The notes beneath the pieces are model-generated. The model made no database searches, was not told where the DNA came from, and was given only the letters and a program-made list of their open reading frames with translations. This document shows positions 1 through 64,000 of a stretch of 64,000 nt of DNA, piece after piece; position 1 is the stretch's first letter, and the number at the start of each line of letters is the position of its first letter. Location: contig CAZSZB010000003.1 in NCBI GenBank assembly GCA_964611205.1, forward strand, positions 23,764-87,763, written 5' to 3'. Made by a program: the position numbers and the translations under genes. The DNA comes from an uncultured Candidatus Saccharibacteria bacterium (GTDB lineage Bacteria; Patescibacteriota; Minisyncoccia; Phycocordibacterales; UBA918).

Positions 1-1451
1 CGACTGGTGCCTTCTTACTCTTAGCACGTTTCGTTATCTTGATAATGTATATGATTTTTTCGCCGGTAATGTTTCTCGGTTGGATACTGCCAAAATTTGC
101 TCAGTATTCTACCAAGTGGTGGACAGGTTTTCTTTCTCAAGCTTTCTTAGCTCCCGCTTATCTCTTTATGCTCTATATATCCTATATTGCAATAGAGCGC
201 TTTCGTATCAACCAGAGGGTAGGTGATAGTCTAGGTGAGGTCCTACAAGAAACCTCCAAGATGGATATTGATACTTTTTATGTTGTTTTAGTCTTCGCTT
301 TTGCTGCTGCTATGCTCATCGCTTCGTTATTGGTAGCTAAACAAATGGGAGCGGTAGGTGCTGGCTCAACAATAAAATTTATGGATGGTATTCAAAAGAA
401 TATTCGGGGTAATATGCAGAGTGCTGTTGGCCGCAGAACAGTTGGGTGGGTAGGTAATAAACTAGCCGAGAGAACAAAACAAAATGAAGGTACCGCAGCG
501 GGTCGGGCCAGGAATAAATGGATGAGCAGAGCAACTTTAGGAACCTTCGATACTCAAGCTAGAATCAAAGCCGGTGATAAGATGGCTGGCAGCACTTTTG
601 GTGGCTCACGATCCTACAGTTCACAGCAGAAGTGGGCGGGAGAGAGACAGGCTTTAGAGGCTAGCGGTGCACAAAGTAATACTTTAAAAGCCGCAGTTAA
701 AAATTACAATGAGCACAAAAACAGTGACGATGCTCAAAAAGCAGCTAAAGCAACAGCGGAACTAGAGAGGGTCTTAAGAGAAACTCATCCAACTACTATA
801 ACTAATACCTTAAAAAATGATGGGGACGGTGCTACTCTTATTAGCTCAATAGCTGGAGAATTAACAGACTCCCAACTCAAAGCCATTAATGACGATAAAG
901 AAATAGATGTTGGTACTAAATCAACTATAGATTCTAACCGATCAACTCAAACCATTGAAAGGTTAGGAAGAATGTATAGTGAGAACAAGAGTCCGACAGC
1001 CAACCTGCAAAATACCATACACAAAGCAGCCGCATCGGAATTAGGAGCCATCGGATTAGAGGAAGTTATAAAGCATGCTGAATATTTATCTGCCAAACAA
1101 ATCGAAGACTGGAAAGATTTAACACCATCGGAAAAAGCTAACTTAAAACAAGCTCGGGAAGCACAATTAAAAGAAACCCTTGCTACACCCGCTGGTGCTG
1201 AAACAATATACAATCGCTTTAAAAGCGATATTGAGAGATCAAAACTACCTAAAGATATCTTGTTAAGTGGTGCCTCTAGTTTATATCTTAACAAAAATGT
1301 TCTAACTCATATTATAGACAACCCGGGAATGACAGGAGATGATAGGGCTAAAATAAAAGAGTTAATTAAAATGCGTTACCCGAGTGACACTCCAGAAGGT
1401 AAGGAGTGGAACGAGTGGTTTAACAAAAATAGTGCTGGACAAAGATTCTAA
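1..1451 (+). CDS. T4SS VirB6/TrbL-like membrane protein, C-terminal part (5' end cut by window edge; frame open to position 3)
   Basis: Hydrophobic N-terminal segment continues upstream with no stop, followed by a long hydrophilic K/A/E/Q-rich tail. It sits in a VirB3/VirB4 neighbourhood. Assignment is by architecture and context only. Confidence 0.35.
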   Translation, partial: TGAFLLLARFVILIMYMIFSPVMFLGWILPKFAQYSTKWWTGFLSQAFLAPAYLFMLYISYIAIERFRINQRVGDSLGEVLQETSKMDIDTFYVVLVFAFAAAMLIASLLVAKQMGAVGAGSTIKFMDGIQKNIRGNMQSAVGRRTVGWVGNKLAERTKQNEGTAAGRARNKWMSRATLGTFDTQARIKAGDKMAGSTFGGSRSYSSQQKWAGERQALEASGAQSNTLKAAVKNYNEHKNSDDAQKAAKATAELERVLRETHPTTITNTLKNDGDGATLISSIAGELTDSQLKAINDDKEIDVGTKSTIDSNRSTQTIERLGRMYSENKSPTANLQNTIHKAAASELGAIGLEEVIKHAEYLSAKQIEDWKDLTPSEKANLKQAREAQLKETLATPAGAETIYNRFKSDIERSKLPKDILLSGASSLYLNKNVLTHIIDNPGMTGDDRAKIKELIKMRYPSDTPEGKEWNEWFNKNSAGQRF

Positions 1452-1453
1452 AT

Positions 1454-2137
1454 ATGGAAATAAATGAACAAAACAGAATAGAAATTTACCGTCAGTCACC
1501 AACCAAGATACGAGAACTCTACACGAGTAGTCGGCCGGGAGAAATCATAACCAAGCTGGGCAATACTTTCGCGATGAATTTTTCTGAAAAATTAGCCATT
1601 GAAATAATCGGTGACTGTATTCTTGGTTTTTATAAAACCACCGACTTACCACGCTTGTTTCAAGAAAAGTTATTAGTCGGGGCTGATCAGGCCCATCGTA
1701 TGACTGCAGAATTTATAGAATTTCTAACACCCGTGATAGAGAGGGAGCAAGCACTGAACAATGCTAGTAAGGCAGAAGTGAAACAATTAGCTGATGATTT
1801 TTCTACCAAAACAGAACGAGAAGTTGTGACTAACGAGTCTGATGATATTACCCCAGTGACACCACTGCGAACTATGCAGGGCGATATCGATCGTATTCAT
1901 GGCTATGGTGCCTACCGAACACAAAACCCTCTATCAGCCAGTCCTGACAACGATGAACCCATCATACAGGCTAGACCGCAAGAAGACCTATTAAATAGAA
2001 ACCCCAAACCAGTAACAGACATGCCCAAATATGATGAAGACATTATCTCATCGGAAGAAGACTCTAGTCCTGCCAAACCGACAAACGAAATACCGACTAG
2101 TACAAAAATACCAATCAGACCAGTAAGCGAAGAATAA
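1454..2137 (+). CDS. hypothetical protein with acidic, Pro-rich C-terminus
   Basis: 227-aa ORF tightly packed after the upstream gene. No recognisable motif. Confidence 0.4.
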   Translation: MEINEQNRIEIYRQSPTKIRELYTSSRPGEIITKLGNTFAMNFSEKLAIEIIGDCILGFYKTTDLPRLFQEKLLVGADQAHRMTAEFIEFLTPVIEREQALNNASKAEVKQLADDFSTKTEREVVTNESDDITPVTPLRTMQGDIDRIHGYGAYRTQNPLSASPDNDEPIIQARPQEDLLNRNPKPVTDMPKYDEDIISSEEDSSPAKPTNEIPTSTKIPIRPVSEE

Positions 2138-2147
2138 GAACAAACTC

Positions 2148-2178
2148 AAAACCTAGGACATCGTAAGTCCTAGGTTTT
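2148..2178. terminator. hairpin plus T-run (aaaacctaggac..gtcctaggtttt)
   Basis: Perfect inverted repeat followed by T-run after the 1454..2137 ORF. Confidence 0.5.
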
Positions 2179-2241
2179 GGTAGAACGTGTTTATCCCTTA
2201 TCAGTCTTAAGGTTATTAGTAATCTCTTATATAATGAAGTT

Positions 2242-2649
2242 ATGCGTTTTGAAGTACCACAATTTATTGAAATAGAGGATAAGATTTTCGGGCCTTTTAC
2301 TTGGCGACAATTTGTCTACTTAGCAGGTGGTGTCGGGTTAGCCGCTGTTATCTTTTTAATAACTCCTTTATTTGTTTTTATTATTATCGGCATACCAATT
2401 GGAGGATTGGGTTTGGCTCTGGCTTTTTATCCAGTCAATAATCAACCTTTTTCAGTTTTTTTAGAATCTATTTTTAGATTTTATAGAAGTGGCCAAACAT
2501 ATCATTGGCGCAGCAAAAGAGACACTGTCTATCGCGATAAAGCTCCCGCCCTGGCTAGTAAGGCCATTTATACAACACCTGATCCTGATAATAATCTACA
2601 TTCTATATCTAAAAAATTAGAGTTGGAGGCCTTACAAAAGGATATCTAA
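2242..2649 (+). CDS. PrgI-family / VirB3-like small membrane protein (Tn916 Orf17-like)
   Basis: 135 aa. An N-terminal FGPFTWRQF motif is followed by two hydrophobic helices and a basic C-terminus, matching PrgI-family architecture. It lies directly upstream of VirB4. Confidence 0.55.
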   Translation: MRFEVPQFIEIEDKIFGPFTWRQFVYLAGGVGLAAVIFLITPLFVFIIIGIPIGGLGLALAFYPVNNQPFSVFLESIFRFYRSGQTYHWRSKRDTVYRDKAPALASKAIYTTPDPDNNLHSISKKLELEALQKDI

Positions 2650-2749
2650 ATATCGATATTGTCACATAACGACTTACTCAGGCGCATGGAAGACGGGTGT
2701 AGATAATTGTGAGACAATATAAACAACTAGGTGGTAATTTTGTTTAAGA

Positions 2750-3382
2750 ATGAAAACTCAAACTCAAAAAACAACTCAGAATTTTGTGCCCATAAGGGAT
2801 GTTAAGGATAATGTAGTAATCCTAAAAGATGGCCGTATGAACGGGGTTCTTTTGGCTTCTTCTATCAACTTTGCTTTGAAATCAGGTGACGAGCAAGCAG
2901 CTATTCTTTCTCATTTTCAGTCTTTTCTCAACACTATAGATTTTTCTGTCCAATTTTATGTCCAGTCAAGAAGACTTGATATACGACCTTATATGGAAAA
3001 ACTGGAGAAGAGAATTCCCGAGCAGCACAATGATTTAATGCGTATCCAGTTACGTGAATACATGGGTTTTATCCAGGCTTTCACTGACGAGGTAGAGGTG
3101 ATGACTAAAAACTTTTTTGTGGTAGTGCCTTATACTCCTACCGAAATAAACCTTAAAGCTAATCTGGGTTCAATTTTAGGAGGGAAGAAAGAGCTCCAGA
3201 TAGATAGTCATAAATTTCAAGAACACCGCACTCAGTTGGAACAACGTATGACTTTGGTAGAACAGGGGTTAAATAGAATAGGTGTAAAGACAGTGGCTCT
3301 AAAAAACGAAGAGTTGGTAGAACTCTATTATCATATTTTTAACCCTGGTGATAACATACCAACAGCACCTAAATATAAATAA
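2750..3382 (+). CDS. VirB4/TrsE N-terminal domain encoded as a separate ORF
   Basis: Segments FVPIRDVKDNVVILKDGR..INFALKSGDEQ..ILSHFQSFLNT resemble the CagE/TrbE/VirB4 N-terminal region. The ORF ends at TAA two bases before the VirB4 ATPase ORF, which is in another frame. Confidence 0.55.
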   Translation: MKTQTQKTTQNFVPIRDVKDNVVILKDGRMNGVLLASSINFALKSGDEQAAILSHFQSFLNTIDFSVQFYVQSRRLDIRPYMEKLEKRIPEQHNDLMRIQLREYMGFIQAFTDEVEVMTKNFFVVVPYTPTEINLKANLGSILGGKKELQIDSHKFQEHRTQLEQRMTLVEQGLNRIGVKTVALKNEELVELYYHIFNPGDNIPTAPKYK

Positions 3383-3384
3383 TT

Positions 3385-5223
3385 ATGGGTATATTAGATA
3401 ACTTAAGAAAGCAAGCCATAAATAAATTAGGCGGGACTAGCGAGAAGGAGAGCAACGAGTCAGATTTTACTCTACCGGACAATGCCTTAATGACCCTTGA
3501 GGATGTAATAGCTCCCTCTGGTGTAGAAGTCACACCCCGTAATATAAACATCAACGGTACTTACGCTCGAACTCTTTTTACCGTTTCTTATCCTCGTTAT
3601 CTTCACGAAGGCTGGTTAGAGCCAATTCTTAACTTAGAGAAAGAACTAGATATATCTATTATTATTCACCCGATTAATACGGCGGATACCCTAAAGAAGT
3701 TTCAGAAAAAAGTAGCTGAGGTAGAGAGTCAGATAAATATGCGCTCTGATAAAGGTATGGTTCGTGACCCTCAACTCGAGGCTGCCTTTCGCAACCTTGA
3801 AGATTTACGTGACAAGCTCCAACAGGCCGAAGAAAAATTATTTGATGTTGGTCTTTATATCACTATCTATGGTGATAATGAAAAGATGCTTGATAAAACA
3901 GAAAGTGAACTTAGAGGGATTCTAGATTCTCGTTTGATTTATCTTAAACCTGCTCTCTTCCAACAAGAGCAGGGGATTCGTAGCGTGCTGCCATTTTGTA
4001 ATGATGAATTAATGATTCATAACAAATTTAATTCATCACCTTTGTCTAGTTTTTTCCCCTTTACTTCTTTTGACCTTACCTCTGACACTGGTATTCTCTA
4101 CGGAATTAACCGTCACAACTCTAGCTTGGTGTTATTTGATCGTTTCCAATTAACCAACTACAACTCAGTAACCTTTGCCACCTCTGGAGCTGGTAAATCA
4201 TACGCCACAAAATTAGAAATCCTTCGGTCTTTAATGTTTGATACCGAAGTAATAGTGATAGATCCGGAAAGAGAGTACGAGTACCTAGCCGAAGCAACTG
4301 GTGGTCGGTTTTTTGATATTTCACTTTCCTCAGACCATAATATCAATCCTTTTGATTTACCTGTTCCGCAACCAGACGAGGACCCTGAAGATGTTTTACG
4401 CTCACATATTATAGAAACGATTGGTTTGTTCAGACTGATGCTGGGCGGCCTATCTGCTGAGGAGGAAACCTTAGTCGACCAAGCCATTCGTGAAACTTAT
4501 GCGCTAAAGGACATTAGTGGTAACGCTGATTACAGCGAATTAGAGCCGCCTTTATTATCTGATTTTGAAATGGTGCTAGCCGGTATGGAAGGTAGCTCTT
4601 CTCTAATTTCTAGGTTACAGAAATATACTTCTGGAACTTGGTCTGGTTTTATGAATCGCCCAACCAACGTCGACATCAACCAACGTTTTGTGGTCTTTTC
4701 CTTGCGTGATATGGAAGACGAACTAAAAACTATTGCGATGTACATCATCACGCACCATATCTGGGGAATGATCCGTCGCCGCTTACAAAAAAGATTGTTG
4801 GTGATAGACGAAGCTTGGTGGATGATGAAAAGTGAGGATACCGCTTCCTTCCTCTTTATGCTCGCTAAACGTGGACGAAAATATTACCTAGGATTAGCTA
4901 CCATCACTCAAGACGTTGATGACTTTTTACGCTCACCTTATGGAGAACCCATGATTACAAACTCCAGTCTTCAGTTTTTAATGAAACAGTCACCGACTGC
5001 TATAGATAATATTCAAAATACTTTCCAATTAACCGACGAAGAGAAGTTCTTACTTTTAGAATCAGCAGTGGGTGAGGGAATATTTTTTGCTGGACTAAAA
5101 CACGTGGCTATTAAGGTGATTGCTTCTTATACAGAAGACCAAATTATTACCTCAGACCCTTCTCAGATTCTACAAATTCAGAAAGCTCGAGCTGAACTCA
5201 AGCAAATACAACCAGATAAATAA
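3385..5223 (+). CDS. virB4: T4SS ATPase VirB4/TrsE family (ATPase portion)
   Basis: Walker A motif ATSGAGKSYAT, a VIDPEREYEY segment and an LLVIDEAWWMM Walker B-like motif. 612 aa. Confidence 0.85.
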   Translation: MGILDNLRKQAINKLGGTSEKESNESDFTLPDNALMTLEDVIAPSGVEVTPRNININGTYARTLFTVSYPRYLHEGWLEPILNLEKELDISIIIHPINTADTLKKFQKKVAEVESQINMRSDKGMVRDPQLEAAFRNLEDLRDKLQQAEEKLFDVGLYITIYGDNEKMLDKTESELRGILDSRLIYLKPALFQQEQGIRSVLPFCNDELMIHNKFNSSPLSSFFPFTSFDLTSDTGILYGINRHNSSLVLFDRFQLTNYNSVTFATSGAGKSYATKLEILRSLMFDTEVIVIDPEREYEYLAEATGGRFFDISLSSDHNINPFDLPVPQPDEDPEDVLRSHIIETIGLFRLMLGGLSAEEETLVDQAIRETYALKDISGNADYSELEPPLLSDFEMVLAGMEGSSSLISRLQKYTSGTWSGFMNRPTNVDINQRFVVFSLRDMEDELKTIAMYIITHHIWGMIRRRLQKRLLVIDEAWWMMKSEDTASFLFMLAKRGRKYYLGLATITQDVDDFLRSPYGEPMITNSSLQFLMKQSPTAIDNIQNTFQLTDEEKFLLLESAVGEGIFFAGLKHVAIKVIASYTEDQIITSDPSQILQIQKARAELKQIQPDK

Positions 5224-5225
5224 AT

Positions 5226-5975
5226 ATGGCTTCAGCAAAGAAAGTAGTCGGAGAGGGAGTGGAAAGTGTCAGTAGTCCACGTCACAACCAAAACAGCTAC
5301 AAGCCTTTTGGTGACCCAGATCAATATGCCGAAGATTACACAGCCGAACAATTAAAAAAAAGACGTCAGCGAGTTCAAAAAGGTAATCCCCAGCAGGGTG
5401 CGGATGCTAACGATCAACAGTCTTCAAAATACTTAAATCATCCTATACCATTTGCAAAAGACAGTGTTTCTCTCATTAGTGATGTAGCCCTAAAAATTAA
5501 GGCTACCAGAACCAGTATGGCTATCGGGGCTCCAACTTTCACCTGGTACCTGATGGTGCAATTACCTTTATTCGTTGCCTCTATGGTTTTTTTACTACTT
5601 GCTGCTTCTATGGAAGCTGTTTCTGCCACTGCCGATTCTTCAGTTATACTCAAAGCACTCACAGCCCCTTTAGCCGGGGCAAACTATGTACTGTCATTGG
5701 TTGGTATTGATATTTCTAAACTCAGTTATGATGCTCTGTTAGGAGCAGGAGCTGGTCTTAGTATGCTTAATGCCGGACTGGCTTTGGTATTTATGTTTGC
5801 GGCCGCTATTATGTACTCACTTTCTGGAGTACATTGGTTATTCGGTAAACACTCAGCTTTAAAAATTGGCTTTTTCTTATTGGCTATAATTGGTTATTTT
5901 TCTGGTATATTCCAATTTATTCCGTGGATTTTTGGCTGGATTTTTGTGGTTTCATTATACCCGGGCGATAATTAA
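5226..5975 (+). CDS. polytopic membrane protein of T4SS-like cluster
   Basis: Multiple hydrophobic helices and translational coupling to virB4. Confidence 0.5.
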   Translation: MASAKKVVGEGVESVSSPRHNQNSYKPFGDPDQYAEDYTAEQLKKRRQRVQKGNPQQGADANDQQSSKYLNHPIPFAKDSVSLISDVALKIKATRTSMAIGAPTFTWYLMVQLPLFVASMVFLLLAASMEAVSATADSSVILKALTAPLAGANYVLSLVGIDISKLSYDALLGAGAGLSMLNAGLALVFMFAAAIMYSLSGVHWLFGKHSALKIGFFLLAIIGYFSGIFQFIPWIFGWIFVVSLYPGDN

Positions 5976-6044
5976 GTCCTCTATTTAGTTTGGTTTTAAA
6001 CATTTTTTAAACAGAATGTAACACCTTCGTGTTAATCTAAAGCT

Positions 6045-7007
6045 ATGAAGAAATTATTTGCTCTTACATTTTTTTGGTTCTTTTTATTACCTTTTAGCAG
6101 TCTCCAAGCTCAAGGAGTTGCTATTGATCAAAATTTTTCTATTAAAACAAGCCCCGCAATACCAGAACCAAACTCCGAGGTCACTGTTGAGCTGGATGCT
6201 TATGCCTACGACACGGTAGGAGCAACTATAAATTGGTTTATAGATGGTCAAGAAAATACTAACGTCAAAAACCAATACAACTTTAAGCTAAATACCAAAG
6301 CGATTGGGCAGGCGACTGAAATAAAAGTTGTTGCGACAATGCCATCAGGAAAAACCTTAACGAAAACTATCTTACTGAAACCAGCTCGAGTAGATGTGGT
6401 TATTGAAGCAAATACTTTAGTGCCATCTTTTTATCAAGGACGAGCTTTGCCGACTATTGGCAGTACAATTAGGGTAATAGCTACTCCTTACACAGGCGAA
6501 AGTACCGCTGCTAAAGATTTCACCTATGCTTGGAAACACGACAATCAGGTACTTTTTGGTGGTCCTGTTAAAGGCAAGCAAGTAGCAGAAATAGAAGTAG
6601 GACAAGGTTTAGAACAGATTATTACTGTTGATGTTATAAACAAAAATGGAGTTACAGTCGCTAGAAAATCAGTTGTTCTACCTCTTCACAAACCAGAAGT
6701 TGTTTTTTATGAAGAAAATCCGTTACGAGGAGCTTCTCAAATAGCCATCAATAATAGTTACTATCTAACCAGTGACGAAGTAACACTACGAGCAGAACCA
6801 TATTATATGGACAAAAATATTTTTTCTAGTCAACCGTTAATCGAATGGACACTTAATAACAGGAAAATATCTAATCAGAGCCAAGATCCCCAATATCTAA
6901 CTTTGCAGAAAAAAACCGATGCTGGGGCTGTTAAGTTACGATTCCACATCCGTAATCTCAATCAATTATTGCAAGGAGTTAAAGGTGATCTGAGTATAAG
7001 TTTTTAA
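6045..7007 (+). CDS. secreted protein with N-terminal signal peptide
   Basis: MKKLFALTFFWFFLLPFSSLQAQG signal-like N-terminus, with beta-rich repeats downstream. Confidence 0.5.
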   Translation: MKKLFALTFFWFFLLPFSSLQAQGVAIDQNFSIKTSPAIPEPNSEVTVELDAYAYDTVGATINWFIDGQENTNVKNQYNFKLNTKAIGQATEIKVVATMPSGKTLTKTILLKPARVDVVIEANTLVPSFYQGRALPTIGSTIRVIATPYTGESTAAKDFTYAWKHDNQVLFGGPVKGKQVAEIEVGQGLEQIITVDVINKNGVTVARKSVVLPLHKPEVVFYEENPLRGASQIAINNSYYLTSDEVTLRAEPYYMDKNIFSSQPLIEWTLNNRKISNQSQDPQYLTLQKKTDAGAVKLRFHIRNLNQLLQGVKGDLSISF

Positions 7008-7054
7008 GATTATAAGTTAGCTGTATACAAGACAGTTAATAGGTAAGTCGTCCA

Positions 7055-8242
7055 TTGTATAATGGGATGGTGAAAAGAACGATAATCATAACGATTGGTG
7101 CAATCACCATATTACTTATATTCACCGTTTGGTTATATTTGCTATTTTTTGGTGCCCCTGATGAAACTAATGATATTTTTACCAATCTTGGTTTTGCACC
7201 AGCTATGCAGGAAACTATTCCTGAAATGGTCCCTATTGAAGTAAAGACAGAACATACGGTAAATGTCGCTGAGGGCTTGCAACAGCTCACCACCAAGGCC
7301 GTAGCCGGTTTCATAGCTATCAAAGCTAGCACTTCCACTCCAACCATTGTCCGTTACGTAGAACAGGGAACTGGTTATATTTTCGACATAGATTTAAATA
7401 CCGGTGAAGAAAAGGTGATTAGTCAAAATACTTTTCCTAAAGTCAGACAAGCAGTATTTTCACCCGATGGACAAGCGGTTGCTTTAACAGCTGTTACTGG
7501 TTATGAAAGAAATACTTTTGTCGGCTTAATTGATACTGTTAATAACAAAATAACTGGTGAAAATATAATTCCTAATGCAAATAATATTCATTTACCTAAT
7601 AATCACAGTGTTAAATACACGGTGGAGTCTGAAGATAACCTGCTTGGCTACACCTACGATTTTGTAGCTGGAAAGTTACGACAAGAATTTGTAGTTCCTT
7701 TCCTGGCTGTTAAAGTGCTCTGGCAAGAGGACAATGAAACCTATCTATACAATAAACCGACCGCTGAGTTACCAGGCTACCTATACAAAATAAAAGCCGG
7801 GAGTTATGAAGCAACTGATATTCATGGCTACAGTCTAACTGTTGAAAATAACAGTCAATTTCTAGGCTATAGTTATCAACAAAATGGTTCTTACCAAACT
7901 AAGTTTAAAAGCATTAGCAGTGGTACAGAGTATGATTCACCGATTGTTTTGGTACCAGAAAAATGTGCTTTTTATAATAAAACTAACCTAACCCAGATGT
8001 GGTGCGCTAACCCAATCATCCCAACCAGTTTCGATATCACCAAATGGTATCAGGGCAAAATATCAACTTCAGATTATTTGTGGCAGGTATCAGTCCAGCA
8101 AAATCAAGCTGTCCTACTTAGTGATTTAGAGGCAGTTAGTGGTAGACCGATTGATGTGAAAGATCTTATGATTACGGGTGATGACACTCTCTTACTTTTC
8201 TCTAATAAACTTGATAATACTTTATGGAAATTCGACATCTAG
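7055..8242 (+). CDS. N-terminally membrane-anchored exported protein
   Basis: Single N-terminal TM helix followed by a large hydrophilic domain. Confidence 0.45.
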   Translation: MYNGMVKRTIIITIGAITILLIFTVWLYLLFFGAPDETNDIFTNLGFAPAMQETIPEMVPIEVKTEHTVNVAEGLQQLTTKAVAGFIAIKASTSTPTIVRYVEQGTGYIFDIDLNTGEEKVISQNTFPKVRQAVFSPDGQAVALTAVTGYERNTFVGLIDTVNNKITGENIIPNANNIHLPNNHSVKYTVESEDNLLGYTYDFVAGKLRQEFVVPFLAVKVLWQEDNETYLYNKPTAELPGYLYKIKAGSYEATDIHGYSLTVENNSQFLGYSYQQNGSYQTKFKSISSGTEYDSPIVLVPEKCAFYNKTNLTQMWCANPIIPTSFDITKWYQGKISTSDYLWQVSVQQNQAVLLSDLEAVSGRPIDVKDLMITGDDTLLLFSNKLDNTLWKFDI

Positions 8243-9171
8243 ATAAGCATTTTATATTAAGCTCAGTACTTTTAACTCTGACTCTTTTGGCGATTATTTT
8301 TCCTTTACCAACCTTGGCAATAACCTACACTCCGCTGGTAGAAGGCATGCCTACTGTGGAAAGTTCAGATATATCAGGCTATATAAACGCCCTTTACACA
8401 TTAGCTATTAGCTTAGCAGCTCTCCTAGCGGTAGTAAAAATCATTCTCGCTGGTATGAAGTACATACTCTCTGATGTTGTCCCGAGCAAAAGCGACGCTA
8501 AAAAAGATATCTGGGGAGCTGTTATCGGATTATTAATTGTACTCTCTGCTGTTCTTATCCTTAACACCATCAACCCCAACCTAACTGATTTTAATATCTT
8601 CAAAGAAGCTATTTATACCGAAAGAGAATACTCCGGTGATTTGGGGGAATATTGTGATACTTACTCTCGAAGTAAAGAGTGCCAAGAAAAAGATTACTAT
8701 GGAGCAGCAGGAATTAGGGGAAATGACTCCTTAGGTAACCCGGTCTTGTACGATTATCAATCGCTATCCGCTACTAGAGTTCATCAGTTCATTGAAAGCT
8801 GCGGTTCCGGAAAAATTGTTACTAGTGTAGATGGTTCGATGACATGTAGAGGAGGTGACCAGGCTACACTAGGGAGTGTTGTAAATACCGAAGAGGCTCT
8901 CGAATTAATACCGCCAAGCTTAGCGGATAATGAAAAACAAATTTTAACAGAGCAATTTAGGGAATATGTGGCACCTTATGAGCCAAAAGATGTAGATATT
9001 AATTTAATTAAAGAACAGACTGGTGCTAACAACGTCCTTTTTGTTGTCCAACAAGACCTTCTCCAGACCCGTTCTAATGCTGGTGCTGAATCACAACAGG
9101 AAGCATATTGCTCAGCTATTGGTGGAGAAATAGTACAAGGAGGATCGTATTACAGAGCTTGTGTAAATTAA
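8224..9171 (+). CDS. pilin-like protein (VirB2/TrbC-type two-helix hairpin) with Cys-rich C-terminal domain
   Basis: Long leader, then two hydrophobic helices separated by a basic loop (SKSDAKKD), then a C-terminal domain with at least 6 Cys. Confidence 0.35.
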   Translation: MEIRHLDKHFILSSVLLTLTLLAIIFPLPTLAITYTPLVEGMPTVESSDISGYINALYTLAISLAALLAVVKIILAGMKYILSDVVPSKSDAKKDIWGAVIGLLIVLSAVLILNTINPNLTDFNIFKEAIYTEREYSGDLGEYCDTYSRSKECQEKDYYGAAGIRGNDSLGNPVLYDYQSLSATRVHQFIESCGSGKIVTSVDGSMTCRGGDQATLGSVVNTEEALELIPPSLADNEKQILTEQFREYVAPYEPKDVDINLIKEQTGANNVLFVVQQDLLQTRSNAGAESQQEAYCSAIGGEIVQGGSYYRACVN

Positions 9172-9899
9172 TTATTACGATGCCTTCGCACTACGAATTC
9201 TTGAGCGATGGCCATGAGGTTACTGACTGTGAAGTACAGAGCAATTGAAGCTGAAATAGTATAAGCCACTACAAAGATTATGGCTGGCATAACATAGCGC
9301 ATTTGCACGTGCATACTACGAGCGAAGTCTCCTTTAAGATCTGGTTTTTCACCCTCTTTCTTTGGCTCTGGTTTAGGAAGAGATATCTTAGCGTGAATAA
9401 ACTGAGTAATACCAGCTAGGGCTGCTAACGGGAGACTCTTAGCAGCAATATCTATAAAACCAAGGAAGAACATTGAGACTGTTTCGGGAGCAGTAACAAA
9501 AGAGTAAAGAATCTCGATATTAATATCTGGTAACGGAAATCCACCACCCCGAGAAACAGATAGGTAGAGGGCTATAATAACTGGTATCTGAATAAAAAGC
9601 TGAAGGATACTGGCAAACGGATTAACGTTATTCGTACGATAAAGCTCTAACATCGCCTTAGATTGTTCTTGTTTGTCCTTAATCCTGTCCTTAATTTCTT
9701 TGAGTTTTGGTTCTAGCTCACGCATAACCATTTGTGTTTTTGTCGCCTTAATAGAAAGCGGCAACAAAATTAGCTTTACCAAAATAGTTATCAAAATGAT
9801 AGAAAGACCAACATCTCCCCCTGGCACTACATCAATGAAAAAAACTAAACCATTATAAATCGGATCAAAGAAGACGTTGTGCCAGATGGAATTAAACAT
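9168..9899 (-). CDS. yidC: membrane protein insertase YidC (short form)
   Basis: YidC/Oxa1 hydrophobic core plus a charged coiled region (KLKEIKDRIKDKQEQ). Conserved rpmH-rnpA-yidC synteny. Confidence 0.85.
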   Translation of the reverse strand: MFNSIWHNVFFDPIYNGLVFFIDVVPGGDVGLSIILITILVKLILLPLSIKATKTQMVMRELEPKLKEIKDRIKDKQEQSKAMLELYRTNNVNPFASILQLFIQIPVIIALYLSVSRGGGFPLPDINIEILYSFVTAPETVSMFFLGFIDIAAKSLPLAALAGITQFIHAKISLPKPEPKKEGEKPDLKGDFARSMHVQMRYVMPAIIFVVAYTISASIALYFTVSNLMAIAQEFVVRRHRNN

Positions 9900-9983
9900 A
9901 TAAATTAGCTAAGTATTAAACGTCAGTTATTGTAGCTTGAAACAACGACAAAGTTAAGTTTATTTTATGTTCTGGTCATGGTT

Positions 9984-10307
9984 TTATTTTATATTACCAA
10001 GAACTGTCACTAGATCATTATTGATTTCTTTTTTTGTTAAATTTTTAGCCGCTGGTTTAACTAGCACCAAATAAACACCAGTTAGTGAGTGTTCCTTTTG
10101 AAAATTAAATAACTGACTATAGAGTCTACGGCGCAATAGATTACGTTTAACAGCTTGCTTGTAGACTTTCTTACCAACCACAACAGCCGCTTTAAAGTCA
10201 GCTTGTGGAGTATAGATTATTTGTATAGCAGGGGAGTGAAAACGTTTACCTTTTTTAAAGAAGTAATCAAATTCTGAGGTAGTAAGTCTTTGCTTTTTTC
10301 TAAACAT
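9984..10307 (-). CDS. rnpA: RNase P protein component
   Basis: MFRKKQRLTTSEFDYFFKKGKRFHS..VVVGKKVYKQAVKRNLLRRRL matches the RnpA signature. The start is trimmed to the internal Met. Confidence 0.8.
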   Translation of the reverse strand: MFRKKQRLTTSEFDYFFKKGKRFHSPAIQIIYTPQADFKAAVVVGKKVYKQAVKRNLLRRRLYSQLFNFQKEHSLTGVYLVLVKPAAKNLTKKEINNDLVTVLGNIK

Positions 10308-10387
10308 TTTTATTAGTTTAAGTTTAAACGGAGTAAAAGAAAAGAGCAACGACACCTTCTAAGTGTCGTTGCTCTTTTCTTAACCGA

Positions 10388-10537
10388 CTATTTTGATTTT
10401 TTAACCGCTAGTGAAACACGACCCTTACGACGTCGATTACGTAGAATCTTTATTCCTGTTTTTGAGGCCGTTCGCGCTAAGAAACCATGAGTGGTCATAC
10501 GTTTCTTTTGGCTCGGCTGATAAGTTCTTTTTACCAT
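10388..10537 (-). CDS. rpmH: 50S ribosomal protein L34
   Basis: Hand translation gives [49 protein letters not shown]. It is below the ORF-track size cutoff. Confidence 0.85.
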
Positions 10538-10656
10538 ATTGAATGTTTAGTGGCCACAACTATACACTACACACAGTATTTTTCAAGCCATTAAAATCAG
10601 TCTTAATTACCTTAGCTAAATTAAGGAGGGAGAGCAGAAGAAATAATATTTAAAAA

Positions 10657-10729
10657 GTTATACACAACTTATACACAGATGACTGGGGTTGCAAAAAAAA
10701 TCGGGCGGTTTCTTTTGGTTTTATCCACA
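10657..10729. promoter_or_regulatory. oriC-type DnaA box cluster upstream of dnaA
   Basis: TTATACACA at 10657-10665 and 10668-10676, and a perfect TTATCCACA at 10721-10729. Confidence 0.6.
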
Positions 10730-10734
10730 AAAAG

Positions 10735-10762
10735 TTTACAGTTTCGGTGGGGAGGGTATAAT
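10735..10762 (+). promoter_or_regulatory. putative sigma70-type dnaA promoter (TTTACA-16-TATAAT)
   Basis: Hexamers read directly, 34 nt upstream of the dnaA ATG. Confidence 0.4.
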
Positions 10763-10795
10763 GCTTTCACTACTTAAATTGACTAAGTCTTTGTT

Positions 10796-12178
10796 ATGAA
10801 TACACAATCACATCTATCTACAAACAATATTGTCCACACTGAACAAGTAGATGTAAAAAAATTGTGGGATGACGCCTTAGTCAATATTGAACTATCAATT
10901 ACTCCAGCCAACTTCAAAACTTGGTTTAAAGACACTTACATTGTTTCTCTGGAAGATGGGACCATCACTCTTGGGGTACCTAGTGTTTTTGTTCGTGACT
11001 GGTTACAGGATAAATTCCAAACTCTAGTGTTAAAAACCCTCCGAGAATTAACCCCTCATGTTCGCAGCATCGAATATACAGTAGTACAACGTAATGACAA
11101 AAAGCAAAGCAATAGCCGCACCCAAACAGTTAATGCTTCTTTACCTTTAGAAGAATATTACATAAACAAAAATGACAACTTAAACCCAAAATATACTTTT
11201 GGTACATTTGTCATAGGTCCTTTCAATGCCTTAGCCCACACTGCTGCTAAAACTGTTAGTGAGAAACCAGGGATTGCTTATAACCCACTCTTTATCTACG
11301 GAAAAACTGGTCACGGTAAAACTCATCTTATTCAAGCTGTTGGTAACCAACTTAAAAAAGCTGGCAAAAAAGTTTTTTATGTTACCAGCGAACGTTTTAC
11401 AGTAGATTATTTCAATTCTCTACAAAACGGTACGGCTAATAATTTTAAAGATAAATATCGCCAATATGACGTTCTGATAATGGATGATATTCAATTTTTA
11501 GCTAATAAAGAGAAAACTCAAGAAGAATTATTCCACTTATTTAACGCTTTACACGATTGTAATAAACAAATTGTTTTTTCTAGTGATCTTCATCCAGCTT
11601 TACTTTCTGGCTTAGAGGACAGACTACGATCTCGCTTTAGCCAGGGTATGATTGTTGATATTCCAGCTCCTGATATGGAATCACGAGCCGCTATTTTACG
11701 AGCTAAAGCAGCCCAAAATAGCTTAAGTCTATCTGAAGAAGTAGTTGACCACTTAGCAAATACTATTGAAGGTAATATTAGGGAATTGGAAGGGGCACTT
11801 AATACTATTATGTGTCAATCTCAGTTAATGGGGCGTACTCTTTCTCTAGATGAAGTTAAAACCATCATAAAAAATAGCACTCGACCGCGAAAAACTCTGG
11901 CTGTATCTGATGTAGTAGAAAAAGTTGCTCGTTATTTCGATATTGATCCAGCCTCAATCTATGAAAAAACCCGTCGCAAAGAAATTGTTAAACCAAGGCA
12001 ACTTATTATGTATATTTTGCGAGAAGATTTTCAAGTTTCTTACCCAGCGATTGGGCAAAAGTTAGGGGGCCGTGACCATACTACAGTTATTCACTCTTGT
12101 GAGAAGATAAGAAATGATTTGAAAGGTAACTCAGAACTTGATGAAGAAATTACTCAGATAAGATTACTTCTTAAATAA
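10796..12178 (+). CDS. dnaA: chromosomal replication initiator DnaA
   Basis: AAA+ Walker A GKTGHGKTHL, a DVLIMDDIQF box, and the C-terminal DNA-binding helix region. Confidence 0.95.
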   Translation: MNTQSHLSTNNIVHTEQVDVKKLWDDALVNIELSITPANFKTWFKDTYIVSLEDGTITLGVPSVFVRDWLQDKFQTLVLKTLRELTPHVRSIEYTVVQRNDKKQSNSRTQTVNASLPLEEYYINKNDNLNPKYTFGTFVIGPFNALAHTAAKTVSEKPGIAYNPLFIYGKTGHGKTHLIQAVGNQLKKAGKKVFYVTSERFTVDYFNSLQNGTANNFKDKYRQYDVLIMDDIQFLANKEKTQEELFHLFNALHDCNKQIVFSSDLHPALLSGLEDRLRSRFSQGMIVDIPAPDMESRAAILRAKAAQNSLSLSEEVVDHLANTIEGNIRELEGALNTIMCQSQLMGRTLSLDEVKTIIKNSTRPRKTLAVSDVVEKVARYFDIDPASIYEKTRRKEIVKPRQLIMYILREDFQVSYPAIGQKLGGRDHTTVIHSCEKIRNDLKGNSELDEEITQIRLLLK

Positions 12179-12180
12179 AA

Positions 12181-12208
12181 CACTTCAGTTAACTGAAGTG
12201 TTTTATTT
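12181..12208 (+). terminator. hairpin cacttcagttaactgaagtg plus T-run
   Basis: Lies immediately after the dnaA stop. Confidence 0.5.
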
Positions 12209-12349
12209 AATATCTACAGCTGTGTATAAAGCTGTAGATAAGTAATGGAAATTCAAAAGTTCCTCTGTTAGTAAAGCTAGTGTAGAATGAGGGACAACTG
12301 TGAATGCTTTGGGGATTAGAAAGAAGTTATACCCACTTTTTTAGAAACT

Positions 12350-12470
12350 CTCAGCTATACACAAACTTATCCGAGTTATTACCCACTTCTATTAACAGTT
12401 TCCACAAAAATAACCACTAAAATAAAACATATACTAAGCCATAGATTTGAGATTTCCACAGATCCACAGA
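12350..12470. promoter_or_regulatory. second DnaA-box-like cluster / AT-rich region between dnaA and dnaN
   Basis: cTATACACA, TTTCCACAA, TTTCCACAG and gATCCACAG variants lie within an AT-rich stretch, giving a bipartite-origin-like layout. Confidence 0.35.
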
Positions 12471-12510
12471 CCTAATAATAAGGAGTAAAATAGAAGAATA
12501 AAAAATAATT

Positions 12511-13605
12511 ATGCACATCACTCTCGACAAAGACCAATTATTAAAACAATTGGAATTAGCACAAAAGATAAGTACTAAACATGCTACCTTGCCGGTACTA
12601 CAGTGTTTACTTTTAGAAGCAAAAGATGGGCAATTAATTATTAGAGCTACTAACTTAGAAATTGGTTTAGAATCAACTATTAAAGCTAATATTGAAACAC
12701 CAGGAAAAATTGCCGTCCCTGCTACTACTTTGACACAAACTATTTCTTTTTTGAATTGTAAGGAAGTTACTCTGAAAGTAGAAGATTCTGTTTTATTGGT
12801 TGAAAGTAATGGTTCTAATACGAGTATAAAAACTATCCCCGATGATGAATTTCCTACTATCCCTAAGATAAAAACTACTGGTCAGACAATTAAGAAAGAT
12901 TTATTTTCTTTAGGAATTAAAACAGCTGCTATTGCAGCTAGTGTAGCCTCTATTAAACCTGAGTTAGGAAGTATTTACATAAATCAAAAAAAAGAACACA
13001 CTCTAACTTTTGTGGCAACAGATTCCTTTCGTTTAATAGAAAAAACAGTCCCCCAAAAAGGTTTTGTTTTAGATGAATCTATAATGATTCCTTATAAAAA
13101 TGCTCTGGAATTAGCTCGAGTTTGTGATGTGGAAGAAGGAGACGTTGAGTTAAAGATAAATGAAAATCAATGTGCCTTAGTCTTTTCAGATGGTCTTTAT
13201 ATAACTTCTCGTTTAACAACTGGATCTTTCCCTGATTATGAACAAATAATACCAAAAGAGTACTCTTCACATACCACTTTAATAAAACAAGATTTACAAA
13301 ATACCTTCAGAAAAACAAATATTTTTTTAAACAAGTTTTTACAAGTTACTCTAAACATAACCAATAATTCTCTAACCGTATCAGCTAATAGTGGAGATGT
13401 TGGTAATACTACTGAATCAATCAAAGCCCAAACAGAAGGTGATGAATTAACTTTAAGTTTTAATCAACGTTATCTTTCAGAACCTTTAAATTATATTACT
13501 GATGATAGTTTGGTGATGCATTTTGCTGGTATTGGTAGACCTTTGGTTATGAGTGGTGTGAATGATAATACTCTACGTTATTTGGTTATGCCGATGAATA
13601 AGTAG
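12511..13605 (+). CDS. dnaN: DNA polymerase III beta sliding clamp
   Basis: Position after dnaA, a three-domain clamp length of 364 aa, and the N-terminal MxITLDKDQLLKQL..PVLQCLLLEA pattern. Confidence 0.9.
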   Translation: MHITLDKDQLLKQLELAQKISTKHATLPVLQCLLLEAKDGQLIIRATNLEIGLESTIKANIETPGKIAVPATTLTQTISFLNCKEVTLKVEDSVLLVESNGSNTSIKTIPDDEFPTIPKIKTTGQTIKKDLFSLGIKTAAIAASVASIKPELGSIYINQKKEHTLTFVATDSFRLIEKTVPQKGFVLDESIMIPYKNALELARVCDVEEGDVELKINENQCALVFSDGLYITSRLTTGSFPDYEQIIPKEYSSHTTLIKQDLQNTFRKTNIFLNKFLQVTLNITNNSLTVSANSGDVGNTTESIKAQTEGDELTLSFNQRYLSEPLNYITDDSLVMHFAGIGRPLVMSGVNDNTLRYLVMPMNK

Positions 13606-13627
13606 GTTCTAAATACTTTATTATCTT

Positions 13628-13915
13628 ATGGCTCGCGGAGAAGGAATTAAAAAATTATCAGATTTATTTAGTAAGTATAAAAATACTTTAATTGCTCCCC
13701 AAGGATCAGTCATTAATACTTTTTGTGAAGTAGTTTATGAAACTTTAGATATATCCTTAAATAAAACACAAATTAAATATAATGTTCATAATAAAACTAT
13801 TATTTTAAATACACCTAGTGTCCTAAAGTCAGAAATAAAGTTGCACCAAAAAGATATATTAAATCACTTGAAAGGGAGGTTAGGAGTTGATAACGCACCA
13901 AAAGACATTCTTTAA
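13628..13915 (+). CDS. DUF721 / DciA-like small protein
   Basis: 95 aa immediately after dnaN. The C-terminal SEIKLHQKDILNHLKGRLG pattern is typical of DUF721. Confidence 0.4.
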   Translation: MARGEGIKKLSDLFSKYKNTLIAPQGSVINTFCEVVYETLDISLNKTQIKYNVHNKTIILNTPSVLKSEIKLHQKDILNHLKGRLGVDNAPKDIL

Positions 13916-13929
13916 ATAATTATGAAATT

Positions 13930-13961
13930 AAAAAACTCTGGAGTATTCTCCAGAGTTTTTT
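13930..13961. terminator. bidirectional hairpin aaaaaactctggag..ctccagagtttttt
   Basis: Lies between the convergent DUF721 and PBP genes. Confidence 0.5.
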
Positions 13962-13969
13962 AATTTAAT

Positions 13970-16195
13970 TTAGTCTTGATTTTCGGACTCTTCGTTTTCA
14001 GTTACGGTGTTTGTTATTTGTGGAATGAAAGAAGAAAAGTTTTCATTTTTCCACTTTTGGACAGCGTATTCCCAGTTCCTATACTGTGGATCATTGGCCG
14101 GGTTGCTAGGGTAATCTCCTAAAGGATCACTTTTATTAACAAAGTGAAGAATATTGTGAATACCAAATGATAAATCATTGAAGTCTAATGAACCATTGTC
14201 GCCCAAATTAATATTGTTGATAATGGTGCTAGCATCAACGACACTACCTCTTAAGATAGGTTTAATGTTACTTGGTATAGCATCTGGCTCAGAAAAACTC
14301 TGAGCTTCTGTTTTAGTGAGAGCAAAATCCATGAACTCCCGCCACATAGGTGTAGCAATTAAACCAGATAATCCACCGCCCATAGCTGAGTTGTCATTAT
14401 TTCCAACCCAAACACCAACTGCTAGATTTGGTGTATAACCCATTATCCAAGCATCAAGTAAGTTGTTGGTACTACCTGATTTAACGGCTACATCACGATT
14501 GGTAAAGTTAACTATCGAGTTATATCCCCAAAGTGGCGATCGAGCAGCATCATCCGATAGGATATCGCTTATTTGAAGAGCTACTTGTCTATCTAGGACA
14601 CGTCTTTGTTTTGGCTCAAATTCGTCTATAACGTTCCCTTGGGTATCTTCTACTCTTAAGATGGATCTACTGTCAGCCTTGACCCCCTCATTGGCAAATA
14701 CAGCATAAGCTCCAGTGTGTTCAGCAAGCTTTACCTCACCTCCTCCAAGTACTAGGGTTAAACCTAATCGATCAGGGTCGTTTAGAGTTGTTATTCCCAT
14801 ATCTCCAGCTAATCTAATAGCGTCACGTAGTCCAGTTAAATAAAGAACTTTTACAGCCGGTATGTTTAGAGATTGAGCTAAAGCTTCGCGCAGAGAGGTT
14901 GGACCTTTGAATTTATGGTTATAGTTATTAGGAGAATAACAAGGTGAAGCAGAAGTCATATCCCAAGGCTCACAAACCGCTCCAAACTGTGTCTTTACGT
15001 CATATACGATAGTACTAGGAGTATAGCCTTTACTAAAAGCAGAGGCATAAACTATTGGTTTAATAGAAGACCCTGGCTGACGAGAGGCTAGAGCGACGTT
15101 ATAGTTACCATCTATTTCTTCATCAAAGTAATCACGTGAACCAACCATCACTAAAATATCACCCTCCTGAGGATTAATCGCCACTAAGCCTGCATTGCTA
15201 GCGTTGTATTTCTCAGTGTTCTCTAAGGCCTTTCTCTTTACAATTTCCTCGGCCTCTTTTTGTAATTCCCAATCTAAAGTAGTGATAACCCGCAGGCCTT
15301 TTTCGGCTAAGGCATTTTCTCCGTACATTTGGGCCAGTTGTTCTCTGATATACATTACGAAATGAGGAGCTCTAATTCCAGAAACTGCTTGCGGTTGAAA
15401 TTCTACCTCGGTATTTACAGCCTCATCATATTCTTCTTGGTTGATGAAACCATTAATCTGCATTCTTTTAAGAACTAAACGGGCTCGCTCATCTAGCTTG
15501 TCCCGATTATTTCCGTACGGTGATAAATAAGTTGGAGCTTGTGGTAGGGCAGCTATATAAGCACTTTCTGCTAAGTTCACTTCACTAGCTGGCTTTCCAA
15601 AAAAAGATTGGGAAGCTTCCTCCACCCCATAAATAGTTCCACCGTACGGTGATTCATTTAGATAGTGACCAAGAATTTCATCTTTGGTTAAGGATTGTTC
15701 TAAACGGATAGCTAAGATAGCTTCTTTTATTTTACGTTGTAATTTTTTGTCACCCTCTAAAATAGAGTTTTTTACTACTTGTTGCGTAATGGTAGAACCA
15801 CCTTGTCCACCAAGTAAATTACCTTGGGTTAGGTTGGTTAAAGCCGCTCTAACAATCGCTTTCAAATCAACTCCCCAGTGCTTATAGAACTGATCGTCTT
15901 CAATTGCAACGGTGGCATTCTTAATATGGTAGGAGATATCTTCATAAGGAACTATGGTGCGACGGACATCCTGGTGTAGGTCATAAAGTAAGATTTCCCC
16001 TGTCCGGTCATAGATCTTTGTGGATTGGAGAATACGTCTTTGGTCGAAGCTGGAAAGATCAGGAATATCAAGAGTCGATATCCAAATAAATAAACCACCA
16101 ATTAATACCATCATTAGTACAAAAAAACCGATGAGACCGTCTATAGCTGTGTCTCGCCAGTGCTTTTTGAACCAACTTTTTATATTATTTTTCAT
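13970..16195 (-). CDS. class A penicillin-binding protein 1A (transglycosylase + transpeptidase)
   Basis: GT51 motifs (GGSTITQQVVKN region), and SSIKP, SGS and KSGSTNN transpeptidase motifs. N-terminal TM anchor. Confidence 0.9.
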   Translation of the reverse strand: MKNNIKSWFKKHWRDTAIDGLIGFFVLMMVLIGGLFIWISTLDIPDLSSFDQRRILQSTKIYDRTGEILLYDLHQDVRRTIVPYEDISYHIKNATVAIEDDQFYKHWGVDLKAIVRAALTNLTQGNLLGGQGGSTITQQVVKNSILEGDKKLQRKIKEAILAIRLEQSLTKDEILGHYLNESPYGGTIYGVEEASQSFFGKPASEVNLAESAYIAALPQAPTYLSPYGNNRDKLDERARLVLKRMQINGFINQEEYDEAVNTEVEFQPQAVSGIRAPHFVMYIREQLAQMYGENALAEKGLRVITTLDWELQKEAEEIVKRKALENTEKYNASNAGLVAINPQEGDILVMVGSRDYFDEEIDGNYNVALASRQPGSSIKPIVYASAFSKGYTPSTIVYDVKTQFGAVCEPWDMTSASPCYSPNNYNHKFKGPTSLREALAQSLNIPAVKVLYLTGLRDAIRLAGDMGITTLNDPDRLGLTLVLGGGEVKLAEHTGAYAVFANEGVKADSRSILRVEDTQGNVIDEFEPKQRRVLDRQVALQISDILSDDAARSPLWGYNSIVNFTNRDVAVKSGSTNNLLDAWIMGYTPNLAVGVWVGNNDNSAMGGGLSGLIATPMWREFMDFALTKTEAQSFSEPDAIPSNIKPILRGSVVDASTIINNINLGDNGSLDFNDLSFGIHNILHFVNKSDPLGDYPSNPANDPQYRNWEYAVQKWKNENFSSFIPQITNTVTENEESENQD

Positions 16196-16280
16196 ATTGT
16201 TAGTCGTTATAAAAACAATAGTAGCACGGTCTGTCTAGCTATACTTAAAGCAATCCTGTGGTAAAGTTATTTCATAATTA

Positions 16281-17531
16281 ATGTTTATGAAACTATCTGA
16301 AGAGTTAAAAGCACGAGGATTTATTAGTCAACACACGGGGGAATCACTCGACGAAGTATTGGATGGTGATAAGCGGACTGTTTACCATGGAATAGACCCT
16401 TCAGCTGATTCCGCTCACGCTGGAAATATGGTGATGTGGATGTTGTTAAGACACTTAACCAATAATGGACATAAAGTAATCTTCTTGGTGGGTGGTGGAA
16501 CCGGTATGATTGGAGACCCTAAACCAGACTCTGAACGAGTATTGCAGAGTACAGAAAAAGTAGAGGAGAATGTCCAAAAAATTAAATCCCAAGCGGAGCG
16601 TTTGATTGGAGGACAGGCCGGAATTGAGTTTGTGAATAATGCAGACTGGTTGTGTCAGGTTGGCTTAATTGATTTTTTACGTGATATTGGTAAACACTTC
16701 ACTGTTAATGAATTAGTAAAAAAAGAAGCTATCTCTTCAAGGATGGAGAGTGAGCAAGGTATTTCTTATACTGAGTTTGCCTATCCCTTGCTTCAAGGAT
16801 TTGATTATTTAACTCTATATCGAGACAAGGGTTGTACTCTTCAAGTAGGTGGCTCTGACCAATGGGGAAATATTATAGCGGGAGTTGATTTAGTTAGGAG
16901 AAAAGAGCAGAAAACAGTCCATGCTCTGACAACTCCTCTGGTCGTTGATAAAGCAACTGGTAAAAAGTTTGGTAAAAGTGAAGGTAACGCTGTTTGGCTT
17001 GATGCAGAAAAAACATCACCTTATCAATTTTATCAATTTTGGTTGAATGTCTCTGATGAAAGCGTAATTGATTACCTTAAGCTGTTCACCTTCTTATCTC
17101 TAGATGAAATAGCCGTCATTGAGGCTGAATTTACGGCTAACCCGGGTTCACGTCAGGCGCAAAGAAAATTGGCAGCCGAAGTTACCAAGTTTGTGCATAA
17201 AGAAGATGTTACCGAATCGGTTATAAAAGCTTCTGAAGCATTATTTGGCACAGTTGAGTTTGCTGATTTGAGCGAAGCTGAGCTTTCGATGGTGAAAGAA
17301 AATGCACCAGCTTTTAAAGTTGCTAATAAAATTACCTTAGTAGATGCTCTAGTTGAATCAAAGTTAGCTGCCAGTAAAAGAGAGGCTAGGACTTTTATTA
17401 CTGAAGGAGCTGTTCAGATAAACAATAATAAAATAGAAGATACAGATAGTGTTTTAGATAGCAGTAGCTTAGGACAGGATGTTTTATTAAAACGGGGTAA
17501 GAAATATTACGCTATTTTGAGCCTTGGTTAG
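16281..17531 (+). CDS. tyrS: tyrosyl-tRNA synthetase
   Basis: HIGH-region variant (SAHAGN), a KFGKSEGN KMSKS-type motif, and a C-terminal S4-like domain. Confidence 0.9.
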   Translation: MFMKLSEELKARGFISQHTGESLDEVLDGDKRTVYHGIDPSADSAHAGNMVMWMLLRHLTNNGHKVIFLVGGGTGMIGDPKPDSERVLQSTEKVEENVQKIKSQAERLIGGQAGIEFVNNADWLCQVGLIDFLRDIGKHFTVNELVKKEAISSRMESEQGISYTEFAYPLLQGFDYLTLYRDKGCTLQVGGSDQWGNIIAGVDLVRRKEQKTVHALTTPLVVDKATGKKFGKSEGNAVWLDAEKTSPYQFYQFWLNVSDESVIDYLKLFTFLSLDEIAVIEAEFTANPGSRQAQRKLAAEVTKFVHKEDVTESVIKASEALFGTVEFADLSEAELSMVKENAPAFKVANKITLVDALVESKLAASKREARTFITEGAVQINNNKIEDTDSVLDSSSLGQDVLLKRGKKYYAILSLG

Positions 17532-17543
17532 ATTACTATTATT

Positions 17544-17584
17544 AAAATACCCGCTTCATAGTCTGACTATGAAGCGGGTATTTT
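17544..17584. terminator. bidirectional hairpin aaaatacccgcttcata..tatgaagcgggtatttt
   Basis: Lies between tyrS and the convergent acidic-protein gene. Confidence 0.55.
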
Positions 17585-17598
17585 AGCAAATTTTGTTT

Positions 17599-17880
17599 TT
17601 AGAGTTCATCAACATCATCGAAACGGTCATAATCCATATCCTCAGCATCGTCCTCCAGCTCGGGATCGTCCTCGTCTTCTTTGTCATCAGAATCGTCATC
17701 ATCGTCCTCGTCGTCTGATTCATCTAGTAGTCCAAAACCTTCAGTATCATCATCTGTATCATCGTCACTGGATATCTCATCTAGGATATCGTCGCCCAAA
17801 CTAACATCATCATCTACCATGTCAGATTCTTCATCTGGGTTTAATTCCTCGTCATTAATAGTATCGGTAAAAAAAGTCAT
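17599..17880 (-). CDS. extremely acidic small protein (Asp/Glu over 45%)
   Basis: 93-aa ORF with D/E runs and a terminator downstream. The complementary-strand Ser-rich ORF is the mirror artefact. Confidence 0.45.
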   Translation of the reverse strand: MTFFTDTINDEELNPDEESDMVDDDVSLGDDILDEISSDDDTDDDTEGFGLLDESDDEDDDDDSDDKEDEDDPELEDDAEDMDYDRFDDVDEL

Positions 17881-17969
17881 ACGTTTTGCTTTGGTGATTT
17901 ATTTATACTAATTTTTAACAAAGTTTCAAATCTTTGCAACCATTGTTTGTTGCGCAGATTTTATCTAAA

Positions 17970-18440
17970 TCATCGTTGGTATGCAAGTGTTGTAATACCA
18001 ATAGCAATAGCATCGTACTCATCGTCAAGGGCATTCTCAGGTACATTCTGCACTAATCGTTTAACCATATCAATAACAGCGTTTTTATCGCTCTTACCAT
18101 ACCCGGTCACAGCTATTTTTATCTGCTGAGGGCTGAGTTCAAGAACCTGTGCTTTCGCTTCCTGAGCTAGAAACATCACTACTCCTCTCGCCTGAGCGAC
18201 ACCAATAGCGGTTTTTATGTTTTTGTTAAAAAATAAGGTCTCGATACCGACCACGGTGGGTTGATATTTTTTAAGTAGTGTCTGCACCACCTTTCCTAAT
18301 TCATACAGACGTTCATCCAAGGTAGCTTCTTTATTTGTTTCGATACAGACTGAATATAGCAATATTTCTTTGCCATTTTGTTTTTCCATAACGGCTACAC
18401 CCATCCGGTCGTAGCCTGGATCAACTGCTAAAACTTTCAT
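17970..18440 (-). CDS. ruvC: crossover junction endodeoxyribonuclease RuvC
   Basis: An MKVLAVDPGYDRMGVAV start and a VVGIETLFFNKN..AxGVAQARG core. Confidence 0.85.
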   Translation of the reverse strand: MKVLAVDPGYDRMGVAVMEKQNGKEILLYSVCIETNKEATLDERLYELGKVVQTLLKKYQPTVVGIETLFFNKNIKTAIGVAQARGVVMFLAQEAKAQVLELSPQQIKIAVTGYGKSDKNAVIDMVKRLVQNVPENALDDEYDAIAIGITTLAYQR

Positions 18441-18513
18441 GATTTAATTAGAATATCACGAATTAAATAGATTATTTCTTATACCTTAGTCAGACTAAGG
18501 TGTAAGGAGTTAC

Positions 18514-19056
18514 TTATTCTTCGGTACTATCAGCCCCAGTGAAGACATCAGTTACATCTTCCAGATCTTCTAACTTCTCGATAAATTCTGCCAATTTTTC
18601 ACCAGTTGCGTCGTCCAGTTCCATAGGTGTTTGCGGAATGTAGACACCATCTTGTTTAGTAAAAGCCCAAGCAGCACTACCCGGGGTGCCCATTTCTAAT
18701 CCTGATTTAGAAAAGACATTTCGTACTTCGGCGGAAGTCCGGTTGTTGTTGTCTGTTACCGCTTGAATAAGGATAGCTACTCCGCCCGGACCATAACCCT
18801 CAAACATAACTTCCTCTAAGGCGTTGCCGCCACCACCAGATCCTTTGGCCACCGCTCGATCGATATTATCTTTAGGCATAGAATCTTTTTTAGCTCTTTC
18901 AATAGCGGCCGCTAGTCCGGCTGAGTTTATATCACCACCGGCTTTACGCGACTCCATTGCAATAATAGCCGAGTGCTTAGAAAAGATTTTACTTTTTGCA
19001 GCATCAGTCGCGGCTTTTTTGTGTTTAATTTTTGACCATTTATTATGTCCACTCAT
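18514..19056 (-). CDS. yebC: YebC/PmpR family DNA-binding regulator (short form)
   Basis: MSGHNKWSKIKHKKAATDAAKSKIFSK, a family-typical N-terminus. Confidence 0.8.
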   Translation of the reverse strand: MSGHNKWSKIKHKKAATDAAKSKIFSKHSAIIAMESRKAGGDINSAGLAAAIERAKKDSMPKDNIDRAVAKGSGGGGNALEEVMFEGYGPGGVAILIQAVTDNNNRTSAEVRNVFSKSGLEMGTPGSAAWAFTKQDGVYIPQTPMELDDATGEKLAEFIEKLEDLEDVTDVFTGADSTEE

Positions 19057-19116
19057 ATTATTATTAGTTTAAATTAATTTTTTTAAATTGTCTCTCTAGA
19101 AGTTGTATTTATTTTA

Positions 19117-20103
19117 TTATAAATTTTGTATGTGATTATAAGCACTAGCACTAGCTATTCGTCCCCGAGGAGTTCTCTCCAGCAAGCCTTGGCGGATAAG
19201 GTAGGGTTCGATAACATCCTCTATCGTAGATTGCTCCTCACCAGTGGCTGCTGCAATAGTGTTGAGTCCGACTGGCCCACCATTAAATTTATTGATGATA
19301 ACTTCTAGAACTGCTCGGTCTGGCGAACTAAGTCCGAGCTGGTCTATCTCTAAAAGATCAAAAGTTCTGTCTACAATCTCAGAAGTTAATCCATCACCTT
19401 CAAGTTGTGCTAAGTCTCGACAACGTTTCAGTAGATAATTAGCTGTTCGCGGGGTAGCTCGACAACGTTTCGCGATGTCACTCATTATTTGACTGTTGGT
19501 TTCTATATTAAGTAGGTTAGCCGAGCGAGCGAGGATGTGAGCGATTTCTTCTTCTTTGTAAAATTCTAGACGAAAAGTTCCACCCGAAAAACGAGAACGC
19601 AAAGGAGAGGATAGAAGTGAGATGCGAGTAGTGGCGGCGACTAAAGTAAAAGGCGGTAATTCTAGTTGGACAGTTCGAGCAGAGGGACCTTTGCCGATAA
19701 TTATATCGAGTACACCGGATTCCATAGCGGGATAAAGCACCTCCTCGATACTTTTAGATAGACGATGGATTTCATCGATAAAGAGTACATCTCCAGGTGA
19801 AAGGTTAGTTAAGATGGCTGCTAGATCACCAACTCGTTCGATAGCTGGTCCTGAGGTAGTACGCATATTGGTGCCAAGAGTCTTAGAGACTAAGTGAGCT
19901 AAAGTAGTTTTACCTAGTCCAGGCGGTCCGTATAACAAAATATGCTCAGCCGCGTGACCACGTTGCCTAGCTGCAGTTAAGAGGATTCTTAAATTTTCTT
20001 TAGTTTTTGTTTGACCGACATATTCCTCCCAGCTTTGTGGACGTAGAGTTTGGTCCAGGTTGCCAGAATTGTCTCGTATGAAGTCGCTGGTTGTTTCTGC
20101 CAT
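19117..20103 (-). CDS. ruvB: Holliday junction helicase RuvB
   Basis: Walker A LLYGPPGLGKTTLA, a sensor region, and a winged-helix C-terminus. The start is placed at the MAETTSDF Met. Confidence 0.9.
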   Translation of the reverse strand: MAETTSDFIRDNSGNLDQTLRPQSWEEYVGQTKTKENLRILLTAARQRGHAAEHILLYGPPGLGKTTLAHLVSKTLGTNMRTTSGPAIERVGDLAAILTNLSPGDVLFIDEIHRLSKSIEEVLYPAMESGVLDIIIGKGPSARTVQLELPPFTLVAATTRISLLSSPLRSRFSGGTFRLEFYKEEEIAHILARSANLLNIETNSQIMSDIAKRCRATPRTANYLLKRCRDLAQLEGDGLTSEIVDRTFDLLEIDQLGLSSPDRAVLEVIINKFNGGPVGLNTIAAATGEEQSTIEDVIEPYLIRQGLLERTPRGRIASASAYNHIQNL

Positions 20104-20168
20104 AATAACTTTATTGTATACAAAAATATACTGACTGGATACTTGTTCTGAGCAAAGTGTATTATCCA

Positions 20169-20208
20169 ATAGGTACGTACTATGGTACGTACCATAGTAC
20201 GTACCTAT
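20169..20208. promoter_or_regulatory. 40-bp perfect palindrome containing three GTACGTAC units at 12-bp spacing
   Basis: ataggtacgtactatggtacgtaccatagtacgtacctat equals its own reverse complement. A TATAAT box lies at 20211-20216, and the element sits between divergent ruvB and the AbrB-like gene. Confidence 0.6.
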
Positions 20209-20229
20209 GTTATAATTTAAATAAATAAT

Positions 20230-20406
20230 ATGACAAAAAGAACTATTGATTTAACCCGTACTCATAAATTATCAAAAGCTGGAGGTAAAAGTTACTATGT
20301 AACTTTACCGATTGAATTTATTCGGCATTTGGGCTGGCAAGAAGGTCAAAAAATAGATGTTACTTTAGAAGGGGAAAGCTTATCCATAAAAGACTGGAAG
20401 AAGTAA
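20230..20406 (+). CDS. AbrB/MazE/SpoVT-type swapped-hairpin DNA-binding protein (58 aa)
   Basis: Hand-translated MTKRTIDLTRTHKLSKAGGKSYYVTLPIEFIRHLGWQEGQKIDVTLEGESLSIKDWKK. It is below the ORF-track cutoff. The pattern matches the SpoVT/AbrB beta-hairpin. Confidence 0.5.
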   Translation: MTKRTIDLTRTHKLSKAGGKSYYVTLPIEFIRHLGWQEGQKIDVTLEGESLSIKDWKK

Positions 20407-20410
20407 TAAA

Positions 20411-20454
20411 GTCAATAAAATATTGACAAAATTGTATACTGTGCTAGTATATTG
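20411..20454 (+). promoter_or_regulatory. palindrome gtcaataaaatattgac overlapping TTGACA-18-TATATT promoter
   Basis: Read directly. No downstream CDS exists before the terminator at 20527-20552. Confidence 0.35.
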
Positions 20455-20459
20455 CTAAT

Positions 20460-20552
20460 TCGTTCTCTTGGGGCAGGTTTCTTCTGCCCGTCTGATCTAT
20501 TTTAAATATTCCATAAAATAAAAAAGCACCCAGCTTAGGGTGTAATTATTTT
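20460..20552 (+). ncRNA. candidate short sRNA (promoter to rho-independent terminator, about 90 nt)
   Basis: Strong promoter upstream and internal hairpin gggcag..ctgccc, ending in a cacccagcttagggtg hairpin and T-run. No ORF present. Confidence 0.2.
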
Positions 20553-20569
20553 GCATTGGTTATTATTTT

Positions 20570-20700
20570 CAGTGTATAACCCTCTAAACAACAAAAGGCT
20601 GCTCTGCGAGGATCTCATGGTGCTCATCATTGAATGAGTGAGCTGTGATTCTCCTTAGTACAGTATCCACTTCGTCCGCGAAGTTTTGCTTAGAGGGTTA
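20570..20700 (-). ncRNA. candidate structured RNA closed by a long-range stem, ending at the 20514-20552 terminator
   Basis: Inverted repeats gtataaccctctaa and ttagagggttat enclose internal hairpins. On the minus strand this is followed by cacccTAAGCTgggtg plus a T-run. It lies between convergent genes. The RNA class is unidentified. Confidence 0.2.
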
Positions 20701-20806
20701 TCTACTGAAAAAGGACTTTTCTTTAAATCGTTTTTGACTATAACATACAGAATAAAAAAACACCCTTGACCGGGTAGTTTTTTTATTCTTGAAATGAAAA
20801 AATAAA

Positions 20807-22537
20807 TTAAGTTAGACTTGGTGTGGTGTCAGAGTCAGTGTTTTCTTTTTCATCAGACTTCTGTTCGTGTCGTCCGTTAAATAAATCTACAACACGTTGT
20901 AGCTCGGTAAGAGACGTTATGCCTCTGATCACTTTATCTATTCCGTCTTCGGCCATAGTAGGGATGTTTTGTTTTTCGGCGGCTTCTAATATTACGTGTT
21001 CACGTGAGTCTTCTATGACTGCGGCTTCTACTTCTTTGTCCATACGAATGGCTTCAAAAACAGCCTCTCGTCCACTGAAACCTGTTTGGTTACAAGCATC
21101 ACAACCCTTAGCTTCAAATATATATAAATCTTTAGGTATGGTCGGAGTTTGCGGATGAGTTAATAGTATTGACTCTATCAAGCTTCTTTCTTCGGGGGTA
21201 GCCAACTTAGCTTCCTTACACTCGTTGCATAAAACTCGAACTAAGCGTTGTCCCAAAACCAGGTTTATAGACGAACCAATTATGTGATCTTGGATACCCA
21301 AATCTATCAAACGTGGGAAAGCCCCGACTGCACTATTGGTATGCAGGGTAGAGAAGACAAGGTGACCAGTCTGGGCCGCGTGAATAGCAGTTTCTGCTAC
21401 TTCACGATCACGAATCTCACCGATCATAATGATGTCCGGGTCTTGTCTGAGGATTGCTTTCAAACCAGTTTCAAAAGAGTAGCCTTCGGCTACTTGAGTC
21501 TGCACGATATTATCAAGTTTGTATTCAACTGGGTTTTCAACTGTAATAATTTTAACTCCTGGCTTGTGAACTTGTTGCAAAAAAGCGTAAAGGGCAGTAG
21601 TTTTTCCGGACCCGGTTGGACCAGTCGTTAGGATTAGTCCGTTTGGTCTTTGTAATTCTTCTTTTAGAACATCATAAAGAGCTTTGTTTAATCCTAATGA
21701 ATCCATTTTAAAACTGGCTACTGTTGGATCAAGTAAACGCATCACCATAGATTCTCCAGAGGCGCCAGGAATAATAGAAGATCGTACTTCAGTATCTTTA
21801 TCTTTAGTGTTGAAAGTAAAACGTCCGTCCTGAGCTTGATCTTTTATATTAAGGATCATGCCAGAGAGTAGTTTCAAGCGTGAGATTAGGCGTTCATAAA
21901 TACTTTTATCTAGGTCAACTATGTCGTGAAGAACTCCATCTAAACGGTAACGCAATCTGATGCTACCTTCTTCTGGTTCAATGTGAATGTCTGAAGCATT
22001 CAGAGCTAAAGCTCCAGCCAGAATAGCCTCTAGAGTTTCTGAAATCCGGCGGGCGTTGTTAAGGGTTTTGATATTAGTGAGATAGTTGGAAACAGCTTCG
22101 GGAGTTTTTAATTTTTTAGTTTGCTCGCTAATATTGTTGGTATCAATATCAAGGGCACCGTATTTTACGGCAGTGGTATCTTTTTGGTCTTTATAACGCT
22201 GCCAGCCGTGCTCTAAGCTATTGGTGGAGGTCATAAAAATATTAATTTCATAACCTTTATCCCTTAAATCGTTGAGAACCGCTTGGGTTTTTTGATTGTT
22301 GGGATTACGGATAGCTACCGATAAATTTTTGCGGTTAGTTTCAAAAGCTATCATATTAGCTTCCTGAGCTGTTACTTCAGGAATAGTTTTTAAGGCTGAA
22401 GGATTTATATAAGCACCGCGTAAATCAATAAATTCGTAACCATATTGATTGGAGAGGGAACGAATCAAACCTTCCTCCTCAAGACGGCGGAGTTGCTTTA
22501 ATTTGTCTTCATCAAAAGTATCATCGAATTGAACCAT
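20807..22537 (-). CDS. pilB: type IV pilus assembly ATPase PilB (GspE family)
   Basis: Walker A TGPTGSGKTT, Asp and His boxes, and a CxxC tetracysteine motif (CNECK..CDACNQTG). Confidence 0.9.
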   Translation of the reverse strand: MVQFDDTFDEDKLKQLRRLEEEGLIRSLSNQYGYEFIDLRGAYINPSALKTIPEVTAQEANMIAFETNRKNLSVAIRNPNNQKTQAVLNDLRDKGYEINIFMTSTNSLEHGWQRYKDQKDTTAVKYGALDIDTNNISEQTKKLKTPEAVSNYLTNIKTLNNARRISETLEAILAGALALNASDIHIEPEEGSIRLRYRLDGVLHDIVDLDKSIYERLISRLKLLSGMILNIKDQAQDGRFTFNTKDKDTEVRSSIIPGASGESMVMRLLDPTVASFKMDSLGLNKALYDVLKEELQRPNGLILTTGPTGSGKTTALYAFLQQVHKPGVKIITVENPVEYKLDNIVQTQVAEGYSFETGLKAILRQDPDIIMIGEIRDREVAETAIHAAQTGHLVFSTLHTNSAVGAFPRLIDLGIQDHIIGSSINLVLGQRLVRVLCNECKEAKLATPEERSLIESILLTHPQTPTIPKDLYIFEAKGCDACNQTGFSGREAVFEAIRMDKEVEAAVIEDSREHVILEAAEKQNIPTMAEDGIDKVIRGITSLTELQRVVDLFNGRHEQKSDEKENTDSDTTPSLT

Positions 22538-22572
22538 ATTAGGATGTATTTCATTTATTGTAGCAGGTTGGT

Positions 22573-22599
22573 GGCGGGAAAAGCTGTGCTTTTCCCGCC
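22573..22599. promoter_or_regulatory. 12-bp perfect GC-rich stem-loop in pilB/tsaE divergent intergenic region
   Basis: ggcgggaaaagc-tgt-gcttttcccgcc. Confidence 0.3.
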
Positions 22600-22630
22600 T
22601 TGGTCTTAAAATGTTAGAATAAGAATAATT

Positions 22631-23071
22631 ATGAAATGGGAACTTACCACAATTGTTGATTTAGAAATTGTCGTCAAAGCAGTCTTAGAAAAATTAGAAA
22701 AAAATCTAGAGCTTGAGCAAGCAACTGTTTTAGCTCTGCACGGTGATCTTGGAGCCGGTAAGACTACTTTTATGCAGACTTTGGCTCGACATCTTAAGGT
22801 TACAGAAACAGTCACCAGCCCGACGTTTGTGGTGATGAAGATTTATGATCTGTATGATCAGTCTTGGGATAAGTTAATCCACATAGATGCGTACCGGATT
22901 GAGGAAGTTGACGAGATGCGACCTTTGGGGTTTGACGAACTCTTAAAAAGAAAAGGTACTATTATAGGTATTGAATGGGCTGAAAAAATTGAGTCTTTAT
23001 TACCTAAAAATACAGTCCATCTTAATTTCTCAGTAGCAGGCAATCATCATCAGATCACTCTTCTTGAATAA
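22631..23071 (+). CDS. tsaE: tRNA t6A37 biosynthesis ATPase TsaE
   Basis: P-loop LHGDLGAGKTTF, an SPTF motif, and a DAYR..IEW tail. Confidence 0.8.
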   Translation: MKWELTTIVDLEIVVKAVLEKLEKNLELEQATVLALHGDLGAGKTTFMQTLARHLKVTETVTSPTFVVMKIYDLYDQSWDKLIHIDAYRIEEVDEMRPLGFDELLKRKGTIIGIEWAEKIESLLPKNTVHLNFSVAGNHHQITLLE

Positions 23072-25469
23072 AATGGTTACCAAAGATAAAAACAAAAAAA
23101 CTCTAGTCTTGTTAGATGCTCACGCTATATTGCATCGAGCTTATCATGCTTTACCAGACTTCACTTCACCGAGTGGTGAACCAACAGGAGCTCTTTATGG
23201 AGTGGTAGCAATGTTGCTAAAAATAGTAGAAGAAATAAAACCAGATTACATCGCAGCTTGTTATGACCTACCGGAGCCAACCTATCGACATGAAGCTTTT
23301 GCGGATTATAAAAATGGTCGCAGAAAAACTGATAATGAACTAGTAGAGCAAATAAACAGATCACGAGATATTTTTTCAGTTTTCGGTATTCGTATTTTTG
23401 AACAGCCAGGATTTGAGGCTGATGATATTTTAGGTACCATCGCTCACCAATTGAAAGACAATAAAGATCTGTCGGTCATTATTGCTTCTGGTGATATGGA
23501 TACGTTGCAGTGTGTAGATGGTAAAAGAGTACAAGTATATACACTGAAAAAAGGTATTAAAGATACCATTATGTATAACGAAAAAACGGTCAAGGATCGT
23601 TATGGGTTTCCTCCGAGTTTGGTACCAGACTACAAGGGTCTTCGGGGTGATCCATCAGATAATATTCCAGGCATACCGGGGATTGGAGAAAAGACCGCCA
23701 CTACTTTAATTACTGAATTTGGCAGTATTGATAATATCTATAAAAAACTGAAAAAATCAGAACAAACATTTTTAGATAAAGGTATTAAACCAAGAATCAT
23801 AAATCTTTTAAAAGAACATGAGGAGGAGGCTCAGTTCTCTAAAATGTTAGCGACTATTCGTATTGACGCTGATGTTACTTTTGAAATACCAGAACAGACA
23901 TGGCGTGAGAAGTTAGACATTGAGAAGATTATGAATCTATTTAGCGAGCTTGGTTTCCGTACTTTGTCTGCTCGGGTTAAAAATTTCCTAGCGGTCGAAG
24001 ATGATGTATCAATCGACCAAATAACAGCCAAGGTAAATGATAAGGATGTACAAGAGGCAGCTATCCTACTCTGGCTTTTAGAAAGTGAGCGAACTAATTC
24101 ATCTTATGAAGATATAGTCGATTACGGTCGATCCTATTTTAAGTTAAAAGATTTCTCTGAGATCCTTGAAAGATTGAAGGTGGAAACTAAAAAAGCCGGA
24201 GTTTATGATGTGTATGAAAAAATTGAAAAACCTCTTATTCCGGTTCTTAAAGAGGTAAATGATACGGGTGTAGTTTTAGATAAAAAATATTTAAAAAGTT
24301 TATCTGTAAAATTACATAAAGAATTAACTAAGCTCGAGAGTGCAATTTGGCAACAAGCTGGTGTTGAGTTTAATATCAACTCACCAAAACAAATGGGTGA
24401 TATCTTATTTGATAAATTAGCTTTAAAACCCAAAAATGCTAAAAAAACTACTGGCGGGCAGCGTTCTACGAGAGAGAGTGAATTAGAAAAAATGAAAGAT
24501 GATCACCCAATCATCGCCAAAATATTACGTTACCGGGAATTACAAAAATTACTTTCTACTTATATAGATAACCTACCGGAGATGGTTAGTGAGGATGGGC
24601 GGTTGCGGACTACCTTTATCCAAACCGGAACTGCGACTGGTCGGTTTTCTAGTAAGGAACCAAACTTACAAAATATACCAGCTCGAAGCGAGGAGGGCAG
24701 GGCTATTAGAAGAGCTTTTGTGGCAGCACCTGGTTATAAGCTAGTAGCCATAGATTATTCTCAGATAGAGCTAAGAATTGCCGCAATCCTATCAGGAGAT
24801 GAAAAAATGATTGATATCTTTAAAAATAAAGAAGACGTTCACGCAGGTGTTGCCGCCCGAGTATTTGCCGTAGAGCAATCGGCAGTAACTCCCGATATGC
24901 GTCGCCAGGCTAAGGTAATTAATTTTGGCATTCTTTATGGTATGGGAGTTAATGCTTTGCGGAGTAATTTAGGAGCAGAGACAACCAGGGAAGAAGCACA
25001 GGAATTTTTAAATGCCTACTTCAATACCTTCACTCGATTAGCTGAGTATTTAGAAGAGACTAAAGAATTTGCCCGAACCAATGGCTACACAGAGACGATG
25101 TTTGGTAGGAGGCGACAATTTCCGAGTATTTCTTCTCGGATACCATTTATGAGAGCAGCCGCTGAAAGGATGGCAATCAATGCTCCGGTTCAAGGAACAG
25201 AAGGTGATATTTTGAGGATTGCTATGGTTGATATACATAATTATGTCGCTAAGAACAAACTGGTTGGTGATGTAAAAATGTTACTTCAAGTACATGATGA
25301 ATTAGTTTTTGAGATTAAGGAAGAAAAAATGTCAGAAGTAATACCAGAGATTAAAAAGATCATGGAGGGCGTACTCACTAGCTGGAAGAAGGATAGTAAA
25401 GGGGTACCGATTTCGACAGATATTAAAGTTGGACATAATTGGCAGGAAATGACCCCTTGGGAAAAATAG
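23064..25469 (+). CDS. polA: DNA polymerase I (5'-3' exonuclease + polymerase domains)
   Basis: FEN-like N-terminus. Polymerase motif A DYSQIELR, motif B RRQAKVINFGILYG and motif C QVHDELVFE are present. Confidence 0.9.
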   Translation: MNKMVTKDKNKKTLVLLDAHAILHRAYHALPDFTSPSGEPTGALYGVVAMLLKIVEEIKPDYIAACYDLPEPTYRHEAFADYKNGRRKTDNELVEQINRSRDIFSVFGIRIFEQPGFEADDILGTIAHQLKDNKDLSVIIASGDMDTLQCVDGKRVQVYTLKKGIKDTIMYNEKTVKDRYGFPPSLVPDYKGLRGDPSDNIPGIPGIGEKTATTLITEFGSIDNIYKKLKKSEQTFLDKGIKPRIINLLKEHEEEAQFSKMLATIRIDADVTFEIPEQTWREKLDIEKIMNLFSELGFRTLSARVKNFLAVEDDVSIDQITAKVNDKDVQEAAILLWLLESERTNSSYEDIVDYGRSYFKLKDFSEILERLKVETKKAGVYDVYEKIEKPLIPVLKEVNDTGVVLDKKYLKSLSVKLHKELTKLESAIWQQAGVEFNINSPKQMGDILFDKLALKPKNAKKTTGGQRSTRESELEKMKDDHPIIAKILRYRELQKLLSTYIDNLPEMVSEDGRLRTTFIQTGTATGRFSSKEPNLQNIPARSEEGRAIRRAFVAAPGYKLVAIDYSQIELRIAAILSGDEKMIDIFKNKEDVHAGVAARVFAVEQSAVTPDMRRQAKVINFGILYGMGVNALRSNLGAETTREEAQEFLNAYFNTFTRLAEYLEETKEFARTNGYTETMFGRRRQFPSISSRIPFMRAAAERMAINAPVQGTEGDILRIAMVDIHNYVAKNKLVGDVKMLLQVHDELVFEIKEEKMSEVIPEIKKIMEGVLTSWKKDSKGVPISTDIKVGHNWQEMTPWEK

Positions 25470-25470
25470 T

Positions 25471-26172
25471 ATGCTCAAGGTTTATTTTGGTAATGATACG
25501 GTAAAGGTTAGACAAGCAGCTTTTGCTTTGGTTGCGAAGAAGGAGTTAGCAGGAGCAACTATAGTAACGATTGATGAGGATAGTTTTGCGCCGGGAATAG
25601 TGCCAAGTGCTGCCAGCACAGCTTCTCTTTTTGCTGGTGAAGAAATCTATGTATTGGACACACCTAGCAGTAATGAAGAGTTTGCCCAAGAGGTAAGGGA
25701 TAGTCTAAGTGCCCTGCATGAGTCAAACAACCTTTTTATTTTAATTGAGAATAGCTTATTGGCTCCCGAGAAGAAAAAGATAGAAAAAGCAGCAGATAGC
25801 ATAGAAGAATTTAAGGGAGGGCCGGCCGAAAGATTTGATGTTTTTGCTTTTGCTGACTTACTCGCTAGACGTGATAAGCGTTCGCTTTGGGTACATCTGC
25901 AATCAGCTCGAGTAAAAGAAATACCAGCTGAAGAAATTATTGGTATTTTGTGGTGGCAACTAAAAACTTTGCGTTTAGCAACTTTGGTAGCAAATGCTGA
26001 AGAGGCAGGGATGAAAGATTTTTCTTTTAATAAGGCTAAGCAGGCGTTAGGTAAATTCAAGACAGGAGAACTAGAGAGCCTTTCTCAACAGTTACTGGCT
26101 GTTTATCATGATGGCCACGGTGGTATTAGAGATATAGACTTGGCTTTAGAAAAGTGGGTCTTGACTATATAA
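25471..26172 (+). CDS. hypothetical; weak resemblance to DNA polymerase III delta (HolA) but short
   Basis: 233 aa translationally coupled to polA. The N-terminal pattern is HolA-like. The assignment is uncertain. Confidence 0.3.
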   Translation: MLKVYFGNDTVKVRQAAFALVAKKELAGATIVTIDEDSFAPGIVPSAASTASLFAGEEIYVLDTPSSNEEFAQEVRDSLSALHESNNLFILIENSLLAPEKKKIEKAADSIEEFKGGPAERFDVFAFADLLARRDKRSLWVHLQSARVKEIPAEEIIGILWWQLKTLRLATLVANAEEAGMKDFSFNKAKQALGKFKTGELESLSQQLLAVYHDGHGGIRDIDLALEKWVLTI

Positions 26173-26179
26173 GGTCAAT

Positions 26180-26220
26180 AAAATACAACTACTCCAGTTA
26201 ACTGAAGTAGTTGTATTTTA
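26180..26220. terminator. hairpin aaaatacaactactccagttaactgaagtagttgtatttt
   Basis: Perfect inverted repeat with a flanking T-run. Confidence 0.5.
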
Positions 26221-26319
26221 TAGAGGGTCTCGATTTTTTTGTGGTATGTGTTATATTTTGGCAACTTTTATAGGTTTTTATAAAAGTTATAACTTTATAT
26301 TGTTATAGTATTAAGTACA

Positions 26320-26393
26320 TCCGCCTATAGCTCAGATGGTAGAGCAGAGGACTTTTAATCCTTGTGTCCCAGGTTCGAGTCCTGGTGGGCGGA
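26320..26393 (+). tRNA. tRNA-Lys (anticodon TTT), no encoded CCA
   Basis: Hand-folded: acceptor UCCGCCU/GGGCGGA, D-arm AGCUCAGAUGGUAGAGC, anticodon loop CUUUUAA, and a GGTTCGAGTCC T-loop. Confidence 0.9.
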
Positions 26394-26522
26394 CAAAATA
26401 AAGGAAAGAAAAGCGAATACTTGGAGTTTTTAGTGACTATTATTTTGCAACCAACAGGACTCGAAAAGGTTGCCTACGATTTTGACGAAGGAAAAATCGT
26501 GACAACCTGTACAGAATATGTA

Positions 26523-26544
26523 ATATTCGAGTCCTGGTGGGCGG
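26523..26544 (+). repeat. 21-bp exact duplicate of the tRNA-Lys 3' end (ttcgagtcctggtgggcggac)
   Basis: Identical to 26372-26393, 130 bp downstream of the gene. This is an att-site-like footprint. Confidence 0.7.
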
Positions 26545-26763
26545 ACTCGGGTAAGAAAAAAGAAGATGTTTAAACATCTTCTTTTTTCTTAGTTCCTGAC
26601 TGGTGTCAGGAACGGCTCGAGTCCGAGGCGGAGCGTTGTGAGGTGAGAAAGTACCAAAGTACTTTCGCAAGACTTTTTGTGATTTTTCATATGAAAAATC
26701 CAAAAGGTTTACCGTTCCTGTAAGGAAGGACTCTGTCCCGTCCCGACGAACCGCGAGCCGGGG

Positions 26764-26818
26764 TCGAGAGTACTTAGTATAATTTATATTAAATATAAAT
26801 TATACTTAGTAACTCGTG
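26764..26818. repeat. tRNA-associated MITE-like element copy (inverted orientation), itself a near-perfect palindrome
   Basis: The termini tcgagagtacttagta and tacttagtaactcgtg match the copies at 30158-30215 and 63166-63221. Confidence 0.6.
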
Positions 26819-27062
26819 ACGACAAGTCTAGAATATGTAATATTCGAGTTCCTCTACAGAACCTGTAAACAAGTTTCCTAAAACTGCATTCGTATTACAT
26901 TTATAAGTGAAACTTCTAAATAAATACTCACTTGTTTCAGTAGAGTTCAAGAGTGCTTAGTTGTGACGACAAGTCCAGAACCAAAGTTAGAGACCTGGTC
27001 TCTAAGACCTACCTAACTTCCTTGAGTCAAAAGTCTAAGTGTCTGTTAAAATTGTATAGAAT

Positions 27063-27563
27063 TTGCAAATTATGAACGATATCCAGATTATTCTCGATAA
27101 TATACGAAGTGCCCACAATGTGGGCTCTATTTTTCGTACCAGTGATGGCGCTGGGGTATCTAAGATATATTTAGTTGGCTCTACACCTACTCCGGTCGAC
27201 CGGTTTGGTCGAGTTCAAGCGGAAATAAAAAAGACTTCTTTAGGAGCTAGCGAGAGCGTGGCCTTCGAACATATTGGGGAAGCTAGTAGCAAGTCGAGTG
27301 CTGCAGCAGTTAAACTTATTGTTCGATTGAAAGCCGAGGGTTACACCATCGTAGCAGTCGAGCAAGTAAAAAATAGTATTCTCCTACCAGATTTTGTCGT
27401 ACCAGATAAGGTTGTTTATATTTTTGGAGCTGAAGTAGATGGAGTGGGGCCAGAGCTTATAGCGACGGCTGATTGTGTTGTAGAAATACCAATGGCCGGA
27501 ATCAAAGAATCTTTAAATGTTTCAGTCACAGCCGGTATAGTTTTGTTCCATAAACACAAATAA
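27063..27563 (+). CDS. SpoU/TrmH-class RNA 2'-O-methyltransferase
   Basis: SPOUT motifs: an AHNVGSIFRTSDGAG segment, an IVAVEQ segment, and a VVYIFGAEVDGV..EIPMAGIKESLNVSVTAGIVL tail. Confidence 0.75.
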   Translation: MQIMNDIQIILDNIRSAHNVGSIFRTSDGAGVSKIYLVGSTPTPVDRFGRVQAEIKKTSLGASESVAFEHIGEASSKSSAAAVKLIVRLKAEGYTIVAVEQVKNSILLPDFVVPDKVVYIFGAEVDGVGPELIATADCVVEIPMAGIKESLNVSVTAGIVLFHKHK

Positions 27564-27594
27564 TAAGTACTGTGATTAATCACAGTAGTAAAAC

Positions 27595-27637
27595 AAAATC
27601 CCCCAGAGATTAAAATCTCTGGGGGATTTTGTTTTTT
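27595..27637. terminator. bidirectional hairpin aaaatcccccagagatt..aatctctgggggatttt
   Basis: Perfect stem with T-runs on both sides, between the convergent trmH-like gene and murE. Confidence 0.6.
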
Positions 27638-27653
27638 AGAAGACTTAAACTAG

Positions 27654-28949
27654 TTAAGATTTTTTTGGTAGATCAGCCAATTCCTTCTTTACCACCTCGG
27701 CGTCACTCCAGGGTTGTCTGGTGTTATGAGGGCCCATTATATAAGGATCGGTACCCTTACCAGAAACAATAACATAACCACCTTCTTCAGCTTTTTCAAT
27801 CGCAGTTCTTATCGCCAATCTACGATCCATAATAATTTCAAACTTACTCTTATCTTCTATTCCTTTGGCCATTTGCTCGACAATTTTACGTGGGTTTTCA
27901 TCATACGGATCTTCGTTAGTGAGGATCACATAATCACAGTGTTCTTCGGCAATATGAGCCATAACTGGTCTCTTCCATGAGTCGCGTCCACCACCACAAT
28001 TACCCAGTACAGCTATCTTAGGAATACCTTTAAAGGCACCGTATAACTTAGTGAGGGAGTCAGGTGTATGAGCATAGTCCACAACTCCAGTTACGTATTT
28101 TTGAGTTTCGCGATCACTAGTAAAATGCTCAACTCGACCTTTGATAGGCGGTAGGGAACGCAGGGCTTTTTCAATTGTTCGTAATTGTACGCCGAGAGCT
28201 CGAGTTAGAGTAATAGCAGCTAACGCATTATAGACGTTGAAAAGTCCCACCAAAGGAACTCTGATTGTTACTTGTTCGTCGCCATCGTTGAAAATAAGTC
28301 CAGAACCGTCTTTGTGCAGAGTGTAGAGACTGAGATCTTTTAAACAGTATGGTAATTTTTCCTCCACCTTTATATTCAAAAAATCTTCACCATGCTCATC
28401 ATCGGTGTTGACTACGATGTAACGAGGTTGCTTGGCTGAATTTTCTAGTTGTTTAGCAATCTCTAATTTCGCTGCTTTGTATTTTTCGAAAGATCCGTGT
28501 GATTCAATATGTTCAGGAGTTAGATTGGTGAAAACTAAAGCATCCATTTCTATAAAACGATGGCGGAATTGTTTAGCTCCCTCGGATGTCATTTCGATAA
28601 CTGCGTGAGTACAGCCGATATCGACAGCTTTACGTAAAAAGTGTTGAACAAAGAAACGACCAGGTGTGGTCATTTTGTATAAGTTACGTTCGATGGTGTC
28701 TCCGTATTTAAATTGGATGGTAGAAAGAGAGGCTACTTTATGACCGTCAGTTTCCAAAATGGCCGCAATCATTTCAGTGACTGTAGATTTGCCTTTTGTC
28801 CCAGTAACAGCAATTACATTTATTTCTTTAGACGGACTACGGTAGATAAGGTTACCCAAGTATGCTAAAGCAAAGTGATATGGTGGGCGAATAGCCTTTA
28901 GAGCCGATTTGGGGAGTAGTTTTTTGATCCAATATAATATGGTGTCCAT
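27654..28949 (-). CDS. murE: Mur ligase family, MurE-like (UDP-MurNAc-tripeptide synthetase)
   Basis: P-loop AVTGTKGKST and a DYAHTPDSL motif. Confidence 0.65.
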   Translation of the reverse strand: MDTILYWIKKLLPKSALKAIRPPYHFALAYLGNLIYRSPSKEINVIAVTGTKGKSTVTEMIAAILETDGHKVASLSTIQFKYGDTIERNLYKMTTPGRFFVQHFLRKAVDIGCTHAVIEMTSEGAKQFRHRFIEMDALVFTNLTPEHIESHGSFEKYKAAKLEIAKQLENSAKQPRYIVVNTDDEHGEDFLNIKVEEKLPYCLKDLSLYTLHKDGSGLIFNDGDEQVTIRVPLVGLFNVYNALAAITLTRALGVQLRTIEKALRSLPPIKGRVEHFTSDRETQKYVTGVVDYAHTPDSLTKLYGAFKGIPKIAVLGNCGGGRDSWKRPVMAHIAEEHCDYVILTNEDPYDENPRKIVEQMAKGIEDKSKFEIIMDRRLAIRTAIEKAEEGGYVIVSGKGTDPYIMGPHNTRQPWSDAEVVKKELADLPKKS

Positions 28950-28997
28950 AGTTCTAGTATACGATAATAATTAAATTTAAGGGATTGAACTGGCTGG

Positions 28998-29585
28998 TTA
29001 ATTCTGGCCGAGTTCCTTCAGGATTACTTTTATAGCATCATTTACATTATCTATATCGTTTGGTAGTTGTTGTACCAGATTACGGGCTTCGCTTTGCGGG
29101 TAACCAAGAGAGACGAGAGCATCGATGGTGTCTGTCTGGAAACTAGTGATAATGGTGTTGGTGCTTCCATCAGTATGGTTTGCTATACCCAGGTTATCCA
29201 ATTTGTCTTTTAAGCCGAGAACAATTTTTTCAGCCGTTTTTTTTCCAATACCAGACATTTTTGAGAGGTGATTAGGATCATTGTTTAAAACTGCAATTTT
29301 AAGTAATTCAATATCTGCTTGATTCATTATTTGAGCAGCCGACTTAGGTCCTACTTTCGGCAAAGAAAGTAGTAATTCAAAAGTCTCTAATTCATCTAGG
29401 GTAAAAAAACCGTACAAGTCAGAGACCGTATCACGCAGTACGTGGTAAGTATGTAAGGTGATTTCAGCATCTATCTTGAACTGCTCTGTTCGGCTAACAT
29501 AAACCTGATAGCCGATACCATTATTATCAATAACAATATAGTTACTATTTAGGTGAGAGATTTTGCCTGTGATATGTCTAATCAT
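28998..29585 (-). CDS. ruvA: Holliday junction DNA helicase RuvA
   Basis: OB-fold N-terminus (MIRHITGKI..GIGYQVYVS), and HhH motifs LPKVGPKSAAQI and IGKKTAEKIV. Confidence 0.85.
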   Translation of the reverse strand: MIRHITGKISHLNSNYIVIDNNGIGYQVYVSRTEQFKIDAEITLHTYHVLRDTVSDLYGFFTLDELETFELLLSLPKVGPKSAAQIMNQADIELLKIAVLNNDPNHLSKMSGIGKKTAEKIVLGLKDKLDNLGIANHTDGSTNTIITSFQTDTIDALVSLGYPQSEARNLVQQLPNDIDNVNDAIKVILKELGQN

Positions 29586-29728
29586 AAATCTATTAGAGTT
29601 TAGTATACAACAGCTTATCTGATGACGTGTCTAGACATATTCATATATTGTAATTTGTTATAAGGACAATCCTCCAATCTTGCAATTTTTGATAGGTTAC
29701 GGTATAGTTGCGGCCACATAAAAACAAT

Positions 29729-29998
29729 ATGCCAATTACTACAGGAGCAAAAAAAGCCCACCGTTCGTCACTGAAAAAACGTATCTTTAATTTACGTCGA
29801 CGACGTGATATGAACGAGTCTGTTAAAGCAGTACAGAAACTTATTGCCTCTGGCGCAACAGCTGAAGCTGAAAAAATGATGCCAGAAGTATATAAGGTTA
29901 TCGATAAAGCCGCTAAGCGGGGAGTTATTAAAGACAATACAGCTGACCGCAAAAAATCACGATTAATGATTGCTATTGCAAAAACCAAGACTAAATAA
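29729..29998 (+). CDS. rpsT: 30S ribosomal protein S20
   Basis: MPITTGAKKAHRSSLKKRIFNLRRRR... is a basic helical protein of about 89 aa. The start is trimmed to the internal Met. Confidence 0.75.
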   Translation: MPITTGAKKAHRSSLKKRIFNLRRRRDMNESVKAVQKLIASGATAEAEKMMPEVYKVIDKAAKRGVIKDNTADRKKSRLMIAIAKTKTK

Positions 29999-30004
29999 TA
30001 AATC

Positions 30005-30030
30005 AAAAAACTGCCCTCGGGCAGTTTTTT
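30005..30030 (+). terminator. hairpin aaaaaactgccctcgggcagtttttt
   Basis: Lies after rpsT. Confidence 0.6.
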
Positions 30031-30157
30031 GATTGGGGGGTGCGGGTTACTAAGTACTCGCGTTTTTATTTGTGAGAAGCTGAAGCTTGTTTATATATTC
30101 TGCGGTCGCACAGATAAGAAAAAAGCACAAACAAGTTGTGCTCTTTTATTTACGCGG

Positions 30158-30215
30158 TCACGAGTTACTAAGTATATTTGTTGTCTATGACTACAGATCT
30201 ACTAAGTACTCTCGA
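30158..30215. repeat. tRNA-associated MITE-like element copy
   Basis: Bounded by cacgagttactaagta and ctaagtactctcga, the same termini as 63166-63221. Confidence 0.6.
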
Positions 30216-30447
30216 ACTCTACGAGTTCTGTACACCTTGTCACTACTCTTTGCTTCACTCAAAGATAGTAGGCAAGGTTTTACGAAGTGACATTGAGTCA
30301 CTTCTCACCCGCCTCGACCGTTTTCATTTCTAGGAAAAAAGAAATGAAAACAAGTCTGCGGCCAGCACCAAGGTACGCAAGCAAAGCAGTTTGCTTGCTA
30401 TAGGAAAGATAGTCAGTTCTTAAAAACTGACTATCTTTCTTATATCT

Positions 30448-30522
30448 TGGTGCTCTCGCCAGGAGTCGAACCTGGAGCATCGGTACCGCAAACCGATATT
30501 TTATCCATTAAACTACGAGAGC
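30448..30522 (-). tRNA. tRNA-Arg (anticodon read as GCG), CCA encoded
   Basis: Hand-folded: acceptor GCUCUCG/CGAGAGC, anticodon stem UCGGU/ACCGA with loop UUGCGGU, and a GGTTCGACTCC T-loop. Confidence 0.7.
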
Positions 30523-30565
30523 AAGCGAGGAAACAAATGAAAGTTTACTTTCATTTGCTTTCCGA

Positions 30566-30711
30566 GAGCAGCTCTCGCAACAAATTCGACGTCAGAAGAA
30601 TTTGTTCCAGTAGAGCAAGCGCCCCGGAAGATTATATTCGATTGTGTCTTGGAGCAGCTCTCGCAACAAATTCGACGTCAGAAGAATTTGTTCCAGTAGA
30701 GCAAGCGCCCG
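30566..30711. repeat. two tandem copies of a 59-bp unit (period 87 bp), each containing the hairpin aacaaattc-N10-gaatttgtt
   Basis: Identical copies at 30566-30624 and 30653-30711. The unit end agtagagcaagcgccc resembles the tRNA-Arg 5' flank. Confidence 0.7.
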
Positions 30712-30772
30712 TTTATTGCTATTGCTACAGATACTAAAGTAATCGTCACTTGGTATCGAGCAACATAATATA

Positions 30773-31243
30773 TTAAAAACCGAAAAAATCCAGCAACTGT
30801 TGGAAGAATGGTATTTCCAAATATTCTTCTGGTAAGCGACTGGCTATAATGTCTTCTATTTCATCTACATACTCTTCTGGCAACGGCATAACAATCAAGG
30901 GCATAAACATCTTTTCGGAACGGGCTAATAGTTGGGGTCCCCAAGGATTTTCTTCATCTATATAAAAACACTCCAATGTACTATAAGGATATAATTTATC
31001 TTCGATACGCAGACCGCGTTGACTAACAGCAAAGGGAACAGTGTTGGGTTCACGAACTGCTATGATACCCATCACAATACCTGATATCAGTATGACAAAA
31101 GCAAAAAGAGAGTTACCTAACAGCAAGGCAGCTCCAGTAGCGGAGACGGTAAGAATACCCAAAGCCCAGAGCCAGTTTGCTTCCTGGGGTCCATGACTGT
31201 GTTCCAGAGCCTTCCAGGTTACTTCTTTAATGTAGTCAGACAT
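30773..31243 (-). CDS. hypothetical membrane protein
   Basis: 156-aa ORF with a central hydrophobic stretch. Confidence 0.4.
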   Translation of the reverse strand: MSDYIKEVTWKALEHSHGPQEANWLWALGILTVSATGAALLLGNSLFAFVILISGIVMGIIAVREPNTVPFAVSQRGLRIEDKLYPYSTLECFYIDEENPWGPQLLARSEKMFMPLIVMPLPEEYVDEIEDIIASRLPEEYLEIPFFQQLLDFFGF

Positions 31244-31397
31244 GGCTAAATTGTAACATGCTGTAAAAAACTTTTTACAAGCTAATTTGCTAGAAACTAC
31301 TTCTTTATTTTACGATATGCTATATTTTGTTAAATAATATGACAGAATAAGCGTTTTCTGGAAAGAAAACGCTTATTCGTTCGTCATTAGTTAATCT

Positions 31398-33191
31398 ATG
31401 TTTTTTAAACCAGCAAAAACAGAACAAACCAAAAAAGTAAATCAAGGAAACGGTACCCCAAGAACACCGTTGCGGTTTTTATGGTATACGGTAAAACCGT
31501 ATCGCTACTGGTTATTGTTGGGGGTGAGTTTGAATATCATCAATCAACTTCTTAGCGTCTATGTCGCTATATTTATTGGTAATTTAGCTGATGCGGCGGC
31601 CAAAGTGTCTGAGCCAGAGCAGTTTTTAAGTTGGGTCATCGGCTTTTTGGTATTGATTGTTTCTACCTTCATTTTTTATCGAGTGGGAGGTTTCATTACT
31701 ATACATTTTGTTCTAAAACAAAATCAGTACGCTTTTGAAACAGTCAAAGGCTATCTCTTAAAACACAGTCATACATATTATATAGATCGCTTTGCAGGAA
31801 CTTTAACTGGCAAGATATTTAATGCTGGTGACCGCAGTAGTGAGATACTGCTGATGATTAATTATGGTTTTGTTCGTTTGGTAGTTAGTTTGACAGCGAC
31901 CGGTGTTGTTATCGGCTTTTTTAGTATCAAGCTTACCCTCATATACGCCGCAATCGTTTTCTTAACTATCTTAGTGAATATTTATTTGGTCAAACGCCGT
32001 CGTCCATTAGTTGTTGATTATGCTAAAACCACTTCACGCTACCGGGGGCAATTAACAGATGTTGTCTCAAACATCCAGGCGGTGCGACAATTTTCCGCGA
32101 TAAATAGTGAATTTGATTATCTTAAACAAACTCTCAGTGAAAGAGTTTTAAAAGATCGCAAGCAATGGACAGTCGGCGAGTGGAATCATGTGGTCAACAA
32201 TATCCTCACTACGCTCCTGATGGTTCTGATGATTGGTGGAACTTATATCTTGCTCATTAACGGCTCAGTAACTTTAGGTGCGATGGTTTCGGTTATGATA
32301 CTTATGTATCGAGTATCAGGAATTATGGTTGATCTTGGTGACTGGATGAATCGAATTATAAGGATATACGGCGATGTGGAAGAAGGATTAGACGATATTT
32401 TGGTAGACCATGAGATAGTCGATGAGCCTGGGGCGGGCTTGCTTAAGGCAGAAGAGGGTAGGATTCAGTTCAATAATGTAACTTTCCAATATGGTGAGAA
32501 TTGCATTTTTAAAGATTTTAATTTAACCATCGAACCAGGACAGAGAGTTGGTTTGGTTGGTTCCTCAGGGGCTGGAAAAACTACCCTGATTTCTTTGCTG
32601 TTAAGACAACATGATATTCAAGAAGGAGAAATTAATATCGACGGACAAAATATTTCTTCAGTTACTCAGGATTCTCTACGGGAAAATATTGCGATAGTCC
32701 CGCAAGAACCCATTCTGTTTCATCGTTCGATAAGGGAAAATATTATTTATGGCAAACCAAACGCTACCGAGGAAGAAATTATTGCGGTAGCAAAAAAAGC
32801 CCAAGCCCATGATTTTATTATGCAATTATCAGAAGGCTACGATACATTGGTTGGAGAAAGAGGAGTGAAGCTTTCAGGTGGACAAAAACAACGGGTCGCA
32901 ATTGCCAGAGCTATGCTTAAAGAAGCGCCGATATTAGTATTGGATGAAGCCACTTCTGCGCTAGATAGTGAAAGCGAGGTAGCTATACAAAAGGCCCTGA
33001 GTGAATTAATGAAAGGGAAGACCGTGTTAGCGATTGCTCACCGGCTATCGACTTTGCGGGAGATGGATAGAATTCTGGTACTAGAAAGTGGAACCATTAT
33101 TGAAGATGGTACCCATAGAGAATTAGCTAAAGGTGGTTGTACCTACCAAAAACTTTGGGAGCACCAAGCGGGCGGATTTTTGCAGGAGTAG
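31398..33191 (+). CDS. ABC exporter, fused permease + ATPase (MsbA-like)
   Basis: Six-TM N-terminal half, Walker A GSSGAGKTT, signature LSGGQKQRVAIARA, and Walker B ILVLDEATSALD. Confidence 0.9.
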   Translation: MFFKPAKTEQTKKVNQGNGTPRTPLRFLWYTVKPYRYWLLLGVSLNIINQLLSVYVAIFIGNLADAAAKVSEPEQFLSWVIGFLVLIVSTFIFYRVGGFITIHFVLKQNQYAFETVKGYLLKHSHTYYIDRFAGTLTGKIFNAGDRSSEILLMINYGFVRLVVSLTATGVVIGFFSIKLTLIYAAIVFLTILVNIYLVKRRRPLVVDYAKTTSRYRGQLTDVVSNIQAVRQFSAINSEFDYLKQTLSERVLKDRKQWTVGEWNHVVNNILTTLLMVLMIGGTYILLINGSVTLGAMVSVMILMYRVSGIMVDLGDWMNRIIRIYGDVEEGLDDILVDHEIVDEPGAGLLKAEEGRIQFNNVTFQYGENCIFKDFNLTIEPGQRVGLVGSSGAGKTTLISLLLRQHDIQEGEINIDGQNISSVTQDSLRENIAIVPQEPILFHRSIRENIIYGKPNATEEEIIAVAKKAQAHDFIMQLSEGYDTLVGERGVKLSGGQKQRVAIARAMLKEAPILVLDEATSALDSESEVAIQKALSELMKGKTVLAIAHRLSTLREMDRILVLESGTIIEDGTHRELAKGGCTYQKLWEHQAGGFLQE

Positions 33192-33259
33192 TTTTTGGCT
33201 CTAGACTTTGTGAAAGAAATTAGATAGTTTAAGTTGAACAAAAAAGAAGGAGTTCTTCA

Positions 33260-33532
33260 ATGGAAGCAGAAAAAGTCCAAGAGGTCATCCAGCTTTATCG
33301 TCGCGAGTTTGAGGCGACGGGTGTTGGTAAGACCAAATATCCTCACGGAAAGTCGTTGGATCAGTCCAGTCACAGCCTCGAGCATTGCCACGCTATGCTC
33401 GATGATATGGATGAATTCCTGAAGGAAGGTAGGACTGACAAAGTCTTCCGCTGGCTCGGTTTCATACAGGGAGTTCTTTGGGCCCAAGGCCTTTACTCAC
33501 TGACCGAATTGACCGGTCACAATCGCCCTTAG
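33260..33532 (+). CDS. hypothetical protein encoded in GC-rich (about 52%) DNA
   Basis: 90-aa ORF starting where GC content jumps relative to the ABC transporter gene. A hairpin terminator lies at about 33568-33600. Confidence 0.35.
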   Translation: MEAEKVQEVIQLYRREFEATGVGKTKYPHGKSLDQSSHSLEHCHAMLDDMDEFLKEGRTDKVFRWLGFIQGVLWAQGLYSLTELTGHNRP

Positions 33533-33777
33533 TTGGGAGGAAAAGACAGAAAGACAGTAAGATTTAAGGTCGTCCGATTTATCGGACGGCCTTTCTGGTT
33601 GGAGTTAATGGAAAGGGATTGCTTTGCTTTTTCTAATTCTTTACAGGAACTGTGTAGGTTAACTAATATTTTTCCTTCGTCAAAATATTAGTTAACCTCT
33701 CGAGAAAATGTGTAAACATTTTCTCTCCCCAACCCTCCCATGCGCGCACTGAACCATCTGAAAACAGATAGTCTTCC

Positions 33778-33807
33778 AAAAAAAACCACCAGTATGCACA
33801 CTGGTGG
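33778..33807 (-). terminator. rho-independent terminator on minus strand (ccaccagtgtgcatactggtgg + T8)
   Basis: Perfect 8-bp GC-rich stem followed by eight T on the minus strand. Confidence 0.55.
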
Positions 33808-33932
33808 CATTTTCGGTTCGTGTGTTGGCTTGCGGACAAGCCTTCAGGGACGTGTCCGCTCTGCGAGCGGAAAGGAACGGTGCTGGTGCATCAGCGTGTT
33901 GGACATCCATGTCCTGAACCGACGGGCTGGGC

Positions 33933-34052
33933 TCAGACGATGGTGTCGATGGCGGCGCAGTGGCTCGGGTAGCCAGCGGCTGGGTTGTTCGCGCCATTGG
34001 TCATCAGCTCGACGGGACCGGCACGAACGGTGGTGAGTGCGAAGCGTTTCAT
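33933..34052 (-). CDS. candidate 39-aa micro-ORF in about 60% GC DNA with consensus Shine-Dalgarno
   Basis: AAGGAG sits 6 nt upstream of the ATG. Hand translation gives MKRFALTTVRAGPVELMTNGANNPAAGYPSHCAAIDTIV, followed about 120 nt downstream by the strong terminator. Confidence 0.25.
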   Translation of the reverse strand: MKRFALTTVRAGPVELMTNGANNPAAGYPSHCAAIDTIV

Positions 34053-34177
34053 CGCAGTCTCCTTGTCCGAGTGTGAAGGAAGTCACACGCTCATTGGCCA
34101 GATAATACTGACCTCTATAGCTAAAAGTAGTAGATTTTGTTTTTTTTCAAGTGAGAAGTGAAGAGAAAAGTGAAAAT

Positions 34178-34195
34178 TGGCGGAGAGGGATTCTC
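34178..34195. repeat. partial copy of tRNA-Ser 3' end (ttggcggagag..ggattc), candidate attL
   Basis: Matches 46295-46305 exactly (11 nt) plus a further 6 nt after a 4-nt gap. It has the same orientation as the tRNA gene. Confidence 0.35.
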
Positions 34196-34465
34196 TCGTT
34201 ACACGAGCAGTATACCTTTTGCATCAGATTACTTCGCAAGCTCATAATCTGACGCAAAAGCTTTCGAATCCCCACAGAAGTGACACTGAGTCACTTCTTC
34301 TCTCTCCACCAACAAAATAGCACCCCAAAAAGGGTGCTATTTTGTACTCGCGGGCTACGTGGGTTAAGTACCCACACGTTCAAGCCTTGTAAGGGTATTC
34401 TAGCGCATTTTGGGTATGCGAATCTAGGTACGTGGGTCGGGGTCTAAGAGTAGACAAAGTAGACA

Positions 34466-34912
34466 CTAATAGCGACTTCGGCGGTATCGCTTCTTTCGCC
34501 TGCCTCCAGGCTCTTTAAGGTAAACCCAGAAGCCAGTGAGATTAAGGAGTATCCCAGAGCAAAGGAAGATAAGTAAGTGAAGTGCAAGTGGCCACTTCAA
34601 GCAATAGACAAAGTTGCCGAAGATCGTGGTGAAGATGAGGAATGTCAGGGTCTGCAATCCAAGGTATGTCCCGCTTCCGACAAAGCGGTTGAATGTCGGC
34701 GAGAAGCCGTTGTCGGAATTGTAATGGGCGGTGCCGTTGCGGGTGTAAATCTCCCAAGCTACCCACCCGATCATGGCAAGAATGATCCAGACGAAATGCC
34801 ACGGCCACAGATACTTGATCGCAGTCCAGAGAAAATCGGAAAGCGAAGAAACCGCCATATCCGATACGGTTGAGCAGATTTCTCCAAATGAAAATATTGT
34901 TTGTGGATCCAT
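34466..34912 (-). CDS. hypothetical polytopic membrane protein with Arg/Lys-rich C-terminus
   Basis: 148-aa ORF, hydrophobic, in the island. Confidence 0.35.
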   Translation of the reverse strand: MDPQTIFSFGEICSTVSDMAVSSLSDFLWTAIKYLWPWHFVWIILAMIGWVAWEIYTRNGTAHYNSDNGFSPTFNRFVGSGTYLGLQTLTFLIFTTIFGNFVYCLKWPLALHLLIFLCSGILLNLTGFWVYLKEPGGRRKKRYRRSRY

Positions 34913-35308
34913 GTCTTTGACACCTCGGTTCTGGGAAATGCCCCGACCTCGGCGTTTCTTATCTTCTCGCTAATCGTCAATTTACACTATTGACACTGTG
35001 GATAAATACTTGTTTGATTTTTAATACGGAAGTGCATATAATTCACTCAGTTCTTCACAGATGAAACTACCTTCTCCCTCGGGAGAGGCAGTCCGATCGC
35101 ATAGGTCATCGACCAAAAAAAATATGCGTGAGGGTTGTCGAATGGAGTGCGTATTGAACGAATCGTTGTCGGGTCCATTGTGGCAAAAAGACAGCTGTTC
35201 GAGATCGCAGTCGAAGGCACACCAAGCATCACGCTTGCTGTTTCTTTGAGTGCGATTTTTTGTTTGTAGAAAATCAAAACTCTCCGTGCAGAACTAATTA
35301 TCAATTAT

Positions 35309-36652
35309 TTGAAATTAGTTATGACCAATCACAACCACACATTAGAAATCCAATACGTCGCAGTCGGTGACCTCAAGGAGAACGAATACAACCCGAAGAA
35401 GTTCTCAGCGGAGGCTTTGGACGGCATCAGAGAAAGCGTTACCCGTTTCGGGTTCGCAGATCCATTGGTAGTTAACAGCAACGAAGAGCGGAAAAACATT
35501 CTCATCGGAGGACATGCACGCCTCAAGATCGCCAAGGAGCTCGGCTTCGAGACCGTACCAGTCGTCTTCGTTAATCTGAGTGAAGACAAGGAAAAGGAAC
35601 TCAACCTCCGTCTCCACAGGAACCAAGGAGCGTTCGACTTGGAACTGCTCGCAAAGTTCGACGAGACGCTTCTTGCGGACATCGGATTCAACTCGGAGGA
35701 TCTCGATTCGATCTTCAACATGGACCCGACACCCGAGCACTTCGACCTCAAGAAGGAACTTGAGAAGTTGAATATCAAGGACGTGAAGGTAAAGCACGGA
35801 GACCGATACGAGATCGACGGCTCGATCCTCATGTGCGGAGACAGCACCATCGAGGAAGACATGCTCAAGCTCATGCAGGGAGCAAAAGCCGACATGGTGA
35901 TGACCGATCCTCCTTACATTCTCGACTACCTCAAGGGTAAGACGAAGAACAAGGACGGGATCACGGAAGGCTTCGGTGCGAAGAAGAACCGCGTCTATCT
36001 CGGCACCACTTCCTTGCCCGACAACTTCACCGACCTCTGGATGAACGGCGTGTCCAAGGTTCAGAAGGAGGACTTCTCGATCGTCATCTTCGAGCATCCG
36101 AAGAATCTCCGCACCATCTGGAACGCACTTGAGAAGCACTGGAAGTATCGCAACACCATCACATGGCACGTGCCAAACCGCATGCAGGGATTCGCTGGGA
36201 AGTACAAGCTTTTCAACAAGCAGGACATCGCACTTGTAGGAAGCACCGACCGAGTGATCGTTAATCTCGAGCCAGAGGATGAGCTGTTCCAGAACGAGTA
36301 CGAGAATGCCATTTATGCCACGAGCGGAAGACCGCATTGGGAAAGCTACGGCAAAGGAAAGAAGAACTGCCCGACGGACTTCATCGAGCACATCGCCGCA
36401 GACAAGAAGTCCTCTGGTCAGGACATCATATTTGGCACGAAGCCGATAGAGCTTCTCATCCCGTACATCAAGGTACTCACGAAGCGTGACGACTTGGTGC
36501 TCGAGCCGTTCGGAGGATCGGGATCAACGCTCATCGCATCGCTGAAGATCGGACGCAAGTGCCGCATCATGGAGAAGCAGCCGATCTATGCGGAGGTCAT
36601 TATCAAACGCTGGGAGAAAGCGACCGGCAAGAAGGCGGTGAAGATAGACTAG
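35309..36652 (+). CDS. ParB-like nuclease domain fused to N4/N6 DNA methyltransferase (beta-class)
   Basis: N-terminal ParB/Srx motif (ILIGGHARLKIAKELG). Motif IV VMTDPPY comes before motif I LEPFGGSGST. Confidence 0.8.
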   Translation: MKLVMTNHNHTLEIQYVAVGDLKENEYNPKKFSAEALDGIRESVTRFGFADPLVVNSNEERKNILIGGHARLKIAKELGFETVPVVFVNLSEDKEKELNLRLHRNQGAFDLELLAKFDETLLADIGFNSEDLDSIFNMDPTPEHFDLKKELEKLNIKDVKVKHGDRYEIDGSILMCGDSTIEEDMLKLMQGAKADMVMTDPPYILDYLKGKTKNKDGITEGFGAKKNRVYLGTTSLPDNFTDLWMNGVSKVQKEDFSIVIFEHPKNLRTIWNALEKHWKYRNTITWHVPNRMQGFAGKYKLFNKQDIALVGSTDRVIVNLEPEDELFQNEYENAIYATSGRPHWESYGKGKKNCPTDFIEHIAADKKSSGQDIIFGTKPIELLIPYIKVLTKRDDLVLEPFGGSGSTLIASLKIGRKCRIMEKQPIYAEVIIKRWEKATGKKAVKID

Positions 36653-36653
36653 T

Positions 36654-37229
36654 ATGGCAAAGCAGAAAGAAGCGGTCGCTACCGCACAGCTGAAGCACAA
36701 GCTCGTACAGCACCTACGGGACATCCCGATCCCGACATATGCGTGCCAGCGGGTCGGCGTTCCCAAAGCCACCTACTACAAGTGGCGGAAGACAGACCAG
36801 ATATTCCGTGAAGCGAGCGACGAGGCGATCATCACGGGAAAGCTCACACTTAATGATGTTGCTAAGTCCCAGCTCGTGAAGCTCATCAAGGAGGGAGACT
36901 ATCGCTCGATCAACTTCTGGCTGAAGCACAACGACGAGGACTTCGGATCGAAGCTCAAGCTTGAGATCGAGGACAGGACGAGAAAGTACGACCCCGAAGA
37001 ACTCAAACTCATGGCGACAGCGATGCATAATGCAGGATTGGTCGGCGTTACACTCGCTCACCAAAAGATGGCGAAGGTGTTTCAGGGATTGCAGGAAAAG
37101 GAAGAAGAGCGAGCCAACGAGAAGAACGAATACGACGAGGATGAAGAACCTGTCGTTCAGGAAAAACAGAAGCGAAAAGGCGGAGTGAAGATTGCAGAGT
37201 TTATGAAGAAGAGGAAGTCTGAGGAATAA
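36654..37229 (+). CDS. HTH DNA-binding protein, phage terminase small subunit-like
   Basis: N-terminal HTH (ACQRVGVPKATYYKWRK), and charged helices downstream. It is translationally coupled to the ParB-MTase. Confidence 0.4.
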   Translation: MAKQKEAVATAQLKHKLVQHLRDIPIPTYACQRVGVPKATYYKWRKTDQIFREASDEAIITGKLTLNDVAKSQLVKLIKEGDYRSINFWLKHNDEDFGSKLKLEIEDRTRKYDPEELKLMATAMHNAGLVGVTLAHQKMAKVFQGLQEKEEERANEKNEYDEDEEPVVQEKQKRKGGVKIAEFMKKRKSEE

Positions 37230-37659
37230 GTCGCCTCAGCACCTCTCCCGTGAGGATGCGGTGCTTCTTGAAGGCGTTGCACCGCTTGCATGCAAGCGTC
37301 AGGTTTCTCGGGTGGTTGGAGCCGAAGCTTTGTGGTTCGACTTTCACACCCGACACGCCTTTCATCTTACGAAGCTCCTTGTTCAGGACATTCGATGACA
37401 GCGGAATGATGTGGTCGGGTTCGAAGATTCCATCGTTGGTGCACTCAGGGTGAATGCTTAACTGGCATTCGCCTTTGTGCTTTTCGATGAGTTCATGCAA
37501 TACCTTCTTGCTGGTCTTGTCGAATTGCCACCGCTTGATTGCAGGATGCTGAAAATCAAAGAGATCGGAATATTCTTTGTTGAAATACTCTAGGTCTCCG
37601 TCTGCAAGCAGGTGTACGAAAAAATCCTGATCCTCAGGATTTTCAAACTGCATTCGCAA
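37201..37659 (-). CDS. HNH endonuclease
   Basis: A CxxC ... H-N-H core (EPDHIIPLS..NHPRNLTLACKRCNAFKKHR). Confidence 0.8.
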   Translation of the reverse strand: MRMQFENPEDQDFFVHLLADGDLEYFNKEYSDLFDFQHPAIKRWQFDKTSKKVLHELIEKHKGECQLSIHPECTNDGIFEPDHIIPLSSNVLNKELRKMKGVSGVKVEPQSFGSNHPRNLTLACKRCNAFKKHRILTGEVLRRLIPQTSSSS

Positions 37660-38002
37660 TGAAGATGAAAAGGACTATGGCGGTAAAGACAACTAAACCG
37701 ATGAGTACCTTTTCGCTTCGAGTATAGATTCGAGCAGGTTCTTTTTCAGCCAGAGCCTGCTCGAGTGTTTTGCCTTGGTCAGCCAAGAGCTTCTGTCCGA
37801 TTGGAGAATCCAACGGAATCAGATTGGTCGCACCACAGGCGGAGCACTTCTTGTACCTTGATGACGATCGCCACACCGAATATATGAGACCCGGAATGAT
37901 GAAGAAGCACCAGAGGATTATTTCTATTAAAAGGTTTCCCTTAACGGCAGTTTTGGAACTGCCAATATGCCCACAAGCGGAGCATATGAGTTTCTTAGAC
38001 AT
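37643..38002 (-). CDS. zinc-ribbon (2x CxxC) membrane protein
   Basis: CSACGH..CSACG pairs flank a TM helix, with a second TM at the C-terminus. It overlaps the HNH start by 17 nt. Confidence 0.4.
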   Translation of the reverse strand: MSKKLICSACGHIGSSKTAVKGNLLIEIILWCFFIIPGLIYSVWRSSSRYKKCSACGATNLIPLDSPIGQKLLADQGKTLEQALAEKEPARIYTRSEKVLIGLVVFTAIVLFIFIANAV

Positions 38003-38227
38003 GTTTTTTGGACGGTTTTCATGACGCTAATAATTCTGGTAGGTAGCAAAAATCTCCTAACCAGGGCTGATATATCCCGTGAGATATACCCATACCCCTT
38101 TCGGGATATGACCGTCCAAAGTGGCCTCTGATTAGGAGGTTTTTACTTTGGACGGAATTTGCGACCATATCCTAGAAAACCAAGGGTTCTTTAGGGGTTA
38201 GGTCGACTGTATTCAGTTGTATGTACA

Positions 38228-38250
38228 TGATACCAAAATTGATGGTATCA
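38228..38250. promoter_or_regulatory. palindrome tgatacca-N7-tggtatca upstream of the putative restriction endonuclease gene
   Basis: 8-bp perfect arms, about 80 bp upstream of the 38330 start. Confidence 0.3.
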
Positions 38251-38329
38251 GTCAGTACCTTAGCTTAGTTATTGGGTCTTGCGAAGGGCTTCATAAAGGC
38301 TTGATAAATTGCTAGAATGAGGCGTAACC

Positions 38330-39397
38330 ATGGCAGTATCCGCTCAAAAAGTAAGCAAGTATGTCGATTCCATTTCCAAGAGCGGTCTTAGCATCTATGA
38401 CCCTATTGAAGTCGGAGATCCAAATCTTTGGATACCTTCAGGAGAACTGGAGGTTATTTTGAATGAGGCTTTAAAAGGTCTCTCCCTTACAGGTCTGCCC
38501 CTAAGAACACGATCAAAAGTTGTGAAGCAGAAAGTATGCTCTGCTTTGGGCTATCCTGTGCCAAATAGTTTTGAGAAAACACAGCCACGTTTCCCAGGAC
38601 AGTGCTTCGATACTTATATTCAGAAATCAAACAACTTGCAGATTTGGAACGAAGAACTTTCATCAACCCGACGATACGTAACGATCAAAGTAACCGACGA
38701 AGACGTGGTTGAAGTTGTACGTGTCGTAACTGGAGACACTCTTGCTGTACTTGATACAACAGGCACCCTCACTCAGAAATACCAAGCTCGACTTACAGTC
38801 GGTGATAATGTGTCAGAACTTGTATCTGCGGAGGATACTGACCGAATCGTTGCGATAATCGAATCTGCAAACGGTGATCAAAAGCTTGGTGATCCCACAG
38901 ATCATGTATCAGCTGAAAACATTCTTCCTATCGAAGATGTATTTGAAAAACTTAAGACAATAATCGGAAAGTCTTTTGCTGACGCTGGTTCTGATCAAGA
39001 AAGGAATCGAGGTGGACTACTCCACAAACTAGTGTGTCATGCATTGGGTTATGAAATACATCGAGACAACGGACAGTTTCCTGATGTACCGAATCAATTA
39101 CTTGAAGTAAAGCTTCAAACTTCTCCAACTATTGATCTTGGCTTGGTTACACCCGACAGTAAGGACGCATTGGATACGCCTAAAATCAACGGGAAGCAGA
39201 TACGTCACTGCGACGTTCGCTATGCAATCTTTTATGCCAACATCGAGAACGGACAAATTAATGTCACCAACCTTTTTCTATCAACAGGAAAAGATTTCTT
39301 TAGTCGTTTCCCTCGCTTTGAAGGAAAGGTACTTAATAAGAAAATTCAGATACCCCTTCCGTCAGATTTTTTCACCTATAAGCCGAAGGCTGAATAG
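38330..39397 (+). CDS. putative type II restriction endonuclease (PD-(D/E)xK-like)
   Basis: Convergent and overlapping by 22 bp with the N6-adenine MTase gene. It has a candidate catalytic HRDNGQFPDVPNQLLEVKLQT segment (D..EVK). Confidence 0.45.
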   Translation: MAVSAQKVSKYVDSISKSGLSIYDPIEVGDPNLWIPSGELEVILNEALKGLSLTGLPLRTRSKVVKQKVCSALGYPVPNSFEKTQPRFPGQCFDTYIQKSNNLQIWNEELSSTRRYVTIKVTDEDVVEVVRVVTGDTLAVLDTTGTLTQKYQARLTVGDNVSELVSAEDTDRIVAIIESANGDQKLGDPTDHVSAENILPIEDVFEKLKTIIGKSFADAGSDQERNRGGLLHKLVCHALGYEIHRDNGQFPDVPNQLLEVKLQTSPTIDLGLVTPDSKDALDTPKINGKQIRHCDVRYAIFYANIENGQINVTNLFLSTGKDFFSRFPRFEGKVLNKKIQIPLPSDFFTYKPKAE

Positions 39398-41070
39398 ACA
39401 AGTTTGTTTAGCTTCTCCTCCTGAGAATCAAATTCAGCATCTACAGGCAACTCGTAGATTGATTTAGTTAAGTTGATGATCTCTTTTGCTATCTTTGATT
39501 TTGGATCAGGCAATGGAAACTTCTCAACGTATTGAGTAATAAAGCGTCTTCGTCCCGAGTAGAGTTTATTGTTGAAACTGTGGTCGTAGAACTCCTCGAC
39601 AAACTTTGAGTTTGCAATTGCCAAAGCGAGCCACAGCAATTCGGAATTATCTTCTTCTGAAGTTAACCAGTAGCAGTCTCCATTCACCACACCGCCTGTT
39701 TGATCCATCCAAAAGATTGGTTGTTCAGAAATATCTCTGAAGACTAACTTGGGCTTCTCCCAAGTCTTTGGATTATGAGGAACCCAGATCTCGTACCAGT
39801 TACGTCCTGAATCAATCACGTAACTTCTCGATGAGAGCTGATCTTTGTGTTCTTCAAGATACCTTTTTACGTTGGGATACTGATCAAGATCAATGGGCTT
39901 CTTTTTGTTGCCGATTTCCTCATGTGTGTAAACAACATGCTTCTTTGCTGAATCTGTTTTGTATCTTCTTGCGACGTGATGAGTAATCAGTGGCTTTAGA
40001 GTTTCAGGTAGGTTTCCATTAAATTTAGAAATGTCGGATACGATAAAAACATTGTCAGCAGTCGTTTTGATACCAACTTTTACCTTGCCAATATCCCCAA
40101 ATAAAAGTTGAGTCTTTTCTTTAACTTTCTTCAACCACAGGTCTGCTTTGTCATGAGCAAGCCTCCATGTGTCGCCGATCTTATTGCCAATATCAAGCTT
40201 GCCGTGCAGTACTTTAAAATGTTCCGATTCCTCTCCTTCGAGTGATTGAAAGACTTGTTGTGGATCAATCTTTGTATTCTTTCCCGAAAGATATATTGAT
40301 GTGAATCTAGGGTCAGCATCCTTTGATGTCTCTTTTTGCAAAAGCAGAACAGCTGGAAGCACTGCCGCTTCAAACAAGCGTGTATCTCCTAAATCCCATA
40401 CATGTAGAACACTAAAATCATTTAGGAGATTCTTTCGAACAGCTTCGCCTGATTTAGTGGTAAGAAAGCGATTGGAAACAATGATACCTACTACACCTTC
40501 TGGCTTAAGAAGTTTCTCAATTCCTTTTAGGAAAGCGTGATACAGATCAACTCGACCTGAGAGATTAAAATCTTCCGCAAGCTTTTGAGCCTTTTCAGCA
40601 CCCATGACTTGAGTTCTGACATAAGGCGGATTCGCAATAACAAGATCAAAGAGTGGAACATCTGTTTTTGAAAACAAAGAACCTCCATAAGTTTCAGAGA
40701 CCCATTCTAAGAAATCCTGAGTTTTAATATCAGCCTTAACTTCAGGGAAATCCTTCTTGATTAGATCCAGAGAAGCATCAACTGCATCTTGATTAATATC
40801 GAAACCGAATACTTCGATTTTATTGAATCCGCGCGAGTAGGCTATCTGTATAAGATTACGCAGAAGCTCCCCGTCACCAACAGCAGGATCAATTACTTTT
40901 AGTGTTTTGGTTTTCTTTAAATTCTTTTTCTCAACTTGATCAAAGATTTGAGATGCCACAAAGCCAGCCAAAGAAGTTGGGGTGTAATGAGCCCCTGTAT
41001 TCTTTCTTAATCCAGCATCGAGTTGTGCATCTAAAGTTGGCATTTGTAAACCTATTTTAACATTTTTCAA
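39376..41070 (-). CDS. N6-adenine DNA methyltransferase, gamma-class (Eco57I/TaqI-like) with C-terminal target-recognition half
   Basis: A TGAHYTP segment, motif I VIDPAVGDGELL and motif IV VIANPPY. 564 aa. Confidence 0.85.
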   Translation of the reverse strand: MKNVKIGLQMPTLDAQLDAGLRKNTGAHYTPTSLAGFVASQIFDQVEKKNLKKTKTLKVIDPAVGDGELLRNLIQIAYSRGFNKIEVFGFDINQDAVDASLDLIKKDFPEVKADIKTQDFLEWVSETYGGSLFSKTDVPLFDLVIANPPYVRTQVMGAEKAQKLAEDFNLSGRVDLYHAFLKGIEKLLKPEGVVGIIVSNRFLTTKSGEAVRKNLLNDFSVLHVWDLGDTRLFEAAVLPAVLLLQKETSKDADPRFTSIYLSGKNTKIDPQQVFQSLEGEESEHFKVLHGKLDIGNKIGDTWRLAHDKADLWLKKVKEKTQLLFGDIGKVKVGIKTTADNVFIVSDISKFNGNLPETLKPLITHHVARRYKTDSAKKHVVYTHEEIGNKKKPIDLDQYPNVKRYLEEHKDQLSSRSYVIDSGRNWYEIWVPHNPKTWEKPKLVFRDISEQPIFWMDQTGGVVNGDCYWLTSEEDNSELLWLALAIANSKFVEEFYDHSFNNKLYSGRRRFITQYVEKFPLPDPKSKIAKEIINLTKSIYELPVDAEFDSQEEKLNKLVYSAFGL

Positions 41071-41111
41071 GATCGCTTGATACCTTAGCTTAGACCTGAA
41101 AAATTGTGTAA

Positions 41112-41507
41112 TTGGTTACCAGATTGACCCTTTGCAGACCTCTGGACTTATTTGCAGTTCAGCGTCATTCCTTGGGTGTGGATGAAGATATCGAGGCAAT
41201 TATTGATGCGAGTAAGCATTTCAAATACCACGAGGAGCGTGGGATGACCCTCTTTAATCGCGTCTCTCATCTACCCGAATCAAAGCGACACATGAAGATG
41301 GCAATTAAGGAACGCATACTCTTCTTGGCAGGTGCTTATATATCTCTTGCGTCATTCATTGATGATGACCTCGTGGATTTCTTAGAGAACGCTGACAATG
41401 AATCAGATAAAGAAAAAATAAAGAGAATTTATAGCGATGTAATCAAACAGATGGATACTCTACGTAAGGAGATGGAAGAATTCAAAATCATAGACTTACC
41501 AACCTAA
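41112..41507 (+). CDS. hypothetical protein upstream of the recombinase (true start probably internal)
   Basis: ORF with a charged helical C-terminus. Confidence 0.3.
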   Translation: MVTRLTLCRPLDLFAVQRHSLGVDEDIEAIIDASKHFKYHEERGMTLFNRVSHLPESKRHMKMAIKERILFLAGAYISLASFIDDDLVDFLENADNESDKEKIKRIYSDVIKQMDTLRKEMEEFKIIDLPT

Positions 41508-41541
41508 GGGTACTTAGGACGCTCTGGACTCTTCAAAGGGA

Positions 41542-42882
41542 TTGCGTCATTCATTGGGTTGTATGAATAACGCAATATCAATGCCGTACGGGACAACGGT
41601 ACAAGAGCAAGTCCCTGTAAAGGTGAAGTACTGCCTTTATGCGAGAAAGTCGACAGAATCGGAGGAGCGACAAGTGCTGTCCATAGATAGCCAGATCAAG
41701 GAGATGCTCCAGCTCGCGGATCGAGAATGTTTAGAGATTGTGGAGATGAAGCGAGAGTCACACTCTGCAAAAGAGACAGGTCAGCGACCAGTCTTCAATG
41801 AAATAATCGAGGAGATACGAGAAGGAAAATACAACGGTATCCTGACATGGGCACCAGACCGTATTTCAAGAAACGCAGGTGACCTTGGAAGGATTGTAGA
41901 CCTGATGGATTCGGGCAAGCTTGAGGAAATACGAACTTTTGGTCAGAAGTTCGGCAACAATCCAAACGAGAAGTTTCTCCTGATGATTCTGGGGTCACAA
42001 GCAAAGCTTGAGAACGACAATCGAGGAATCAACGTGAAGCGAGGTCTGCGAACGAGAGCGGAGATGGGGCTATGGTCAGGCATGCCTCCTCTCGGGTACG
42101 TGACGCAGGGACTAATGGAAAAGAAATGTCAGGTAGCGGTAGATCCGCTACGAGCACCAACAGTGAAGAAGATGTTTGAGAAAGTTGCATACGAACAATG
42201 GTCTGGGCGAAAGGTATACAACTGGCTGAGGTTTGAGCTGAACTTCTACACCAGAGGAAACAAACCACTCACTCTCGGAGGTGTGTATCGCATATTAGAA
42301 AACCCTTTCTACTATGGAGTGTTCGAGAGACCAAAGAAGAGCGGAAACTGGTATCAAGGAAAGCACACGCCACTCATCACGCAGGAACTGTTCGAGAAAG
42401 CAAAGGCACAGCTTAAGCGTGACCAGATAGTGCGAGAGACGAAGGAGTTCGCATTCACTAAGCTCTTCACCTGCGGGTACTGCGGAAGCGGGATATCCGC
42501 CGAAGAGAAATGGAAACAGCTCAAGGATGGCGGCGTGAACAGATACATCTACTACTCCTGTGCCAGATCAAGAGACCGCAACTGCAAGAACATGTACATA
42601 CGAGAAGAAGATTTGATACTCGAACTACTGAAAATACTCGACAAAGTGAACATCAACGAGCTTGGCATGCGAAAGAAACTGGAGGATGAGATTGCGAGGT
42701 TCAATATATTCCAAAGGTCGGTACTCGGCGCCAAAGAAAAGATAAAGACGGATGCAGAGACAGATATCAGGAACTATGCGAAGTACATCCTAAAAGAAGG
42801 GTCTACTACTGAAAAACGAGAGCTATTGGCTAACCTGAGATCACGAATTGAATACAAAGATAAGAACCTAAGGCTCGTCTAG
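41542..42882 (+). CDS. large serine recombinase (resolvase catalytic domain + recombinase domain + zinc ribbon)
   Basis: YARKSTESEERQ catalytic Ser motif, a recombinase domain, and CGYCGS..YYSC zinc-ribbon cysteines. Confidence 0.85.
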   Translation: MRHSLGCMNNAISMPYGTTVQEQVPVKVKYCLYARKSTESEERQVLSIDSQIKEMLQLADRECLEIVEMKRESHSAKETGQRPVFNEIIEEIREGKYNGILTWAPDRISRNAGDLGRIVDLMDSGKLEEIRTFGQKFGNNPNEKFLLMILGSQAKLENDNRGINVKRGLRTRAEMGLWSGMPPLGYVTQGLMEKKCQVAVDPLRAPTVKKMFEKVAYEQWSGRKVYNWLRFELNFYTRGNKPLTLGGVYRILENPFYYGVFERPKKSGNWYQGKHTPLITQELFEKAKAQLKRDQIVRETKEFAFTKLFTCGYCGSGISAEEKWKQLKDGGVNRYIYYSCARSRDRNCKNMYIREEDLILELLKILDKVNINELGMRKKLEDEIARFNIFQRSVLGAKEKIKTDAETDIRNYAKYILKEGSTTEKRELLANLRSRIEYKDKNLRLV

Positions 42883-42962
42883 ACAGAATAGATGGGTTGT
42901 TGCAAAAGTGTTAAAATAGAGGCGTAACATGAAATCCAAATTTCACCTTACGAGAACATTGC

Positions 42963-45900
42963 ATGAGCCCAAATACCGCTCCACAACCAAACACGCTCAT
43001 TCTCCCAATCTTAGAATTGGGGCCTATTAGGCATGATCTCGGACAGATAAGGCATGTTTTGGATCTTGGCGGGAGCAAAGAGATAGTATCAACAGAAGAT
43101 TTCAATACTTCGCCTAGAGTTGTAGAAAAGCTACACGTACTCTCTGACGGACAAAGAGTATTGGTAACAAAGAAAAAGAAACTCCAGCTACCTGTCGATG
43201 TGGACGGAGTGCTTCATCGTAACGAAGAAGGAGAACTAAAGTGGGTTGCTCATAGAAAACTGGAAGCGATAGAACAGGATATTGCTCGAGACGGGATAGA
43301 AAGTGTCGCATCTGAAATAGCTGAAAGCTGGTCTGGGAAATTTAACTTTCGTGCAGAAGAGCGAGATGCTTCAGGAAACATCACTAAGGCAGGACTGAGA
43401 CCTCCACAAATCGGTGGACTTCATGCGATTGGTGCTCACTGGAGTCTCTACCAGCAACCTGCGACGGTTGTAATGCCCACTGGTACAGGAAAGACAGAAA
43501 CGATGTTGGCAACTCTCGTGGCATATTCACCAGGTAGCTTGCTTGTAGTGGTTCCCTCAAAAGTACTTCGGGATCAAACCGCAAGAAAATTTCTAACGTT
43601 AGGATTGCTTCGTTCTCTCGGTAATATTTCTCCAGAAACAAAAAATCCAATTGTTGGAGTAATCAAAAAGAGACCTCAGTCAGAACAAGATCTGGATATT
43701 TTTGATAAATGCAATGTCGTTATTGCAACCATGAGTGCCATGGGTGGCGAAGCATCCGATGACATATCCCTTCCTGTTGCCGACCATGCCAAAACACTGA
43801 TCGTCGACGAAGCACATCACATTGGAGCAAATGGATGGAGTGCTTTTCGAGAAAAATTTAAGGAAAACAAGGTTTTACAATTTACAGCAACCCCCTATCG
43901 AAGAGACGGAAAGCTTGTCGATGGAAAGGTTATTTATGAGTATCCTCTACACTCAGCCCAGAAAGACGGATATTTCAAAAATATCAACTTCGAGCCCGTA
44001 TATGAGATTGATCAAGAAGATGCGGATGAAGCAATAGCCACAAAGGCAGTAGAAGTGCTCAGAAGCGATATTGAGTCTGGAATGGACCATCTCATGATGG
44101 CAAGATGTGTGAGCATTGGTCGGGCAAGGACAATACATGCTATTTACAGCAGGATCGCTCCTGACCTGAACCCTGTTCTAATACATTCAGAGGCTGACGA
44201 AGCCGATGCTTCTATTGAGCTCATAAAATCTCGTGGAAGTCGTATTGCAGTTTGCGTAAATATGCTCGGAGAAGGTTTTGATTTGCCTCAACTTAAAATT
44301 GCAGCTGTCCACGATGCTCATAAAAGCCTTGCTATCCTTTTGCAATTTACGGGTAGATTCACTCGAAGTTCAGGAGAAGCAATTGGTGATGCGACTGTCG
44401 TGGCAAATATCGCAGATCAGGATGTCTCCTCATCGCTTGAACGTCTTTACAGTGAGGATGCGGATTGGAATCAATTGTTAAGTGAATTTAGCTCCGAAGC
44501 AGCAAAAGCCCATTCAGAGCTTATTGCCTTTTTGAATTCATCCGAAAGGCTTGATGACCCAGAAGATGAAGAGAAGATCGAAATATCCCACCATCTATTT
44601 CGCCCTACCTTCAGCACACTAATGTACGAAGCAGATTCTTTCACTCCTAAAAAATTCATCGAAGGAATTCCCAAAGGAACGACTGTGCACAATGTCTGGA
44701 TTCACGAAGAATCCAAAACCCTCTATTTTGTAACAAGACTAGAACCATCCATTCGTTGGACAAGATCACGCAAACTAAAGGATAGGACATGGGATTTGCA
44801 CGTTTTTCATTATGACGAAGCGCGCCACATGTTGTTCGTGTCCTCGAGTGACAAGTCCTCAGCGCATGAAAAAATTGCCAAGGCCATTGGTGCCACACGA
44901 CTCATTTCTGGTGACGTTATTTTCCGAGCACTAGGACGAATCAATAGACTTATCTTTCAGAACGTGGGAGTAACCAAGCATGGCCGTCGAAACCTGAGGT
45001 ATGCAATGTATACAGGTTCTGATGTTGCTACAGCGTTGAGTGTGTCTGAACGAGCTGGTTCAGTTAAATCAAACCTAAGTGGTACTGGTTGGGAAAATGG
45101 TGAACCTGTCACAATCGGATGCTCCTACAAAGGACGTGTGTGGGCTAGAGATCCTGGATCAATACCTGAACTCGTAAAATGGTGTGAAGCTGTTGGCGAT
45201 AAAATTAAAGATGAAGGAATAGACACGGCAGATATTATTGCCAACGTTCTTATCCCCGAAGAAGTAACAGCATTGCCAGATAAACAGGTACTCAGCATTG
45301 AGTGGCCTCTGGAAATTATCAGACAGTCGGAAGAAAGAGTGGTTATCAAGAAAGGAGCTGTTGAGAGATCAATTTCAATGTTTGATCTTCAATTCGTTAA
45401 AACTGATCTGGTAACCAGTCAGGTTGAATTTAATCTTGTCACAGATCCTGAGGAGGTTTGGGCAAAATTAGTTCTGACAGTGGGTGGCGATGACGGATTC
45501 AAAGTCACAAAAAGCACAAGAGAAGCTGTAACAATTCGTGTTGGGAATTTGGAACTTCCAATCGAGGAGTATTTTTCAAATTACCCTCCGATGATTCGCT
45601 TCATAGATATTTCTGAGCTTGACGGCAACTTACTCATTAAGCCGCAAAACACTCAAGACCTTGTGTTTCCTGAAGAAAGTTTTGAGGTCTGGGACTGGGA
45701 AGGAGTCGACATGCAAAAGGAGTCTATTTGGAAAGGTGGTAATGAACGTCAGGACTCAATCCAATGGAAAGCGGCTCAGCAGTTTATTGCTGGAAACTTC
45801 GATGTGGTCTTTGATGATGACAGTGCGGGAGAAGCTGCTGATCTTGTCTGTTTTAAGGAAGAAGATGATCATATACGGTTAGCTTTGGTGCATTGTAAAT

Positions 45901-46256
45901 TCACAAAAGGTACAACCGCAGGTGAGCGAGTAAGTGACGTTGTGGAAGTTTCATCTCAAGCGGTTCGATCAGCAAAATGGAAATGGAAATTTAAAGATTT
46001 GTGCCGACACGTTCTTGAAAGAGAGAAGAGGCTTTCTGGTGGTCGCACAACTAGATTCCTCAAAGGAATTGGATCAGATATGAATAGGTTCGTGAAGTTG
46101 AGCAGATTCAAGGAAATTAGACCAGAGATCATTATCGTTCAACCTGGCTTATCAAAGGCTAATCACACGGCAGATCAGACAGCCGTATTAGCAGCAGCTC
46201 ATAGCTATCTCAAGGAGACAGTCGGAGTTGATCTTGATGTTATTTGTAGCGAATAA
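42963..46256 (+). CDS. 1097-aa SF2 (DEAH / ResIII-type) helicase with roughly 600-aa C-terminal extension carrying a possible degenerate nuclease-like motif
   Basis: Q-like motif LRPPQ, Walker A MPTGTGKTET, DEAH box LIVDEAHH and motif VI QFTGRFTR. The C-terminal segment FDVVFDDD..ADLVCFK..ALVHCKFT is PD-(D/E)xK-like but not canonical. Confidence 0.8.
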   Translation: MSPNTAPQPNTLILPILELGPIRHDLGQIRHVLDLGGSKEIVSTEDFNTSPRVVEKLHVLSDGQRVLVTKKKKLQLPVDVDGVLHRNEEGELKWVAHRKLEAIEQDIARDGIESVASEIAESWSGKFNFRAEERDASGNITKAGLRPPQIGGLHAIGAHWSLYQQPATVVMPTGTGKTETMLATLVAYSPGSLLVVVPSKVLRDQTARKFLTLGLLRSLGNISPETKNPIVGVIKKRPQSEQDLDIFDKCNVVIATMSAMGGEASDDISLPVADHAKTLIVDEAHHIGANGWSAFREKFKENKVLQFTATPYRRDGKLVDGKVIYEYPLHSAQKDGYFKNINFEPVYEIDQEDADEAIATKAVEVLRSDIESGMDHLMMARCVSIGRARTIHAIYSRIAPDLNPVLIHSEADEADASIELIKSRGSRIAVCVNMLGEGFDLPQLKIAAVHDAHKSLAILLQFTGRFTRSSGEAIGDATVVANIADQDVSSSLERLYSEDADWNQLLSEFSSEAAKAHSELIAFLNSSERLDDPEDEEKIEISHHLFRPTFSTLMYEADSFTPKKFIEGIPKGTTVHNVWIHEESKTLYFVTRLEPSIRWTRSRKLKDRTWDLHVFHYDEARHMLFVSSSDKSSAHEKIAKAIGATRLISGDVIFRALGRINRLIFQNVGVTKHGRRNLRYAMYTGSDVATALSVSERAGSVKSNLSGTGWENGEPVTIGCSYKGRVWARDPGSIPELVKWCEAVGDKIKDEGIDTADIIANVLIPEEVTALPDKQVLSIEWPLEIIRQSEERVVIKKGAVERSISMFDLQFVKTDLVTSQVEFNLVTDPEEVWAKLVLTVGGDDGFKVTKSTREAVTIRVGNLELPIEEYFSNYPPMIRFIDISELDGNLLIKPQNTQDLVFPEESFEVWDWEGVDMQKESIWKGGNERQDSIQWKAAQQFIAGNFDVVFDDDSAGEAADLVCFKEEDDHIRLALVHCKFTKGTTAGERVSDVVEVSSQAVRSAKWKWKFKDLCRHVLEREKRLSGGRTTRFLKGIGSDMNRFVKLSRFKEIRPEIIIVQPGLSKANHTADQTAVLAAAHSYLKETVGVDLDVICSE

Positions 46257-46295
46257 CCCGAGCCCCATTCAAGGGTACTCGGGTCACTCCGATAC

Positions 46296-46385
46296 TTAGT
46301 TCTCTTGGCGGAGAGAGAGGGATTCGAACCCTCGGTACGCGTAAACGTACAACGGTTTTCAAGACCGCCGCCTTCAACCACTCAG
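46296..46385 (-). tRNA. tRNA-Ser (anticodon TGA), long variable arm, CCA encoded
   Basis: Hand-folded: GGAGAGA acceptor, GCTGAGTGGTTGAAGGC D-arm, anticodon loop CUUGAAA, long extra arm, and a GGTTCGAATCC T-loop. Confidence 0.9.
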
Positions 46386-46541
46386 CCATCTCTCCAGATA
46401 TTAAATTGTTGCGGTAAACGATTGTTATCAGTTCAACCAGCTTACCACCGCATGCTTAATCCTTGATAAGGATTGTGACCAGGATATTACCAGAAAAAAA
46501 GCTTTTTTCCAACTATATTTTCATCGTGTTATGATTATCGA

Positions 46542-46925
46542 ATGCGAAAAATGGGTATTGATTTTGGAAGTAAACGGGTTGGTATAGCCTTAAGTGATGA
46601 CCAAGGGCTGATGGCTTTTCCAGAAATGGTAATAGAAAATAATAAAGATTTACTTAAAACCATAGTGAAGCTTATTTCTGATAAGCAAGTAGGGGAAATA
46701 GTAATCGGTCATTCCTTAGGACGTGATGGTAAGCCCAACGAAATTCACGATATGGTTGAGGATTTAATCACCGCTTTAACTCTGGAGACTGGTCTACCGA
46801 CCCATCTGGAACCAGAGCAATACACAACTCAGGAAGCCATTCGTTTTCAAGGTCGCAACCAAGAGACAGATGCTTCGGCGGCCGCTATAATCTTGAATAG
46901 TTACATAACGAGAAATAAAAAATAA
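46542..46925 (+). CDS. ruvX: RuvX/YqgF Holliday-junction-resolvase-like nuclease
   Basis: MGIDFGSKRVGIALSD start and a VIGHSLGRDGKPNE core. Confidence 0.8.
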   Translation: MRKMGIDFGSKRVGIALSDDQGLMAFPEMVIENNKDLLKTIVKLISDKQVGEIVIGHSLGRDGKPNEIHDMVEDLITALTLETGLPTHLEPEQYTTQEAIRFQGRNQETDASAAAIILNSYITRNKK

Positions 46926-46926
46926 T

Positions 46927-47343
46927 ATGACAGACAACAACGAACAAAAAGATTTAACAGCAAACGATGAATCTAATACTTCTCCAGCGGCAGAAGCTGA
47001 AGCTACCAATCACATTAGTTACAGTGACTTCGCTAAGTTAGATATAAGAATCGGTACAATAACAGCAGCGGAGATAGTGGTCGAGGCTGACAAACTTCTC
47101 AAACTAACTGTTGATTTAGGAGAAGAAAATAAACGACAAATTATTTCCGGCATTCGTGAATATTTTGCTGACCCAGAAGAACTAGTGGGTCGACAGTGTC
47201 CGTTTGTAGCTAATCTAGAGCCAAGGGTAATTCGTGGCTTAGAAAGTCAGGGGATGATTATGGCTGCCTATGATGATAAGGAAAATATTTTTGCCTTATT
47301 AAACCCACATGTAACTCTGCCACCGGGCACGAAAGTTAACTAA
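46927..47343 (+). CDS. tRNA-binding protein (Myf/EMAPII-like OB domain, CsaA-type)
   Basis: DIRIGTITAAE..QIISGIREYF..RGLESQGMIMAAY matches the tRNA-binding OB fold. Confidence 0.7.
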   Translation: MTDNNEQKDLTANDESNTSPAAEAEATNHISYSDFAKLDIRIGTITAAEIVVEADKLLKLTVDLGEENKRQIISGIREYFADPEELVGRQCPFVANLEPRVIRGLESQGMIMAAYDDKENIFALLNPHVTLPPGTKVN

Positions 47344-47348
47344 TTGTT

Positions 47349-47948
47349 ATGAACGGATATTTTAAAAAAAGAACCATTGCGGTTGTGGCTAGTAGTTCAG
47401 AGTATTTGCGTTCCAAATACGCAGGGCTAGCCTTGGGAGTTTTTGCGTTTGCTGAGTCGGCCTTCTTGCCGGTTGTTATCGACCCTCTGCTGGCGGCTAT
47501 GATTCTGGTAAAGCCAGAGAAATGGCGACGTTACACAATCATCGCTATTTTAGCTTCAGTTTTGGGTGGTGTCTTTGGTTATCTCTTAGGAACTTTATTT
47601 TTTGATACTTTGGGAGTTAGGTTGGTTGCCTTTTATTCTTTAGAGTCAGTCTTTGCTTCAGTATCTGATAATCTTAATCAAAACGGTTTTGTATTTGTTT
47701 TAATTGGAGCATTAACACCAGTTCCTTATAAACTAGTTGCCATCGCTAGTGGATTATTACATCTTAATATCTTCACATTTATTATTGCTTCTTTGGTCGG
47801 TCGCTGTCTGCGGTTGGGTATTGTGGGTTTGATCACTTACTATGCTGGTCCGCAAACTTTGGCTATCATCCGAAAAAATTTATACCAAATTTCCTTATTC
47901 ATAGCCGTCATCCTATCAACCTACTTACTGATTAAGTTTTTTATTTAA
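47349..47948 (+). CDS. DedA/YqaA-type polytopic membrane protein
   Basis: Four to five hydrophobic helices. The family call is tentative. Confidence 0.35.
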   Translation: MNGYFKKRTIAVVASSSEYLRSKYAGLALGVFAFAESAFLPVVIDPLLAAMILVKPEKWRRYTIIAILASVLGGVFGYLLGTLFFDTLGVRLVAFYSLESVFASVSDNLNQNGFVFVLIGALTPVPYKLVAIASGLLHLNIFTFIIASLVGRCLRLGIVGLITYYAGPQTLAIIRKNLYQISLFIAVILSTYLLIKFFI

Positions 47949-49097
47949 GTGTGGGTTGTTGGTAATTCAGCTATCTTTTCATCGTATAATGATGGGATGA
48001 GTATCTATAGCTATATCAATAGATTTTTCCCTGCCCCTACCTATATGCAACTACCAGGTGCTGGGGTTGATATATCTGACTCTTCTTTAAAATATATAAA
48101 GTTTAAAACTACTTATAATAAAGAATCTCCTTTGGAATTAGAGTATTGGGGAGATATTGATATCCCTGATGGGGTACTACAAAGAGGCGCTGTCAATGAT
48201 CCAGAAAAACTAACAGCTGTGATTAGAGAAGTTCGCAAGCGAACAGGGGTTAAGTACGTTCGGGTTTCTCTGCCAGAAGAACATGCTTATATTTTTGAAA
48301 CAGAGATTAGAAAGGATACTAAATTTAAAGAGATTAGAGGACAGTTAGAGTTCAAGATGCAAGAGGAGGTACCTCTTTCTCCGGCGGATGCATTTTTTGA
48401 TTATGATATATCAGAATCAGGCCGAGACACCTCAATGTTGAACTTAACGGTGACTGCTTATGCTCGGGATACAGTTATGAGTTATTACGATGCTTGTATA
48501 AAAGCTGGCGTTAGACCACTCTCCTTTGAGGTTGAGGCCCAAGCTATTACTCGAGCAGCAATTTTAACAGGCAACGTTCACACCCATTTGATTGTTGATT
48601 TTGGACATACTAGAACTGGGATTGGAATAGTTCACGATGGGGTATTGATGTATACATCCACTATTGATATTGGAGGCCGAGATTTGTCGCAAGCTCTCCG
48701 GTCGACTCTGGGTGATAAAACTGAAGATGAACTAACCGAGATTAAAAACAAAAAAGGTTTAGTTCCTGGCACCGAAGACACTATTGTTTATGACACACTT
48801 AAACCAGTTATTGATTCAATCATAAAAGAGCTCAACCAAAGAATTCAATACTGGAATAATAAAGAAGATAATCTAAACGACCGACAAATAGAATCAGTGA
48901 TTCTTTGTGGTGGTAGCATTAATATGCGCGGATTACTGTCTTATTTTAAGAGTGAATTAAAACTAGAAGTGAAGCAAGCAGAGGTCTGGCAAAATGCTTT
49001 TTCTTTGGAAGAAATAGTACCGCCGATAGATCGTCAGCATTCTTATGGTTACGCTACTGCTATCGGTTTGGCCCTAAGTTTCTTTAGCGAAAAATAA
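47949..49097 (+). CDS. pilM: type IV pilus assembly protein PilM (actin-like ATPase fold); start uncertain
   Basis: Actin-fold phosphate motifs (LIVDFGHTRTGIGIV, GGSINM) and position ahead of pilN/O-like genes. Confidence 0.7.
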   Translation: MWVVGNSAIFSSYNDGMSIYSYINRFFPAPTYMQLPGAGVDISDSSLKYIKFKTTYNKESPLELEYWGDIDIPDGVLQRGAVNDPEKLTAVIREVRKRTGVKYVRVSLPEEHAYIFETEIRKDTKFKEIRGQLEFKMQEEVPLSPADAFFDYDISESGRDTSMLNLTVTAYARDTVMSYYDACIKAGVRPLSFEVEAQAITRAAILTGNVHTHLIVDFGHTRTGIGIVHDGVLMYTSTIDIGGRDLSQALRSTLGDKTEDELTEIKNKKGLVPGTEDTIVYDTLKPVIDSIIKELNQRIQYWNNKEDNLNDRQIESVILCGGSINMRGLLSYFKSELKLEVKQAEVWQNAFSLEEIVPPIDRQHSYGYATAIGLALSFFSEK

Positions 49098-49104
49098 AAT
49101 AATT

Positions 49105-49650
49105 ATGGCTAACTTATTACCACCAATTGCGCGTACTAAAATCAAAAGAGAATATTGGCTCCGGGTTATTACGGTCTGGGTTTCTCTATTGGGTACAGCG
49201 TTTCTAATGTTGGCCACTCTCCAAATACCGGCCTACGTATTGGTCACCGAACAACTAAAGGTTTTTAATAATTGGTATAACGAGACAGGAGTTGATAAGG
49301 ATCAATTGCAGTATTTATCCGATGTTACTGAATACAGTAACAGTCTCAGTCTTTTACTAAATAACAACTCTGAGTCAATCTTATTTTCTGATGTAATGTC
49401 AGAGGTTGAGATGGTGGCGACGGATTTAGTAGAGGTAGATAACATTAAGTTGGTACGTAGTGCGGGGAAGATAGAAGCTTTTACCATAACCGGCAAAGCT
49501 AAGTCACGTATAAAATTAGCTGACTTCCGTAACAACTTGGAGGCTAGCGAGATGTTTGGCACAGCTACTTTGCCGTTGGCAAACTTAGCTAAAGATATTG
49601 ATGTGCCATTTACCATAACTGTCACGATGGCAACAACAGATAATATTTAA
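49105..49650 (+). CDS. PilN-like bitopic membrane protein
   Basis: Short cytoplasmic N-terminus, one TM and a periplasmic domain, following pilM. Confidence 0.5.
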   Translation: MANLLPPIARTKIKREYWLRVITVWVSLLGTAFLMLATLQIPAYVLVTEQLKVFNNWYNETGVDKDQLQYLSDVTEYSNSLSLLLNNNSESILFSDVMSEVEMVATDLVEVDNIKLVRSAGKIEAFTITGKAKSRIKLADFRNNLEASEMFGTATLPLANLAKDIDVPFTITVTMATTDNI

Positions 49651-49651
49651 T

Positions 49652-50173
49652 ATGAAAAACCAACGAACAAAAATAATATTCATAATCGCTTTGGTTTATT
49701 TATCTCTATCCCTGTTTGTTTTATGGTGGATGTTTTCTAGTGTTGAAAAAACTGGTCAGGAGATGAGTGCCCAAGCTATCATTTTGGCTGACAATATGGC
49801 TCAAGAGAGAGAGGTGGGGGATTTAAGTAGATTGGTCGACGCTAGTTTTGTGGTCCGGAGTCAATTGGAGGAGTTCGTTTTAGCTGAAGCAGAAACAGTT
49901 AATTTCCTAGCTGATATAGAGCTAATAGGGAATGAGCAAGGTGTGAAGTTAGAGACCTCATCCCTTGAGGTTATAGATAGTGGAGGTGAATTTCCTATCT
50001 TGTTAGTAGATTTTTCGATTATTGGATACGAAAAAGATGCTTTAAAAATGATTAAGATTCTTGAAAATATTCCTTACCATAGTGAGTTGAGAAGTATAAC
50101 CTTTGACCGTAATCCGGATAATGAATCGTTGGTTTTAATTTCTACTACCTTAGCTGTTAGTATGAATAGATAA
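49652..50173 (+). CDS. PilO-like bitopic membrane protein
   Basis: N-terminal TM plus a coiled and beta-rich domain, translationally coupled. Confidence 0.45.
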   Translation: MKNQRTKIIFIIALVYLSLSLFVLWWMFSSVEKTGQEMSAQAIILADNMAQEREVGDLSRLVDASFVVRSQLEEFVLAEAETVNFLADIELIGNEQGVKLETSSLEVIDSGGEFPILLVDFSIIGYEKDALKMIKILENIPYHSELRSITFDRNPDNESLVLISTTLAVSMNR

Positions 50174-50180
50174 AAGTATC

Positions 50181-50582
50181 ATGGATAAATCCGATATTAT
50201 AAAAATTGCAAAACATGTATTTAAGAAAGGTGGTGGTTCATCAGATCATTCCTTTTTCAACCCAAGCCGAGACTGGCTAATTGGAATTTTTATTTTTATT
50301 ATCATCCTTTTAGTAGGTAGTTATATCAGTGGCTTAAACTATGCTCGATATCATAATGTTGAAGTTACCGAGCTCGGAACAAAAACAAATCTTCCTAAAT
50401 ACAATGAAGTGAGGGTAAACGAAGCAATTTTAAAATATAAAAGTATCGATGCTAAATTCAAAGGATTGATAAGTGAGACACCAAATGGAACTCGGAGGTT
50501 AGAATTAATTGATAAAGACAACGTTGAACCCGAGCCTGACATTAGAAGAGACACTCCACCAGAAAGTTACTCGGCTGAGTAG
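50181..50582 (+). CDS. small membrane-anchored protein (possible PilP-like)
   Basis: One TM, and operon position. Confidence 0.3.
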   Translation: MDKSDIIKIAKHVFKKGGGSSDHSFFNPSRDWLIGIFIFIIILLVGSYISGLNYARYHNVEVTELGTKTNLPKYNEVRVNEAILKYKSIDAKFKGLISETPNGTRRLELIDKDNVEPEPDIRRDTPPESYSAE

Positions 50583-50672
50583 TTAATTTTTATATTTAGT
50601 TAAGTTTAATAATTAAAACAAATACATTACACTTTGTTTCTATAAAATATAAAATTTAGTTATAATGCTCGA

Positions 50673-51236
50673 ATGAAAAATGATTTACTTACTATAAGTG
50701 ATCGCTATAAACAGGCAGCAGATATTTTGATTGAAGAGTCTGGTTTAGTTAATGTTCTTAAAAAATATGGCTATATTGAATACGAAGGTGCTTACTCTGG
50801 TAATGTAATGATGCATGGTGATATTGATATAAAGGTAATTCGGGATTCTGAGTATACTCAAGATGATATATTTATTATCCTAAGAGACATTTATGATACT
50901 TGTGATAAATACTTCAGAAGTTTGTTTATCAAAGCAGACTGGGATGATCCAAGAATTGGACAACAATTTCCATACGGTAGATATATAGGGCTTAAAACAT
51001 ACTTTAATGATGAGCGTTGGAAGTTTGATATCTGGTTCATTTCTGAAAAAGAAAATGCTAAAGAAAAAACAAAACTAGATATTAGTAAGGTTAGTCTCAC
51101 TGAAGAGCAACGCATTAAAATTTTAGAGTTTAAACAATTCAGGAAAGATCAAAATATTAAAATTTCGGGACAAGAAATATACGAAGCAGTTTTAGAAAAG
51201 AATTTTATAAGTCCTGAATTGTTTTTTAACAAATAA
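50673..51236 (+). CDS. nucleotidyltransferase-fold protein (pol-beta superfamily GS..DxD motif) in about 30% GC islet
   Basis: YEGAYSGNVMMHGDIDIKV matches G-S-x(n)-D-h-D. Confidence 0.4.
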   Translation: MKNDLLTISDRYKQAADILIEESGLVNVLKKYGYIEYEGAYSGNVMMHGDIDIKVIRDSEYTQDDIFIILRDIYDTCDKYFRSLFIKADWDDPRIGQQFPYGRYIGLKTYFNDERWKFDIWFISEKENAKEKTKLDISKVSLTEEQRIKILEFKQFRKDQNIKISGQEIYEAVLEKNFISPELFFNK

Positions 51237-51238
51237 GT

Positions 51239-51673
51239 ATGAATTTAATAAACAGATGGCATGACATTCTCAATATGCCCAAACTTGACGAAGTTTGGCA
51301 TAGACAAGATATGTCAGATGAACTAGCAGAATATGAAGAAGCTTGTGGTTTTTTAAATAATTGGAGTGAATTATCAGATGTTGTCTATACTTATAGTCGT
51401 GCAAGGTGGTCTGGACACACCACAATATATTTTCCACTCTCTAAAACAAAATTATTTTTTGGTGTTATATATATGATACCTAAGTACACATTACGTTGGC
51501 GATTTTTCCGTAAAATAGGTCATCAGTTTGATAAAAATCTTAATATTTCAGAAGTTCGTAACCCTAAAAAAATTGAAAAACTGAAAAAGATTGCTAGTAA
51601 GTACGAACTTGATCCTGAAATATTTGTAATAAAAGCTGAAAAAATGCGTCGAAGGACAATTTTATTAAAATAG
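51239..51673 (+). CDS. hypothetical protein, partner of NTase-fold gene (possible R-x6-H HEPN-like motif)
   Basis: RFFRKIGH segment, translationally coupled, and equally AT-rich. Confidence 0.3.
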   Translation: MNLINRWHDILNMPKLDEVWHRQDMSDELAEYEEACGFLNNWSELSDVVYTYSRARWSGHTTIYFPLSKTKLFFGVIYMIPKYTLRWRFFRKIGHQFDKNLNISEVRNPKKIEKLKKIASKYELDPEIFVIKAEKMRRRTILLK

Positions 51674-51712
51674 TTTATTTACTCCTTAGCTTTTAATTAT
51701 GTAAACAGTTCT

Positions 51713-54142
51713 CTAAAGATCCCTCGTTATTTTCAAGTTTACAGAATTTTGTTTTTGTTCTAAAAAACGACCGATGCGTCTTTTTGAAAATTCTGTAGTA
51801 ACAAAATACAGTGCAGTAAGTGAGAGAATTAGACCTAGGTCAGAAAAAGATGGTCTGACAAACCCAAAGTAATAAGCGGTTAATGGGATGAACGGAATAA
51901 GGAGAGTAGTCACAAATGCTCCTAGTGATAGCCATATAATACTCTTAGCTGGCGGGCCTGCTTTTTCAATAGGTAACATAGAACGAATGGAAAAAATCAG
52001 TACTAGTTCAGTTAGAATGCTTGCTATGAACCAGTTAGTTTGCAAAATACTGGCTCCTTCTTTGTAGAATAAACCGAACCATAAAAAGTCGAATACTGTA
52101 CTCACTAAGCCAACTGTAATAAAAATAATATAAAGAGTTTTAAAATCGTATTTCTGTGGATGTTGGATTTCGTTTTTATTTACTCGGTCAAAGGCAATAG
52201 CCATTAAAGGAAAGTCAGATAGTAGATTCAGTAATAATAATTGTTTCGGCAGCATTGGTAAAAAAGTAATGAAGAGGGAACTAATTGCCACTGCATAGAA
52301 ATTACCAAAGTTGGCAATCAAAGTAGTACGGATATATTTCAAAGTGTTGGCGTGGGTTTCTCTACCAATCTGAATACCGTCAATAATGACTCGCAAATCT
52401 GATTTTAATAAAATAATATCCGCTGTCTCTCGTGATACATCTGAAGCTGACTTGACCACTAGAGCTACGTCAGCTGTTTTTAAGGCTGCTGCATCATTAA
52501 TTCCTTCTCCTAAAAATCCGACGGTATACTGCTCTTTAAGTAGTTGAATCAAAGTCACTTTTTGTTCTGGGGTTGTCCGGGCGAAAACACGAATAGTGGA
52601 TAGTCGCTCAAATTGTTCAGTAGTTGATAGAGCAAAGAAGGCATTAGCCTCGATTGCTTCTTCAGGTTTGGTCACCAAATTCACTTCACGTCCAATGGCT
52701 TCAGCTACCCGCAGAGAATCGCCAGTAATGATAGTGACAGCCACATTCAAGTCGCGGGCTTGGTTGAGAGTTTTTATAGTGGTACTTTTTAAGGCATCAG
52801 AGAAGGAGATAAAGCCACCAAATGAAGCACCCGAACCAGTATCGTAACTTACACCTAAAATACGCCGACCAAGTTTCTCTTCTGCCTCTAGCCACTCTTC
52901 CACTAGCGCCTGATCGATTAGTCCTTGTTCAATAAAATATTCCGGAGCCCCACGACGAATATGTATTTGGTTTCCGCGAGCATCTTTTACGATGGCACCA
53001 TTGCTGCGTAAAGCAGGTTCGAAAGCCTCCTCGGTAACCAACTGATATTCTTCCAAATGAGACTTTTGTTCGGCACTGAGTGCACTTAAAGTAGCTCGGT
53101 CAAATGGTTCAGGATTGGCTTTGTGAGTACTGTTAACAGTTAGTGCAGAGAGAATGAGTGGGTGCCACCGACTATCAGGTATAAGATAGTCATTTTGAAA
53201 TTCCAGTTCGTTTTTTGTAATGGTACCAGTTTTATCGGTGCATAAAAGTTCGATTGAACCAAGATCTTGGATAGAGGATAGGCGTTTTACAATCACGCCT
53301 TTCTTTACTAGCTTTAACGCACCATTTGAGAGGGAGAAAGCCATCACTAAAGGTAGAGCTTCGGGGATGACTGATATAGCCAAGGCGATAGCAAAGATAA
53401 GTAGGTGGGGGATATCAGCTGCACTGCCATCAATTAAAATATTAGCTAGAACAACAAATAATAACGTCACTAAAGTTACTCGCAGTATAAAGGTACTGAT
53501 GCGATCGATACTCTTTACATTATGGCTCTTACTCTCGATTGCGGAAGTCTTTTTAAGAATTTGAGCTAGTCTAGTATTTTTTCCAGTAGCTATTACTTCA
53601 GCGAAGGCTAAGCCTTTCACTACAACAATTCCTTGGAGAATTAAAGATTCATCGGTTGCGTCATCACTGCTGGCGTGTTTAGTAACAGGAATACTTTCAC
53701 CGGTGAAAGTTGTTTCGTCCACCTGAAAGCCAGTAGTAAAACGTATAACACAATCGGCTGGCACTATATCTCCCGACTCGAGTTTTATGATATCTCCAGG
53801 CACTAGTTCTGAAACTGGTACCTCTTTATCTGTGTTATTTCGTCTAACAGTAATAGACCGCGCTAGGTATGATTGTAGTTGACTGGCAGTGGCGTTTGAT
53901 TTGTACTCTTGAAAAAAACTGAGTCCAATACTTAAGACAACAAACACGAGAATGAAACTAGCGTCAAATGGCTCTTCTAGCATATAGGTAATTGCTGAGG
54001 CCAATATTAAGAGAATGACAAAGATACTTTTGAATTGCCGAGCAAGCAACCGTAGAGTTTGGTACTTAGGTTGAGGGATTTCATTTAACCCAAATTCAGC
54101 TTGCCGCTGAGTAATTTCTTTTGTGGTTAGTCCAGGGAACAT
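51713..54142 (-). CDS. cation-transporting P-type ATPase
   Basis: CTDKTGTITKN phosphorylation motif, a GEGINDAAALKTADVAL hinge, a TGES motif and 10 TM segments. Confidence 0.9.
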   Translation of the reverse strand: MFPGLTTKEITQRQAEFGLNEIPQPKYQTLRLLARQFKSIFVILLILASAITYMLEEPFDASFILVFVVLSIGLSFFQEYKSNATASQLQSYLARSITVRRNNTDKEVPVSELVPGDIIKLESGDIVPADCVIRFTTGFQVDETTFTGESIPVTKHASSDDATDESLILQGIVVVKGLAFAEVIATGKNTRLAQILKKTSAIESKSHNVKSIDRISTFILRVTLVTLLFVVLANILIDGSAADIPHLLIFAIALAISVIPEALPLVMAFSLSNGALKLVKKGVIVKRLSSIQDLGSIELLCTDKTGTITKNELEFQNDYLIPDSRWHPLILSALTVNSTHKANPEPFDRATLSALSAEQKSHLEEYQLVTEEAFEPALRSNGAIVKDARGNQIHIRRGAPEYFIEQGLIDQALVEEWLEAEEKLGRRILGVSYDTGSGASFGGFISFSDALKSTTIKTLNQARDLNVAVTIITGDSLRVAEAIGREVNLVTKPEEAIEANAFFALSTTEQFERLSTIRVFARTTPEQKVTLIQLLKEQYTVGFLGEGINDAAALKTADVALVVKSASDVSRETADIILLKSDLRVIIDGIQIGRETHANTLKYIRTTLIANFGNFYAVAISSLFITFLPMLPKQLLLLNLLSDFPLMAIAFDRVNKNEIQHPQKYDFKTLYIIFITVGLVSTVFDFLWFGLFYKEGASILQTNWFIASILTELVLIFSIRSMLPIEKAGPPAKSIIWLSLGAFVTTLLIPFIPLTAYYFGFVRPSFSDLGLILSLTALYFVTTEFSKRRIGRFLEQKQNSVNLKITRDL

Positions 54143-54253
54143 CTGTAAAGTATAGCCAATTATAAAAGTTATTCATCTTAAGGGGGTTAGCAGTTTGCTT
54201 TCTAAAATTAAAAGACCGATAGCAAAGCTGTTGGTCTTTTAATTTTACCAATG

Positions 54254-54325
54254 TGCCCCCACCAGGAATCGAACCCAGATCAAGAGCTTAGAAGTCTCCT
54301 GTTTTATCCATTAAACTATAGGGGC
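54254..54325 (-). tRNA. tRNA-Arg (anticodon TCT)
   Basis: Hand-folded: acceptor GCCCCUA/UGGGGGC, D-arm GTTTAATGGATAAAAC, anticodon loop CUUCUAA, and a GGTTCGATTCC T-loop. Confidence 0.75.
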
Positions 54326-54526
54326 AACAAACCCAATATATATGTTCTGGGCAGAGATACAATAGCAAATTATGGTGAGAATTTAAACCAAAGCAGACGG
54401 GAGCTTCGCCCCCGTCTGCTTTGGTTTAAATAATTTAGTTGTTTTATCCAGAAAAAAGAGCGGGTCAAACAAGTGATATAAATATTGTGCTTGTGACACG
54501 CTCTTGAGTTTTTCTGATCTGGCCGC

Positions 54527-54691
54527 CTATTCAGCAGCCAGATCAGGTTGCTCCGGTATCTTGGCAGGTTCGGAATACTGTTCCTCCACCAGCTCGAACT
54601 CTCGGCTGCCCTCGGTGAGATTCCCGTGGGTTATGGCGTCGGCTAACTGAGGATATTTGTCCGCAATCAGCTTAACTTCTTTGTGGCACAT
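54527..54691 (-). CDS. candidate 54-aa ORF in GC-rich patch with consensus SD (AGGAGG-6-ATG)
   Basis: Hand translation gives MCHKEVKLIADKYPQLADAITHGNLTEGSREFELVEEQYSEPAKIPEQPDLAAE. Local GC is about 55%. Confidence 0.3.
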   Translation of the reverse strand: MCHKEVKLIADKYPQLADAITHGNLTEGSREFELVEEQYSEPAKIPEQPDLAAE

Positions 54692-55356
54692 TTTATCCTC
54701 CTGTCTGTCTATGCCCTGACCTCACTATAACTGCTGTGGGGTGAGATTTTCTCCTGACTTTGTGGATAAAGAAGTTAATTAATTAGTGAAAAGAAAATAA
54801 AGCCCAAACTGTAAAGATTATCGATTCTTAGAATAGTATCGTAACTGCAAATAATACAGATTGACCCACGAAAGATGCAAATCAATCCGTGGGTCAGATC
54901 AGGCGGTTCGAATCTTGTATTGATTGCCAGCACTGCCGGCAAAGAACATGGTCTTTATCTGGGGGAGGTCCCCAGCGACCCTGTATACAAACTCGAATTC
55001 TCCGACCACATTCGCAGTATCTAGACATAACGATCTCCCTACGACCGTGGTTGTCTCTTTATTATGAATATAATTGATAGCTTGTCAATTAATTATTTTC
55101 CTACCCGAGTATTTGTATAATTGTGGGGTCAAGTTTCTAATTCGCTTTGCTCATAAGAACTTCCTCCTCGGACTCGACTGTTTCCTTTAAAGGGAGCGAA
55201 AGATTTGAATCTTACAGATTCGGTACACCTTTTGGGGGTTTTAATTCGCTTTGCTCTTAAAACTCCACAAAAGCTTTTCAAATCTCACGTAACAGTGTGT
55301 AAGCACTGTTACTTCATCGCGCACAAGAAAAACCGCCAAAGGCGATTTTCTAATTG

Positions 55357-55429
55357 TGCGCGATGAGAGATTTGAACTCCCGACCTTCGCAGTGTAAATG
55401 CGCTGCTCTACCAACTGAGCTAATCGCGC
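55357..55429 (-). tRNA. tRNA-Val (anticodon TAC)
   Basis: Hand-folded: GCGCGAU acceptor, AGCTCAGTTGGTAGAGC D-arm, anticodon loop UUUACAC, and a GGGAGTTCAAATCTCTC T-arm. A terminator hairpin lies at 55327-55349. Confidence 0.85.
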
Positions 55430-55914
55430 AGACGTGTTGTCTGTGTTTTTTTGTAAAGAGTGTATGTAATACGCCTCCTCACAGGAGCTGTACAGGTTAT
55501 CAGTATTTTTCGTAAACTTAAAATATCAGGTAACCTCTTGCGAAGTGACGTTAGGTCACTTCTCACTCCACCACCTTCGCTAATTACGCGTCGGCACCTG
55601 TAATAGGTACGTCCACGTTCTGAATGTGTGGCAAAAAGTATAGCGTATATAAGACTAAATGCAATAGTTTTACTATTTAAACGATAAATATATTAGGTAA
55701 AAATGGAGGTCGATCCCCAAAGGGATCGACCTCCATACTTGTTACCGACTCTTGCCTTGACGCCAGGGTGTGCGTCCCTGATTGTTGTGTTCGGTTTCGT
55801 CACGAGCTCGAATCGGTGTACCAAGAATCATCTTTGCCTCCTCTGTTGCTGATTCCTCCGCTCCATATATTTTATAAGTCGATTTCTGTTTATTTGCAAG
55901 GTATACTTCAACCC

Positions 55915-56187
55915 ATGATGGAAATTCATTGTGTGGTTAGTGGTTTGGTACAGCAAGTGTCTTACCGTACCTACGTACAAGATTCGGCAACTTTGCTCGG
56001 TATTTGTGGTTGGGTAGAGAATCTTCCAGATGGTACAGTAGAAGTATTAGCTCAGGGGGAAAAGGATTTGCTTAATGATTTTGTGGAATATCTACACGAA
56101 GGTTCACTTAAAGCAAAGGTAGAGTCGGTGGCTGTAGATTGGCAAACCCCAAAAGTGATATATGATGACTTTTCGGTTAAATTTTAA
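55915..56187 (+). CDS. acyP: acylphosphatase
   Basis: VSGLVQQVSYRTYVQ..GICGWVENLPDGTVEV..GE is the acylphosphatase signature. The start is trimmed to the internal Met. Confidence 0.7.
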   Translation: MMEIHCVVSGLVQQVSYRTYVQDSATLLGICGWVENLPDGTVEVLAQGEKDLLNDFVEYLHEGSLKAKVESVAVDWQTPKVIYDDFSVKF

Positions 56188-56937
56188 TTGTTTGTGTCTA
56201 ATAATATAGAAATTTTATTTGAGAATGATGATGTCCTGGTAGTTGATAAACCAGTTGGTTTGTTAGTGCATGAAGACGGTCATAATGAAGGAGAAACTTT
56301 GGTCGATTGGTTTTTACACCGGCAGCCAGAGGCTGCCGGCGTTGGCGAACCTGGTTATTCATCACAAGGTAAACTACTAGAACGATCGGGTGTGGTTCAT
56401 CGTCTAGATCGTAATACATCGGGGGTGATGATTTTGGCAAAAAAACAGGAGACTTTTACATATTTGAAAGATCAGTTTCAGAAACGAGCTGTTAAAAAAA
56501 CCTACATCGCATTAGTTTATGGATTGATGAAAGAAGAATGGGGAACAATAAGTAAACCAATTGGTCGTTCACCTAGTGATTATCGCAAACGGCTTTCTGG
56601 TCGGGGGGCAGTTGGTAGTATACGAGAAGCAGAAACGGATTGGCGATGTCTCAAGACAGGACAATACAATAATGAACCTTTTTCTTATTTACAGTTAAAT
56701 CCTAAAACCGGACGTACTCATCAGATTAGAGTCCACCTGAGATCTATAAGTCGTCCGGTGGTAGGGGACAATTTATATGCTGAAAGTGAGATGTCCAAAT
56801 CAAATAATCTTGAATTAGACCGCATGGCCTTACACGCACTGGAATTAAGGTTGTCCTTGCCGGGTGGAGAAGAAAAAGTATTTACATCATCAGTCCCACA
56901 TGAGTTAGCAGAGGCAATCGAATTAATAGAAAAATAG
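56188..56937 (+). CDS. RluA-family pseudouridine synthase
   Basis: A VHRLDRNTSGVMILAKK catalytic Asp motif and a VVDKPVGLLVH segment. Confidence 0.85.
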   Translation: MFVSNNIEILFENDDVLVVDKPVGLLVHEDGHNEGETLVDWFLHRQPEAAGVGEPGYSSQGKLLERSGVVHRLDRNTSGVMILAKKQETFTYLKDQFQKRAVKKTYIALVYGLMKEEWGTISKPIGRSPSDYRKRLSGRGAVGSIREAETDWRCLKTGQYNNEPFSYLQLNPKTGRTHQIRVHLRSISRPVVGDNLYAESEMSKSNNLELDRMALHALELRLSLPGGEEKVFTSSVPHELAEAIELIEK

Positions 56938-57014
56938 GACATTGCGTGACGGCGGCTCTTATGGTAAAGTACGCCCGTTTTAACGACTATTTGTAGTTAT
57001 TAAGAGTAAAAAAT

Positions 57015-57623
57015 ATGAACACAGTAAAAGCCGGTGTCACAATCTCTCCAGTTAACATGGAGGACCGTAAGAATCTAGGTCTTAGATCTGGAGATACAGT
57101 TCGTGTACACCAAAAAATTCAAGATAAAGGAAAAACCCGACTTCAGATTTTTGAAGGTTTGGTGTTGGCACGTAAGCACGGAAGTGAACCGGGAGCTACT
57201 TTTACAGTACGAAAAGTTGCTAGTGGAGTAGGAGTAGAAAAAATCTACCCACTGTACTCACCTAATATAGATAAGATTGAGATTGTAAAAAGAGCCAAAG
57301 TTCGTCGAGCAAAACTTTACTACATACGTGAGAAGGTTGCGCGCGAGATTAAACGACAGATGCGTCGTATGAACCTAGTCGACATTTCAACAGAATCAGA
57401 GACTGAAGAAGCCAAAAAAGCTGAGGAAGCAGAAAAAGCAGCTGCCGAAGCTGCAGCCAAGGCAGAAGAAGAAGCTACAGCAGCCTTAGAGCAAGAGGCA
57501 GCAGAAAAGGAAGAGGTTGCTGCAGAAGAGACTCCAGCAGAATCAACTGAAGAAGTTGATGTTAAGGAAGAAGCTTCAGAGGCAGAAAAAACTGAAGAGG
57601 AAGAAAGCGAAAAGAAGGAATAA
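57015..57623 (+). CDS. rplS: 50S ribosomal protein L19 with about 80-aa Glu/Ala-rich C-terminal extension
   Basis: L19 core (GDTVRVHQKIQDKGKTRLQIFEGLVLARK..FTVRKVASGVGVEKIYPLYSP), then an AEEAEKAAAEAAAKAEEE repeat region. Confidence 0.85.
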   Translation: MNTVKAGVTISPVNMEDRKNLGLRSGDTVRVHQKIQDKGKTRLQIFEGLVLARKHGSEPGATFTVRKVASGVGVEKIYPLYSPNIDKIEIVKRAKVRRAKLYYIREKVAREIKRQMRRMNLVDISTESETEEAKKAEEAEKAAAEAAAKAEEEATAALEQEAAEKEEVAAEETPAESTEEVDVKEEASEAEKTEEEESEKKE

Positions 57624-57737
57624 TATTTTCCAAAGTCAGTACGAAAAACCCCGGCATGGCCGGGGTTTTTCGTACTGTAACCATGATCATGGTTCTTAAC
57701 TCCAATTACTTAATTACTTTGGGTATAATAAAGAAGT

Positions 57738-58202
57738 ATGATTGAAACATTATTTCCTTTAGGGGTATCACAATATGTGATAGGTGGTTTATTAGTTGGA
57801 ATAGGAATTGCTATTCCGTTTCTTTTAACCGGGTTAGTGGCTGGTGTCTCGACAGTCTATACATCAACTTGGTCGTATCTCTCTGGGGGAAGTTTTTTTC
57901 AGAGTGGTAAATTTATCAAGGTTAGAATACAAAGATTGTTGCTGGCAGGTGGTTTAGTTACCGGTGGAATTATATATTTGTTCTTCATAAATGATGGAGC
58001 GGTATTAATGACAGAACTAGAACCGTGGCGTTTACTACTAGGCGGAATATTGGCCGGTATCGGGACTCGAATGGCTAACGGTTGTACTTCCGGTCATGGT
58101 ATTTGTGGTAATGCGAGTCTGGAGAAATCATCTATGGTAGCAACAGTCACGTTTTTAGTAACAGGTATTTTAGTAGCATACTTAACAGCTTTTATTTTCT
58201 AG
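57738..58202 (+). CDS. YeeE/YedE family transporter, N-terminal half
   Basis: GCTSGHGICG motif and four TM helices. Confidence 0.65.
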   Translation: MIETLFPLGVSQYVIGGLLVGIGIAIPFLLTGLVAGVSTVYTSTWSYLSGGSFFQSGKFIKVRIQRLLLAGGLVTGGIIYLFFINDGAVLMTELEPWRLLLGGILAGIGTRMANGCTSGHGICGNASLEKSSMVATVTFLVTGILVAYLTAFIF

Positions 58203-58203
58203 T

Positions 58204-58617
58204 ATGAAAAATTTCTCAATGTATGTCGGTGGGGTAGTATTCGGACTCGGTCTGGCTATTGCTGGAGCTACACAACCGGAAATAGTTCTGTCTTTTTTGC
58301 GCCTAGAAGATTTAGGTTTGGCTCTAGTGATTGGTGTGGCGTTAGTCCTCACTTTATTTGTTTTTCAAGTAGTGACCCGAGTTATGGGTAAGCCTGTGTT
58401 TGGTGGTCAGTTTGACTTGCATGACGGATTTCCAATTACCCGCGGTACGATACTGGGGTCTATTATCTTTGGTATTGGCTGGGGTATTTCTGGTTTATGT
58501 CCAGCTACTTCTCTAGCAGCTATTGGCGCAGGTAATCTTCCGGTAGTTTGGGGAGTCATTGGTATGTTTGTCGGGGCTTTCATCTACGGATCGATTCGTA
58601 GCCGGCAGAGCAAGTAA
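58204..58617 (+). CDS. YeeE/YedE family transporter, C-terminal half
   Basis: GISGLCPATS motif, adjacent and translationally coupled. Confidence 0.65.
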   Translation: MKNFSMYVGGVVFGLGLAIAGATQPEIVLSFLRLEDLGLALVIGVALVLTLFVFQVVTRVMGKPVFGGQFDLHDGFPITRGTILGSIIFGIGWGISGLCPATSLAAIGAGNLPVVWGVIGMFVGAFIYGSIRSRQSK

Positions 58618-58643
58618 CGGAAACTACTTTAGATGATTTAAAC

Positions 58644-58679
58644 AAACAAAACCTTTCATTCGAATGAAAGGTTTTGTTT
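58644..58679. terminator. bidirectional hairpin aaacaaaacctttcatt..aatgaaaggttttgttt
   Basis: Perfect inverted repeat between the YedE half and tRNA-Leu. Confidence 0.55.
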
Positions 58680-58688
58680 GTTTCTTTG

Positions 58689-58772
58689 TGTCCAAGACTG
58701 GAGTTGAACCAGCACGTCCGTAAGGACACATCCCCCTCAAGGATGCGCGTCTACCAATTTCGCCACTTGGAC
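58689..58772 (-). tRNA. tRNA-Leu (anticodon GAG), long variable arm
   Basis: Hand-folded: GUCCAAG acceptor, GCGAAATTGGTAGACGC D-arm, anticodon loop UUGAGGG, long extra arm, and a GGTTCAACTCC T-loop. Confidence 0.85.
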
Positions 58773-58864
58773 TCCTGTGTTCCTATGGAGAGTTTGCTAA
58801 TTCTAAATACTTTTTGCTTTTTTGCAAATATTCTAGAATCTAAATATTTGCTATAATTTTTAAT

Positions 58865-59485
58865 ATGAATACAAAAATTGTGATGCTACTTAGCATTGTG
58901 GTGGTAATCATAGCGGCTGGATTTTATTTCTTAACAAAATCACCAGACACTAATGATGCTACCGGAACAGAAGCTGATAAAGAGGCGACTGATTCTAAGG
59001 ATTTTAAAAATAGTGGACGGGGGTCATTCGCCTCTCTTATGAACTCGGGAGAAAATATAAAATGTTCTTTTTCTACCACAGAAGAAGACGCTGTCTCCAC
59101 AGGAGTGTTTTATCATAGCGGTGGAAAATATCGAGTTGAAGCAGAAACTCAATCAGAAGGACAAACATACCAAACAAATATGATCGGCCTATCTAATAAG
59201 ACATATATGTGGGGATCGTCACCTGAAGGTGAGATGGCCTTTGTGATGTCAAACGATATGATGAACAATGACGGAGCAGTAGCGCAGTATACTGAAACTC
59301 AGGGTAGTGCAGCGGTAGATATGGAAACTGAGGCAGAGTATGACTGTGATTCGTGGCGACCAAATACTTCCGTATTTGTACCCCCAAGTGATGTAGAGTT
59401 TGTAGATATAGAAGTGATGATGAGGGAAATGTTTTCCGCAGAAATACAAGGTTTGCCAGAAGGCTTTAAGATACAAGCGCAGTAG
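58865..59485 (+). CDS. exported protein with N-terminal TM/signal anchor
   Basis: MNTKIVMLLSIVVVIIAAGFYFL anchor and an acidic mature region with 3 Cys. Confidence 0.45.
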   Translation: MNTKIVMLLSIVVVIIAAGFYFLTKSPDTNDATGTEADKEATDSKDFKNSGRGSFASLMNSGENIKCSFSTTEEDAVSTGVFYHSGGKYRVEAETQSEGQTYQTNMIGLSNKTYMWGSSPEGEMAFVMSNDMMNNDGAVAQYTETQGSAAVDMETEAEYDCDSWRPNTSVFVPPSDVEFVDIEVMMREMFSAEIQGLPEGFKIQAQ

Positions 59486-59560
59486 ATTCTCCTACTAATT
59501 TTAAAAAACGGGCATTTTATGCCCGTTTTTTAATAGCTACAGAAGCAATATATAAACATT

Positions 59561-60214
59561 TTGTTTGTTATAGTTGAGCTTATGAAAAAGATAAAAAATT
59601 ACGTAGTGCCGAAATATATTTATGCGATGTGGTTCACATTAGTATTGGCAATCGGGTTTGGAATTTATCTTCAAGAATGGTCGACAGTTTTTGTTAGCCT
59701 AATGACATTGGGTATATCAATCTATGTTATTTCATTAAGTCGACGGATAAAGATACGCATTCCAGCCTCACTTCTCACGGCGTCAATTATTTTTGTATAT
59801 GCAACATTATTTCTAGGGGAAGTAGGTAGTTTCTACGAACGTTTTTGGTGGTGGGATGTAATTCTACATGCTGGATCAGCTATTGGATTTGGTTTGATTG
59901 GAGCGATTATTTTGATTTTGTTATTTCACCAGGGAAAGGTAAAAACTAGTCCATTACTAGTGTCTGTCTTTGTTTTCGCGTTTGCAGTCGCCATCGGGGC
60001 AGTTTGGGAGATATTTGAATTTAGTATGGACCAGTTGTTTGGTTTGTCGATGCAAAAGAGTGGTCTGGTGGATACTATGGCTGATTTAATTGTTGATAGT
60101 ATCGGGGCTCTTCTTGCTGCTTTAGCAAGTTATGCATATTTAACTAAAGGCAGAAAATCATTTCTCACTGCCATATTAGAAGAAGCTGTTGCAATAAATA
60201 GTAAGTACGAATAG
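59561..60214 (+). CDS. hypothetical polytopic membrane protein
   Basis: Five to six hydrophobic helices. No family motif recognised. Confidence 0.4.
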   Translation: MFVIVELMKKIKNYVVPKYIYAMWFTLVLAIGFGIYLQEWSTVFVSLMTLGISIYVISLSRRIKIRIPASLLTASIIFVYATLFLGEVGSFYERFWWWDVILHAGSAIGFGLIGAIILILLFHQGKVKTSPLLVSVFVFAFAVAIGAVWEIFEFSMDQLFGLSMQKSGLVDTMADLIVDSIGALLAALASYAYLTKGRKSFLTAILEEAVAINSKYE

Positions 60215-60334
60215 GAATGTTAGTGGATAAAGGTGTCCTAGGTTTTCCTAGAACGATAGAGTAAGGAAGGTCTTAATTGTGTTTGATGGGAATATGATAA
60301 TGTTTTGCTGGTTTCTACAAATTTTAATTTAGGG

Positions 60335-62239
60335 CTAATACGTGAGGCCGAAATATCGAGGAAAAAGAACAGCACTACCATCACTTGTTTTTCCAGATGT
60401 AGAAATAGGTAGTTGGTTTATATGTGCCGGCCACGGCAAGGGAAGCGAGCCAGTAAAAGGTTTTTCACCAAAAAGTACATCAGCCACGCCGGCCCCCTCA
60501 CTGCCTGGCAACCACGCAACTACGACTGCATCCCAATCATCGATCTCATCAGTAATTATGAGAGGTCGTCCAGTCACCAGTACCACGATTACTATCTGAC
60601 TGGCTTTCTGAAGATTTTTAATAGTTGACAAGTCCTCCTCGCTTAACGACGGTTTTTCATTGTCGCCCCAACCTTCAGCGTAGGGTGATTCACCAACAAC
60701 AGCGATGCCGATATCGGCTCTTTGTGAACTGTTGGGGAATAGAGCGTGTTCTTCAAACTCAACCAGTGTACTTTCGCCAGCAGTCTCTTTAATGCCTTCT
60801 AGGATAGATGTGGAATTAGGTAGCCAATTACCATCTATACCCTGCCATTCAACCGTCCAGGCACCCACTTGTTTCCCAATGTTATCCGCAGCACTCCCAG
60901 AAACTCGAATGGTGGAGTTCTTCTTTATAGGGAGTACATTATTTTTATTTTTCAATAATACCAATGACTCTGCTACTGCTTCACGAGCTAACATTTTATT
61001 ATCTTCCGAACCAAGAACAGAAATATCAAGAATCTTACGAGTATCATCGAAAAGTCCTAATGTAAATTTTGCAGTCAAAATTCGTCGTACTGCATCGTCA
61101 ATTCTCTCTTTTGAAATATCACCTCTTTGTACCGCTAAGCGGACGTTTTTAACGAAGTTTTTATATTCAAAAGGTAGCATTACCATATCAACACCAGCAT
61201 TAATGGCTGTAACTGTGGCTTGGTAGTTACCACCAGGAATTTCATAAACGCCATACCAGTCAGATACGACAAAACCCTGGAAGCCGAGCTCTCCTTTAAG
61301 CACATCAGTAATAAGATAAGAGTCTGCTGCTAGCTTGGTATTGCCCCAACTATTAAGTCCCACCATAATACTCAAGGCGCCAACATCGACGGCTTTAGCA
61401 AAGGCCGGTAGGTAGATATTATGTAATTTCTGTTCATTTTTTGGTGTGACCCCCCGATCAATTTTAAAATCTTTATTACTTGATGTGTTCCAAAACATTG
61501 AGCCACCACCGATGTAGTGTTTTGGTGTAGCGAGAATTGATATGGTTGTTGGGTCAATTTTATTTTCTTGTAGCCCAGTAATATATGCGGCCCCAAGCTT
61601 ACTTACTAGGTCCGGGTCATTAGAAAAAGTTTCGTACACTCGACCCCACCGAATATCTTCTGGCATGTCATAAGTTGGAGAGAAGTTCCAGTTAACACCA
61701 GTGGCTAGAAGCTCATCTCTAGTTGCTTTTGCAATTGTGGTAACAAGTGTTTGGTTGCCACTAGCACCAAGTCCAATAAAATGAGGAAACACCGTTGCTC
61801 CGGGCACATTGCTGTGTCCGTGAATAGCATCAACTCCATACAAAATTGGTATCTCTAGTCTCGATGAGTAGGACTCTTTACTAAAGTTTTCTACCATTTG
61901 TTTCCAGCCAAGTGGAGTATTGTCTTTTGGTCTACCTCCAAATCCGCTTAAGATTCCCCCGAGGCCATACTGACTGACATCACTAAGTTTTTTGATACTA
62001 TTTTTTTCAACGAGTGCCATTTGCCCAATTTTTTCGTCTAGTGTCATGAGCGATAATAAATTATCAACACGCGTCGAGACAGAGAATGAGGTATCTAAAT
62101 ATAAAGGATTATCGGGTATTGAAGGTGAAGTTATTTGTCGCATAAACATAAAGAGGAAGATTGCACTACCAATAATCACTACTAGTACACCAGCCGAAAT
62201 ATATAGATATTTTTTAGATTTGAAATGTTTCAATATCAT
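60335..62239 (-). CDS. glycoside hydrolase family 3 (beta-glucosidase/beta-hexosaminidase-like), N-terminal membrane anchor
   Basis: GH3 motifs GFQGFVVSDW (catalytic Asp region) and a KHYIGGG segment. Two-domain length of 634 aa. Confidence 0.85.
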   Translation of the reverse strand: MILKHFKSKKYLYISAGVLVVIIGSAIFLFMFMRQITSPSIPDNPLYLDTSFSVSTRVDNLLSLMTLDEKIGQMALVEKNSIKKLSDVSQYGLGGILSGFGGRPKDNTPLGWKQMVENFSKESYSSRLEIPILYGVDAIHGHSNVPGATVFPHFIGLGASGNQTLVTTIAKATRDELLATGVNWNFSPTYDMPEDIRWGRVYETFSNDPDLVSKLGAAYITGLQENKIDPTTISILATPKHYIGGGSMFWNTSSNKDFKIDRGVTPKNEQKLHNIYLPAFAKAVDVGALSIMVGLNSWGNTKLAADSYLITDVLKGELGFQGFVVSDWYGVYEIPGGNYQATVTAINAGVDMVMLPFEYKNFVKNVRLAVQRGDISKERIDDAVRRILTAKFTLGLFDDTRKILDISVLGSEDNKMLAREAVAESLVLLKNKNNVLPIKKNSTIRVSGSAADNIGKQVGAWTVEWQGIDGNWLPNSTSILEGIKETAGESTLVEFEEHALFPNSSQRADIGIAVVGESPYAEGWGDNEKPSLSEEDLSTIKNLQKASQIVIVVLVTGRPLIITDEIDDWDAVVVAWLPGSEGAGVADVLFGEKPFTGSLPLPWPAHINQLPISTSGKTSDGSAVLFPRYFGLTY

Positions 62240-62423
62240 TTATGTAGTATAACAATATTATGTCTAATTAATTAGGACCAAGATTAGACAAGGAACAATT
62301 ATTGTGGTGCCTATTATATGTACCATTGAGGTGTTATAATATAAATATAAGAGGGTGATACCTATCATCATCTGTTACTACTAAATCGTATCGCACTCTT
62401 AAGCGGTCGAAACAATAAAATAT

Positions 62424-62798
62424 ATGAATACAAAAAATGTATTATTAGCAATTCTCATAGTGTTCGTTTTTGCTGTTGGCTTTATGATGGGGCGTTTTAG
62501 TTCCGTTGGTAGCTCATACATGAGTGGCCCAGCATCAGCACCGGCCACCATAAACACAGATAGTGATAATGGTGACGCTACCACTGCTGAAGGTACGACA
62601 ATTCAAGCTTCGAGTTTGTCTGAGGGACAAATTAAATTACTCGGCGCTCTCGGTATTGATGCTGACTCAATTAATGTAACACCAGAGATGGTTGCTTGTG
62701 CGGAAGCCAGTTTAGGTTCAGCGCGAATAGAGGAGATTATTAATGGAGCCACTCCGTCTTTTTCGGAAGGCCTCAAGTTAGCTGGATGTTATAAATAA
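62424..62798 (+). CDS. small secreted protein
   Basis: N-terminal hydrophobic anchor, 124 aa. Confidence 0.35.
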   Translation: MNTKNVLLAILIVFVFAVGFMMGRFSSVGSSYMSGPASAPATINTDSDNGDATTAEGTTIQASSLSEGQIKLLGALGIDADSINVTPEMVACAEASLGSARIEEIINGATPSFSEGLKLAGCYK

Positions 62799-62812
62799 CT
62801 AAAAATAAATAT

Positions 62813-63061
62813 ATGGGTATATTACTATGGATAGTGTTTGGTGCATTAGTTGGTTGGGTGGGATCAATGATTATGGGTACCGATGAACAACAAGGTCTAA
62901 TTCTCAACATTGTAGTGGGTGTTATTGGAGCAAGTCTTGGTGGGTACATCATGAGCTTGTTTGGTGAAAGTGGTGTCAGTGGTTTCAACCTGTACAGCTT
63001 CGTGGTAGCAGTTGTCGGAGCTATAGTACTGCTGGCCATTTTGAAACTTATTCGGGGATAG
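62813..63061 (+). CDS. GlsB/YeaQ/YmgE family membrane protein
   Basis: 82 aa with an ALVGWVGSMIMG...GVIGASLGGYI pattern. Confidence 0.8.
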   Translation: MGILLWIVFGALVGWVGSMIMGTDEQQGLILNIVVGVIGASLGGYIMSLFGESGVSGFNLYSFVVAVVGAIVLLAILKLIRG

Positions 63062-63100
63062 AATTGATTTGTTAGGTAAGAACAACCCAACCACTGAAGT

Positions 63101-63137
63101 AAAAAACAACACTCCTTAGAAAGGAGTGTTGTTTTTT
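63101..63137 (+). terminator. hairpin aaaaaacaacactcctt-aga-aaggagtgttgtttttt
   Basis: Perfect stem plus T-run after the GlsB-like gene. Confidence 0.6.
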
Positions 63138-63165
63138 CTAGGGAGACTACCGGGAAGGAATCGGT

Positions 63166-63221
63166 CACGAGTTACTAAGTTTTTTATTTCGTTTCATTCA
63201 TAAAAATCTAAGTACTCTCGA
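63166..63221. repeat. tRNA-associated MITE-like element copy
   Basis: Termini cacgagttactaagt and ctaagtactctcga, adjacent to tRNA-His. Confidence 0.6.
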
Positions 63222-63338
63222 CCCCGACTCGTCTGTCGCAAGCGACATGACTCCGTCTTTCGATTCCCGGACAGAAGCAAAGCAATTTGCTTCTTTAGCC
63301 GCTCCATACGCAAAAATCCCCACAAGGGGATTTTGCTT

Positions 63339-63414
63339 TGGGGCGGCTACCGGGAATCGAACCCGAATTTTCGGTACCACAAACCGACGTAATAACCGTT
63401 ATACAATAGCCGCC
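63339..63414 (-). tRNA. tRNA-His (anticodon GTG) with encoded G-1 and CCA
   Basis: Hand-folded: G-1 + GCGGCUA acceptor, anticodon loop UUGUGGU, and a GGGTTCGATTCCCGG T-arm. A terminator hairpin lies at 63312-63334. Confidence 0.85.
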
Positions 63415-63693
63415 ATGAATTTTTCCTGCTCATCAGGGTGGTGATGAACGAGGTGGTGGCAATTGTGGCATAGCTTGTTTAAATATTCAATACTTAAAAG
63501 GTTTTGGTCTGATATTGTTTGTTATAATTAACATACACGTATGGACAAAGAAGCAATGCAGGCTGCAATTTTCTTCATTTTTTTAGCCGGATCGGGGATC
63601 GGTTTTTATCTGGCTCATTTCTTTCTTGGCTAGGGTTGTTTGTGAAGACAGATATATCTATAATTAGTTTAGTTTATTAATAACTATTTTGTT

Positions 63694-64000
63694 ATGCGCG
63701 GATTTATAGATGAATTCAAGGCTTTCGCCATGAAGGGGAATGTAATCGATTTGGCAGTAGCGGTTGTTATTGGTGCAGCTTTTGGAAAAATTGTCTCCTC
63801 TTTAGTGGACAATATAATTACTCCTTTAATTGGTTTGATTTTGGGAGGTATCAATTTTTCTGGTTTAGGTTACACAGTTGGAGGGTCTGTTATTTCGTAC
63901 GGCATGTTTATTCAGGCAGTCATCGATTTCCTGATTGTGGCTCTGGTTATATTTGTAGTTGTGAAGGCAATTAATAAAGCACAGAGTTTAGGTCAGGAAG
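63694..64000 (+). CDS. mscL: large-conductance mechanosensitive channel MscL (3' end beyond window)
   Basis: [44 protein letters not shown] is the MscL signature. Confidence 0.8.

Follow-up and report, generated by a model that had tools for sequence, protein, structure and literature searches.

A chromosomal type IV secretion gene cluster beside dnaA in a Patescibacteria genome and its pilin with a Cys-rich ectodomain

Does a cluster of type IV secretion system (T4SS) genes that includes a pilin, and in which no relaxase or coupling protein is visible, serve conjugation or something else? The question concerns positions 1..9171 of the window (the whole stretch of DNA that was analysed, 64,000 nucleotides), for which the first-pass annotation preferred a host-interaction or DNA-uptake apparatus over a conjugative one. 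In our opinion this preference is supported: the scenario of an integrative conjugative element (ICE) fails, and the DNA-uptake half of the proposal is disfavoured by published genetics. We consider it probable that the region is the core chromosomal T4SS of Patescibacteria (class Paceibacteria, near Kaiserbacteria), inherited vertically and derived from the MPF-FATA conjugation apparatus of monoderms.

Composition and borders of the cluster

One co-oriented gene set occupies 1..9171 on the + strand, and every gene of the first-pass annotation was found when the ORFs were checked at the coordinates given there. The features of the cluster and of its right-hand flank are as follows.

1..1451, +, VirB6-like polytopic membrane protein, 3' two-thirds of the gene (full 726 aa at 3126-5306 of contig L001)
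1454..2137, +, 227-aa hypothetical protein of no known family, evolving fast, its C-terminus acidic and rich in Pro
2147..2179, no strand, hairpin in the gap from the 227-aa gene to prgI, stem of 13 bp
2242..2649, +, PrgI/VirB3-like small membrane protein (PF12666)
2750..3382, +, TrsD-like protein, equivalent of a detached VirB4 N-terminal domain (NF041427)
3385..5223, +, VirB4 ATPase, MPF-FATA, CD1110 family (NF045971)
5226..5975, +, 249-aa membrane protein, no known family in Pfam or NCBIfam
6045..7007, +, secreted protein, three Ig-like/FN3-like beta-sandwich domains in tandem after a signal peptide (AF2, Foldseek)
7067..8242, +, 391-aa protein (395 aa from TTG at 7055), N-terminal membrane anchor and beta-rich ectodomain
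8224..9171, +, VirB2-type pilin with a 189-aa, 6-Cys ectodomain (PF18895, AF2 model)
9168..9899, -, yidC (PF02096, E 1.2e-42)
9984..10537, -, rnpA and rpmH (gene calls with PF00825 and PF00468 on L001)
10658..12517, no strand, oriC region, cluster of DnaA-box-like 9-mers
10796..12178, dnaA (DnaA domains listed)

Contig L001 (16 kb), which is 100% identical to the window, extends the cluster upstream. The first ORF is present but incomplete, since it crosses the window edge and its gene starts 730 nt before it; further upstream on L001 come a 290-aa and a 501-aa gene in the same orientation, and then ksgA. We count the products of these two genes among the extracytoplasmic proteins of the system; profile searches with the two families against the PDB and against pCF10 PrgL and PrgK gave no match. 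On the other side yidC forms the housekeeping boundary, convergent with the pilin gene and overlapping it by 4 nt, and rnpA, rpmH, dnaA and dnaN follow. Seven of the 24 matches to a DnaA-box-like 9-mer in the window fall within 1.9 kb, upstream of dnaA (10658, 10669, 10721, 10830) and in the dnaA-dnaN gap (12221, 12233, 12509).

A single virB4 gene had been proposed; the VirB4 identity stands, but it is divided between two genes. The TrsD-like protein matches NF041427 (TrsD) at 3.7e-9, is placed in PF26593 (TraC-like) by precomputed annotation, and meets VirB4 models at their N-terminal positions only (2-104 of NF045971). The ATPase covers positions 183-733 of NF045971 (E 5e-108, 362 bits against a cutoff of 325), matches P-loop_TraG PF19044 (3.7e-26) and has intact Walker A (SGAGKS) and Walker B (LLVIDE) motifs. 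Its residues 36-570 align to 222-772 of PrgJ from Enterococcus faecalis pCF10 (25% identity over 562 aa, E 2e-42); PrgJ itself is a single chain of 796 aa, and its N-terminal ~220 residues have no counterpart in the ATPase. The Gram-positive-type T4SS recognised earlier is thus borne out as MPF-FATA type by the CD1110-family VirB4, PrgI and TrsD matches.

PrgI is assigned by PF12666 (E 1.9e-12, 48 bits against a cutoff of 27). The VirB6-like label holds transitively only, through two of 15 orthologues that match TrbL/VirB6 PF04610 (best E 2.4e-5), and the homology is weak, as is the hhalign match to pCF10 PrgH (E 0.086 over 181 columns). A TM scan places at least six TM helices in the first half of this protein, and a hydrophilic tail of ~370 aa forms its C-terminus. 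The 249-aa protein has a hydrophilic N-terminus of ~100 aa followed by three TM segments, and together with PrgI/VirB3 and the VirB6-like protein it is a candidate membrane component of the translocon. For the 227-aa protein we found neither a Pfam or NCBIfam match nor a TM segment, and VirB8- and VirB1-like components were not detected in the cluster. After the hairpin, at about 2229..2234 and ~7 nt 5' of the prgI ATG, lies a TATAAT hexamer. Strong hairpins occur at the equivalent position in some close relatives (L006, of similar sequence, and L012), and TGTATAAT stands immediately 5' of prgI in several; hairpin and hexamer are possibly an internal terminator plus promoter.

The last three genes, earlier described together as encoding exported proteins, are extracytoplasmic in different ways: the first product has a classical signal peptide, the second (7055/7067..8242) an N-terminal membrane anchor, and the pilin a long signal peptide. 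The AF2 model of the first (pLDDT 88.8, pTM 0.72) has three Ig-like domains behind the signal peptide, and its best Foldseek matches in the PDB are NCAM Ig1-3, SGBP-B, the SbsB S-layer protein and phage Hoc (E from 4e-9). The 391-aa protein has two invariant Cys, C304 and C317, and its family gives sub-threshold beta-propeller hints in single orthologues only. The pilin matches T4SS_pilin PF18895 over residues 50-116 (E 9e-7, 29.3 bits against a cutoff of 26.6). In its AF2 model a signal peptide (~1-32) and a helical hairpin (50-82 and 89-116, with a basic loop) are followed by a disordered linker (128-161) and an alpha/beta ectodomain (162-315), for which structure searches returned no solved-fold match. 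There are exactly six Cys (144, 153, 193, 208, 296, 313), all after the second hydrophobic helix, in agreement with the two-helix VirB2-like topology and 6-Cys extracellular domain first proposed.

Conservation and kinship with known systems

As relatives we took the best 80 of 589 confirmed matches in species-representative genomes. They include Kaiser-, Nomura-, Campbell-, Taylor- and Zambryskii-bacteria and Paceibacteria/Parcubacteria; none is labelled non-Patescibacteria, some being called just 'bacterium', and the CPR symbiont origin suspected from the letters alone is upheld. Gene order is colinear across these best 80 Paceibacteria-type species genomes and the flanks are fixed: the dnaA-side position is kept in 52 of the 55 loci long enough to be informative, and the ksgA-side position in 44 of 47. 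VirB4 (67-84% identity) and the TrsD-like protein (median 54%) occur in all of the best 80 loci, PrgI in 79 (median 48%), the Ig-like protein in 74, the 391-aa protein in 63, the pilin in 63 by BLAST and 66 by pilin-domain HMM, and the VirB6-like protein in 60. The 227-aa and 249-aa genes are each BLAST-detectable in 14 of the best 80, with a positional ORF in most, for the latter directly 3' of virB4. A split VirB4, PrgI/VirB3, a VirB6-like protein, an extracytoplasmic set and a VirB2-type pilin at a fixed position are what this system consists of.

The cluster genes are under strong purifying selection. Median identity is 71% for VirB4, 61% for DnaA, 50% for YidC and 41% for DnaN; pN is 0.11-0.13 for VirB4 against 0.08-0.10 for DnaA, with pS saturated. 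VirB4 evolves as slowly as DnaA. The pilin ectodomain behaves differently from the pilin domain, the former being alignable in 1% of ortholog pairs and the latter in 99%, and its Cys count is even in 110 of 120 homologues; it is accordingly hypervariable, and predicted to be disulfide-rich.

The Paceibacteria arrangement of the Patescibacteria T4SS (Quinonero-Coronel et al. 2025, PMC12102498) shares the MPF-FATA VirB4 with TrsD, PrgI/VirB3, VirB6-like and VirB2-like (PF18895) proteins, likewise adjoins dnaA, dnaN, rnpA, rpmH and ksgA, and has no relaxase or T4CP nearby. We see no essential difference, and this is another genome of the same kind. Since work of 2023-2025 has described origin-adjacent, non-conjugative T4SS of this kind as belonging to the core of ultra-small Patescibacteria, the cluster is an ordinary example: oriC location, TrsD, pilins and the missing relaxase are already known (Wang 2023; Quinonero-Coronel 2025), and the host-interaction idea was in print in 2023 and 2025. 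The passages of PMC12102498 covered by our search do not describe the hypervariable Cys-rich C-terminus of the pilin or the conservation of VirB4 over DnaA.

The T4SS of Southlakia epibionticum ML1 (SEML1_0006-0019; Wang et al. 2023, PMC10633639) is likewise of monoderm type, with pilins in the cluster, without a recognisable coupling or relaxase protein, and chromosomal, near the start of the genome numbering. It differs in class (Saccharimonadia), in having six divergent VirB2-like pilins, and in the peptidase and lysozyme genes after virB4, whereas the present cluster has only one pilin gene, whose product carries the ectodomain in fusion, and no hydrolase was recognised. The Prg/Pcf system of pCF10 has the same order of VirB6-like (PrgH), PrgI and VirB4 (PrgJ), but owns PcfC (VirD4), the PcfG relaxase, the PrgK hydrolase, VirB8-like PrgL/PrgD and LPXTG adhesins while lacking a pilin; counterparts of the former are absent from the window, which has a pilin instead. 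Staphylococcal pGO1 Trs, the source of the TrsD profile, also keeps a separate TrsD-type gene alongside virB4 (NF041427), but it belongs to a conjugative plasmid that has a relaxase and T4CP and lacks a VirB2-like pilin (PMC12102498).

Possible functions of the apparatus

We infer that an ATPase-driven channel would assemble a pilin-based surface structure, that the topology would place the variable, disulfide-bonded C-terminal domain of the pilin outside the cell, and that the machine may serve contact-dependent exchange with a host cell, by exporting proteins, taking up host molecules or both, rather than conjugative DNA transfer. To our knowledge, the T4SS of Paceibacteria have so far yielded no observed substrate, effector or pilus. 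The host-exchange function would be transferred by analogy from S. epibionticum, a member of a different class, whose T4SS and pilin genes are essential by Tn-seq (PMC10633639) and whose t4cp homologue, encoded far from virB4, is reported to be non-essential (PMC12102498). In cultured Paceibacteria-type parasites, T4SS-pilin genes rank with the most highly expressed of the unknown genes (PMC10936435).

It is conceivable that no substrate is moved at all, and that the work of VirB4 and the membrane proteins is limited to extracting the pilin, polymerising it and displaying its ectodomain for attachment. Indeed, canonical VirB4 acts as pilin dislocase, the pilin-domain HMM finds pilin genes in 66 of the best 80 loci, a hypervariable disulfide-rich ectodomain would resemble adhesin tips, and the accessory proteins are Ig-like, with discoidin or Ig domains in some orthologues. 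However, type IV pili for adhesion are already encoded in the genome, and the retention of a VirB6-like channel protein together with the extreme conservation of VirB4 suggests, by indirect argument, a role beyond fibre assembly. We regard assembly alone as unlikely.

We judge improbable a DNA-uptake (competence) system like Helicobacter pylori ComB or archaeal Ced, in which the pilin captures DNA and VirB4 powers import with no need of relaxase or T4CP. ComB is a formal match, as it too has a pilin and neither relaxase nor T4CP. Weak local NCBIfam matches near Walker B (CedB E 5e-8, CedD 0.04) point the same way, but the CedB match spans only ~70 P-loop residues, at 31.9 bits against a cutoff of 700. 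In the class ABY1, comF, recG and radA are found together with T4SS loci (PMC12102498), yet the cluster is free of com genes in all of the best 80 loci. Moreover, the window separately encodes the type IV pilus proteins PilB, PilM and PilN, which with ComEC are the competence apparatus of Saccharibacteria, where deletion of comEC ends competence but not viability, whereas the T4SS is essential (PMC12857230, PMC10633639).

An ICE or degraded plasmid transfer module, lying near oriC by chance, is very improbable and already largely refuted. In its favour, conjugative elements of Firmicutes are where the VirB4, PrgI and TrsD families otherwise typically occur, pCF10 has the order PrgH-PrgI-PrgJ and an unrelated serine-recombinase island lies in the same 64-kb window; but that island is 24 kb off, and its genes are of restriction-modification and phage-like types, with none for transfer. 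The scanned window ORFs of at least 300 aa contain no relaxase or VirD4 domain, which confirms the earlier impression, tblastn with a lineage VirD4-like protein found no match in the window, and neither an integrase in the cluster nor att-like flanking repeats around it were found; given also the conserved order, we conclude that this is not an integrative conjugative element. The flanks ksgA and yidC-rnpA-dnaA are identical in dozens of species, VirB4 divergence tracks that of DnaA and is lower, and the cluster GC of 37-41% is that of the adjoining core genes. A VirD4-like gene lies within 10 kb in one of the best 80 loci only (L081, 1.2 kb upstream); elsewhere in the genome, VirD4 homologues are reported for 2,918 of 3,035 Patescibacteria genomes (PMC12102498).

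The pilin beside canonical pilins

The long signal peptide, two hydrophobic helices, short basic loop and PF18895/PF04956 signal are common to this pilin and the VirB2/TraA pilins of Gram-negative bacteria. Canonical mature VirB2/TraA pilins are ~70-120 aa long and carry no extra domain, whereas in this pilin, from a monoderm organism, helix 2 is followed by a linker of 35 residues and a disulfide-rich domain of ~155 residues. With a domain of 189 aa attached, a VirB2-type pilin might not fit the canonical packing of a pilus. The hypervariability of the ectodomain seems to be undescribed in the literature open to our search, and this fast-changing, Cys-rich outer domain may be a host-recognition module.

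A T4SS cluster between ksgA and dnaA

The first 9171 nt of the window hold ten co-oriented ORFs on the + strand, spaced by -19 to +105 nt. The first-pass annotation had read them as a type IV secretion system (T4SS)-like cluster, and indeed PrgI, a TrsD-like protein, VirB4 and a pilin are each matched by their families here.

Genes of the cluster, with coordinates in the window
1454..2137 (+), 227-aa protein, no transmembrane segment
2242..2649 (+), PrgI/VirB3 (PF12666, E 1.9e-12)
2750..3382 (+), TrsD-like protein, matching VirB4 models at N-terminal positions only
3385..5223 (+), VirB4 ATPase, CD1110 (MPF-FATA) family (NF045971, 362 bits, above the curated cutoff of 325)
5226..5975 (+), protein with a hydrophilic N-terminus, then three transmembrane segments
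6045..7007 (+), 320-aa Ig-like protein with a signal peptide
7055/7067..8242 (+), 395-aa protein with an N-terminal anchor
8224..9171 (+), T4SS pilin (PF18895, 29.3 bits, above the cutoff of 26.6)

The VirB4 is of the MPF-FATA type by its NF045971 match, its similarity to PrgJ of the Enterococcus faecalis pCF10 conjugative system and its intact Walker motifs (Walker A SGAGKS, Walker B LLVIDE). It is 25% identical to this Firmicutes protein over 562 residues (E 2e-42), residues 36-570 being aligned to PrgJ 222-772, and it covers positions 183-733 of the NF045971 model; in these alignments, the N-terminus that it lacks corresponds to the part supplied by TrsD. A VirB4 scan of species-representative genomes gave 589 confirmed relatives, of which the best 80 (67-84% identity) were kept for comparison. 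Among these 80 best of 589, the TrsD-like and PrgI/VirB3-like genes that adjoin virB4 are kept in 80 and 79 loci, respectively.

The left end of the cluster lies outside the window and was recovered from L001, a public 16-kb contig that is 100% identical to the aligned first 600 nt of the window and reaches 3,855 nt further upstream. On this contig the first ORF of the window continues upstream into a gene for a VirB6-like polytopic protein of 726 aa, of which the window covers the C-terminal two-thirds; it is preceded by genes for a 501-aa secreted and a 290-aa membrane-anchored protein and, before these, by ksgA/rsmA (PF00398, 2.9e-29). On the other side the pilin gene is convergent with yidC, followed by rnpA and rpmH (- strand), dnaA and dnaN. 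The T4SS operon thus seems to abut oriC, because DnaA-box-like 9-mers cluster just past yidC-rnpA-rpmH, 5' of dnaA and in the dnaA-dnaN gap, with 7 of the 24 matches in the window falling within 1.9 kb.

The operon (1..9171) lies to the left of these clusters (10658..12517) and is transcribed toward them; if oriC is at 10658..12517, its transcription would be head-on to the leftward fork. Its orientation is the same in all relatives, and GC skew is flat across it. A perfect 19-bp inverted repeat with a 7-nt loop (10337..10381) lies between rpmH and rnpA. Within the cluster, the stretch 2147..2241 contains a hairpin with a 13-bp stem, just after the 227-aa gene, and a TATAAT hexamer whose end is about 7 nt from the ATG of prgI; in several of the relatives L003-L014 the corresponding site shows a strong hairpin together with a TGTATAAT motif. 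This arrangement suggests an internal terminator/promoter, and the prgI transcript is possibly leaderless or very short-leadered.

The remaining proteins are less easily named: those encoded at 1454..2137, 5226..5975, 6045..7007 and 7055/7067..8242 gave no family match in Pfam or NCBIfam. The VirB6-like protein is assigned indirectly: it has no Pfam match of its own in the window, 2 of its 15 orthologues match TrbL/VirB6 (PF04610, 2.4e-5), and hhalign gives a weak signal to PrgH across the transmembrane region (E 0.086); its topology would fit an 'extended VirB6'. When the VirB6-like, 501-aa and 290-aa families were searched as profiles against all PDB sequences, only coiled-coil noise came back, and hhalign of the same families against PrgH, PrgK and PrgL returned nothing beyond the PrgH signal. 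No VirB8-like or VirB1-like protein was detected by the PDB profile searches or by hhalign against PrgK and PrgL. Structure prediction, which the first-pass annotation had proposed for the Ig-like protein and the pilin, was carried out for both. The former is modelled with confidence (pLDDT 88.8) as a signal peptide and three beta-sandwich domains, which resemble the Ig/FN3 arrays of adhesins, S-layer proteins and phage Hoc. The 501-aa family has four conserved Cys, and some orthologues carry extra Ig-like or discoidin domains, in agreement with a role at the surface. Two Cys are invariant in the 395-aa family; hints of a beta-propeller fold were sub-threshold and came from single orthologues, and we do not adopt it.

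Proposed function and the alternatives

In the reading that we find best supported, VirB4/TrsD would power an inner-membrane translocon whose other parts are PrgI, the VirB6-like protein and, perhaps, the protein with three transmembrane segments. This translocon would assemble a pilin-based surface structure; the wall would be spanned or decorated by the Ig-like protein and other envelope proteins with disulfide bonds, and the structure would be used in exchange with a host cell that depends on contact. The data show what the components are, that they belong to the chromosomal core and that no conjugation module is linked to them; that a pilus is formed, which way transport runs and what is carried we infer.

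It is possible that the machine purely assembles an adhesion fibre. A DNA-uptake system of the ComB/Ced import type is, in our opinion, disfavoured. Of the Ced/ComB components we found a sub-threshold P-loop match to CedB only, at 31.9 bits against a cutoff of 700, and no other Ced/ComB family match in Pfam or NCBIfam; published comEC genetics and the presence of separate type IV pilus genes in the window also speak against uptake by the T4SS. These genes (20807..22537 on the - strand, 47949..49650 on the + strand and ORFs up to 51673) encode a PilB ATPase, PilM and PilN, and the four small ORFs downstream of them (to 51673) have no family match. They represent a second surface-filament system within 64 kb, and bear on the question of uptake in this way. 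An integrative conjugative element, the ordinary explanation that the first-pass annotation had set against its own, is essentially refuted: the scanned ORFs include no relaxase or coupling protein (T4CP, VirD4), the cluster has no integrase and no att-like flanking repeats, and its position is fixed in the best 80 of 589 relatives as far as the contigs reach.

The evidence on this last point is as follows. A domain scan of all window ORFs of at least 300 aa, and of the small ORFs of the sole compositionally odd island, found housekeeping, type IV pilus, restriction-modification or phage-like genes; no scanned ORF of the window or L001 has a relaxase domain, and an oriT would be recognisable only with a relaxase family to define it. 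As for a type IV coupling protein (VirD4/TcpA), there is none in the window or the cluster, a statement that concerns this locus. The earlier observation that neither protein is visible in the window therefore holds under ORF domain scan and, for VirD4, tblastn, and the upstream search that it called for extends it: the additional 3,855 nt of L001 contain the 290-aa and 501-aa genes and ksgA, and no relaxase domain. No significant att-like direct repeats flank the cluster, no integrase lies within it, and its GC content (37-41%) is the same as that of the neighbouring core genes. Among the best 80 of the 589 species-representative genomes its position is fixed as far as the contigs reach. The cluster is not a mobile element. 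A single one of these 80 best loci (1/80), L081, carries a VirD4/TraG-like gene no more than 10 kb from the cluster (L081:428-3220, - strand, 931 aa; TraG-D_C 1.9e-5, T4SS-DNA_transf 1.4e-4, HerA-type P-loop). This gene is on the strand opposite to virB4, some 1.2 kb upstream of it, and tblastn with its product finds nothing in the window or among the other 79 loci.

The compositionally odd island (about 33200..46300, GC 44-51% against about 39%) adjoins a tRNA-Ser gene (46306..46395). It has the appearance of an integrated island, either phage-derived or for defence, without transfer genes. A LOOT RNA (Rfam RF03000, 73.4 bits; gathering score 46.4) lies inside it at 38069..38204 (-).

Genes of the island, with coordinates in the window
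35309..36652, ParB-N6/N4 methylase
36654..37229, terminase-small-like HTH protein
37201..37659, HNH endonuclease
39376..41070, Eco57I/TaqI-type RM methylase
41542..42882, large serine recombinase
42963..46256, ResIII/SNF2 helicase, 1097 aa

Conservation among relatives and known systems

Comparative genomics had also been proposed, and it bears out a core locus: where contigs are long enough, the relatives (best 80 of 589) largely share its order and flanks. All lineages named among these 80 best of 589 belong to Patescibacteria (Kaiser-, Nomura-, Campbell-, Taylor- and Zambryskii-bacteria, Paceibacteria/Parcubacteria); some entries are named 'bacterium' only, and the many 'uncultured Candidatus Saccharibacteria' labels are probably automatic. 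BLAST of 16 window and L001 proteins against the ORFs of the relatives' loci gives, where contigs are long enough, the colinear order ksgA, p290, p501, VirB6-like, (p227), PrgI, TrsD, VirB4, (three-transmembrane protein), Ig-like/p395/pilin, yidC, rnpA, dnaA, dnaN (p followed by length in aa), the relative order of the Ig-like protein, p395 and the pilin varying between loci. Among the best 80 of 589, dnaA lies 3.6-8.7 kb after virB4 in 52 of the 55 loci with at least 8 kb downstream, and ksgA is present in 44 of the 47 with at least 9.5 kb upstream. A UvrD-family helicase is often found upstream of ksgA (34 loci, again among the best 80 of 589); one of them (L061:2-2914, +) has a match to an intein-splicing domain.

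Median identity to the window proteins (best 80 of 589 loci) is 71% for VirB4, 61% for DnaA, 54% for TrsD, 50% for YidC, 48% for PrgI, 41% for DnaN and 26-39% for the envelope proteins. Since synonymous sites are saturated, we compared pN and give no dN/dS: the non-synonymous divergence of VirB4 (0.11-0.13) is near that of DnaA (0.08-0.10) and half of the YidC and DnaN values. The fixed gene order and this slow divergence of VirB4 are what characterises a core system that is inherited vertically and under strong constraint.

To our knowledge, the Patescibacteria T4SS is currently the sole T4SS known to be essential for the growth of its owner. This host-dependent requirement is known only in S. 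epibionticum, whose T4SS is essential for epibiotic growth, resembles Gram-positive conjugative systems and has pilins, without recognisable coupling or relaxase proteins (Wang et al. 2023, PMC10633639). In our opinion, a constraint on VirB4 at least as strong as that on DnaA across Paceibacteria points to a function that this class, too, inherits vertically and cannot dispense with. A survey of 3,035 genomes (Quinonero-Coronel et al. 2025, PMC12102498) describes the Patescibacteria VirB4 as a monophyletic clade nested in MPF-FATA, with TrsD, PrgI, VirB6 and VirB2-like (PF18895) genes nearby; it reports relaxases in only 103 of these genomes and T4CP homologues that are common and unlinked to virB4, and places the Paceibacteria and Microgenomatia cluster next to dnaA, dnaN, rnpA, ksgA and rpmH. 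A 2025 review (PMC12857230) lists the Patescibacteria systems as a new T4SS category. The chromosomal site of our cluster, near dnaA, rnpA, rpmH and ksgA and without a linked relaxase or T4CP, is that of this clade; the locus is of an already described kind, which it matches in every tested respect, and does not add a new type. In cultured Paceibacteria-type parasites of methanogens, the most highly expressed unknown genes include T4SS-pilin genes (PMC10936435).

The pilin and its variable ectodomain

The only aspect that might repay more work is, in our opinion, the modular and hypervariable ectodomain of the pilin. The first-pass annotation had seen a VirB2-like two-helix topology with a 6-Cys extracellular domain, and this description stands: in addition to the PF18895 match, the protein has the VirB2/TrbC-type signal peptide and two hydrophobic helices with a short cytoplasmic loop, and the AF2 model (pLDDT 74, four parts) shows a signal-peptide helix, a helical hairpin (residues 50-82 and 89-116, with a loop that is basic as read from the sequence), a disordered linker (128-161) and an alpha/beta domain (162-315, pLDDT about 80-90). 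All six Cys (144/153, 193/208, 296/313) are in the C-terminal part, and topology would place this domain outside the cell once the signal peptide is cleaved. VirB2/TrbC pilins are small, hairpin-only proteins when mature, whereas here helix 2 is followed by an extension of 189 aa. A structure search found no solved fold similar to the ectodomain.

In 120 database homologues the tail, which here means the part after the pilin domain, has a median length of about 151 aa and a Cys content of 4.9%, compared to 0.46% in the proteins of the locus. The number of tail Cys is even in 110 of them, odd in 4 and zero in 6; a mostly even count is as expected for disulfide-bonded extracellular domains. When 56 orthologous pilins whose tails reach 80 aa or more are compared in pairs, similarity is detectable in 99% of pairs for the pilin domain and in 1% for the tail, and the tails fall into 39 separate sequence families; for the Ig-like protein, p395 and p501 it is detectable in 92-100% of pairs. 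An exhaustive search with the tail across 1.84 billion representative proteins gave four credible relatives only, and each of these is a pilin fusion (290-321 aa). Two further database proteins, both large and repetitive, P0147 (2999 aa) and P0148 (1000 aa), were rejected: each repeat reaches an i-E of only about 1e-3, the repeats are near-identical and we take the scores to be summed-repeat artefacts, and the Pfam 'hits' contain zero significant stretches.

As the sole component that changes wholesale between species, the extracellular domain is an obvious candidate for a determinant of host specificity, and could be a practical marker to predict the host range of uncultured lineages. We put forward, tentatively and as a rather doubtful proposal, that the single T4SS pilin of Paceibacteria may be a modular host-recognition protein, in which a conserved VirB2-type membrane/polymerisation hairpin and a flexible linker carry a disulfide-stabilised, cassette-like ectodomain, swapped or diversified from species to species, that would decorate the pilus-like fibre of a monoderm and set which host can be engaged. 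The passages of the 2025 survey (PMC12102498) retrieved by term searches hold no description of a hypervariable Cys-rich domain fused to the pilin; the mentions of PF18895 that we found in the literature are in this survey and in a structure-clustering preprint.

Pilin-bearing clusters are found in 66 of the 80 best of 589 relatives. The window has exactly one pilin gene, and the clusters of some relatives have two pilin-domain genes or one two-domain ORF (L041:13786-15219, L014, L005, L012, L046, L063 and L080).

Follow-up and report, generated by a model that had tools for sequence, protein, structure and literature searches.

The window (the whole 64,000-nt stretch of DNA analyzed here) encodes a 58-aa domain-only swapped-hairpin protein that very likely acts as a negative autoregulator through an array of three dimers in front of its own gene, with the ORF-less transcription unit that follows the gene being separate from it. 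In the mechanism we infer, which includes dimer formation, a three-dimer stoichiometry, cooperativity and repression itself, homodimers of the 58-aa protein would each recognize one palindromic GTACGTAC octamer, and three such dimers would fill a 12-bp-phased array at 20169-20208 that overlies the -35/spacer region and meets the extended -10 of the gene's own promoter. The bound protein would then exclude RNA polymerase, resulting in negative autoregulation, and cooperativity would possibly be achieved through an invariant C-terminal Asp-Trp. The features discussed below are listed in Table 1. They share the window with tyrS, ruvC, yebC, ruvB, and the genes for a PilB-type ATPase, tsaE, and polA, and the closest syntenic loci are found in Saccharibacteria/CPR assemblies; together with a LOOT RNA in the window, this marks the genome as one of the Patescibacteria (Saccharibacteria-like).

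A 40-bp palindrome at the promoter of an AbrB-like gene

The segment 20169-20208 (ATAGGTACGTACTATGGTACGTACCATAGTACGTACCTAT) is identical to its own reverse complement and contains three GTACGTAC octamers, at 20173-20180, 20185-20192, and 20197-20204, phased at 12 bp. A sequence-only reading of this DNA had described a perfect 40-bp palindrome with three octamers at 12-bp spacing, and this can be read directly. The 4-bp spacers around the octamers are also mirrored (ATAG/TATG/CATA/CTAT), a 40-bp symmetry beyond what the autorepressor model needs. All three exact copies of GTACGTAC in the 64-kb window lie in this segment, against 0.33 expected, and three copies were reached in 0 of 100 shuffles. 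The search for further GTACGTAC triplets that the same reading had proposed gave none besides this one within the 64-kb window. In addition, a two-site GTACGTAC pattern with up to 3 mismatches has no second occurrence in the window, and single octamers with one mismatch are present there at chance level (17, with 12.4 expected).

The palindrome had further been said to abut the -10 of the 58-aa gene, and the two do share a base, the T at 20208 being both the last base of the palindrome and the first T of the extended -10 TGtTATAAT. In an inverted-repeat search the arms lengthen to 28 nt (20161-20216). No -35 element is recognizable in this promoter, and the sequence before the 58-aa ORF holds no Shine-Dalgarno motif. 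With a predicted start near 20223, the operator would be placed at about -54 to -15, a position from which bound protein should occlude RNA polymerase. The same array, with three substitutions, is carried by an independent ENA contig (L005) that encodes an identical protein, which indicates that the element is real but that perfect symmetry is not required. Eight short Logan contigs start or break within the palindrome, which is how de Bruijn assemblers are expected to behave at such perfect symmetry.

Table 1. Features of the AbrB-like locus and its surroundings (window coordinates)
Feature	Position	Strand	Basis
ruvB start codon	20103-20101	-	sequence
ruvB -10 TACAAT, 9 nt before ATG	20118-20113	-	sequence and syntenic loci
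Putative operator, 40-bp perfect palindrome	20169-20208		sequence, repeat and shuffle tests, homolog layouts
Extended -10 TGtTATAAT of the AbrB-like gene	20208-20216	+	read from sequence
58-aa domain-only SpoVT/AbrB (swapped-hairpin) protein, proposed autorepressor	20230-20406	+	Pfam, AlphaFold2, Foldseek, profile
Second palindrome, GTCAATA-aaa-TATTGAC	20411-20427		sequence; overlaps -35
Sigma-70-type promoter, TTGACA, 16-nt spacer, TGcTAGTAT	20423-20450	+	promoter scan, 10 of 12 matches with TG
ORF-less unit, about 95 nt, candidate small RNA	20457-20552	+	folds, alignment, ORF and Rfam negatives
Structured RNA of unknown class, 146 nt, directly 3' of the unit	20566-20711	+	z-score, covariation

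A minimal swapped-hairpin protein and the phased arrays of its relatives

The assignment of the gene to the swapped-hairpin (AbrB/MazE/SpoVT) proteins, likewise put forward in the sequence-only reading, is upheld by Pfam, an AlphaFold2 model, Foldseek, and a family profile. The protein matches Pfam PF04014 with 32.2 bits over residues 18-50 (gathering score, 24.7), and its AlphaFold2 monomer model, for which an alignment of 26 relatives was the input, displays a strand-strand-helix-strand-strand order (strands 14-17, 21-24, 42-47, and 50-55; helix 28-34) with a mean pLDDT of 80. The best-ranked Foldseek structures are MazE, AbrB-N, SpoVT, and AbrB-type VapB, with a probability of 0.96 to 1.0 for the best of these. 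By its Pfam score and predicted fold, the protein is a member of the SpoVT/AbrB swapped-hairpin superfamily (PF04014). BLASTP of the 58-aa protein against Bacillus subtilis AbrB gave no match, and AbrB-N was reached only by the family profile (E=0.011, aligned to AbrB residues 7-49); the loop between strands 1 and 2 is four residues longer in the family than in AbrB. A single-sequence phmmer match to BstYI among the PDB sequences was discarded as spurious, and the matches in PHROGs were weak and to families of unknown function.

Residues 14-55 make up the folded domain, and the protein ends 3 residues past the last strand. As modeled, it is a bare DNA-binding domain, with neither an AbrB-type C-terminal multimerization domain nor an antitoxin tail. 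Palindromic octamers are the type of site that a two-fold symmetric dimer would read, and the fold requires a dimer (the model itself being that of a monomer). A word-indexed homolog search recovered only the query itself, and an exhaustive HMMER search recovered 158 cluster representatives at E<=0.001, mostly of 55 to 65 aa. Residues P27, W36, and the C-terminal D55-W56 are invariant in the 26-sequence alignment. For the locus searches we used narrower alignments, two broader ones being too diverse.

Loci of relatives were obtained from genomes (8) and metagenomes (40), together with one exact look-up and one locus reached via PilB homologs (L061), and 46 distinct upstream regions of homologs make up the comparison set. 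Most loci display two to four units at 12-bp phasing upstream of the homolog ATG, adjoining the -10, and in the closest relatives the array stops a few bases short of it. Self-similarity is highest at a lag of 12 bp in about 29 of the 46 regions and at one of 11 bp in about 4. In 13 of the 46 regions, 19 or more of 24 positions match, 12 of these 13 at lag 12, a level reached by only 0.1% of shuffled sequences. In about a quarter of the homolog loci, no clear repeat can be seen.

The units are palindromes in their own right, and their sequence depends on the lineage. The GTACGTAC unit of the window is also found in L012, while GTATATAC units are seen in L010, L011 (four copies), and L061, CTCATGAG units in L013, L014, L015, L021, L023 (four copies), and L024, and CTACGTAG units in L020 (four copies). 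Further variants are G[GC]ACGT[CG]C units (L019 and L025), GTACGTTC units in a 2+2 inverted arrangement (L022), TACGTA-type units (L030, L032, L037, and L047), and 36-bp palindromes made of 12-mers (L043, L045, and L049). Spacers are not mirrored in L010, L013, L014, and L021, and global palindromy is frequent, not universal. What the homolog loci conserve, as read from these layouts, is a phased array of dimer-sized sites.

We observe that the protein changes together with the unit. A T-H-K motif with a GGK loop is paired with ACGT or TATA cores, an (E/T)-R-K motif with an ASG(S/Q) loop is paired with CTCATGAG, and a V-R-K motif with an ANT loop is paired with CTACGTAG; residues 11-21 of the window protein read THKLSKAGGKS, for which ERKLSKVASGSS is the version accompanying CTCATGAG arrays. 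The covarying residues sit in the strand 1-2 loop and either just ahead of strand 1 or at its end. In the crystal structure of VapB2 bound to DNA, this loop and the end of strand 1 supply the base-specific contacts, with one dimer per internally palindromic site (PMC3326315), and the base-contact positions of VapB2 are those that change with the octamer here. A phased array whose unit changes in step with the protein is the hallmark expected of a repressor that acts on an operator of its own. The sequence-only reading had seen in the palindrome the operator layout of an autoregulator, and at the sequence level this is strengthened by homologs that keep the 12-bp phasing by the -10 while unit and protein change together. 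One metagenome-assembled genome contains two paralogs (L010 and L014) with different units and motifs, which, provided that the bin is pure, agrees with pairs that do not cross-react.

A -10-like TATAAT/TATACT ending 5 to 7 nt before the ATG is found in 20 of the 46 homolog loci (1.9 expected), and Shine-Dalgarno motifs are rare among them, which together indicate leaderless mRNAs. In the window, the -10 is farther from the ATG at 20230 (13 nt) than in these relatives. On B-DNA, dimers placed 12 bp apart would be turned by about 50 degrees from one to the next, and the geometry of a three-dimer complex is putative. This rotation, the 13-nt distance, the lack of a recognizable -35 element and the homolog loci with no clear repeat count against the autorepressor model.

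Alternative readings and known systems

A first alternative is that the operator also governs the divergent ruvB operon. We compared nine syntenic Saccharibacteria loci gathered through PilB homologs, and the AbrB-like cassette is present in three of them (the window, L010, and L061) and absent from L059, L060, and L062 to L065. It is thus inserted variably between ruvB and a non-coding locus that is itself conserved. Operator, promoter, and gene together appear to form a self-contained cassette, and in other lineages this cassette heads operons with tatD, serine hydrolase, or GDSL lipase genes. Dual divergent regulation could be suggested by the ruvB start, which is 66 bp left of the palindrome, by the extension of the inverted repeat to a mirrored GATAAT on the minus strand (the reverse complement of 20161-20166), and by the same divergent gene arrangement in L010 and L061. 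However, TACAAT-N9-ATG is kept at ruvB in most of the syntenic loci compared, including loci without the AbrB-like gene, at a distance of some 50 bp or more from the palindrome, and the mirrored GATAAT is not kept in L010. The ruvB promoter thus conserved appears to be of a leaderless type and well away from the 40-bp palindrome, which, at about 63 to 102 bp upstream of the ruvB start, is not in the ruvB core promoter. We therefore consider it unlikely that the operator serves ruvB as well, and the overlap of the palindrome with the ruvB upstream or control region, as initially noted, is nominal, the conserved ruvB TACAAT being far off.

A second reading would make the protein an orphan type II antitoxin (of the MazE, PrlF, or Doc-partner type) that has lost its toxin, with the operator as a relic of toxin-antitoxin autoregulation. 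The name of the Pfam family is MazE_antitoxin, TIGR02609 doc_partner is matched weakly (E=0.003, under its cutoff), and NCBI annotates one homolog as a YhaV-PrlF-type antitoxin. Among the downstream neighbors picked, a Fic/DOC-family protein occurs in 3 of 38 homolog loci, and in L048 and L049 the Fic/DOC gene begins within a few bases of the stop. The same neighbor survey, however, places most homologs beside housekeeping or hydrolase genes: downstream genes (n=38) include TatD (5, with stop and start often overlapping), serine hydrolase (4), and GDSL lipase (2), and MetRS is found upstream in 5 of 38. PIN, MazF, and ParE are next to homologs in 0 of 38 loci, no toxin-like ORF is present within about 3 kb of 20230-20406, and PADLOC gave no match. 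That no obvious partner toxin gene accompanies the AbrB-like gene, as first noted, thus agrees with both the nearby ORFs of the window and the varied neighbors of its homologs. In addition, a 58-aa protein whose modeled domain occupies residues 14-55 would have no C-terminal toxin-binding tail, and about 158 clusters of the same short length do not look like decay. Among the features of a type II antitoxin, an adjacent toxin and a C-terminal extension are absent, and a palindromic operator over its own promoter is present as far as sequence can tell. We regard the orphan antitoxin as decidedly improbable, and the corresponding label from the sequence-only reading is withdrawn for lack of a toxin gene and of a toxin-binding tail.

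The known systems nearest to the proposed autorepressor include two antitoxins, MazE at its three-site operator and VapB2 on DNA, besides the boxes of MraZ. Escherichia coli MazE, the top Foldseek match of the 58-aa protein, is a swapped-hairpin dimer autorepressor, and three MazE dimers bind three consecutive sites of the 47-bp mazEF "cab" operator at its own promoter, one of which is a perfect short palindrome (PMC4333400). Unlike the window protein, which has neither tail nor toxin, MazE ends in a disordered C-terminal tail, to which MazF binds, and has an affinity that the toxin modulates; moreover, the mazEF sites are unequal within the 47 bp, whereas here three identical octamers recur at exactly 12 bp. 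Rickettsia felis VapB2 (PDB 3ZVK) resembles the proposed arrangement in placing one AbrB-type dimer on each internally palindromic site of about 10 bp, but it uses two sites about 14 bp apart in a register held by VapC toxin dimers, in contrast to three sites at 12 bp with no toxin scaffold.

A third reading takes the protein for an AbrB-like global regulator of the transition-state type, with many targets of which this site is one. Among solved structures, the family profile finds its best sequence match in the N-terminal domain of B. subtilis AbrB, the R-K-L of the family aligning on AbrB R8-K9-V10 and its P-I-E-x-x-R-x-L-G on AbrB P20-I-E-L-R-R-T-L-G. Several relatives carry the gene between metG and tatD, a placement reminiscent of the abrB-metS-yabD neighborhood of B. 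subtilis. AbrB, however, is 94 aa long, carries a C-terminal tetramerization domain, and acts on many promoters with no strict consensus, whereas here a 58-aa domain stands alone, the C-terminal multimerization domain is missing, and a sharply defined, highly specific site occurs once in 64 kb. The operator units also change quickly among close relatives, which fits a private operator and not a conserved regulon. Such a global role is very unlikely, and the "transition-state regulator" label does not hold for a protein without the C-terminal multimerization domain.

Finally, it is barely conceivable that the palindrome is a structural nucleic-acid element (hairpin terminator, cruciform or recombination site, or mobile-element end) or an assembly artifact and no protein operator, in spite of an 18-pair stem in the terminator scan, weak microRNA-like covariance-model matches (which reflect hairpin shape alone), the breaks of short-read contigs at the palindrome, and the variable presence of the cassette among syntenic loci, since the palindrome lies between two divergent gene starts and not 3' of a gene, independent assemblies, a strain variant among them, confirm it, and the arrays of L010, L013, L014, and L021 keep three palindromic units at 12 bp without being globally palindromic, as protein sites would and a hairpin would not. 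We reject a terminator or a microRNA-like hairpin on the basis of this position and these relatives.

Other members of the superfamily offer further parallels to the proposed autorepressor. MraZ is an AbrB-superfamily autoregulator that binds cooperatively to three or four phased repeats just before its own promoter, its subunits occupying four phased boxes (PMC12957436). It differs in having two tandem domains (about 150 aa) that form octamer rings, where the window protein has a single domain, and its boxes are direct GTG(G/T) repeats with a 10-bp period at the dcw operon, in contrast to the palindromic octamers at 12 bp seen here. With a single domain, palindromic 12-bp units, and no dcw genes nearby, the window protein is not an MraZ. 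In size and lack of any extra domain it resembles the stand-alone swapped-hairpin proteins of about 55 to 68 aa, namely Sso7c4, C68 of pSSVx, and C56 of pSSVi. Structural matches to these minimal archaeal and plasmid SpoVT/AbrB proteins are weak (probability, 0.13 to 0.38), and we know of no phased triple operator for any of the three.

Two adjoining non-coding RNAs and the wider family

Downstream of the AbrB-like gene, the sequence-only reading had described a palindrome overlapping a promoter of the form TTGACA-18-TATATT. The TTGACA (20423-20428) and its overlap with the palindrome are confirmed; the TATATT is not, its spacer being 19 nt, and the best -10 is TGcTAGTAT at 20442-20450. TTGACA-N(13-17)-TGnTAnTA is seen in all nine syntenic loci. 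By contrast, the palindrome is lacking at the aligned position in the other eight syntenic loci, and the second palindrome, although present, is probably incidental. Its proposed role as a functional site is not borne out by these eight loci, and we dropped it as an operator.

The ORF-less unit begins with a 5' single strand containing GUUC, followed by a hairpin (20471-20489), a single-stranded C/U-rich stretch (20492-20503), an A-run, and a GC-rich, terminator-like hairpin (20526-20543) with a U-rich tail. As the A-run precedes the hairpin, the terminator would be bidirectional, and it is stronger on the minus strand. The plus strand has no ORF of at least 30 aa between 20406 and 20645, and inspection of the unit by eye revealed no conserved ORF of small size. 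Neither 20457-20552 nor 20566-20711 has a relevant Rfam match (E<=1 over 3 kb; E<=10 over 361 nt), and in a scan of the whole window Rfam gathering scores were reached only by tRNAs and a LOOT RNA (38069-38204). Folded as single sequences, since the alignment is too divergent for consensus folding, seven of eight loci display the same design of hairpin, C/U-rich stretch, and terminator over a length of 80 to 95 nt. The sequence of the hairpin is variable, and the C/U-rich motif is CUGAUCUAUUUU in the window and GAUCUCUU or GCUCUCUUU elsewhere. This organization would be consistent with a small RNA that acts in trans through a C/U-rich seed.

The succession of downstream promoter, ORF-less unit, and terminator noted at the outset is conserved across the nine syntenic loci. 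In contrast, the link then drawn between the AbrB-like gene and the sRNA-like unit is contradicted by six of these nine loci, which have the unit and lack the gene, and the unit is accordingly independent of it. On the neighbor survey and the syntenic loci we reject both a toxin and a small-RNA partner for the AbrB-like gene. Judged from its conservation in sequence, the downstream promoter with its unit of about 95 nt appears to be a separate small-RNA gene, for which it is a candidate.

The structured RNA that follows the unit has a folding z-score of about -7 and, by RNAalifold over the nine loci, 49 consensus pairs, of which 13 show compensatory changes. A minus-strand RNA was considered, the terminator and a TGnTATAGT looking better on that strand. 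The plus strand has 61 G-U and 1 A-C in 49 pairs and the minus strand forms 36 pairs; these G-U counts, together with several invariant G-U pairs, place the RNA on the plus strand and overturn the minus-strand candidate. A covariance model found no second copy, with one per locus. In L062 and L064, the distance from the unit terminator to the structure leaves no room for a promoter. The conserved minus-strand TGnTATAGT lies at 20745-20737 of the window, beside the pilB terminator, and would drive an antisense transcript. A literature search on non-coding RNAs of Saccharibacteria returned nothing.

That a swapped-hairpin dimer can repress its own gene from a palindromic operator is textbook knowledge. 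For three units at 12 bp with fast-changing specificity we found no earlier description in the literature searched, and a literature search on AbrB in CPR also returned nothing. The proteins of about 58 aa, whose named examples are mostly from Patescibacteria (CPR), may represent a large undescribed family of minimal AbrB-fold repressors with private three-unit arrays, mostly leaderless promoters, and coupled specificity change, a generalization that we advance tentatively and hold at slightly under an even chance. If true, these proteins and their arrays would amount to a naturally occurring library of orthogonal pairs, each of a one-domain repressor and its operator, on a portable cassette able to sit before different genes.

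Very little work exists on gene regulation in Saccharibacteria and other CPR bacteria, and sites are known for few of their transcription factors. The AbrB-like gene is now set apart from the two adjoining conserved non-coding RNAs, which are worth a study of their own and may be the more surprising objects of this stretch. The locus itself provides a candidate protein-operator pair whose site can be read from the sequence, accompanied by dozens of natural specificity variants that share one geometry, and would thus offer a tractable system for understanding how the swapped-hairpin fold reads DNA and for building very small orthogonal repressors.

A structured RNA and a candidate small-RNA unit between pilB and ruvB

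We observe a 146-nt structured RNA that is kept, as one copy per locus, in the pilB-ruvB interval of nine syntenic Saccharibacteria loci. Its consensus structure comprises 49 pairs, 13 of which show compensatory changes across these loci, and invariant G-U pairs assign it to the plus strand. No Rfam family matched this RNA, and it is possibly a member of an undescribed RNA class. Elsewhere in the window, a LOOT RNA was detected, the sequence of which is unrelated to that of the structured RNA.

Features located in the window, with positions and strands
Feature	Position	Strand	Description
Acidic ORF	17599-17880	-	93 aa; Asp and Glu runs
TACAAT and ruvB start	20101-20118	-	
Promoter and ~95-nt ORF-less unit	20423-20552	+	TTGACA, 16-nt spacer, TGcTAGTAT; strongly conserved
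Bidirectional terminator	20527-20542		
Structured RNA, 146 nt	20566-20711	+	21-bp closing stem, three-way junction
Extended -10-like motif TGtTATAGT	20737-20745	-	conserved in 7-8 of 9 loci
pilB terminator	20761-20776		
LOOT RNA (Rfam RF03000)	38069-38204	-	73.4 bits

The second element, a unit of approximately 95 nt driven by the strongly conserved promoter, has, besides the bidirectional terminator, a hairpin and a C/U-rich single-stranded motif, and is a candidate trans-acting small RNA. It was found in nine loci, six of which are missing the gene for the 58-aa AbrB-like protein. In the syntenic locus L061, the intergenic region (L061:4729-5846) holds two direct repeats of ~85 nt (tccttgaggactatttgctccgtcccgaacgagagtgagggtgtccgatgtgagg...) between this gene and the small-RNA promoter, which may represent the scar left by an insertion, or else a repeat element.

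On the opposite strand, the extended -10-like motif adjoins the pilB terminator, and a transcript starting there would run antisense across the structured RNA and end at the bidirectional terminator. At the other end of the interval, most of the loci in the syntenic comparison conserve a TACAAT positioned exactly 9 nt 5' of the ruvB ATG, a distance that suggests a leaderless ruvB mRNA. The TTG at 20169, taken as the ruvB start in the ORF list, was rejected as an over-extension. An extremely acidic ORF was additionally noted upstream of ruvC.

The palindrome across assemblies and paralogs

The interior of the perfect 40-bp palindrome is the break point of eight Logan short-read contigs (L001-L004 and L006-L009), which start at window position 20179. 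An ENA contig from another strain reads through it (L005:27-66) with three substitutions, the second octamer being GTACGTAT, and encodes a protein identical to the AbrB-like protein of the window. Two AbrB-like paralogs with differing operator units (GTATATAC and CTCATGAG) occur in assembly JBLIMJ01 (L010 and L014). This bin is labeled Acidimicrobiales; the gene content of both contigs is CPR-like, and the label of the bin is therefore doubtful.

Gene neighborhoods of the AbrB-like family

In Paceibacteria and Kaiserbacteria-type loci (L011, L012, L013, and L025), the cassette of operator, promoter and AbrB-like gene directly follows the metG stop codon, which in L012 lies inside the palindrome, and precedes tatD or another gene, with an overlap with the tatD start. 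This order resembles the abrB-metS-yabD (tatD) neighborhood of Bacillus subtilis.

A minority of the family is linked to Fic/DOC genes. At two loci (L048 and L049), the AbrB-like gene is followed, or overlapped by a few bases, by a Fic/DOC gene that encodes a RhuM domain, and L036 probably shares this arrangement. The AbrB-like proteins of L048 and L049 likewise have no extra tail. The pairing is a toxin-antitoxin-like arrangement.

Follow-up and report, generated by a model that had tools for sequence, protein, structure and literature searches.

The 64,000-nt stretch of DNA analysed here (the window) carries at 26321-26394, on the plus strand, an intact tRNA-Lys(UUU) gene without an encoded CCA, which is identified by ARAGORN and matches the Rfam tRNA model with 68 bits. 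The gene is followed by an intergenic tract of 668 nt (26395-27062), and a gene for a SpoU/TrmH-like methylase (27072-27563) lies directly 3' of this tract. A search for contigs encoding the SpoU protein recovered the same genome only, and the matching contig begins inside the tract, at window position 26917. An open reading frame (ORF) scan of the tract returned none of credible size, in agreement with the initial annotation, which had noted that no integrase remains there.

The 21-mer TTCGAGTCCTGGTGGGCGGAC occurs exactly twice, as X at 26374-26394, where it extends from the T-loop of the tRNA to discriminator +1, and as X' at 26526-26546, with 131 nt in between; 0 matches were obtained in 100 shuffles. 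The exact duplicate of the tRNA-Lys 3' end described in the initial annotation (at 26523-26544, off by 2-3 nt) is therefore real. The 19-mer GAATATGTAATATTCGAGT is likewise repeated, at 26514-26532 and again at 26831-26849 (given earlier as 26509 and 26829), within a repeat region that extends over 39 nt at 85% identity. Additionally, an antisense copy of the tRNA-Lys 3' end is present at 26451-26465 and is 93% complementary to either sense copy. The hairpins previously reported in the tract are confirmed, including a perfect 20+20 palindrome at 26552-26591, and the inverted-repeat scan places others at 26644-26669 and 26676-26705. A further palindrome, described before as near-perfect and 48 bp long, does exist at 26771-26811 and is 95% palindromic, whereas its size is 41 nt. 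The predicted fold of the whole tract (-231 kcal/mol) is far better than that of shuffled sequences, with z-scores of -11.9 on the plus strand and -9.4 on the minus strand.

The tract is probably a stack of about three members of one family of miniature units, all on the plus strand, and their order appears to be an intact A-type unit with the 21/21 repeat (26395-26546), an older long AB-type unit (approximately 26552-26863) and a remnant (approximately 26950-27006). Unit 1 begins with an A-rich spacer (26395-26450) that contains no terminator hairpin, unlike most family members. The antisense of the tRNA 3' part follows (CCAACAGGACTCGAA, 26451-26465; anti-T plus 3 nt of the acceptor) and forms the closing helix H3 with 26526-26540. 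Between these strands lie the P arm (26468-26507; GGTTG...CAACC around an inner hairpin), which is present in the MFE fold and corresponds to covarying helix 2 of alignment A2, the conserved junction UGUACAG (26508-26514; family consensus GUACNG), and a small 5-bp hairpin with a U-GUA-A loop, AATAT-GTA-ATATT (26515-26527). The latter is helix 3 of A2, which is 100% paired with double changes at 5/5 pairs. The 21-nt duplicate X', in which the part that is homologous across the family starts from C56 at 26528, is the 3' closing strand of this three-way-junction unit of approximately 150 nt.

Unit 1 is followed by the perfect 40-nt palindrome and a 9-bp hairpin (26592-26613), which together span 26552-26613. 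By analogy, the palindrome is likely the original terminator-type hairpin of tRNA-Lys, because the native terminator comes after X' at loci L143 and L211. In Unit 2, as delineated with the L006 orthologue, an antisense segment, CTCGAGTCCG, is followed by the 5' strand of the S helix, AGGCGGAG (26616-26633); the antisense segment pairs with CGGACTCGGG at 26542-26551. The region 26645-26727 holds a nested hairpin (26645-26668), a P-like arm (26673-26707), the junction UUUACCG (26708-26714) and the GUA hairpin TTCC-TGTAA-GGAA (26715-26727). The 3' strand of the S helix, CGAGCCGGGG, and module B, in which UCGAGAGUACUUAG and CUUAGUAACUCGUGAC flank an apical hairpin, occupy 26754-26820, and at 26821-26863 the unit closes with a second GUA hairpin (26832-26844, within the 19-mer repeat) and with CGAGTTCCTCTACAGAACC, a decayed sense copy that agrees with tRNA-Lys at 8/18 positions. 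Unit 2 matches covariance model R1 with 60 bits (E = 8e-15 over 26714-26837) and is also an exact pattern match to module B. In the Unit 3 remnant (26950-27006), module B is collapsed to AGAGTGCTTAG-TTGTGACGACAAGTCCAGAA, after which a palindrome is found at 26985-27006.

Pieces of the tRNA-Lys tract recur on the minus strand behind three further tRNA genes of the window. A short B-type unit (63141-63273; R1, 122.6 bits) lies behind tRNA-His (63339-63413) and includes the anti-T CCGGGAATCGAA at 63259-63270 and a decayed sense copy at 63141-63163. The A-type unit (55193-55325) behind tRNA-Val (55356-55429) is arranged in the order anti-acceptor, hairpin, anti-T, P arm, GUACCG, GUA hairpin and partial sense copy, and tRNA-Arg(GCG) (30448-30522) is accompanied by a long AB-type unit (30136-30372; R1, 56.7 bits). 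These recurrences and the antisense copy at 26451-26465 had both been missed by the initial annotation. Three of the seven tRNAs of the window have no unit. A solo A-type unit on the minus strand (34177-34312) has arms matching the 3' end of tRNA-Ser (46306-46395), from which it is kept apart by an island of approximately 12 kb holding a serine recombinase (41542). This recombinase had been proposed to mobilise the tract in trans; nothing ties it to the units, and it sits in that separate island behind tRNA-Ser. The ORFs flanking the units of the window have Pfam assignments such as PolA, SpoU, Mur ligase and RuvA; none is a transposase of the OrfB/RuvC or DEDD type.

Read on the strand of the tRNA, a unit comprises, in this order, the antisense of the tRNA 3' strand (both anti-acceptor and anti-T), a conserved multi-helix core and tRNA nt 56-76 repeated in the sense direction. 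Pairing between the antisense and the sense copy closes the core as a three-way junction that mimics the acceptor/T-arm stack of a tRNA. The cores are of type A (P arm, GUACNG, GUA hairpin), type B (S helix plus the UCGAGAGUACUUAG...CUUAGUAACUCGUGAC hairpin), a nested long type AB and at least one more type, and most units carry a terminator-type hairpin of their own. The GUA hairpin has a U-GUA-A loop on a 4-5-bp stem across the A-cores; a pattern that described it as a 5-bp stem with a GNRA tetraloop was without any match and was discarded. Bracketing by two copies of nt 56-76 leaves the tRNA intact and displaces the older 3' end downstream. Units of like architecture are found at the tRNA-Lys genes of relatives L002, L004, L007, L009 and L015, and A-type units at tRNA-Lys are retained in six diverged genomes with PolA identities of 55-70%.

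In metagenomes, the module-B pattern matched at least 120 loci. Among the matches listed, most loci with upstream sequence lie approximately 80-300 nt 3' of a tRNA on the same strand, representing at least 19 isotypes, and in many loci the core runs directly into the sequence of that tRNA from C56 onward, in nearly exact form; at least six loci are behind tmRNA genes and at least two behind rplL, with arms matching the rplL 3' end. The high tRNA-associated fraction and the invariance of the B stem are partly ascertainment, because this set was gathered with the module-B pattern. For 195 tRNAs, the sequence extends at least 250 nt beyond the gene; 56 of them are followed by an exact sense copy of at least 14 nt, with a modal start at C56 (26/56), and 117 by an antisense copy of at least 9 nt. 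The proposed helices are borne out by covariation. In the A-type alignment, 91% of the cells are paired (62% when shuffled), double changes occur in 23 of the 25 pairs, and the covariation score is 0.75, compared with 0.21 for shuffled alignments (0/500 shuffles). The B-type alignment is 95.5% paired against 79%, with a score of 0.45 against 0.14 (0/500 shuffles), and slid-alignment controls do not exceed a covariation score of 0.21. The top strand gives the better fold in 61 of 64 units; in the variable helices, the pair-type tables tally to approximately 49 G.U versus 33 A.C, which is a weak strand bias.

The presence or absence of whole units can be observed directly. Locus L143 differs from L211 by 183 nt, corresponding to one unit with a 20-nt direct repeat, and L235 differs from L178 by 147 nt, corresponding to one unit with a 22-nt direct repeat; the flanks are 99-100% identical, the bounding repeats are tRNA nt 56-76, and these filled/empty pairs are unpolarised, such that a precise deletion between direct repeats or an allelic replacement looks like an insertion. 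Cores identical across 97 nt are found at several loci with differing flanks, L258 is a chimeric unit, and one internal deletion spans 93 nt. Of six simple tandem arrays, four have an exact or almost exact proximal sense copy and decayed distal ones, and the remaining two show no gradient. The L179 contig has a 127-nt terminal overlap, which fits a circular form or an assembly bounded by two identical units alike. At the locus itself, the comparison with relatives suggested by the initial annotation reveals that the closest relative found (L008; PolA 76% identical) has no tract, the SpoU gene following approximately 30 nt after tRNA-Lys.

We therefore read the units, with a probability of about 0.65, as a family of miniature (approximately 150-300 nt), gene-less, highly structured non-coding insertion elements that sit at tRNA and tmRNA 3' ends in Patescibacteria, and occasionally at that of some other gene closely followed by a terminator, and rebuild the tRNA 3' end. 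Two earlier suggestions fit this reading: that the direct repeat denotes a junction of the insertion type where the tRNA ends, as seen from whole units of 147-183 nt that are present or absent with 20-22-nt repeats, and that the tract is a non-autonomous miniature element, since units of this size are gained or lost between nearly identical flanks. The gain of arms that fit a new tRNA species is left unaccounted for by the insertion reading and counts against it.

A direct repeat of a tRNA 3' end from the T-loop onward is the textbook signature of an integrase, and the repeat had initially been described as a classic attL/attR pair of a decayed island. A scar of this kind, in which an integrase-mediated island or prophage has been stripped of its genes, would account for the repeats (21/21 nt at 26374/26526; 20-22 nt at the filled loci L143 and L235), for the genes that lie between tRNA and unit in L173 and L212, and for the 12-kb serine-recombinase island between tRNA-Ser and a unit in the window, but it is very improbable. 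The repeats are just 131 nt apart, with no tyrosine or serine recombinase gene or remnant between them, and the units have no integrase ORF and no room for one, because the distance from tRNA to core is usually only approximately 80-300 nt. The duplicate is instead the closing strand of a conserved unit with an antisense copy, which is always present and is not needed by integrase att sites, and the structured core beside the repeat is not private to one element or target but abuts copies of the 3' ends of at least 19 tRNA isotypes, tmRNA and rplL. The cargo insertions in L173 and L212 rely on other repeats, which are shorter (7-9 nt) and lie at the very 3' terminus. Neither the phage nor the plasmid collections gave a blastn match to the tract, and in viral contigs the A-core pattern gave chance matches only, without hairpin stems, and the module-B pattern gave zero. 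The initial annotation also raised the alternative of a regulatory leader (5' UTR) of the SpoU/TrmH-like methylase gene. The highly structured tract does lie directly 5' of this gene, but a conserved leader is ruled out by the tract-less L008; other relatives have tRNA-Lys units with different downstream genes, and elsewhere units precede unrelated genes or converge on genes of the opposite strand, which leaves this explanation with a next to negligible probability.

Two further explanations operate at the RNA level. The units may be host-functional cis-acting RNAs, that is, vertically inherited structured 3' extensions of tRNA and tmRNA transcripts with a role in RNA metabolism (e.g., 3'-end processing, a tRNA/trailer folding switch, or a stable tRNA-like product of RNase P/Z trimming), with the sense and antisense copies as functional pairing partners and presence or absence caused by loss only. 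The strong covariation and conserved junction nucleotides, the constant agreement between unit and tRNA orientation, the better top-strand fold in 61/64 units and the deep conservation of A-type units at tRNA-Lys in the six diverged genomes are consistent with such a role. Additionally, tRNA and unit are probably co-transcribed in the window and in L007, because no terminator separates them, and the predicted co-transcript has two exclusive folds. We nevertheless consider a host function rather doubtful: the initial terminator-type hairpin of most units would block their own transcription, units are absent from three of seven tRNAs in the window and from tRNA-Lys of L008, several unrelated core types occur at one and the same position, rplL is served by the same unit where a tRNA-type function does not apply, and the decayed stacks, chimeras, internal deletions and identical copies at different loci resemble selfish repeats. 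Alternatively, an intron-like mobile element, ribozyme- or RNA-guided, might insert into the T-loop (55/56) of a tRNA, at either the transcript or the gene level, with the antisense arm as an internal guide; the spare 3' exon that it carries would make splicing optional, and copies would arise via reverse transcription and recombination. The guide-like layout of approximately 20 nt antisense with an adjacent sense copy, the boundary fixed at C56, and the purine-rich internal loops and conserved GUA loop of the core point in this direction, as does the MFE fold of the tRNA-plus-unit transcript, in which a helix between the tRNA 5' acceptor strand and X' surrounds the pairing of the first copy with the antisense arm, an arrangement reminiscent of an inserted intron. 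Patescibacteria are also rich in self-splicing tRNA introns, according to PMC13011429, and these group I introns resemble the units in phylum, host genes, structured protein-less RNA and preserved tRNA function. As described there, however, they lie in the anticodon loop (e.g., 35/36), interrupt the gene and must splice, whereas the units follow a complete tRNA at the 55/56 boundary with a duplicate 3' end. The same source reports group II introns as absent from Patescibacteria, from which we infer a like absence of group II reverse transcriptases, and the annotated parts of the window contain no reverse transcriptase. Terminators lie upstream of most cores, and catalysis by the unit is putative. 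Searches of the window, the tract and eight related loci against Rfam 15 at gathering and permissive thresholds returned only tRNA, noise-level miRNA and, elsewhere in the window, LOOT. No intron or ribozyme model matched the tract even at E = 10: group I (RF00028) gave no match at E <= 10 in the tract or at E <= 0.1 in the eight loci, with a complete tRNA upstream; group II, including the terminator-targeting class C, had no Rfam match and no ORF in the tract; and known ribozyme models matched neither the tract nor the related loci. An intron-like origin is accordingly unlikely.

The insertion-element reading places the units beside several known systems, and a literature search by topic and by motif sequence found no description of them; the family is apparently undescribed so far. 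Islands that target tRNA genes, such as P4-like elements, tycheposons and integrase-less satellites, likewise regenerate the tRNA 3' end, have repeats that start in the T-loop, also use tmRNA as a target and accumulate in tandem beside the tRNA. The units differ in being 150-300 nt long without genes or an integrase, in possessing an antisense copy of the target and a folded core, in serving at least 19 tRNA species with one core family, and in using the 3' end of a protein gene (rplL) as well. An analogy may also be drawn with integron attC sites and the folded attP of CTX-phi, which are also gene-less or single-gene units defined by a folded, strand-specific structure, which enter at one fixed site and displace older units, and in which the target can be reproduced as a duplex by a hairpin. 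The units differ in having a tRNA end as the target and no link to IntI or Xer, and folded-strand recombination is hypothetical here, the computed result being a strand-specific fold. The integron core site GTTRRRY is absent, as the junction GTT|CGA(A/G/T)T has C where R is required (position 4 of the T-loop GTTCGAA), and the annotated part of the window contains no integron integrase.

The omega-RNAs of TnpB/IscB and the bridge RNA of IS110 resemble the units in that a scaffold is followed by approximately 20 nt identical to the flanking target DNA, and a bridge RNA carries both sense and antisense target-matching segments, as the units do. In contrast, the arms of the units are fully complementary to each other and are not displayed in loops, there are no transposon ends, and no tnpB, iscB or IS110 recombinase gene adjoins any unit examined, most units being within approximately 300 nt of the tRNA. 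Correia, RUP and Rickettsia palindromic elements, the last of which can sit in tmRNA, are also small, non-coding, multi-copy and hairpin-forming and occur near gene ends. The units are distinguished from these MITE-like repeats by arms that vary with the host gene and by a far more elaborate and conserved core; the inverted-repeat scan found no terminal inverted repeats at the unit ends, and the duplication of 20-22 nt is defined by the target and is not short and fixed. Hammerhead, twister, pistol, hatchet, k-turn and group II domain V were rejected on comparing junction order and sequence by eye with their consensus sequences; the junction strand order of the unit appears to mirror that of the hammerhead. 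TIGR-Tas dual-strand guide arrays, with 36-nt tandem guides and Tas proteins, are not comparable (PMC12045711).

How such insertion elements might move can be outlined. New units would enter beside the tRNA, and more distant copies would therefore be older and decayed. Movement may take place as DNA, through recombination of the element-borne with the chromosomal nt 56-76, a step proposed with low certainty. One option is host homologous recombination acting on incoming DNA, in which the conserved tRNA would serve as a portable homology arm; alternatively, a single strand might fold so that pairing of its antisense and sense copies reproduces the target as a duplex, and a trans-acting recombinase might act on this fold. 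The need for the core and the antisense arm would then lie either in the reaction or in residing harmlessly within the tRNA transcript. The units examined are accompanied by no transposase, integrase or reverse transcriptase. More tentatively, the units may represent a retargetable insertion system without protein genes, in which a folded strand (RNA or ssDNA) with paired arms of approximately 20 nt presents a replica of an abundant terminator-proximal gene 3' end (tRNA, tmRNA or rplL) and the three-way-junction core catalyses or recruits strand transfer at the T-loop 55/56 boundary. Swapping both arms would then retarget the element, and in a variant of this proposal the unit RNA would be a self-cleaving/ligating module that supplies a spare tRNA 3' half.

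Recognition of the family keeps these repeats from being mistaken for att scars of prophages or pseudogenes of tRNAs, and the units may help to explain assembly breaks at the tRNA loci of CPR genomes. If confirmed, the units would constitute a widespread, unannotated class of structured nucleic-acid elements in Patescibacteria, present on a large share of tRNA and tmRNA 3' ends. The matched sense and antisense target copies, together with the discrete coming and going of units, pose a testable question, namely how a protein-less element of 150 nt enters a target of 20 nt. The element might use a folded strand as its recombination site, act as a new ribozyme, or exploit natural transformation, in which case the tRNA would provide a universal homology arm; any of these, if true, would represent new biology, perhaps including a new principle of targeting.

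The tRNA-Lys(UUU) gene at 26321-26394, called by both ARAGORN and Rfam, is followed by a 668-nt intergenic tract (26395-27062) with a folding z of -11.9 on the plus strand and -9.4 on the minus strand. The initial annotation took this region for the footprint of an integrative element, and its facts are right, with coordinates that are off by a few bases. The 21 bp at the 3' end of the gene (TTCGAGTCCTGGTGGGCGGAC, 26374-26394) recur exactly at 26526-26546, a duplication for which no case is expected in shuffled sequence; the recurring 19-mer, GAATATGTAATATTCGAGT, is found at 26514 and 26831; and palindromes of the kind described are present in the tract. The 19-mer is the homologous hairpin/T-loop junction of two stacked units, referred to here as units 1 and 2. 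Two features had escaped notice: the tRNA 3' end also has an antisense copy, at 26451-26465, and pieces of the tract recur behind other tRNA genes of the window.

The tract lies among housekeeping genes (PilB-type ATPase, TsaE, PolA, SpoU methylase, Mur ligase, and RuvA). The relatives of PolA are Patescibacteria MAGs (Paceibacteria, Kaiserbacteria, and similar labels, taken as deposited) with at most 76% identity, and tRNA-Lys is located near polA in most of them. In the closest relative found, L008, the SpoU gene lies immediately behind tRNA-Lys and the whole tract is missing, which excludes the alternative that the tract is a conserved leader of the trmH-like methylase gene. A Logan contig (L001), corresponding to 26917-30232, is an independent assembly of the same genome that is broken inside the tract; near its other end, it also holds the unit behind tRNA-Arg(GCG).

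A comparison of five related loci (L002, L004, L007, L009, and L015) reveals a common order of elements behind tRNA-Lys, all on the tRNA strand. A terminator-type hairpin, usually present, comes first. The segment after it is complementary to the acceptor 3' strand and in many cases lengthens the hairpin to a perfect stem of 25-30 bp that includes the tRNA end; then come a variable hairpin, a T-arm complement with a ..TCGAA end, a P stem around a hairpin, the junction GUACNG, a small U-GUA-A-loop hairpin, and a sense tRNA copy from T-loop C56 on. The second tRNA copy in L007 is exact over 20 nt, as in the window. The predicted fold of unit 1 (26451-26546) is this A-type three-way junction (-38.7 kcal/mol, z = -6.1). 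In the alignment of 17 A-type units, paired cells amount to 91%, versus 62% after shuffling, and double changes are observed in 23 of the 25 pairs; the covariation score is 0.75, versus 0.21 for shuffled alignments (0 of 500 shuffles) and at most 0.21 for slid controls.

Several units contain a second core, module B, in which UCGAGAGUACUUAG and CUUAGUAACUCGUGAC enclose an apical hairpin of approximately 30 nt and which is preceded by a short S helix. An A core and a B-type unit are combined in a long AB form, which is present in the Lys tract, where the A core is nested between the two S-helix strands, in the tRNA-Arg(GCG) trailer, and in two related loci (L173 and L246). In the B-type alignment (52 sequences), pairing is 95.5%, versus 79% shuffled, and covariation is 0.45, versus 0.14 (0 of 500); the middle pair of the S helix varies among A:U, G:C, C:G, and U:A, and it is the search pattern that makes the B stem itself look invariant.

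The Lys tract can be read as a stack. Unit 1 is an intact A-type unit, with an insert of 152 nt (26374-26525 or, equivalently, 26395-26546) and a repeat that matches at 21 of 21 positions. The palindrome after it (26552-26591) is probably the earlier terminator-type hairpin of the tRNA. Next lies an older long AB unit, unit 2, with the antisense segment CTCGAGTCCG (26616-26625), the S helix (26626-26633 and 26754-26763), the nested A core (26673-26727), module B (26764-26820), and a second GUA hairpin with a decayed sense copy (26832-26863), followed by a collapsed B remnant at 26950-26980. The B-type covariance model scores 60 bits in this tract (26714-26837), 122 bits behind tRNA-His, and 57 bits behind tRNA-Arg. 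In the window, tRNA-His, tRNA-Val, and tRNA-Arg(GCG) each have a downstream unit with arms that match that tRNA; the A-type unit at 34177-34312 (minus strand), whose arms match tRNA-Ser, is a solo unit.

After the terminator behind tRNA-Arg(UCU), the minus strand at 54190-54215 holds AGAAAGCAAACTGCTAACCCCC, part of the CAAACUGCUUUG hairpin that is conserved in the family, with no core; this is probably a decayed unit. Many apical loops of module B and of the P arm (e.g., in the loci L143, L149, and L242) carry GCGAAGC, GCGTAGC, or GTGAAAC mini-hairpins with GNA triloops, a motif familiar mainly from exceptionally stable DNA hairpins; it is a weak hint that single-stranded DNA may be the folded form.

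An all-against-all comparison of the loci yielded three informative pairs, in which gain and loss look alike. L143 and L211 are 99-100% identical except for a 183-nt B-type unit in the tRNA-Gly(GCC) of L143, which is bounded by a 20-nt repeat (CGATTCTCCCTACCCGCACA); in L211, the tRNA runs directly into the terminator that in L143 comes after the second copy. L235 differs from L178 by an extra 147-nt unit in tRNA-Lys(CUU) with a 22-nt repeat, and this unit has a third core type (CCGAAGGCCCACCATTTTGG...CGACCGAAGGGAGAGG, about 6870-7020 of L235) at the same C56 boundary. What separates L246 from L258 is an internal deletion of 93 nt; L258, moreover, combines Gly-specific antisense arms with a core and a sense copy of Glu type, a mixture suggesting that units have recombined with each other. 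L246 also contains, at 135-200, a second tRNA-Glu-like 5' half (GGCCCCATCGTCTAACGGCTAGGACACTTG...) followed by unrelated sequence; it may belong to a tRNA interrupted by an intron, as described in PMC13011429.

Cores that are 100% identical over 97 nt occur with differing flanks at the loci L179, L161, L220, and L195. The two ends of L179 (JACCDH011157894.1, 3200 nt) overlap exactly over 127 nt; the contig is a circle of 3073 bp or, alternatively, a stretch with an identical unit at each end. Besides small ORFs and a DUF3800 protein, it carries a single B-type unit. Among six simple tandem arrays, four have an exact or almost exact tRNA-proximal copy and decayed distal ones, including the window Lys tract (18/18, 8/18, and 7/18) and L242 (18, 16, and 9 of 18); no decay gradient is observed in the arrays L233 and L254.

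Single genes are found between tRNA and unit at two loci, an M15 D-Ala-D-Ala dipeptidase in L173 (1-1330) and a 261-aa HExxH-protein ORF around tRNA-His in L212 (minus strand). These insertions have their own flanking repeats, 7-9 nt from the very 3' end of the tRNA (CTCTCCGCA, GGCACCC), and are a second, different kind of insertion, which indicates that tRNA 3' ends in these genomes are general insertion hot spots. A higher-GC island of approximately 12 kb (34300-46395) separates the solo A-type unit from tRNA-Ser(UGA) (46306-46395, minus strand). It contains a ResIII/DEAD helicase (42963-46256), a large serine recombinase (41542-42882), an Eco57I-like methylase (39376-41070), a ParB-methylase fusion (35309-36652), an HNH protein, and a LOOT RNA (RF03000; 38069-38204, minus strand, 73 bits), about which almost nothing was found in the searchable literature, and it looks like a separate mobile island inserted between tRNA-Ser and the older unit of this tRNA. 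Approximately 100 nt just before the terminator of the solo unit (34345-34445, minus strand; ccgacccacgtacct...ggtacttaacccacgtagcccgcgagtac) are conserved at the equivalent place upstream of the unit in the related locus L204 and may represent either a small RNA or a conserved terminus of the island.

A single metagenome scan with the module-B pattern, and hence a pattern-ascertained sample, gave at least 120 loci and at least 115 distinct instances. Most listed modules with upstream sequence lie approximately 80-300 nt downstream of a same-strand tRNA, with at least 19 isotypes represented, and, among the matches listed, many tRNA-linked modules directly precede a nearly exact duplicate of the respective tRNA, running from C56 to its 3' end. 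At least six units behind tmRNA genes and at least two behind rplL (ribosomal protein L7/L12; L241 and L234) are also among the matches listed. The antisense arm of the rplL units matches the end of the reading frame (~20 nt and the stop codon), and the displaced sense copy in L241 still specifies the C-terminus, T-V-E-F-K-stop; the family is therefore not strictly tRNA-specific. The B units of L149 and L214 follow an RNA-like gene ending ...GGTGTCGAACCAACTCCAGCTCGGCGCACGCG, in which ARAGORN detects neither tRNA nor tmRNA, and which may be an intron-containing or otherwise atypical tRNA. Among the 195 tRNAs for which 250 nt or more of downstream sequence was available, 56 are followed within 700 nt by a sense copy that is exact over at least 14 nt, C56 being its modal start (26 of 56), and 117 have an antisense copy of at least 9 nt. 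No match to the units was obtained in Rfam 15, phage and plasmid collections, IMG/VR, or the searchable literature.

The units share this anatomy and the C56 boundary, are gained or lost whole, and decay from proximal to distal in most stacks. All steps beyond this are inference; we tentatively favour an event at the DNA level that would involve both copies of nt 56-76. This event could be ordinary homologous recombination on incoming DNA, in which the conserved tRNA would provide a left arm of ~55 nt and the second copy a right arm of 20 nt; competence-type genes are present in the window. It could also involve a recombinase acting on the folded strand, where the antisense and sense arms would recreate the target duplex, by analogy with attC and the CTX-phi attP. 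The fold is strand-specific: of 64 units, 61 fold more stably on the top strand (p = 6e-12).

A route through RNA, in which a guide and a ribozyme would insert the unit by reverse splicing, is attractive in view of the guide-like arms and of a predicted alternative co-transcript fold that would resemble a tRNA with a T-loop insertion. However, no ribozyme model matches, a terminator lies upstream of most cores, and reverse transcriptase looks scarce in the phylum, because group II introns are reported absent from it (PMC13011429). In the pair-type tables of the variable helices, G.U pairs are in modest excess (about 49, versus 33 for A.C), and RNA and single-stranded DNA are inseparable by sequence alone.

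Like tRNA-targeting integrative elements, the units regenerate the tRNA 3' end; like integron cassettes, they would enter proximally and stack; and their scaffold beside a target-identical segment recalls guide-bearing transposon RNAs. The defining features of these families are nevertheless absent from them, with no recombinase, TIRs, R-box, intron core, or adjacent effector. We rate the units as a new form of tRNA-targeting insertion elements, and there is a substantial chance that their mechanism is of a new kind. They would be selfish insertions, with the replacement 3' end that they carry keeping the tRNA intact.
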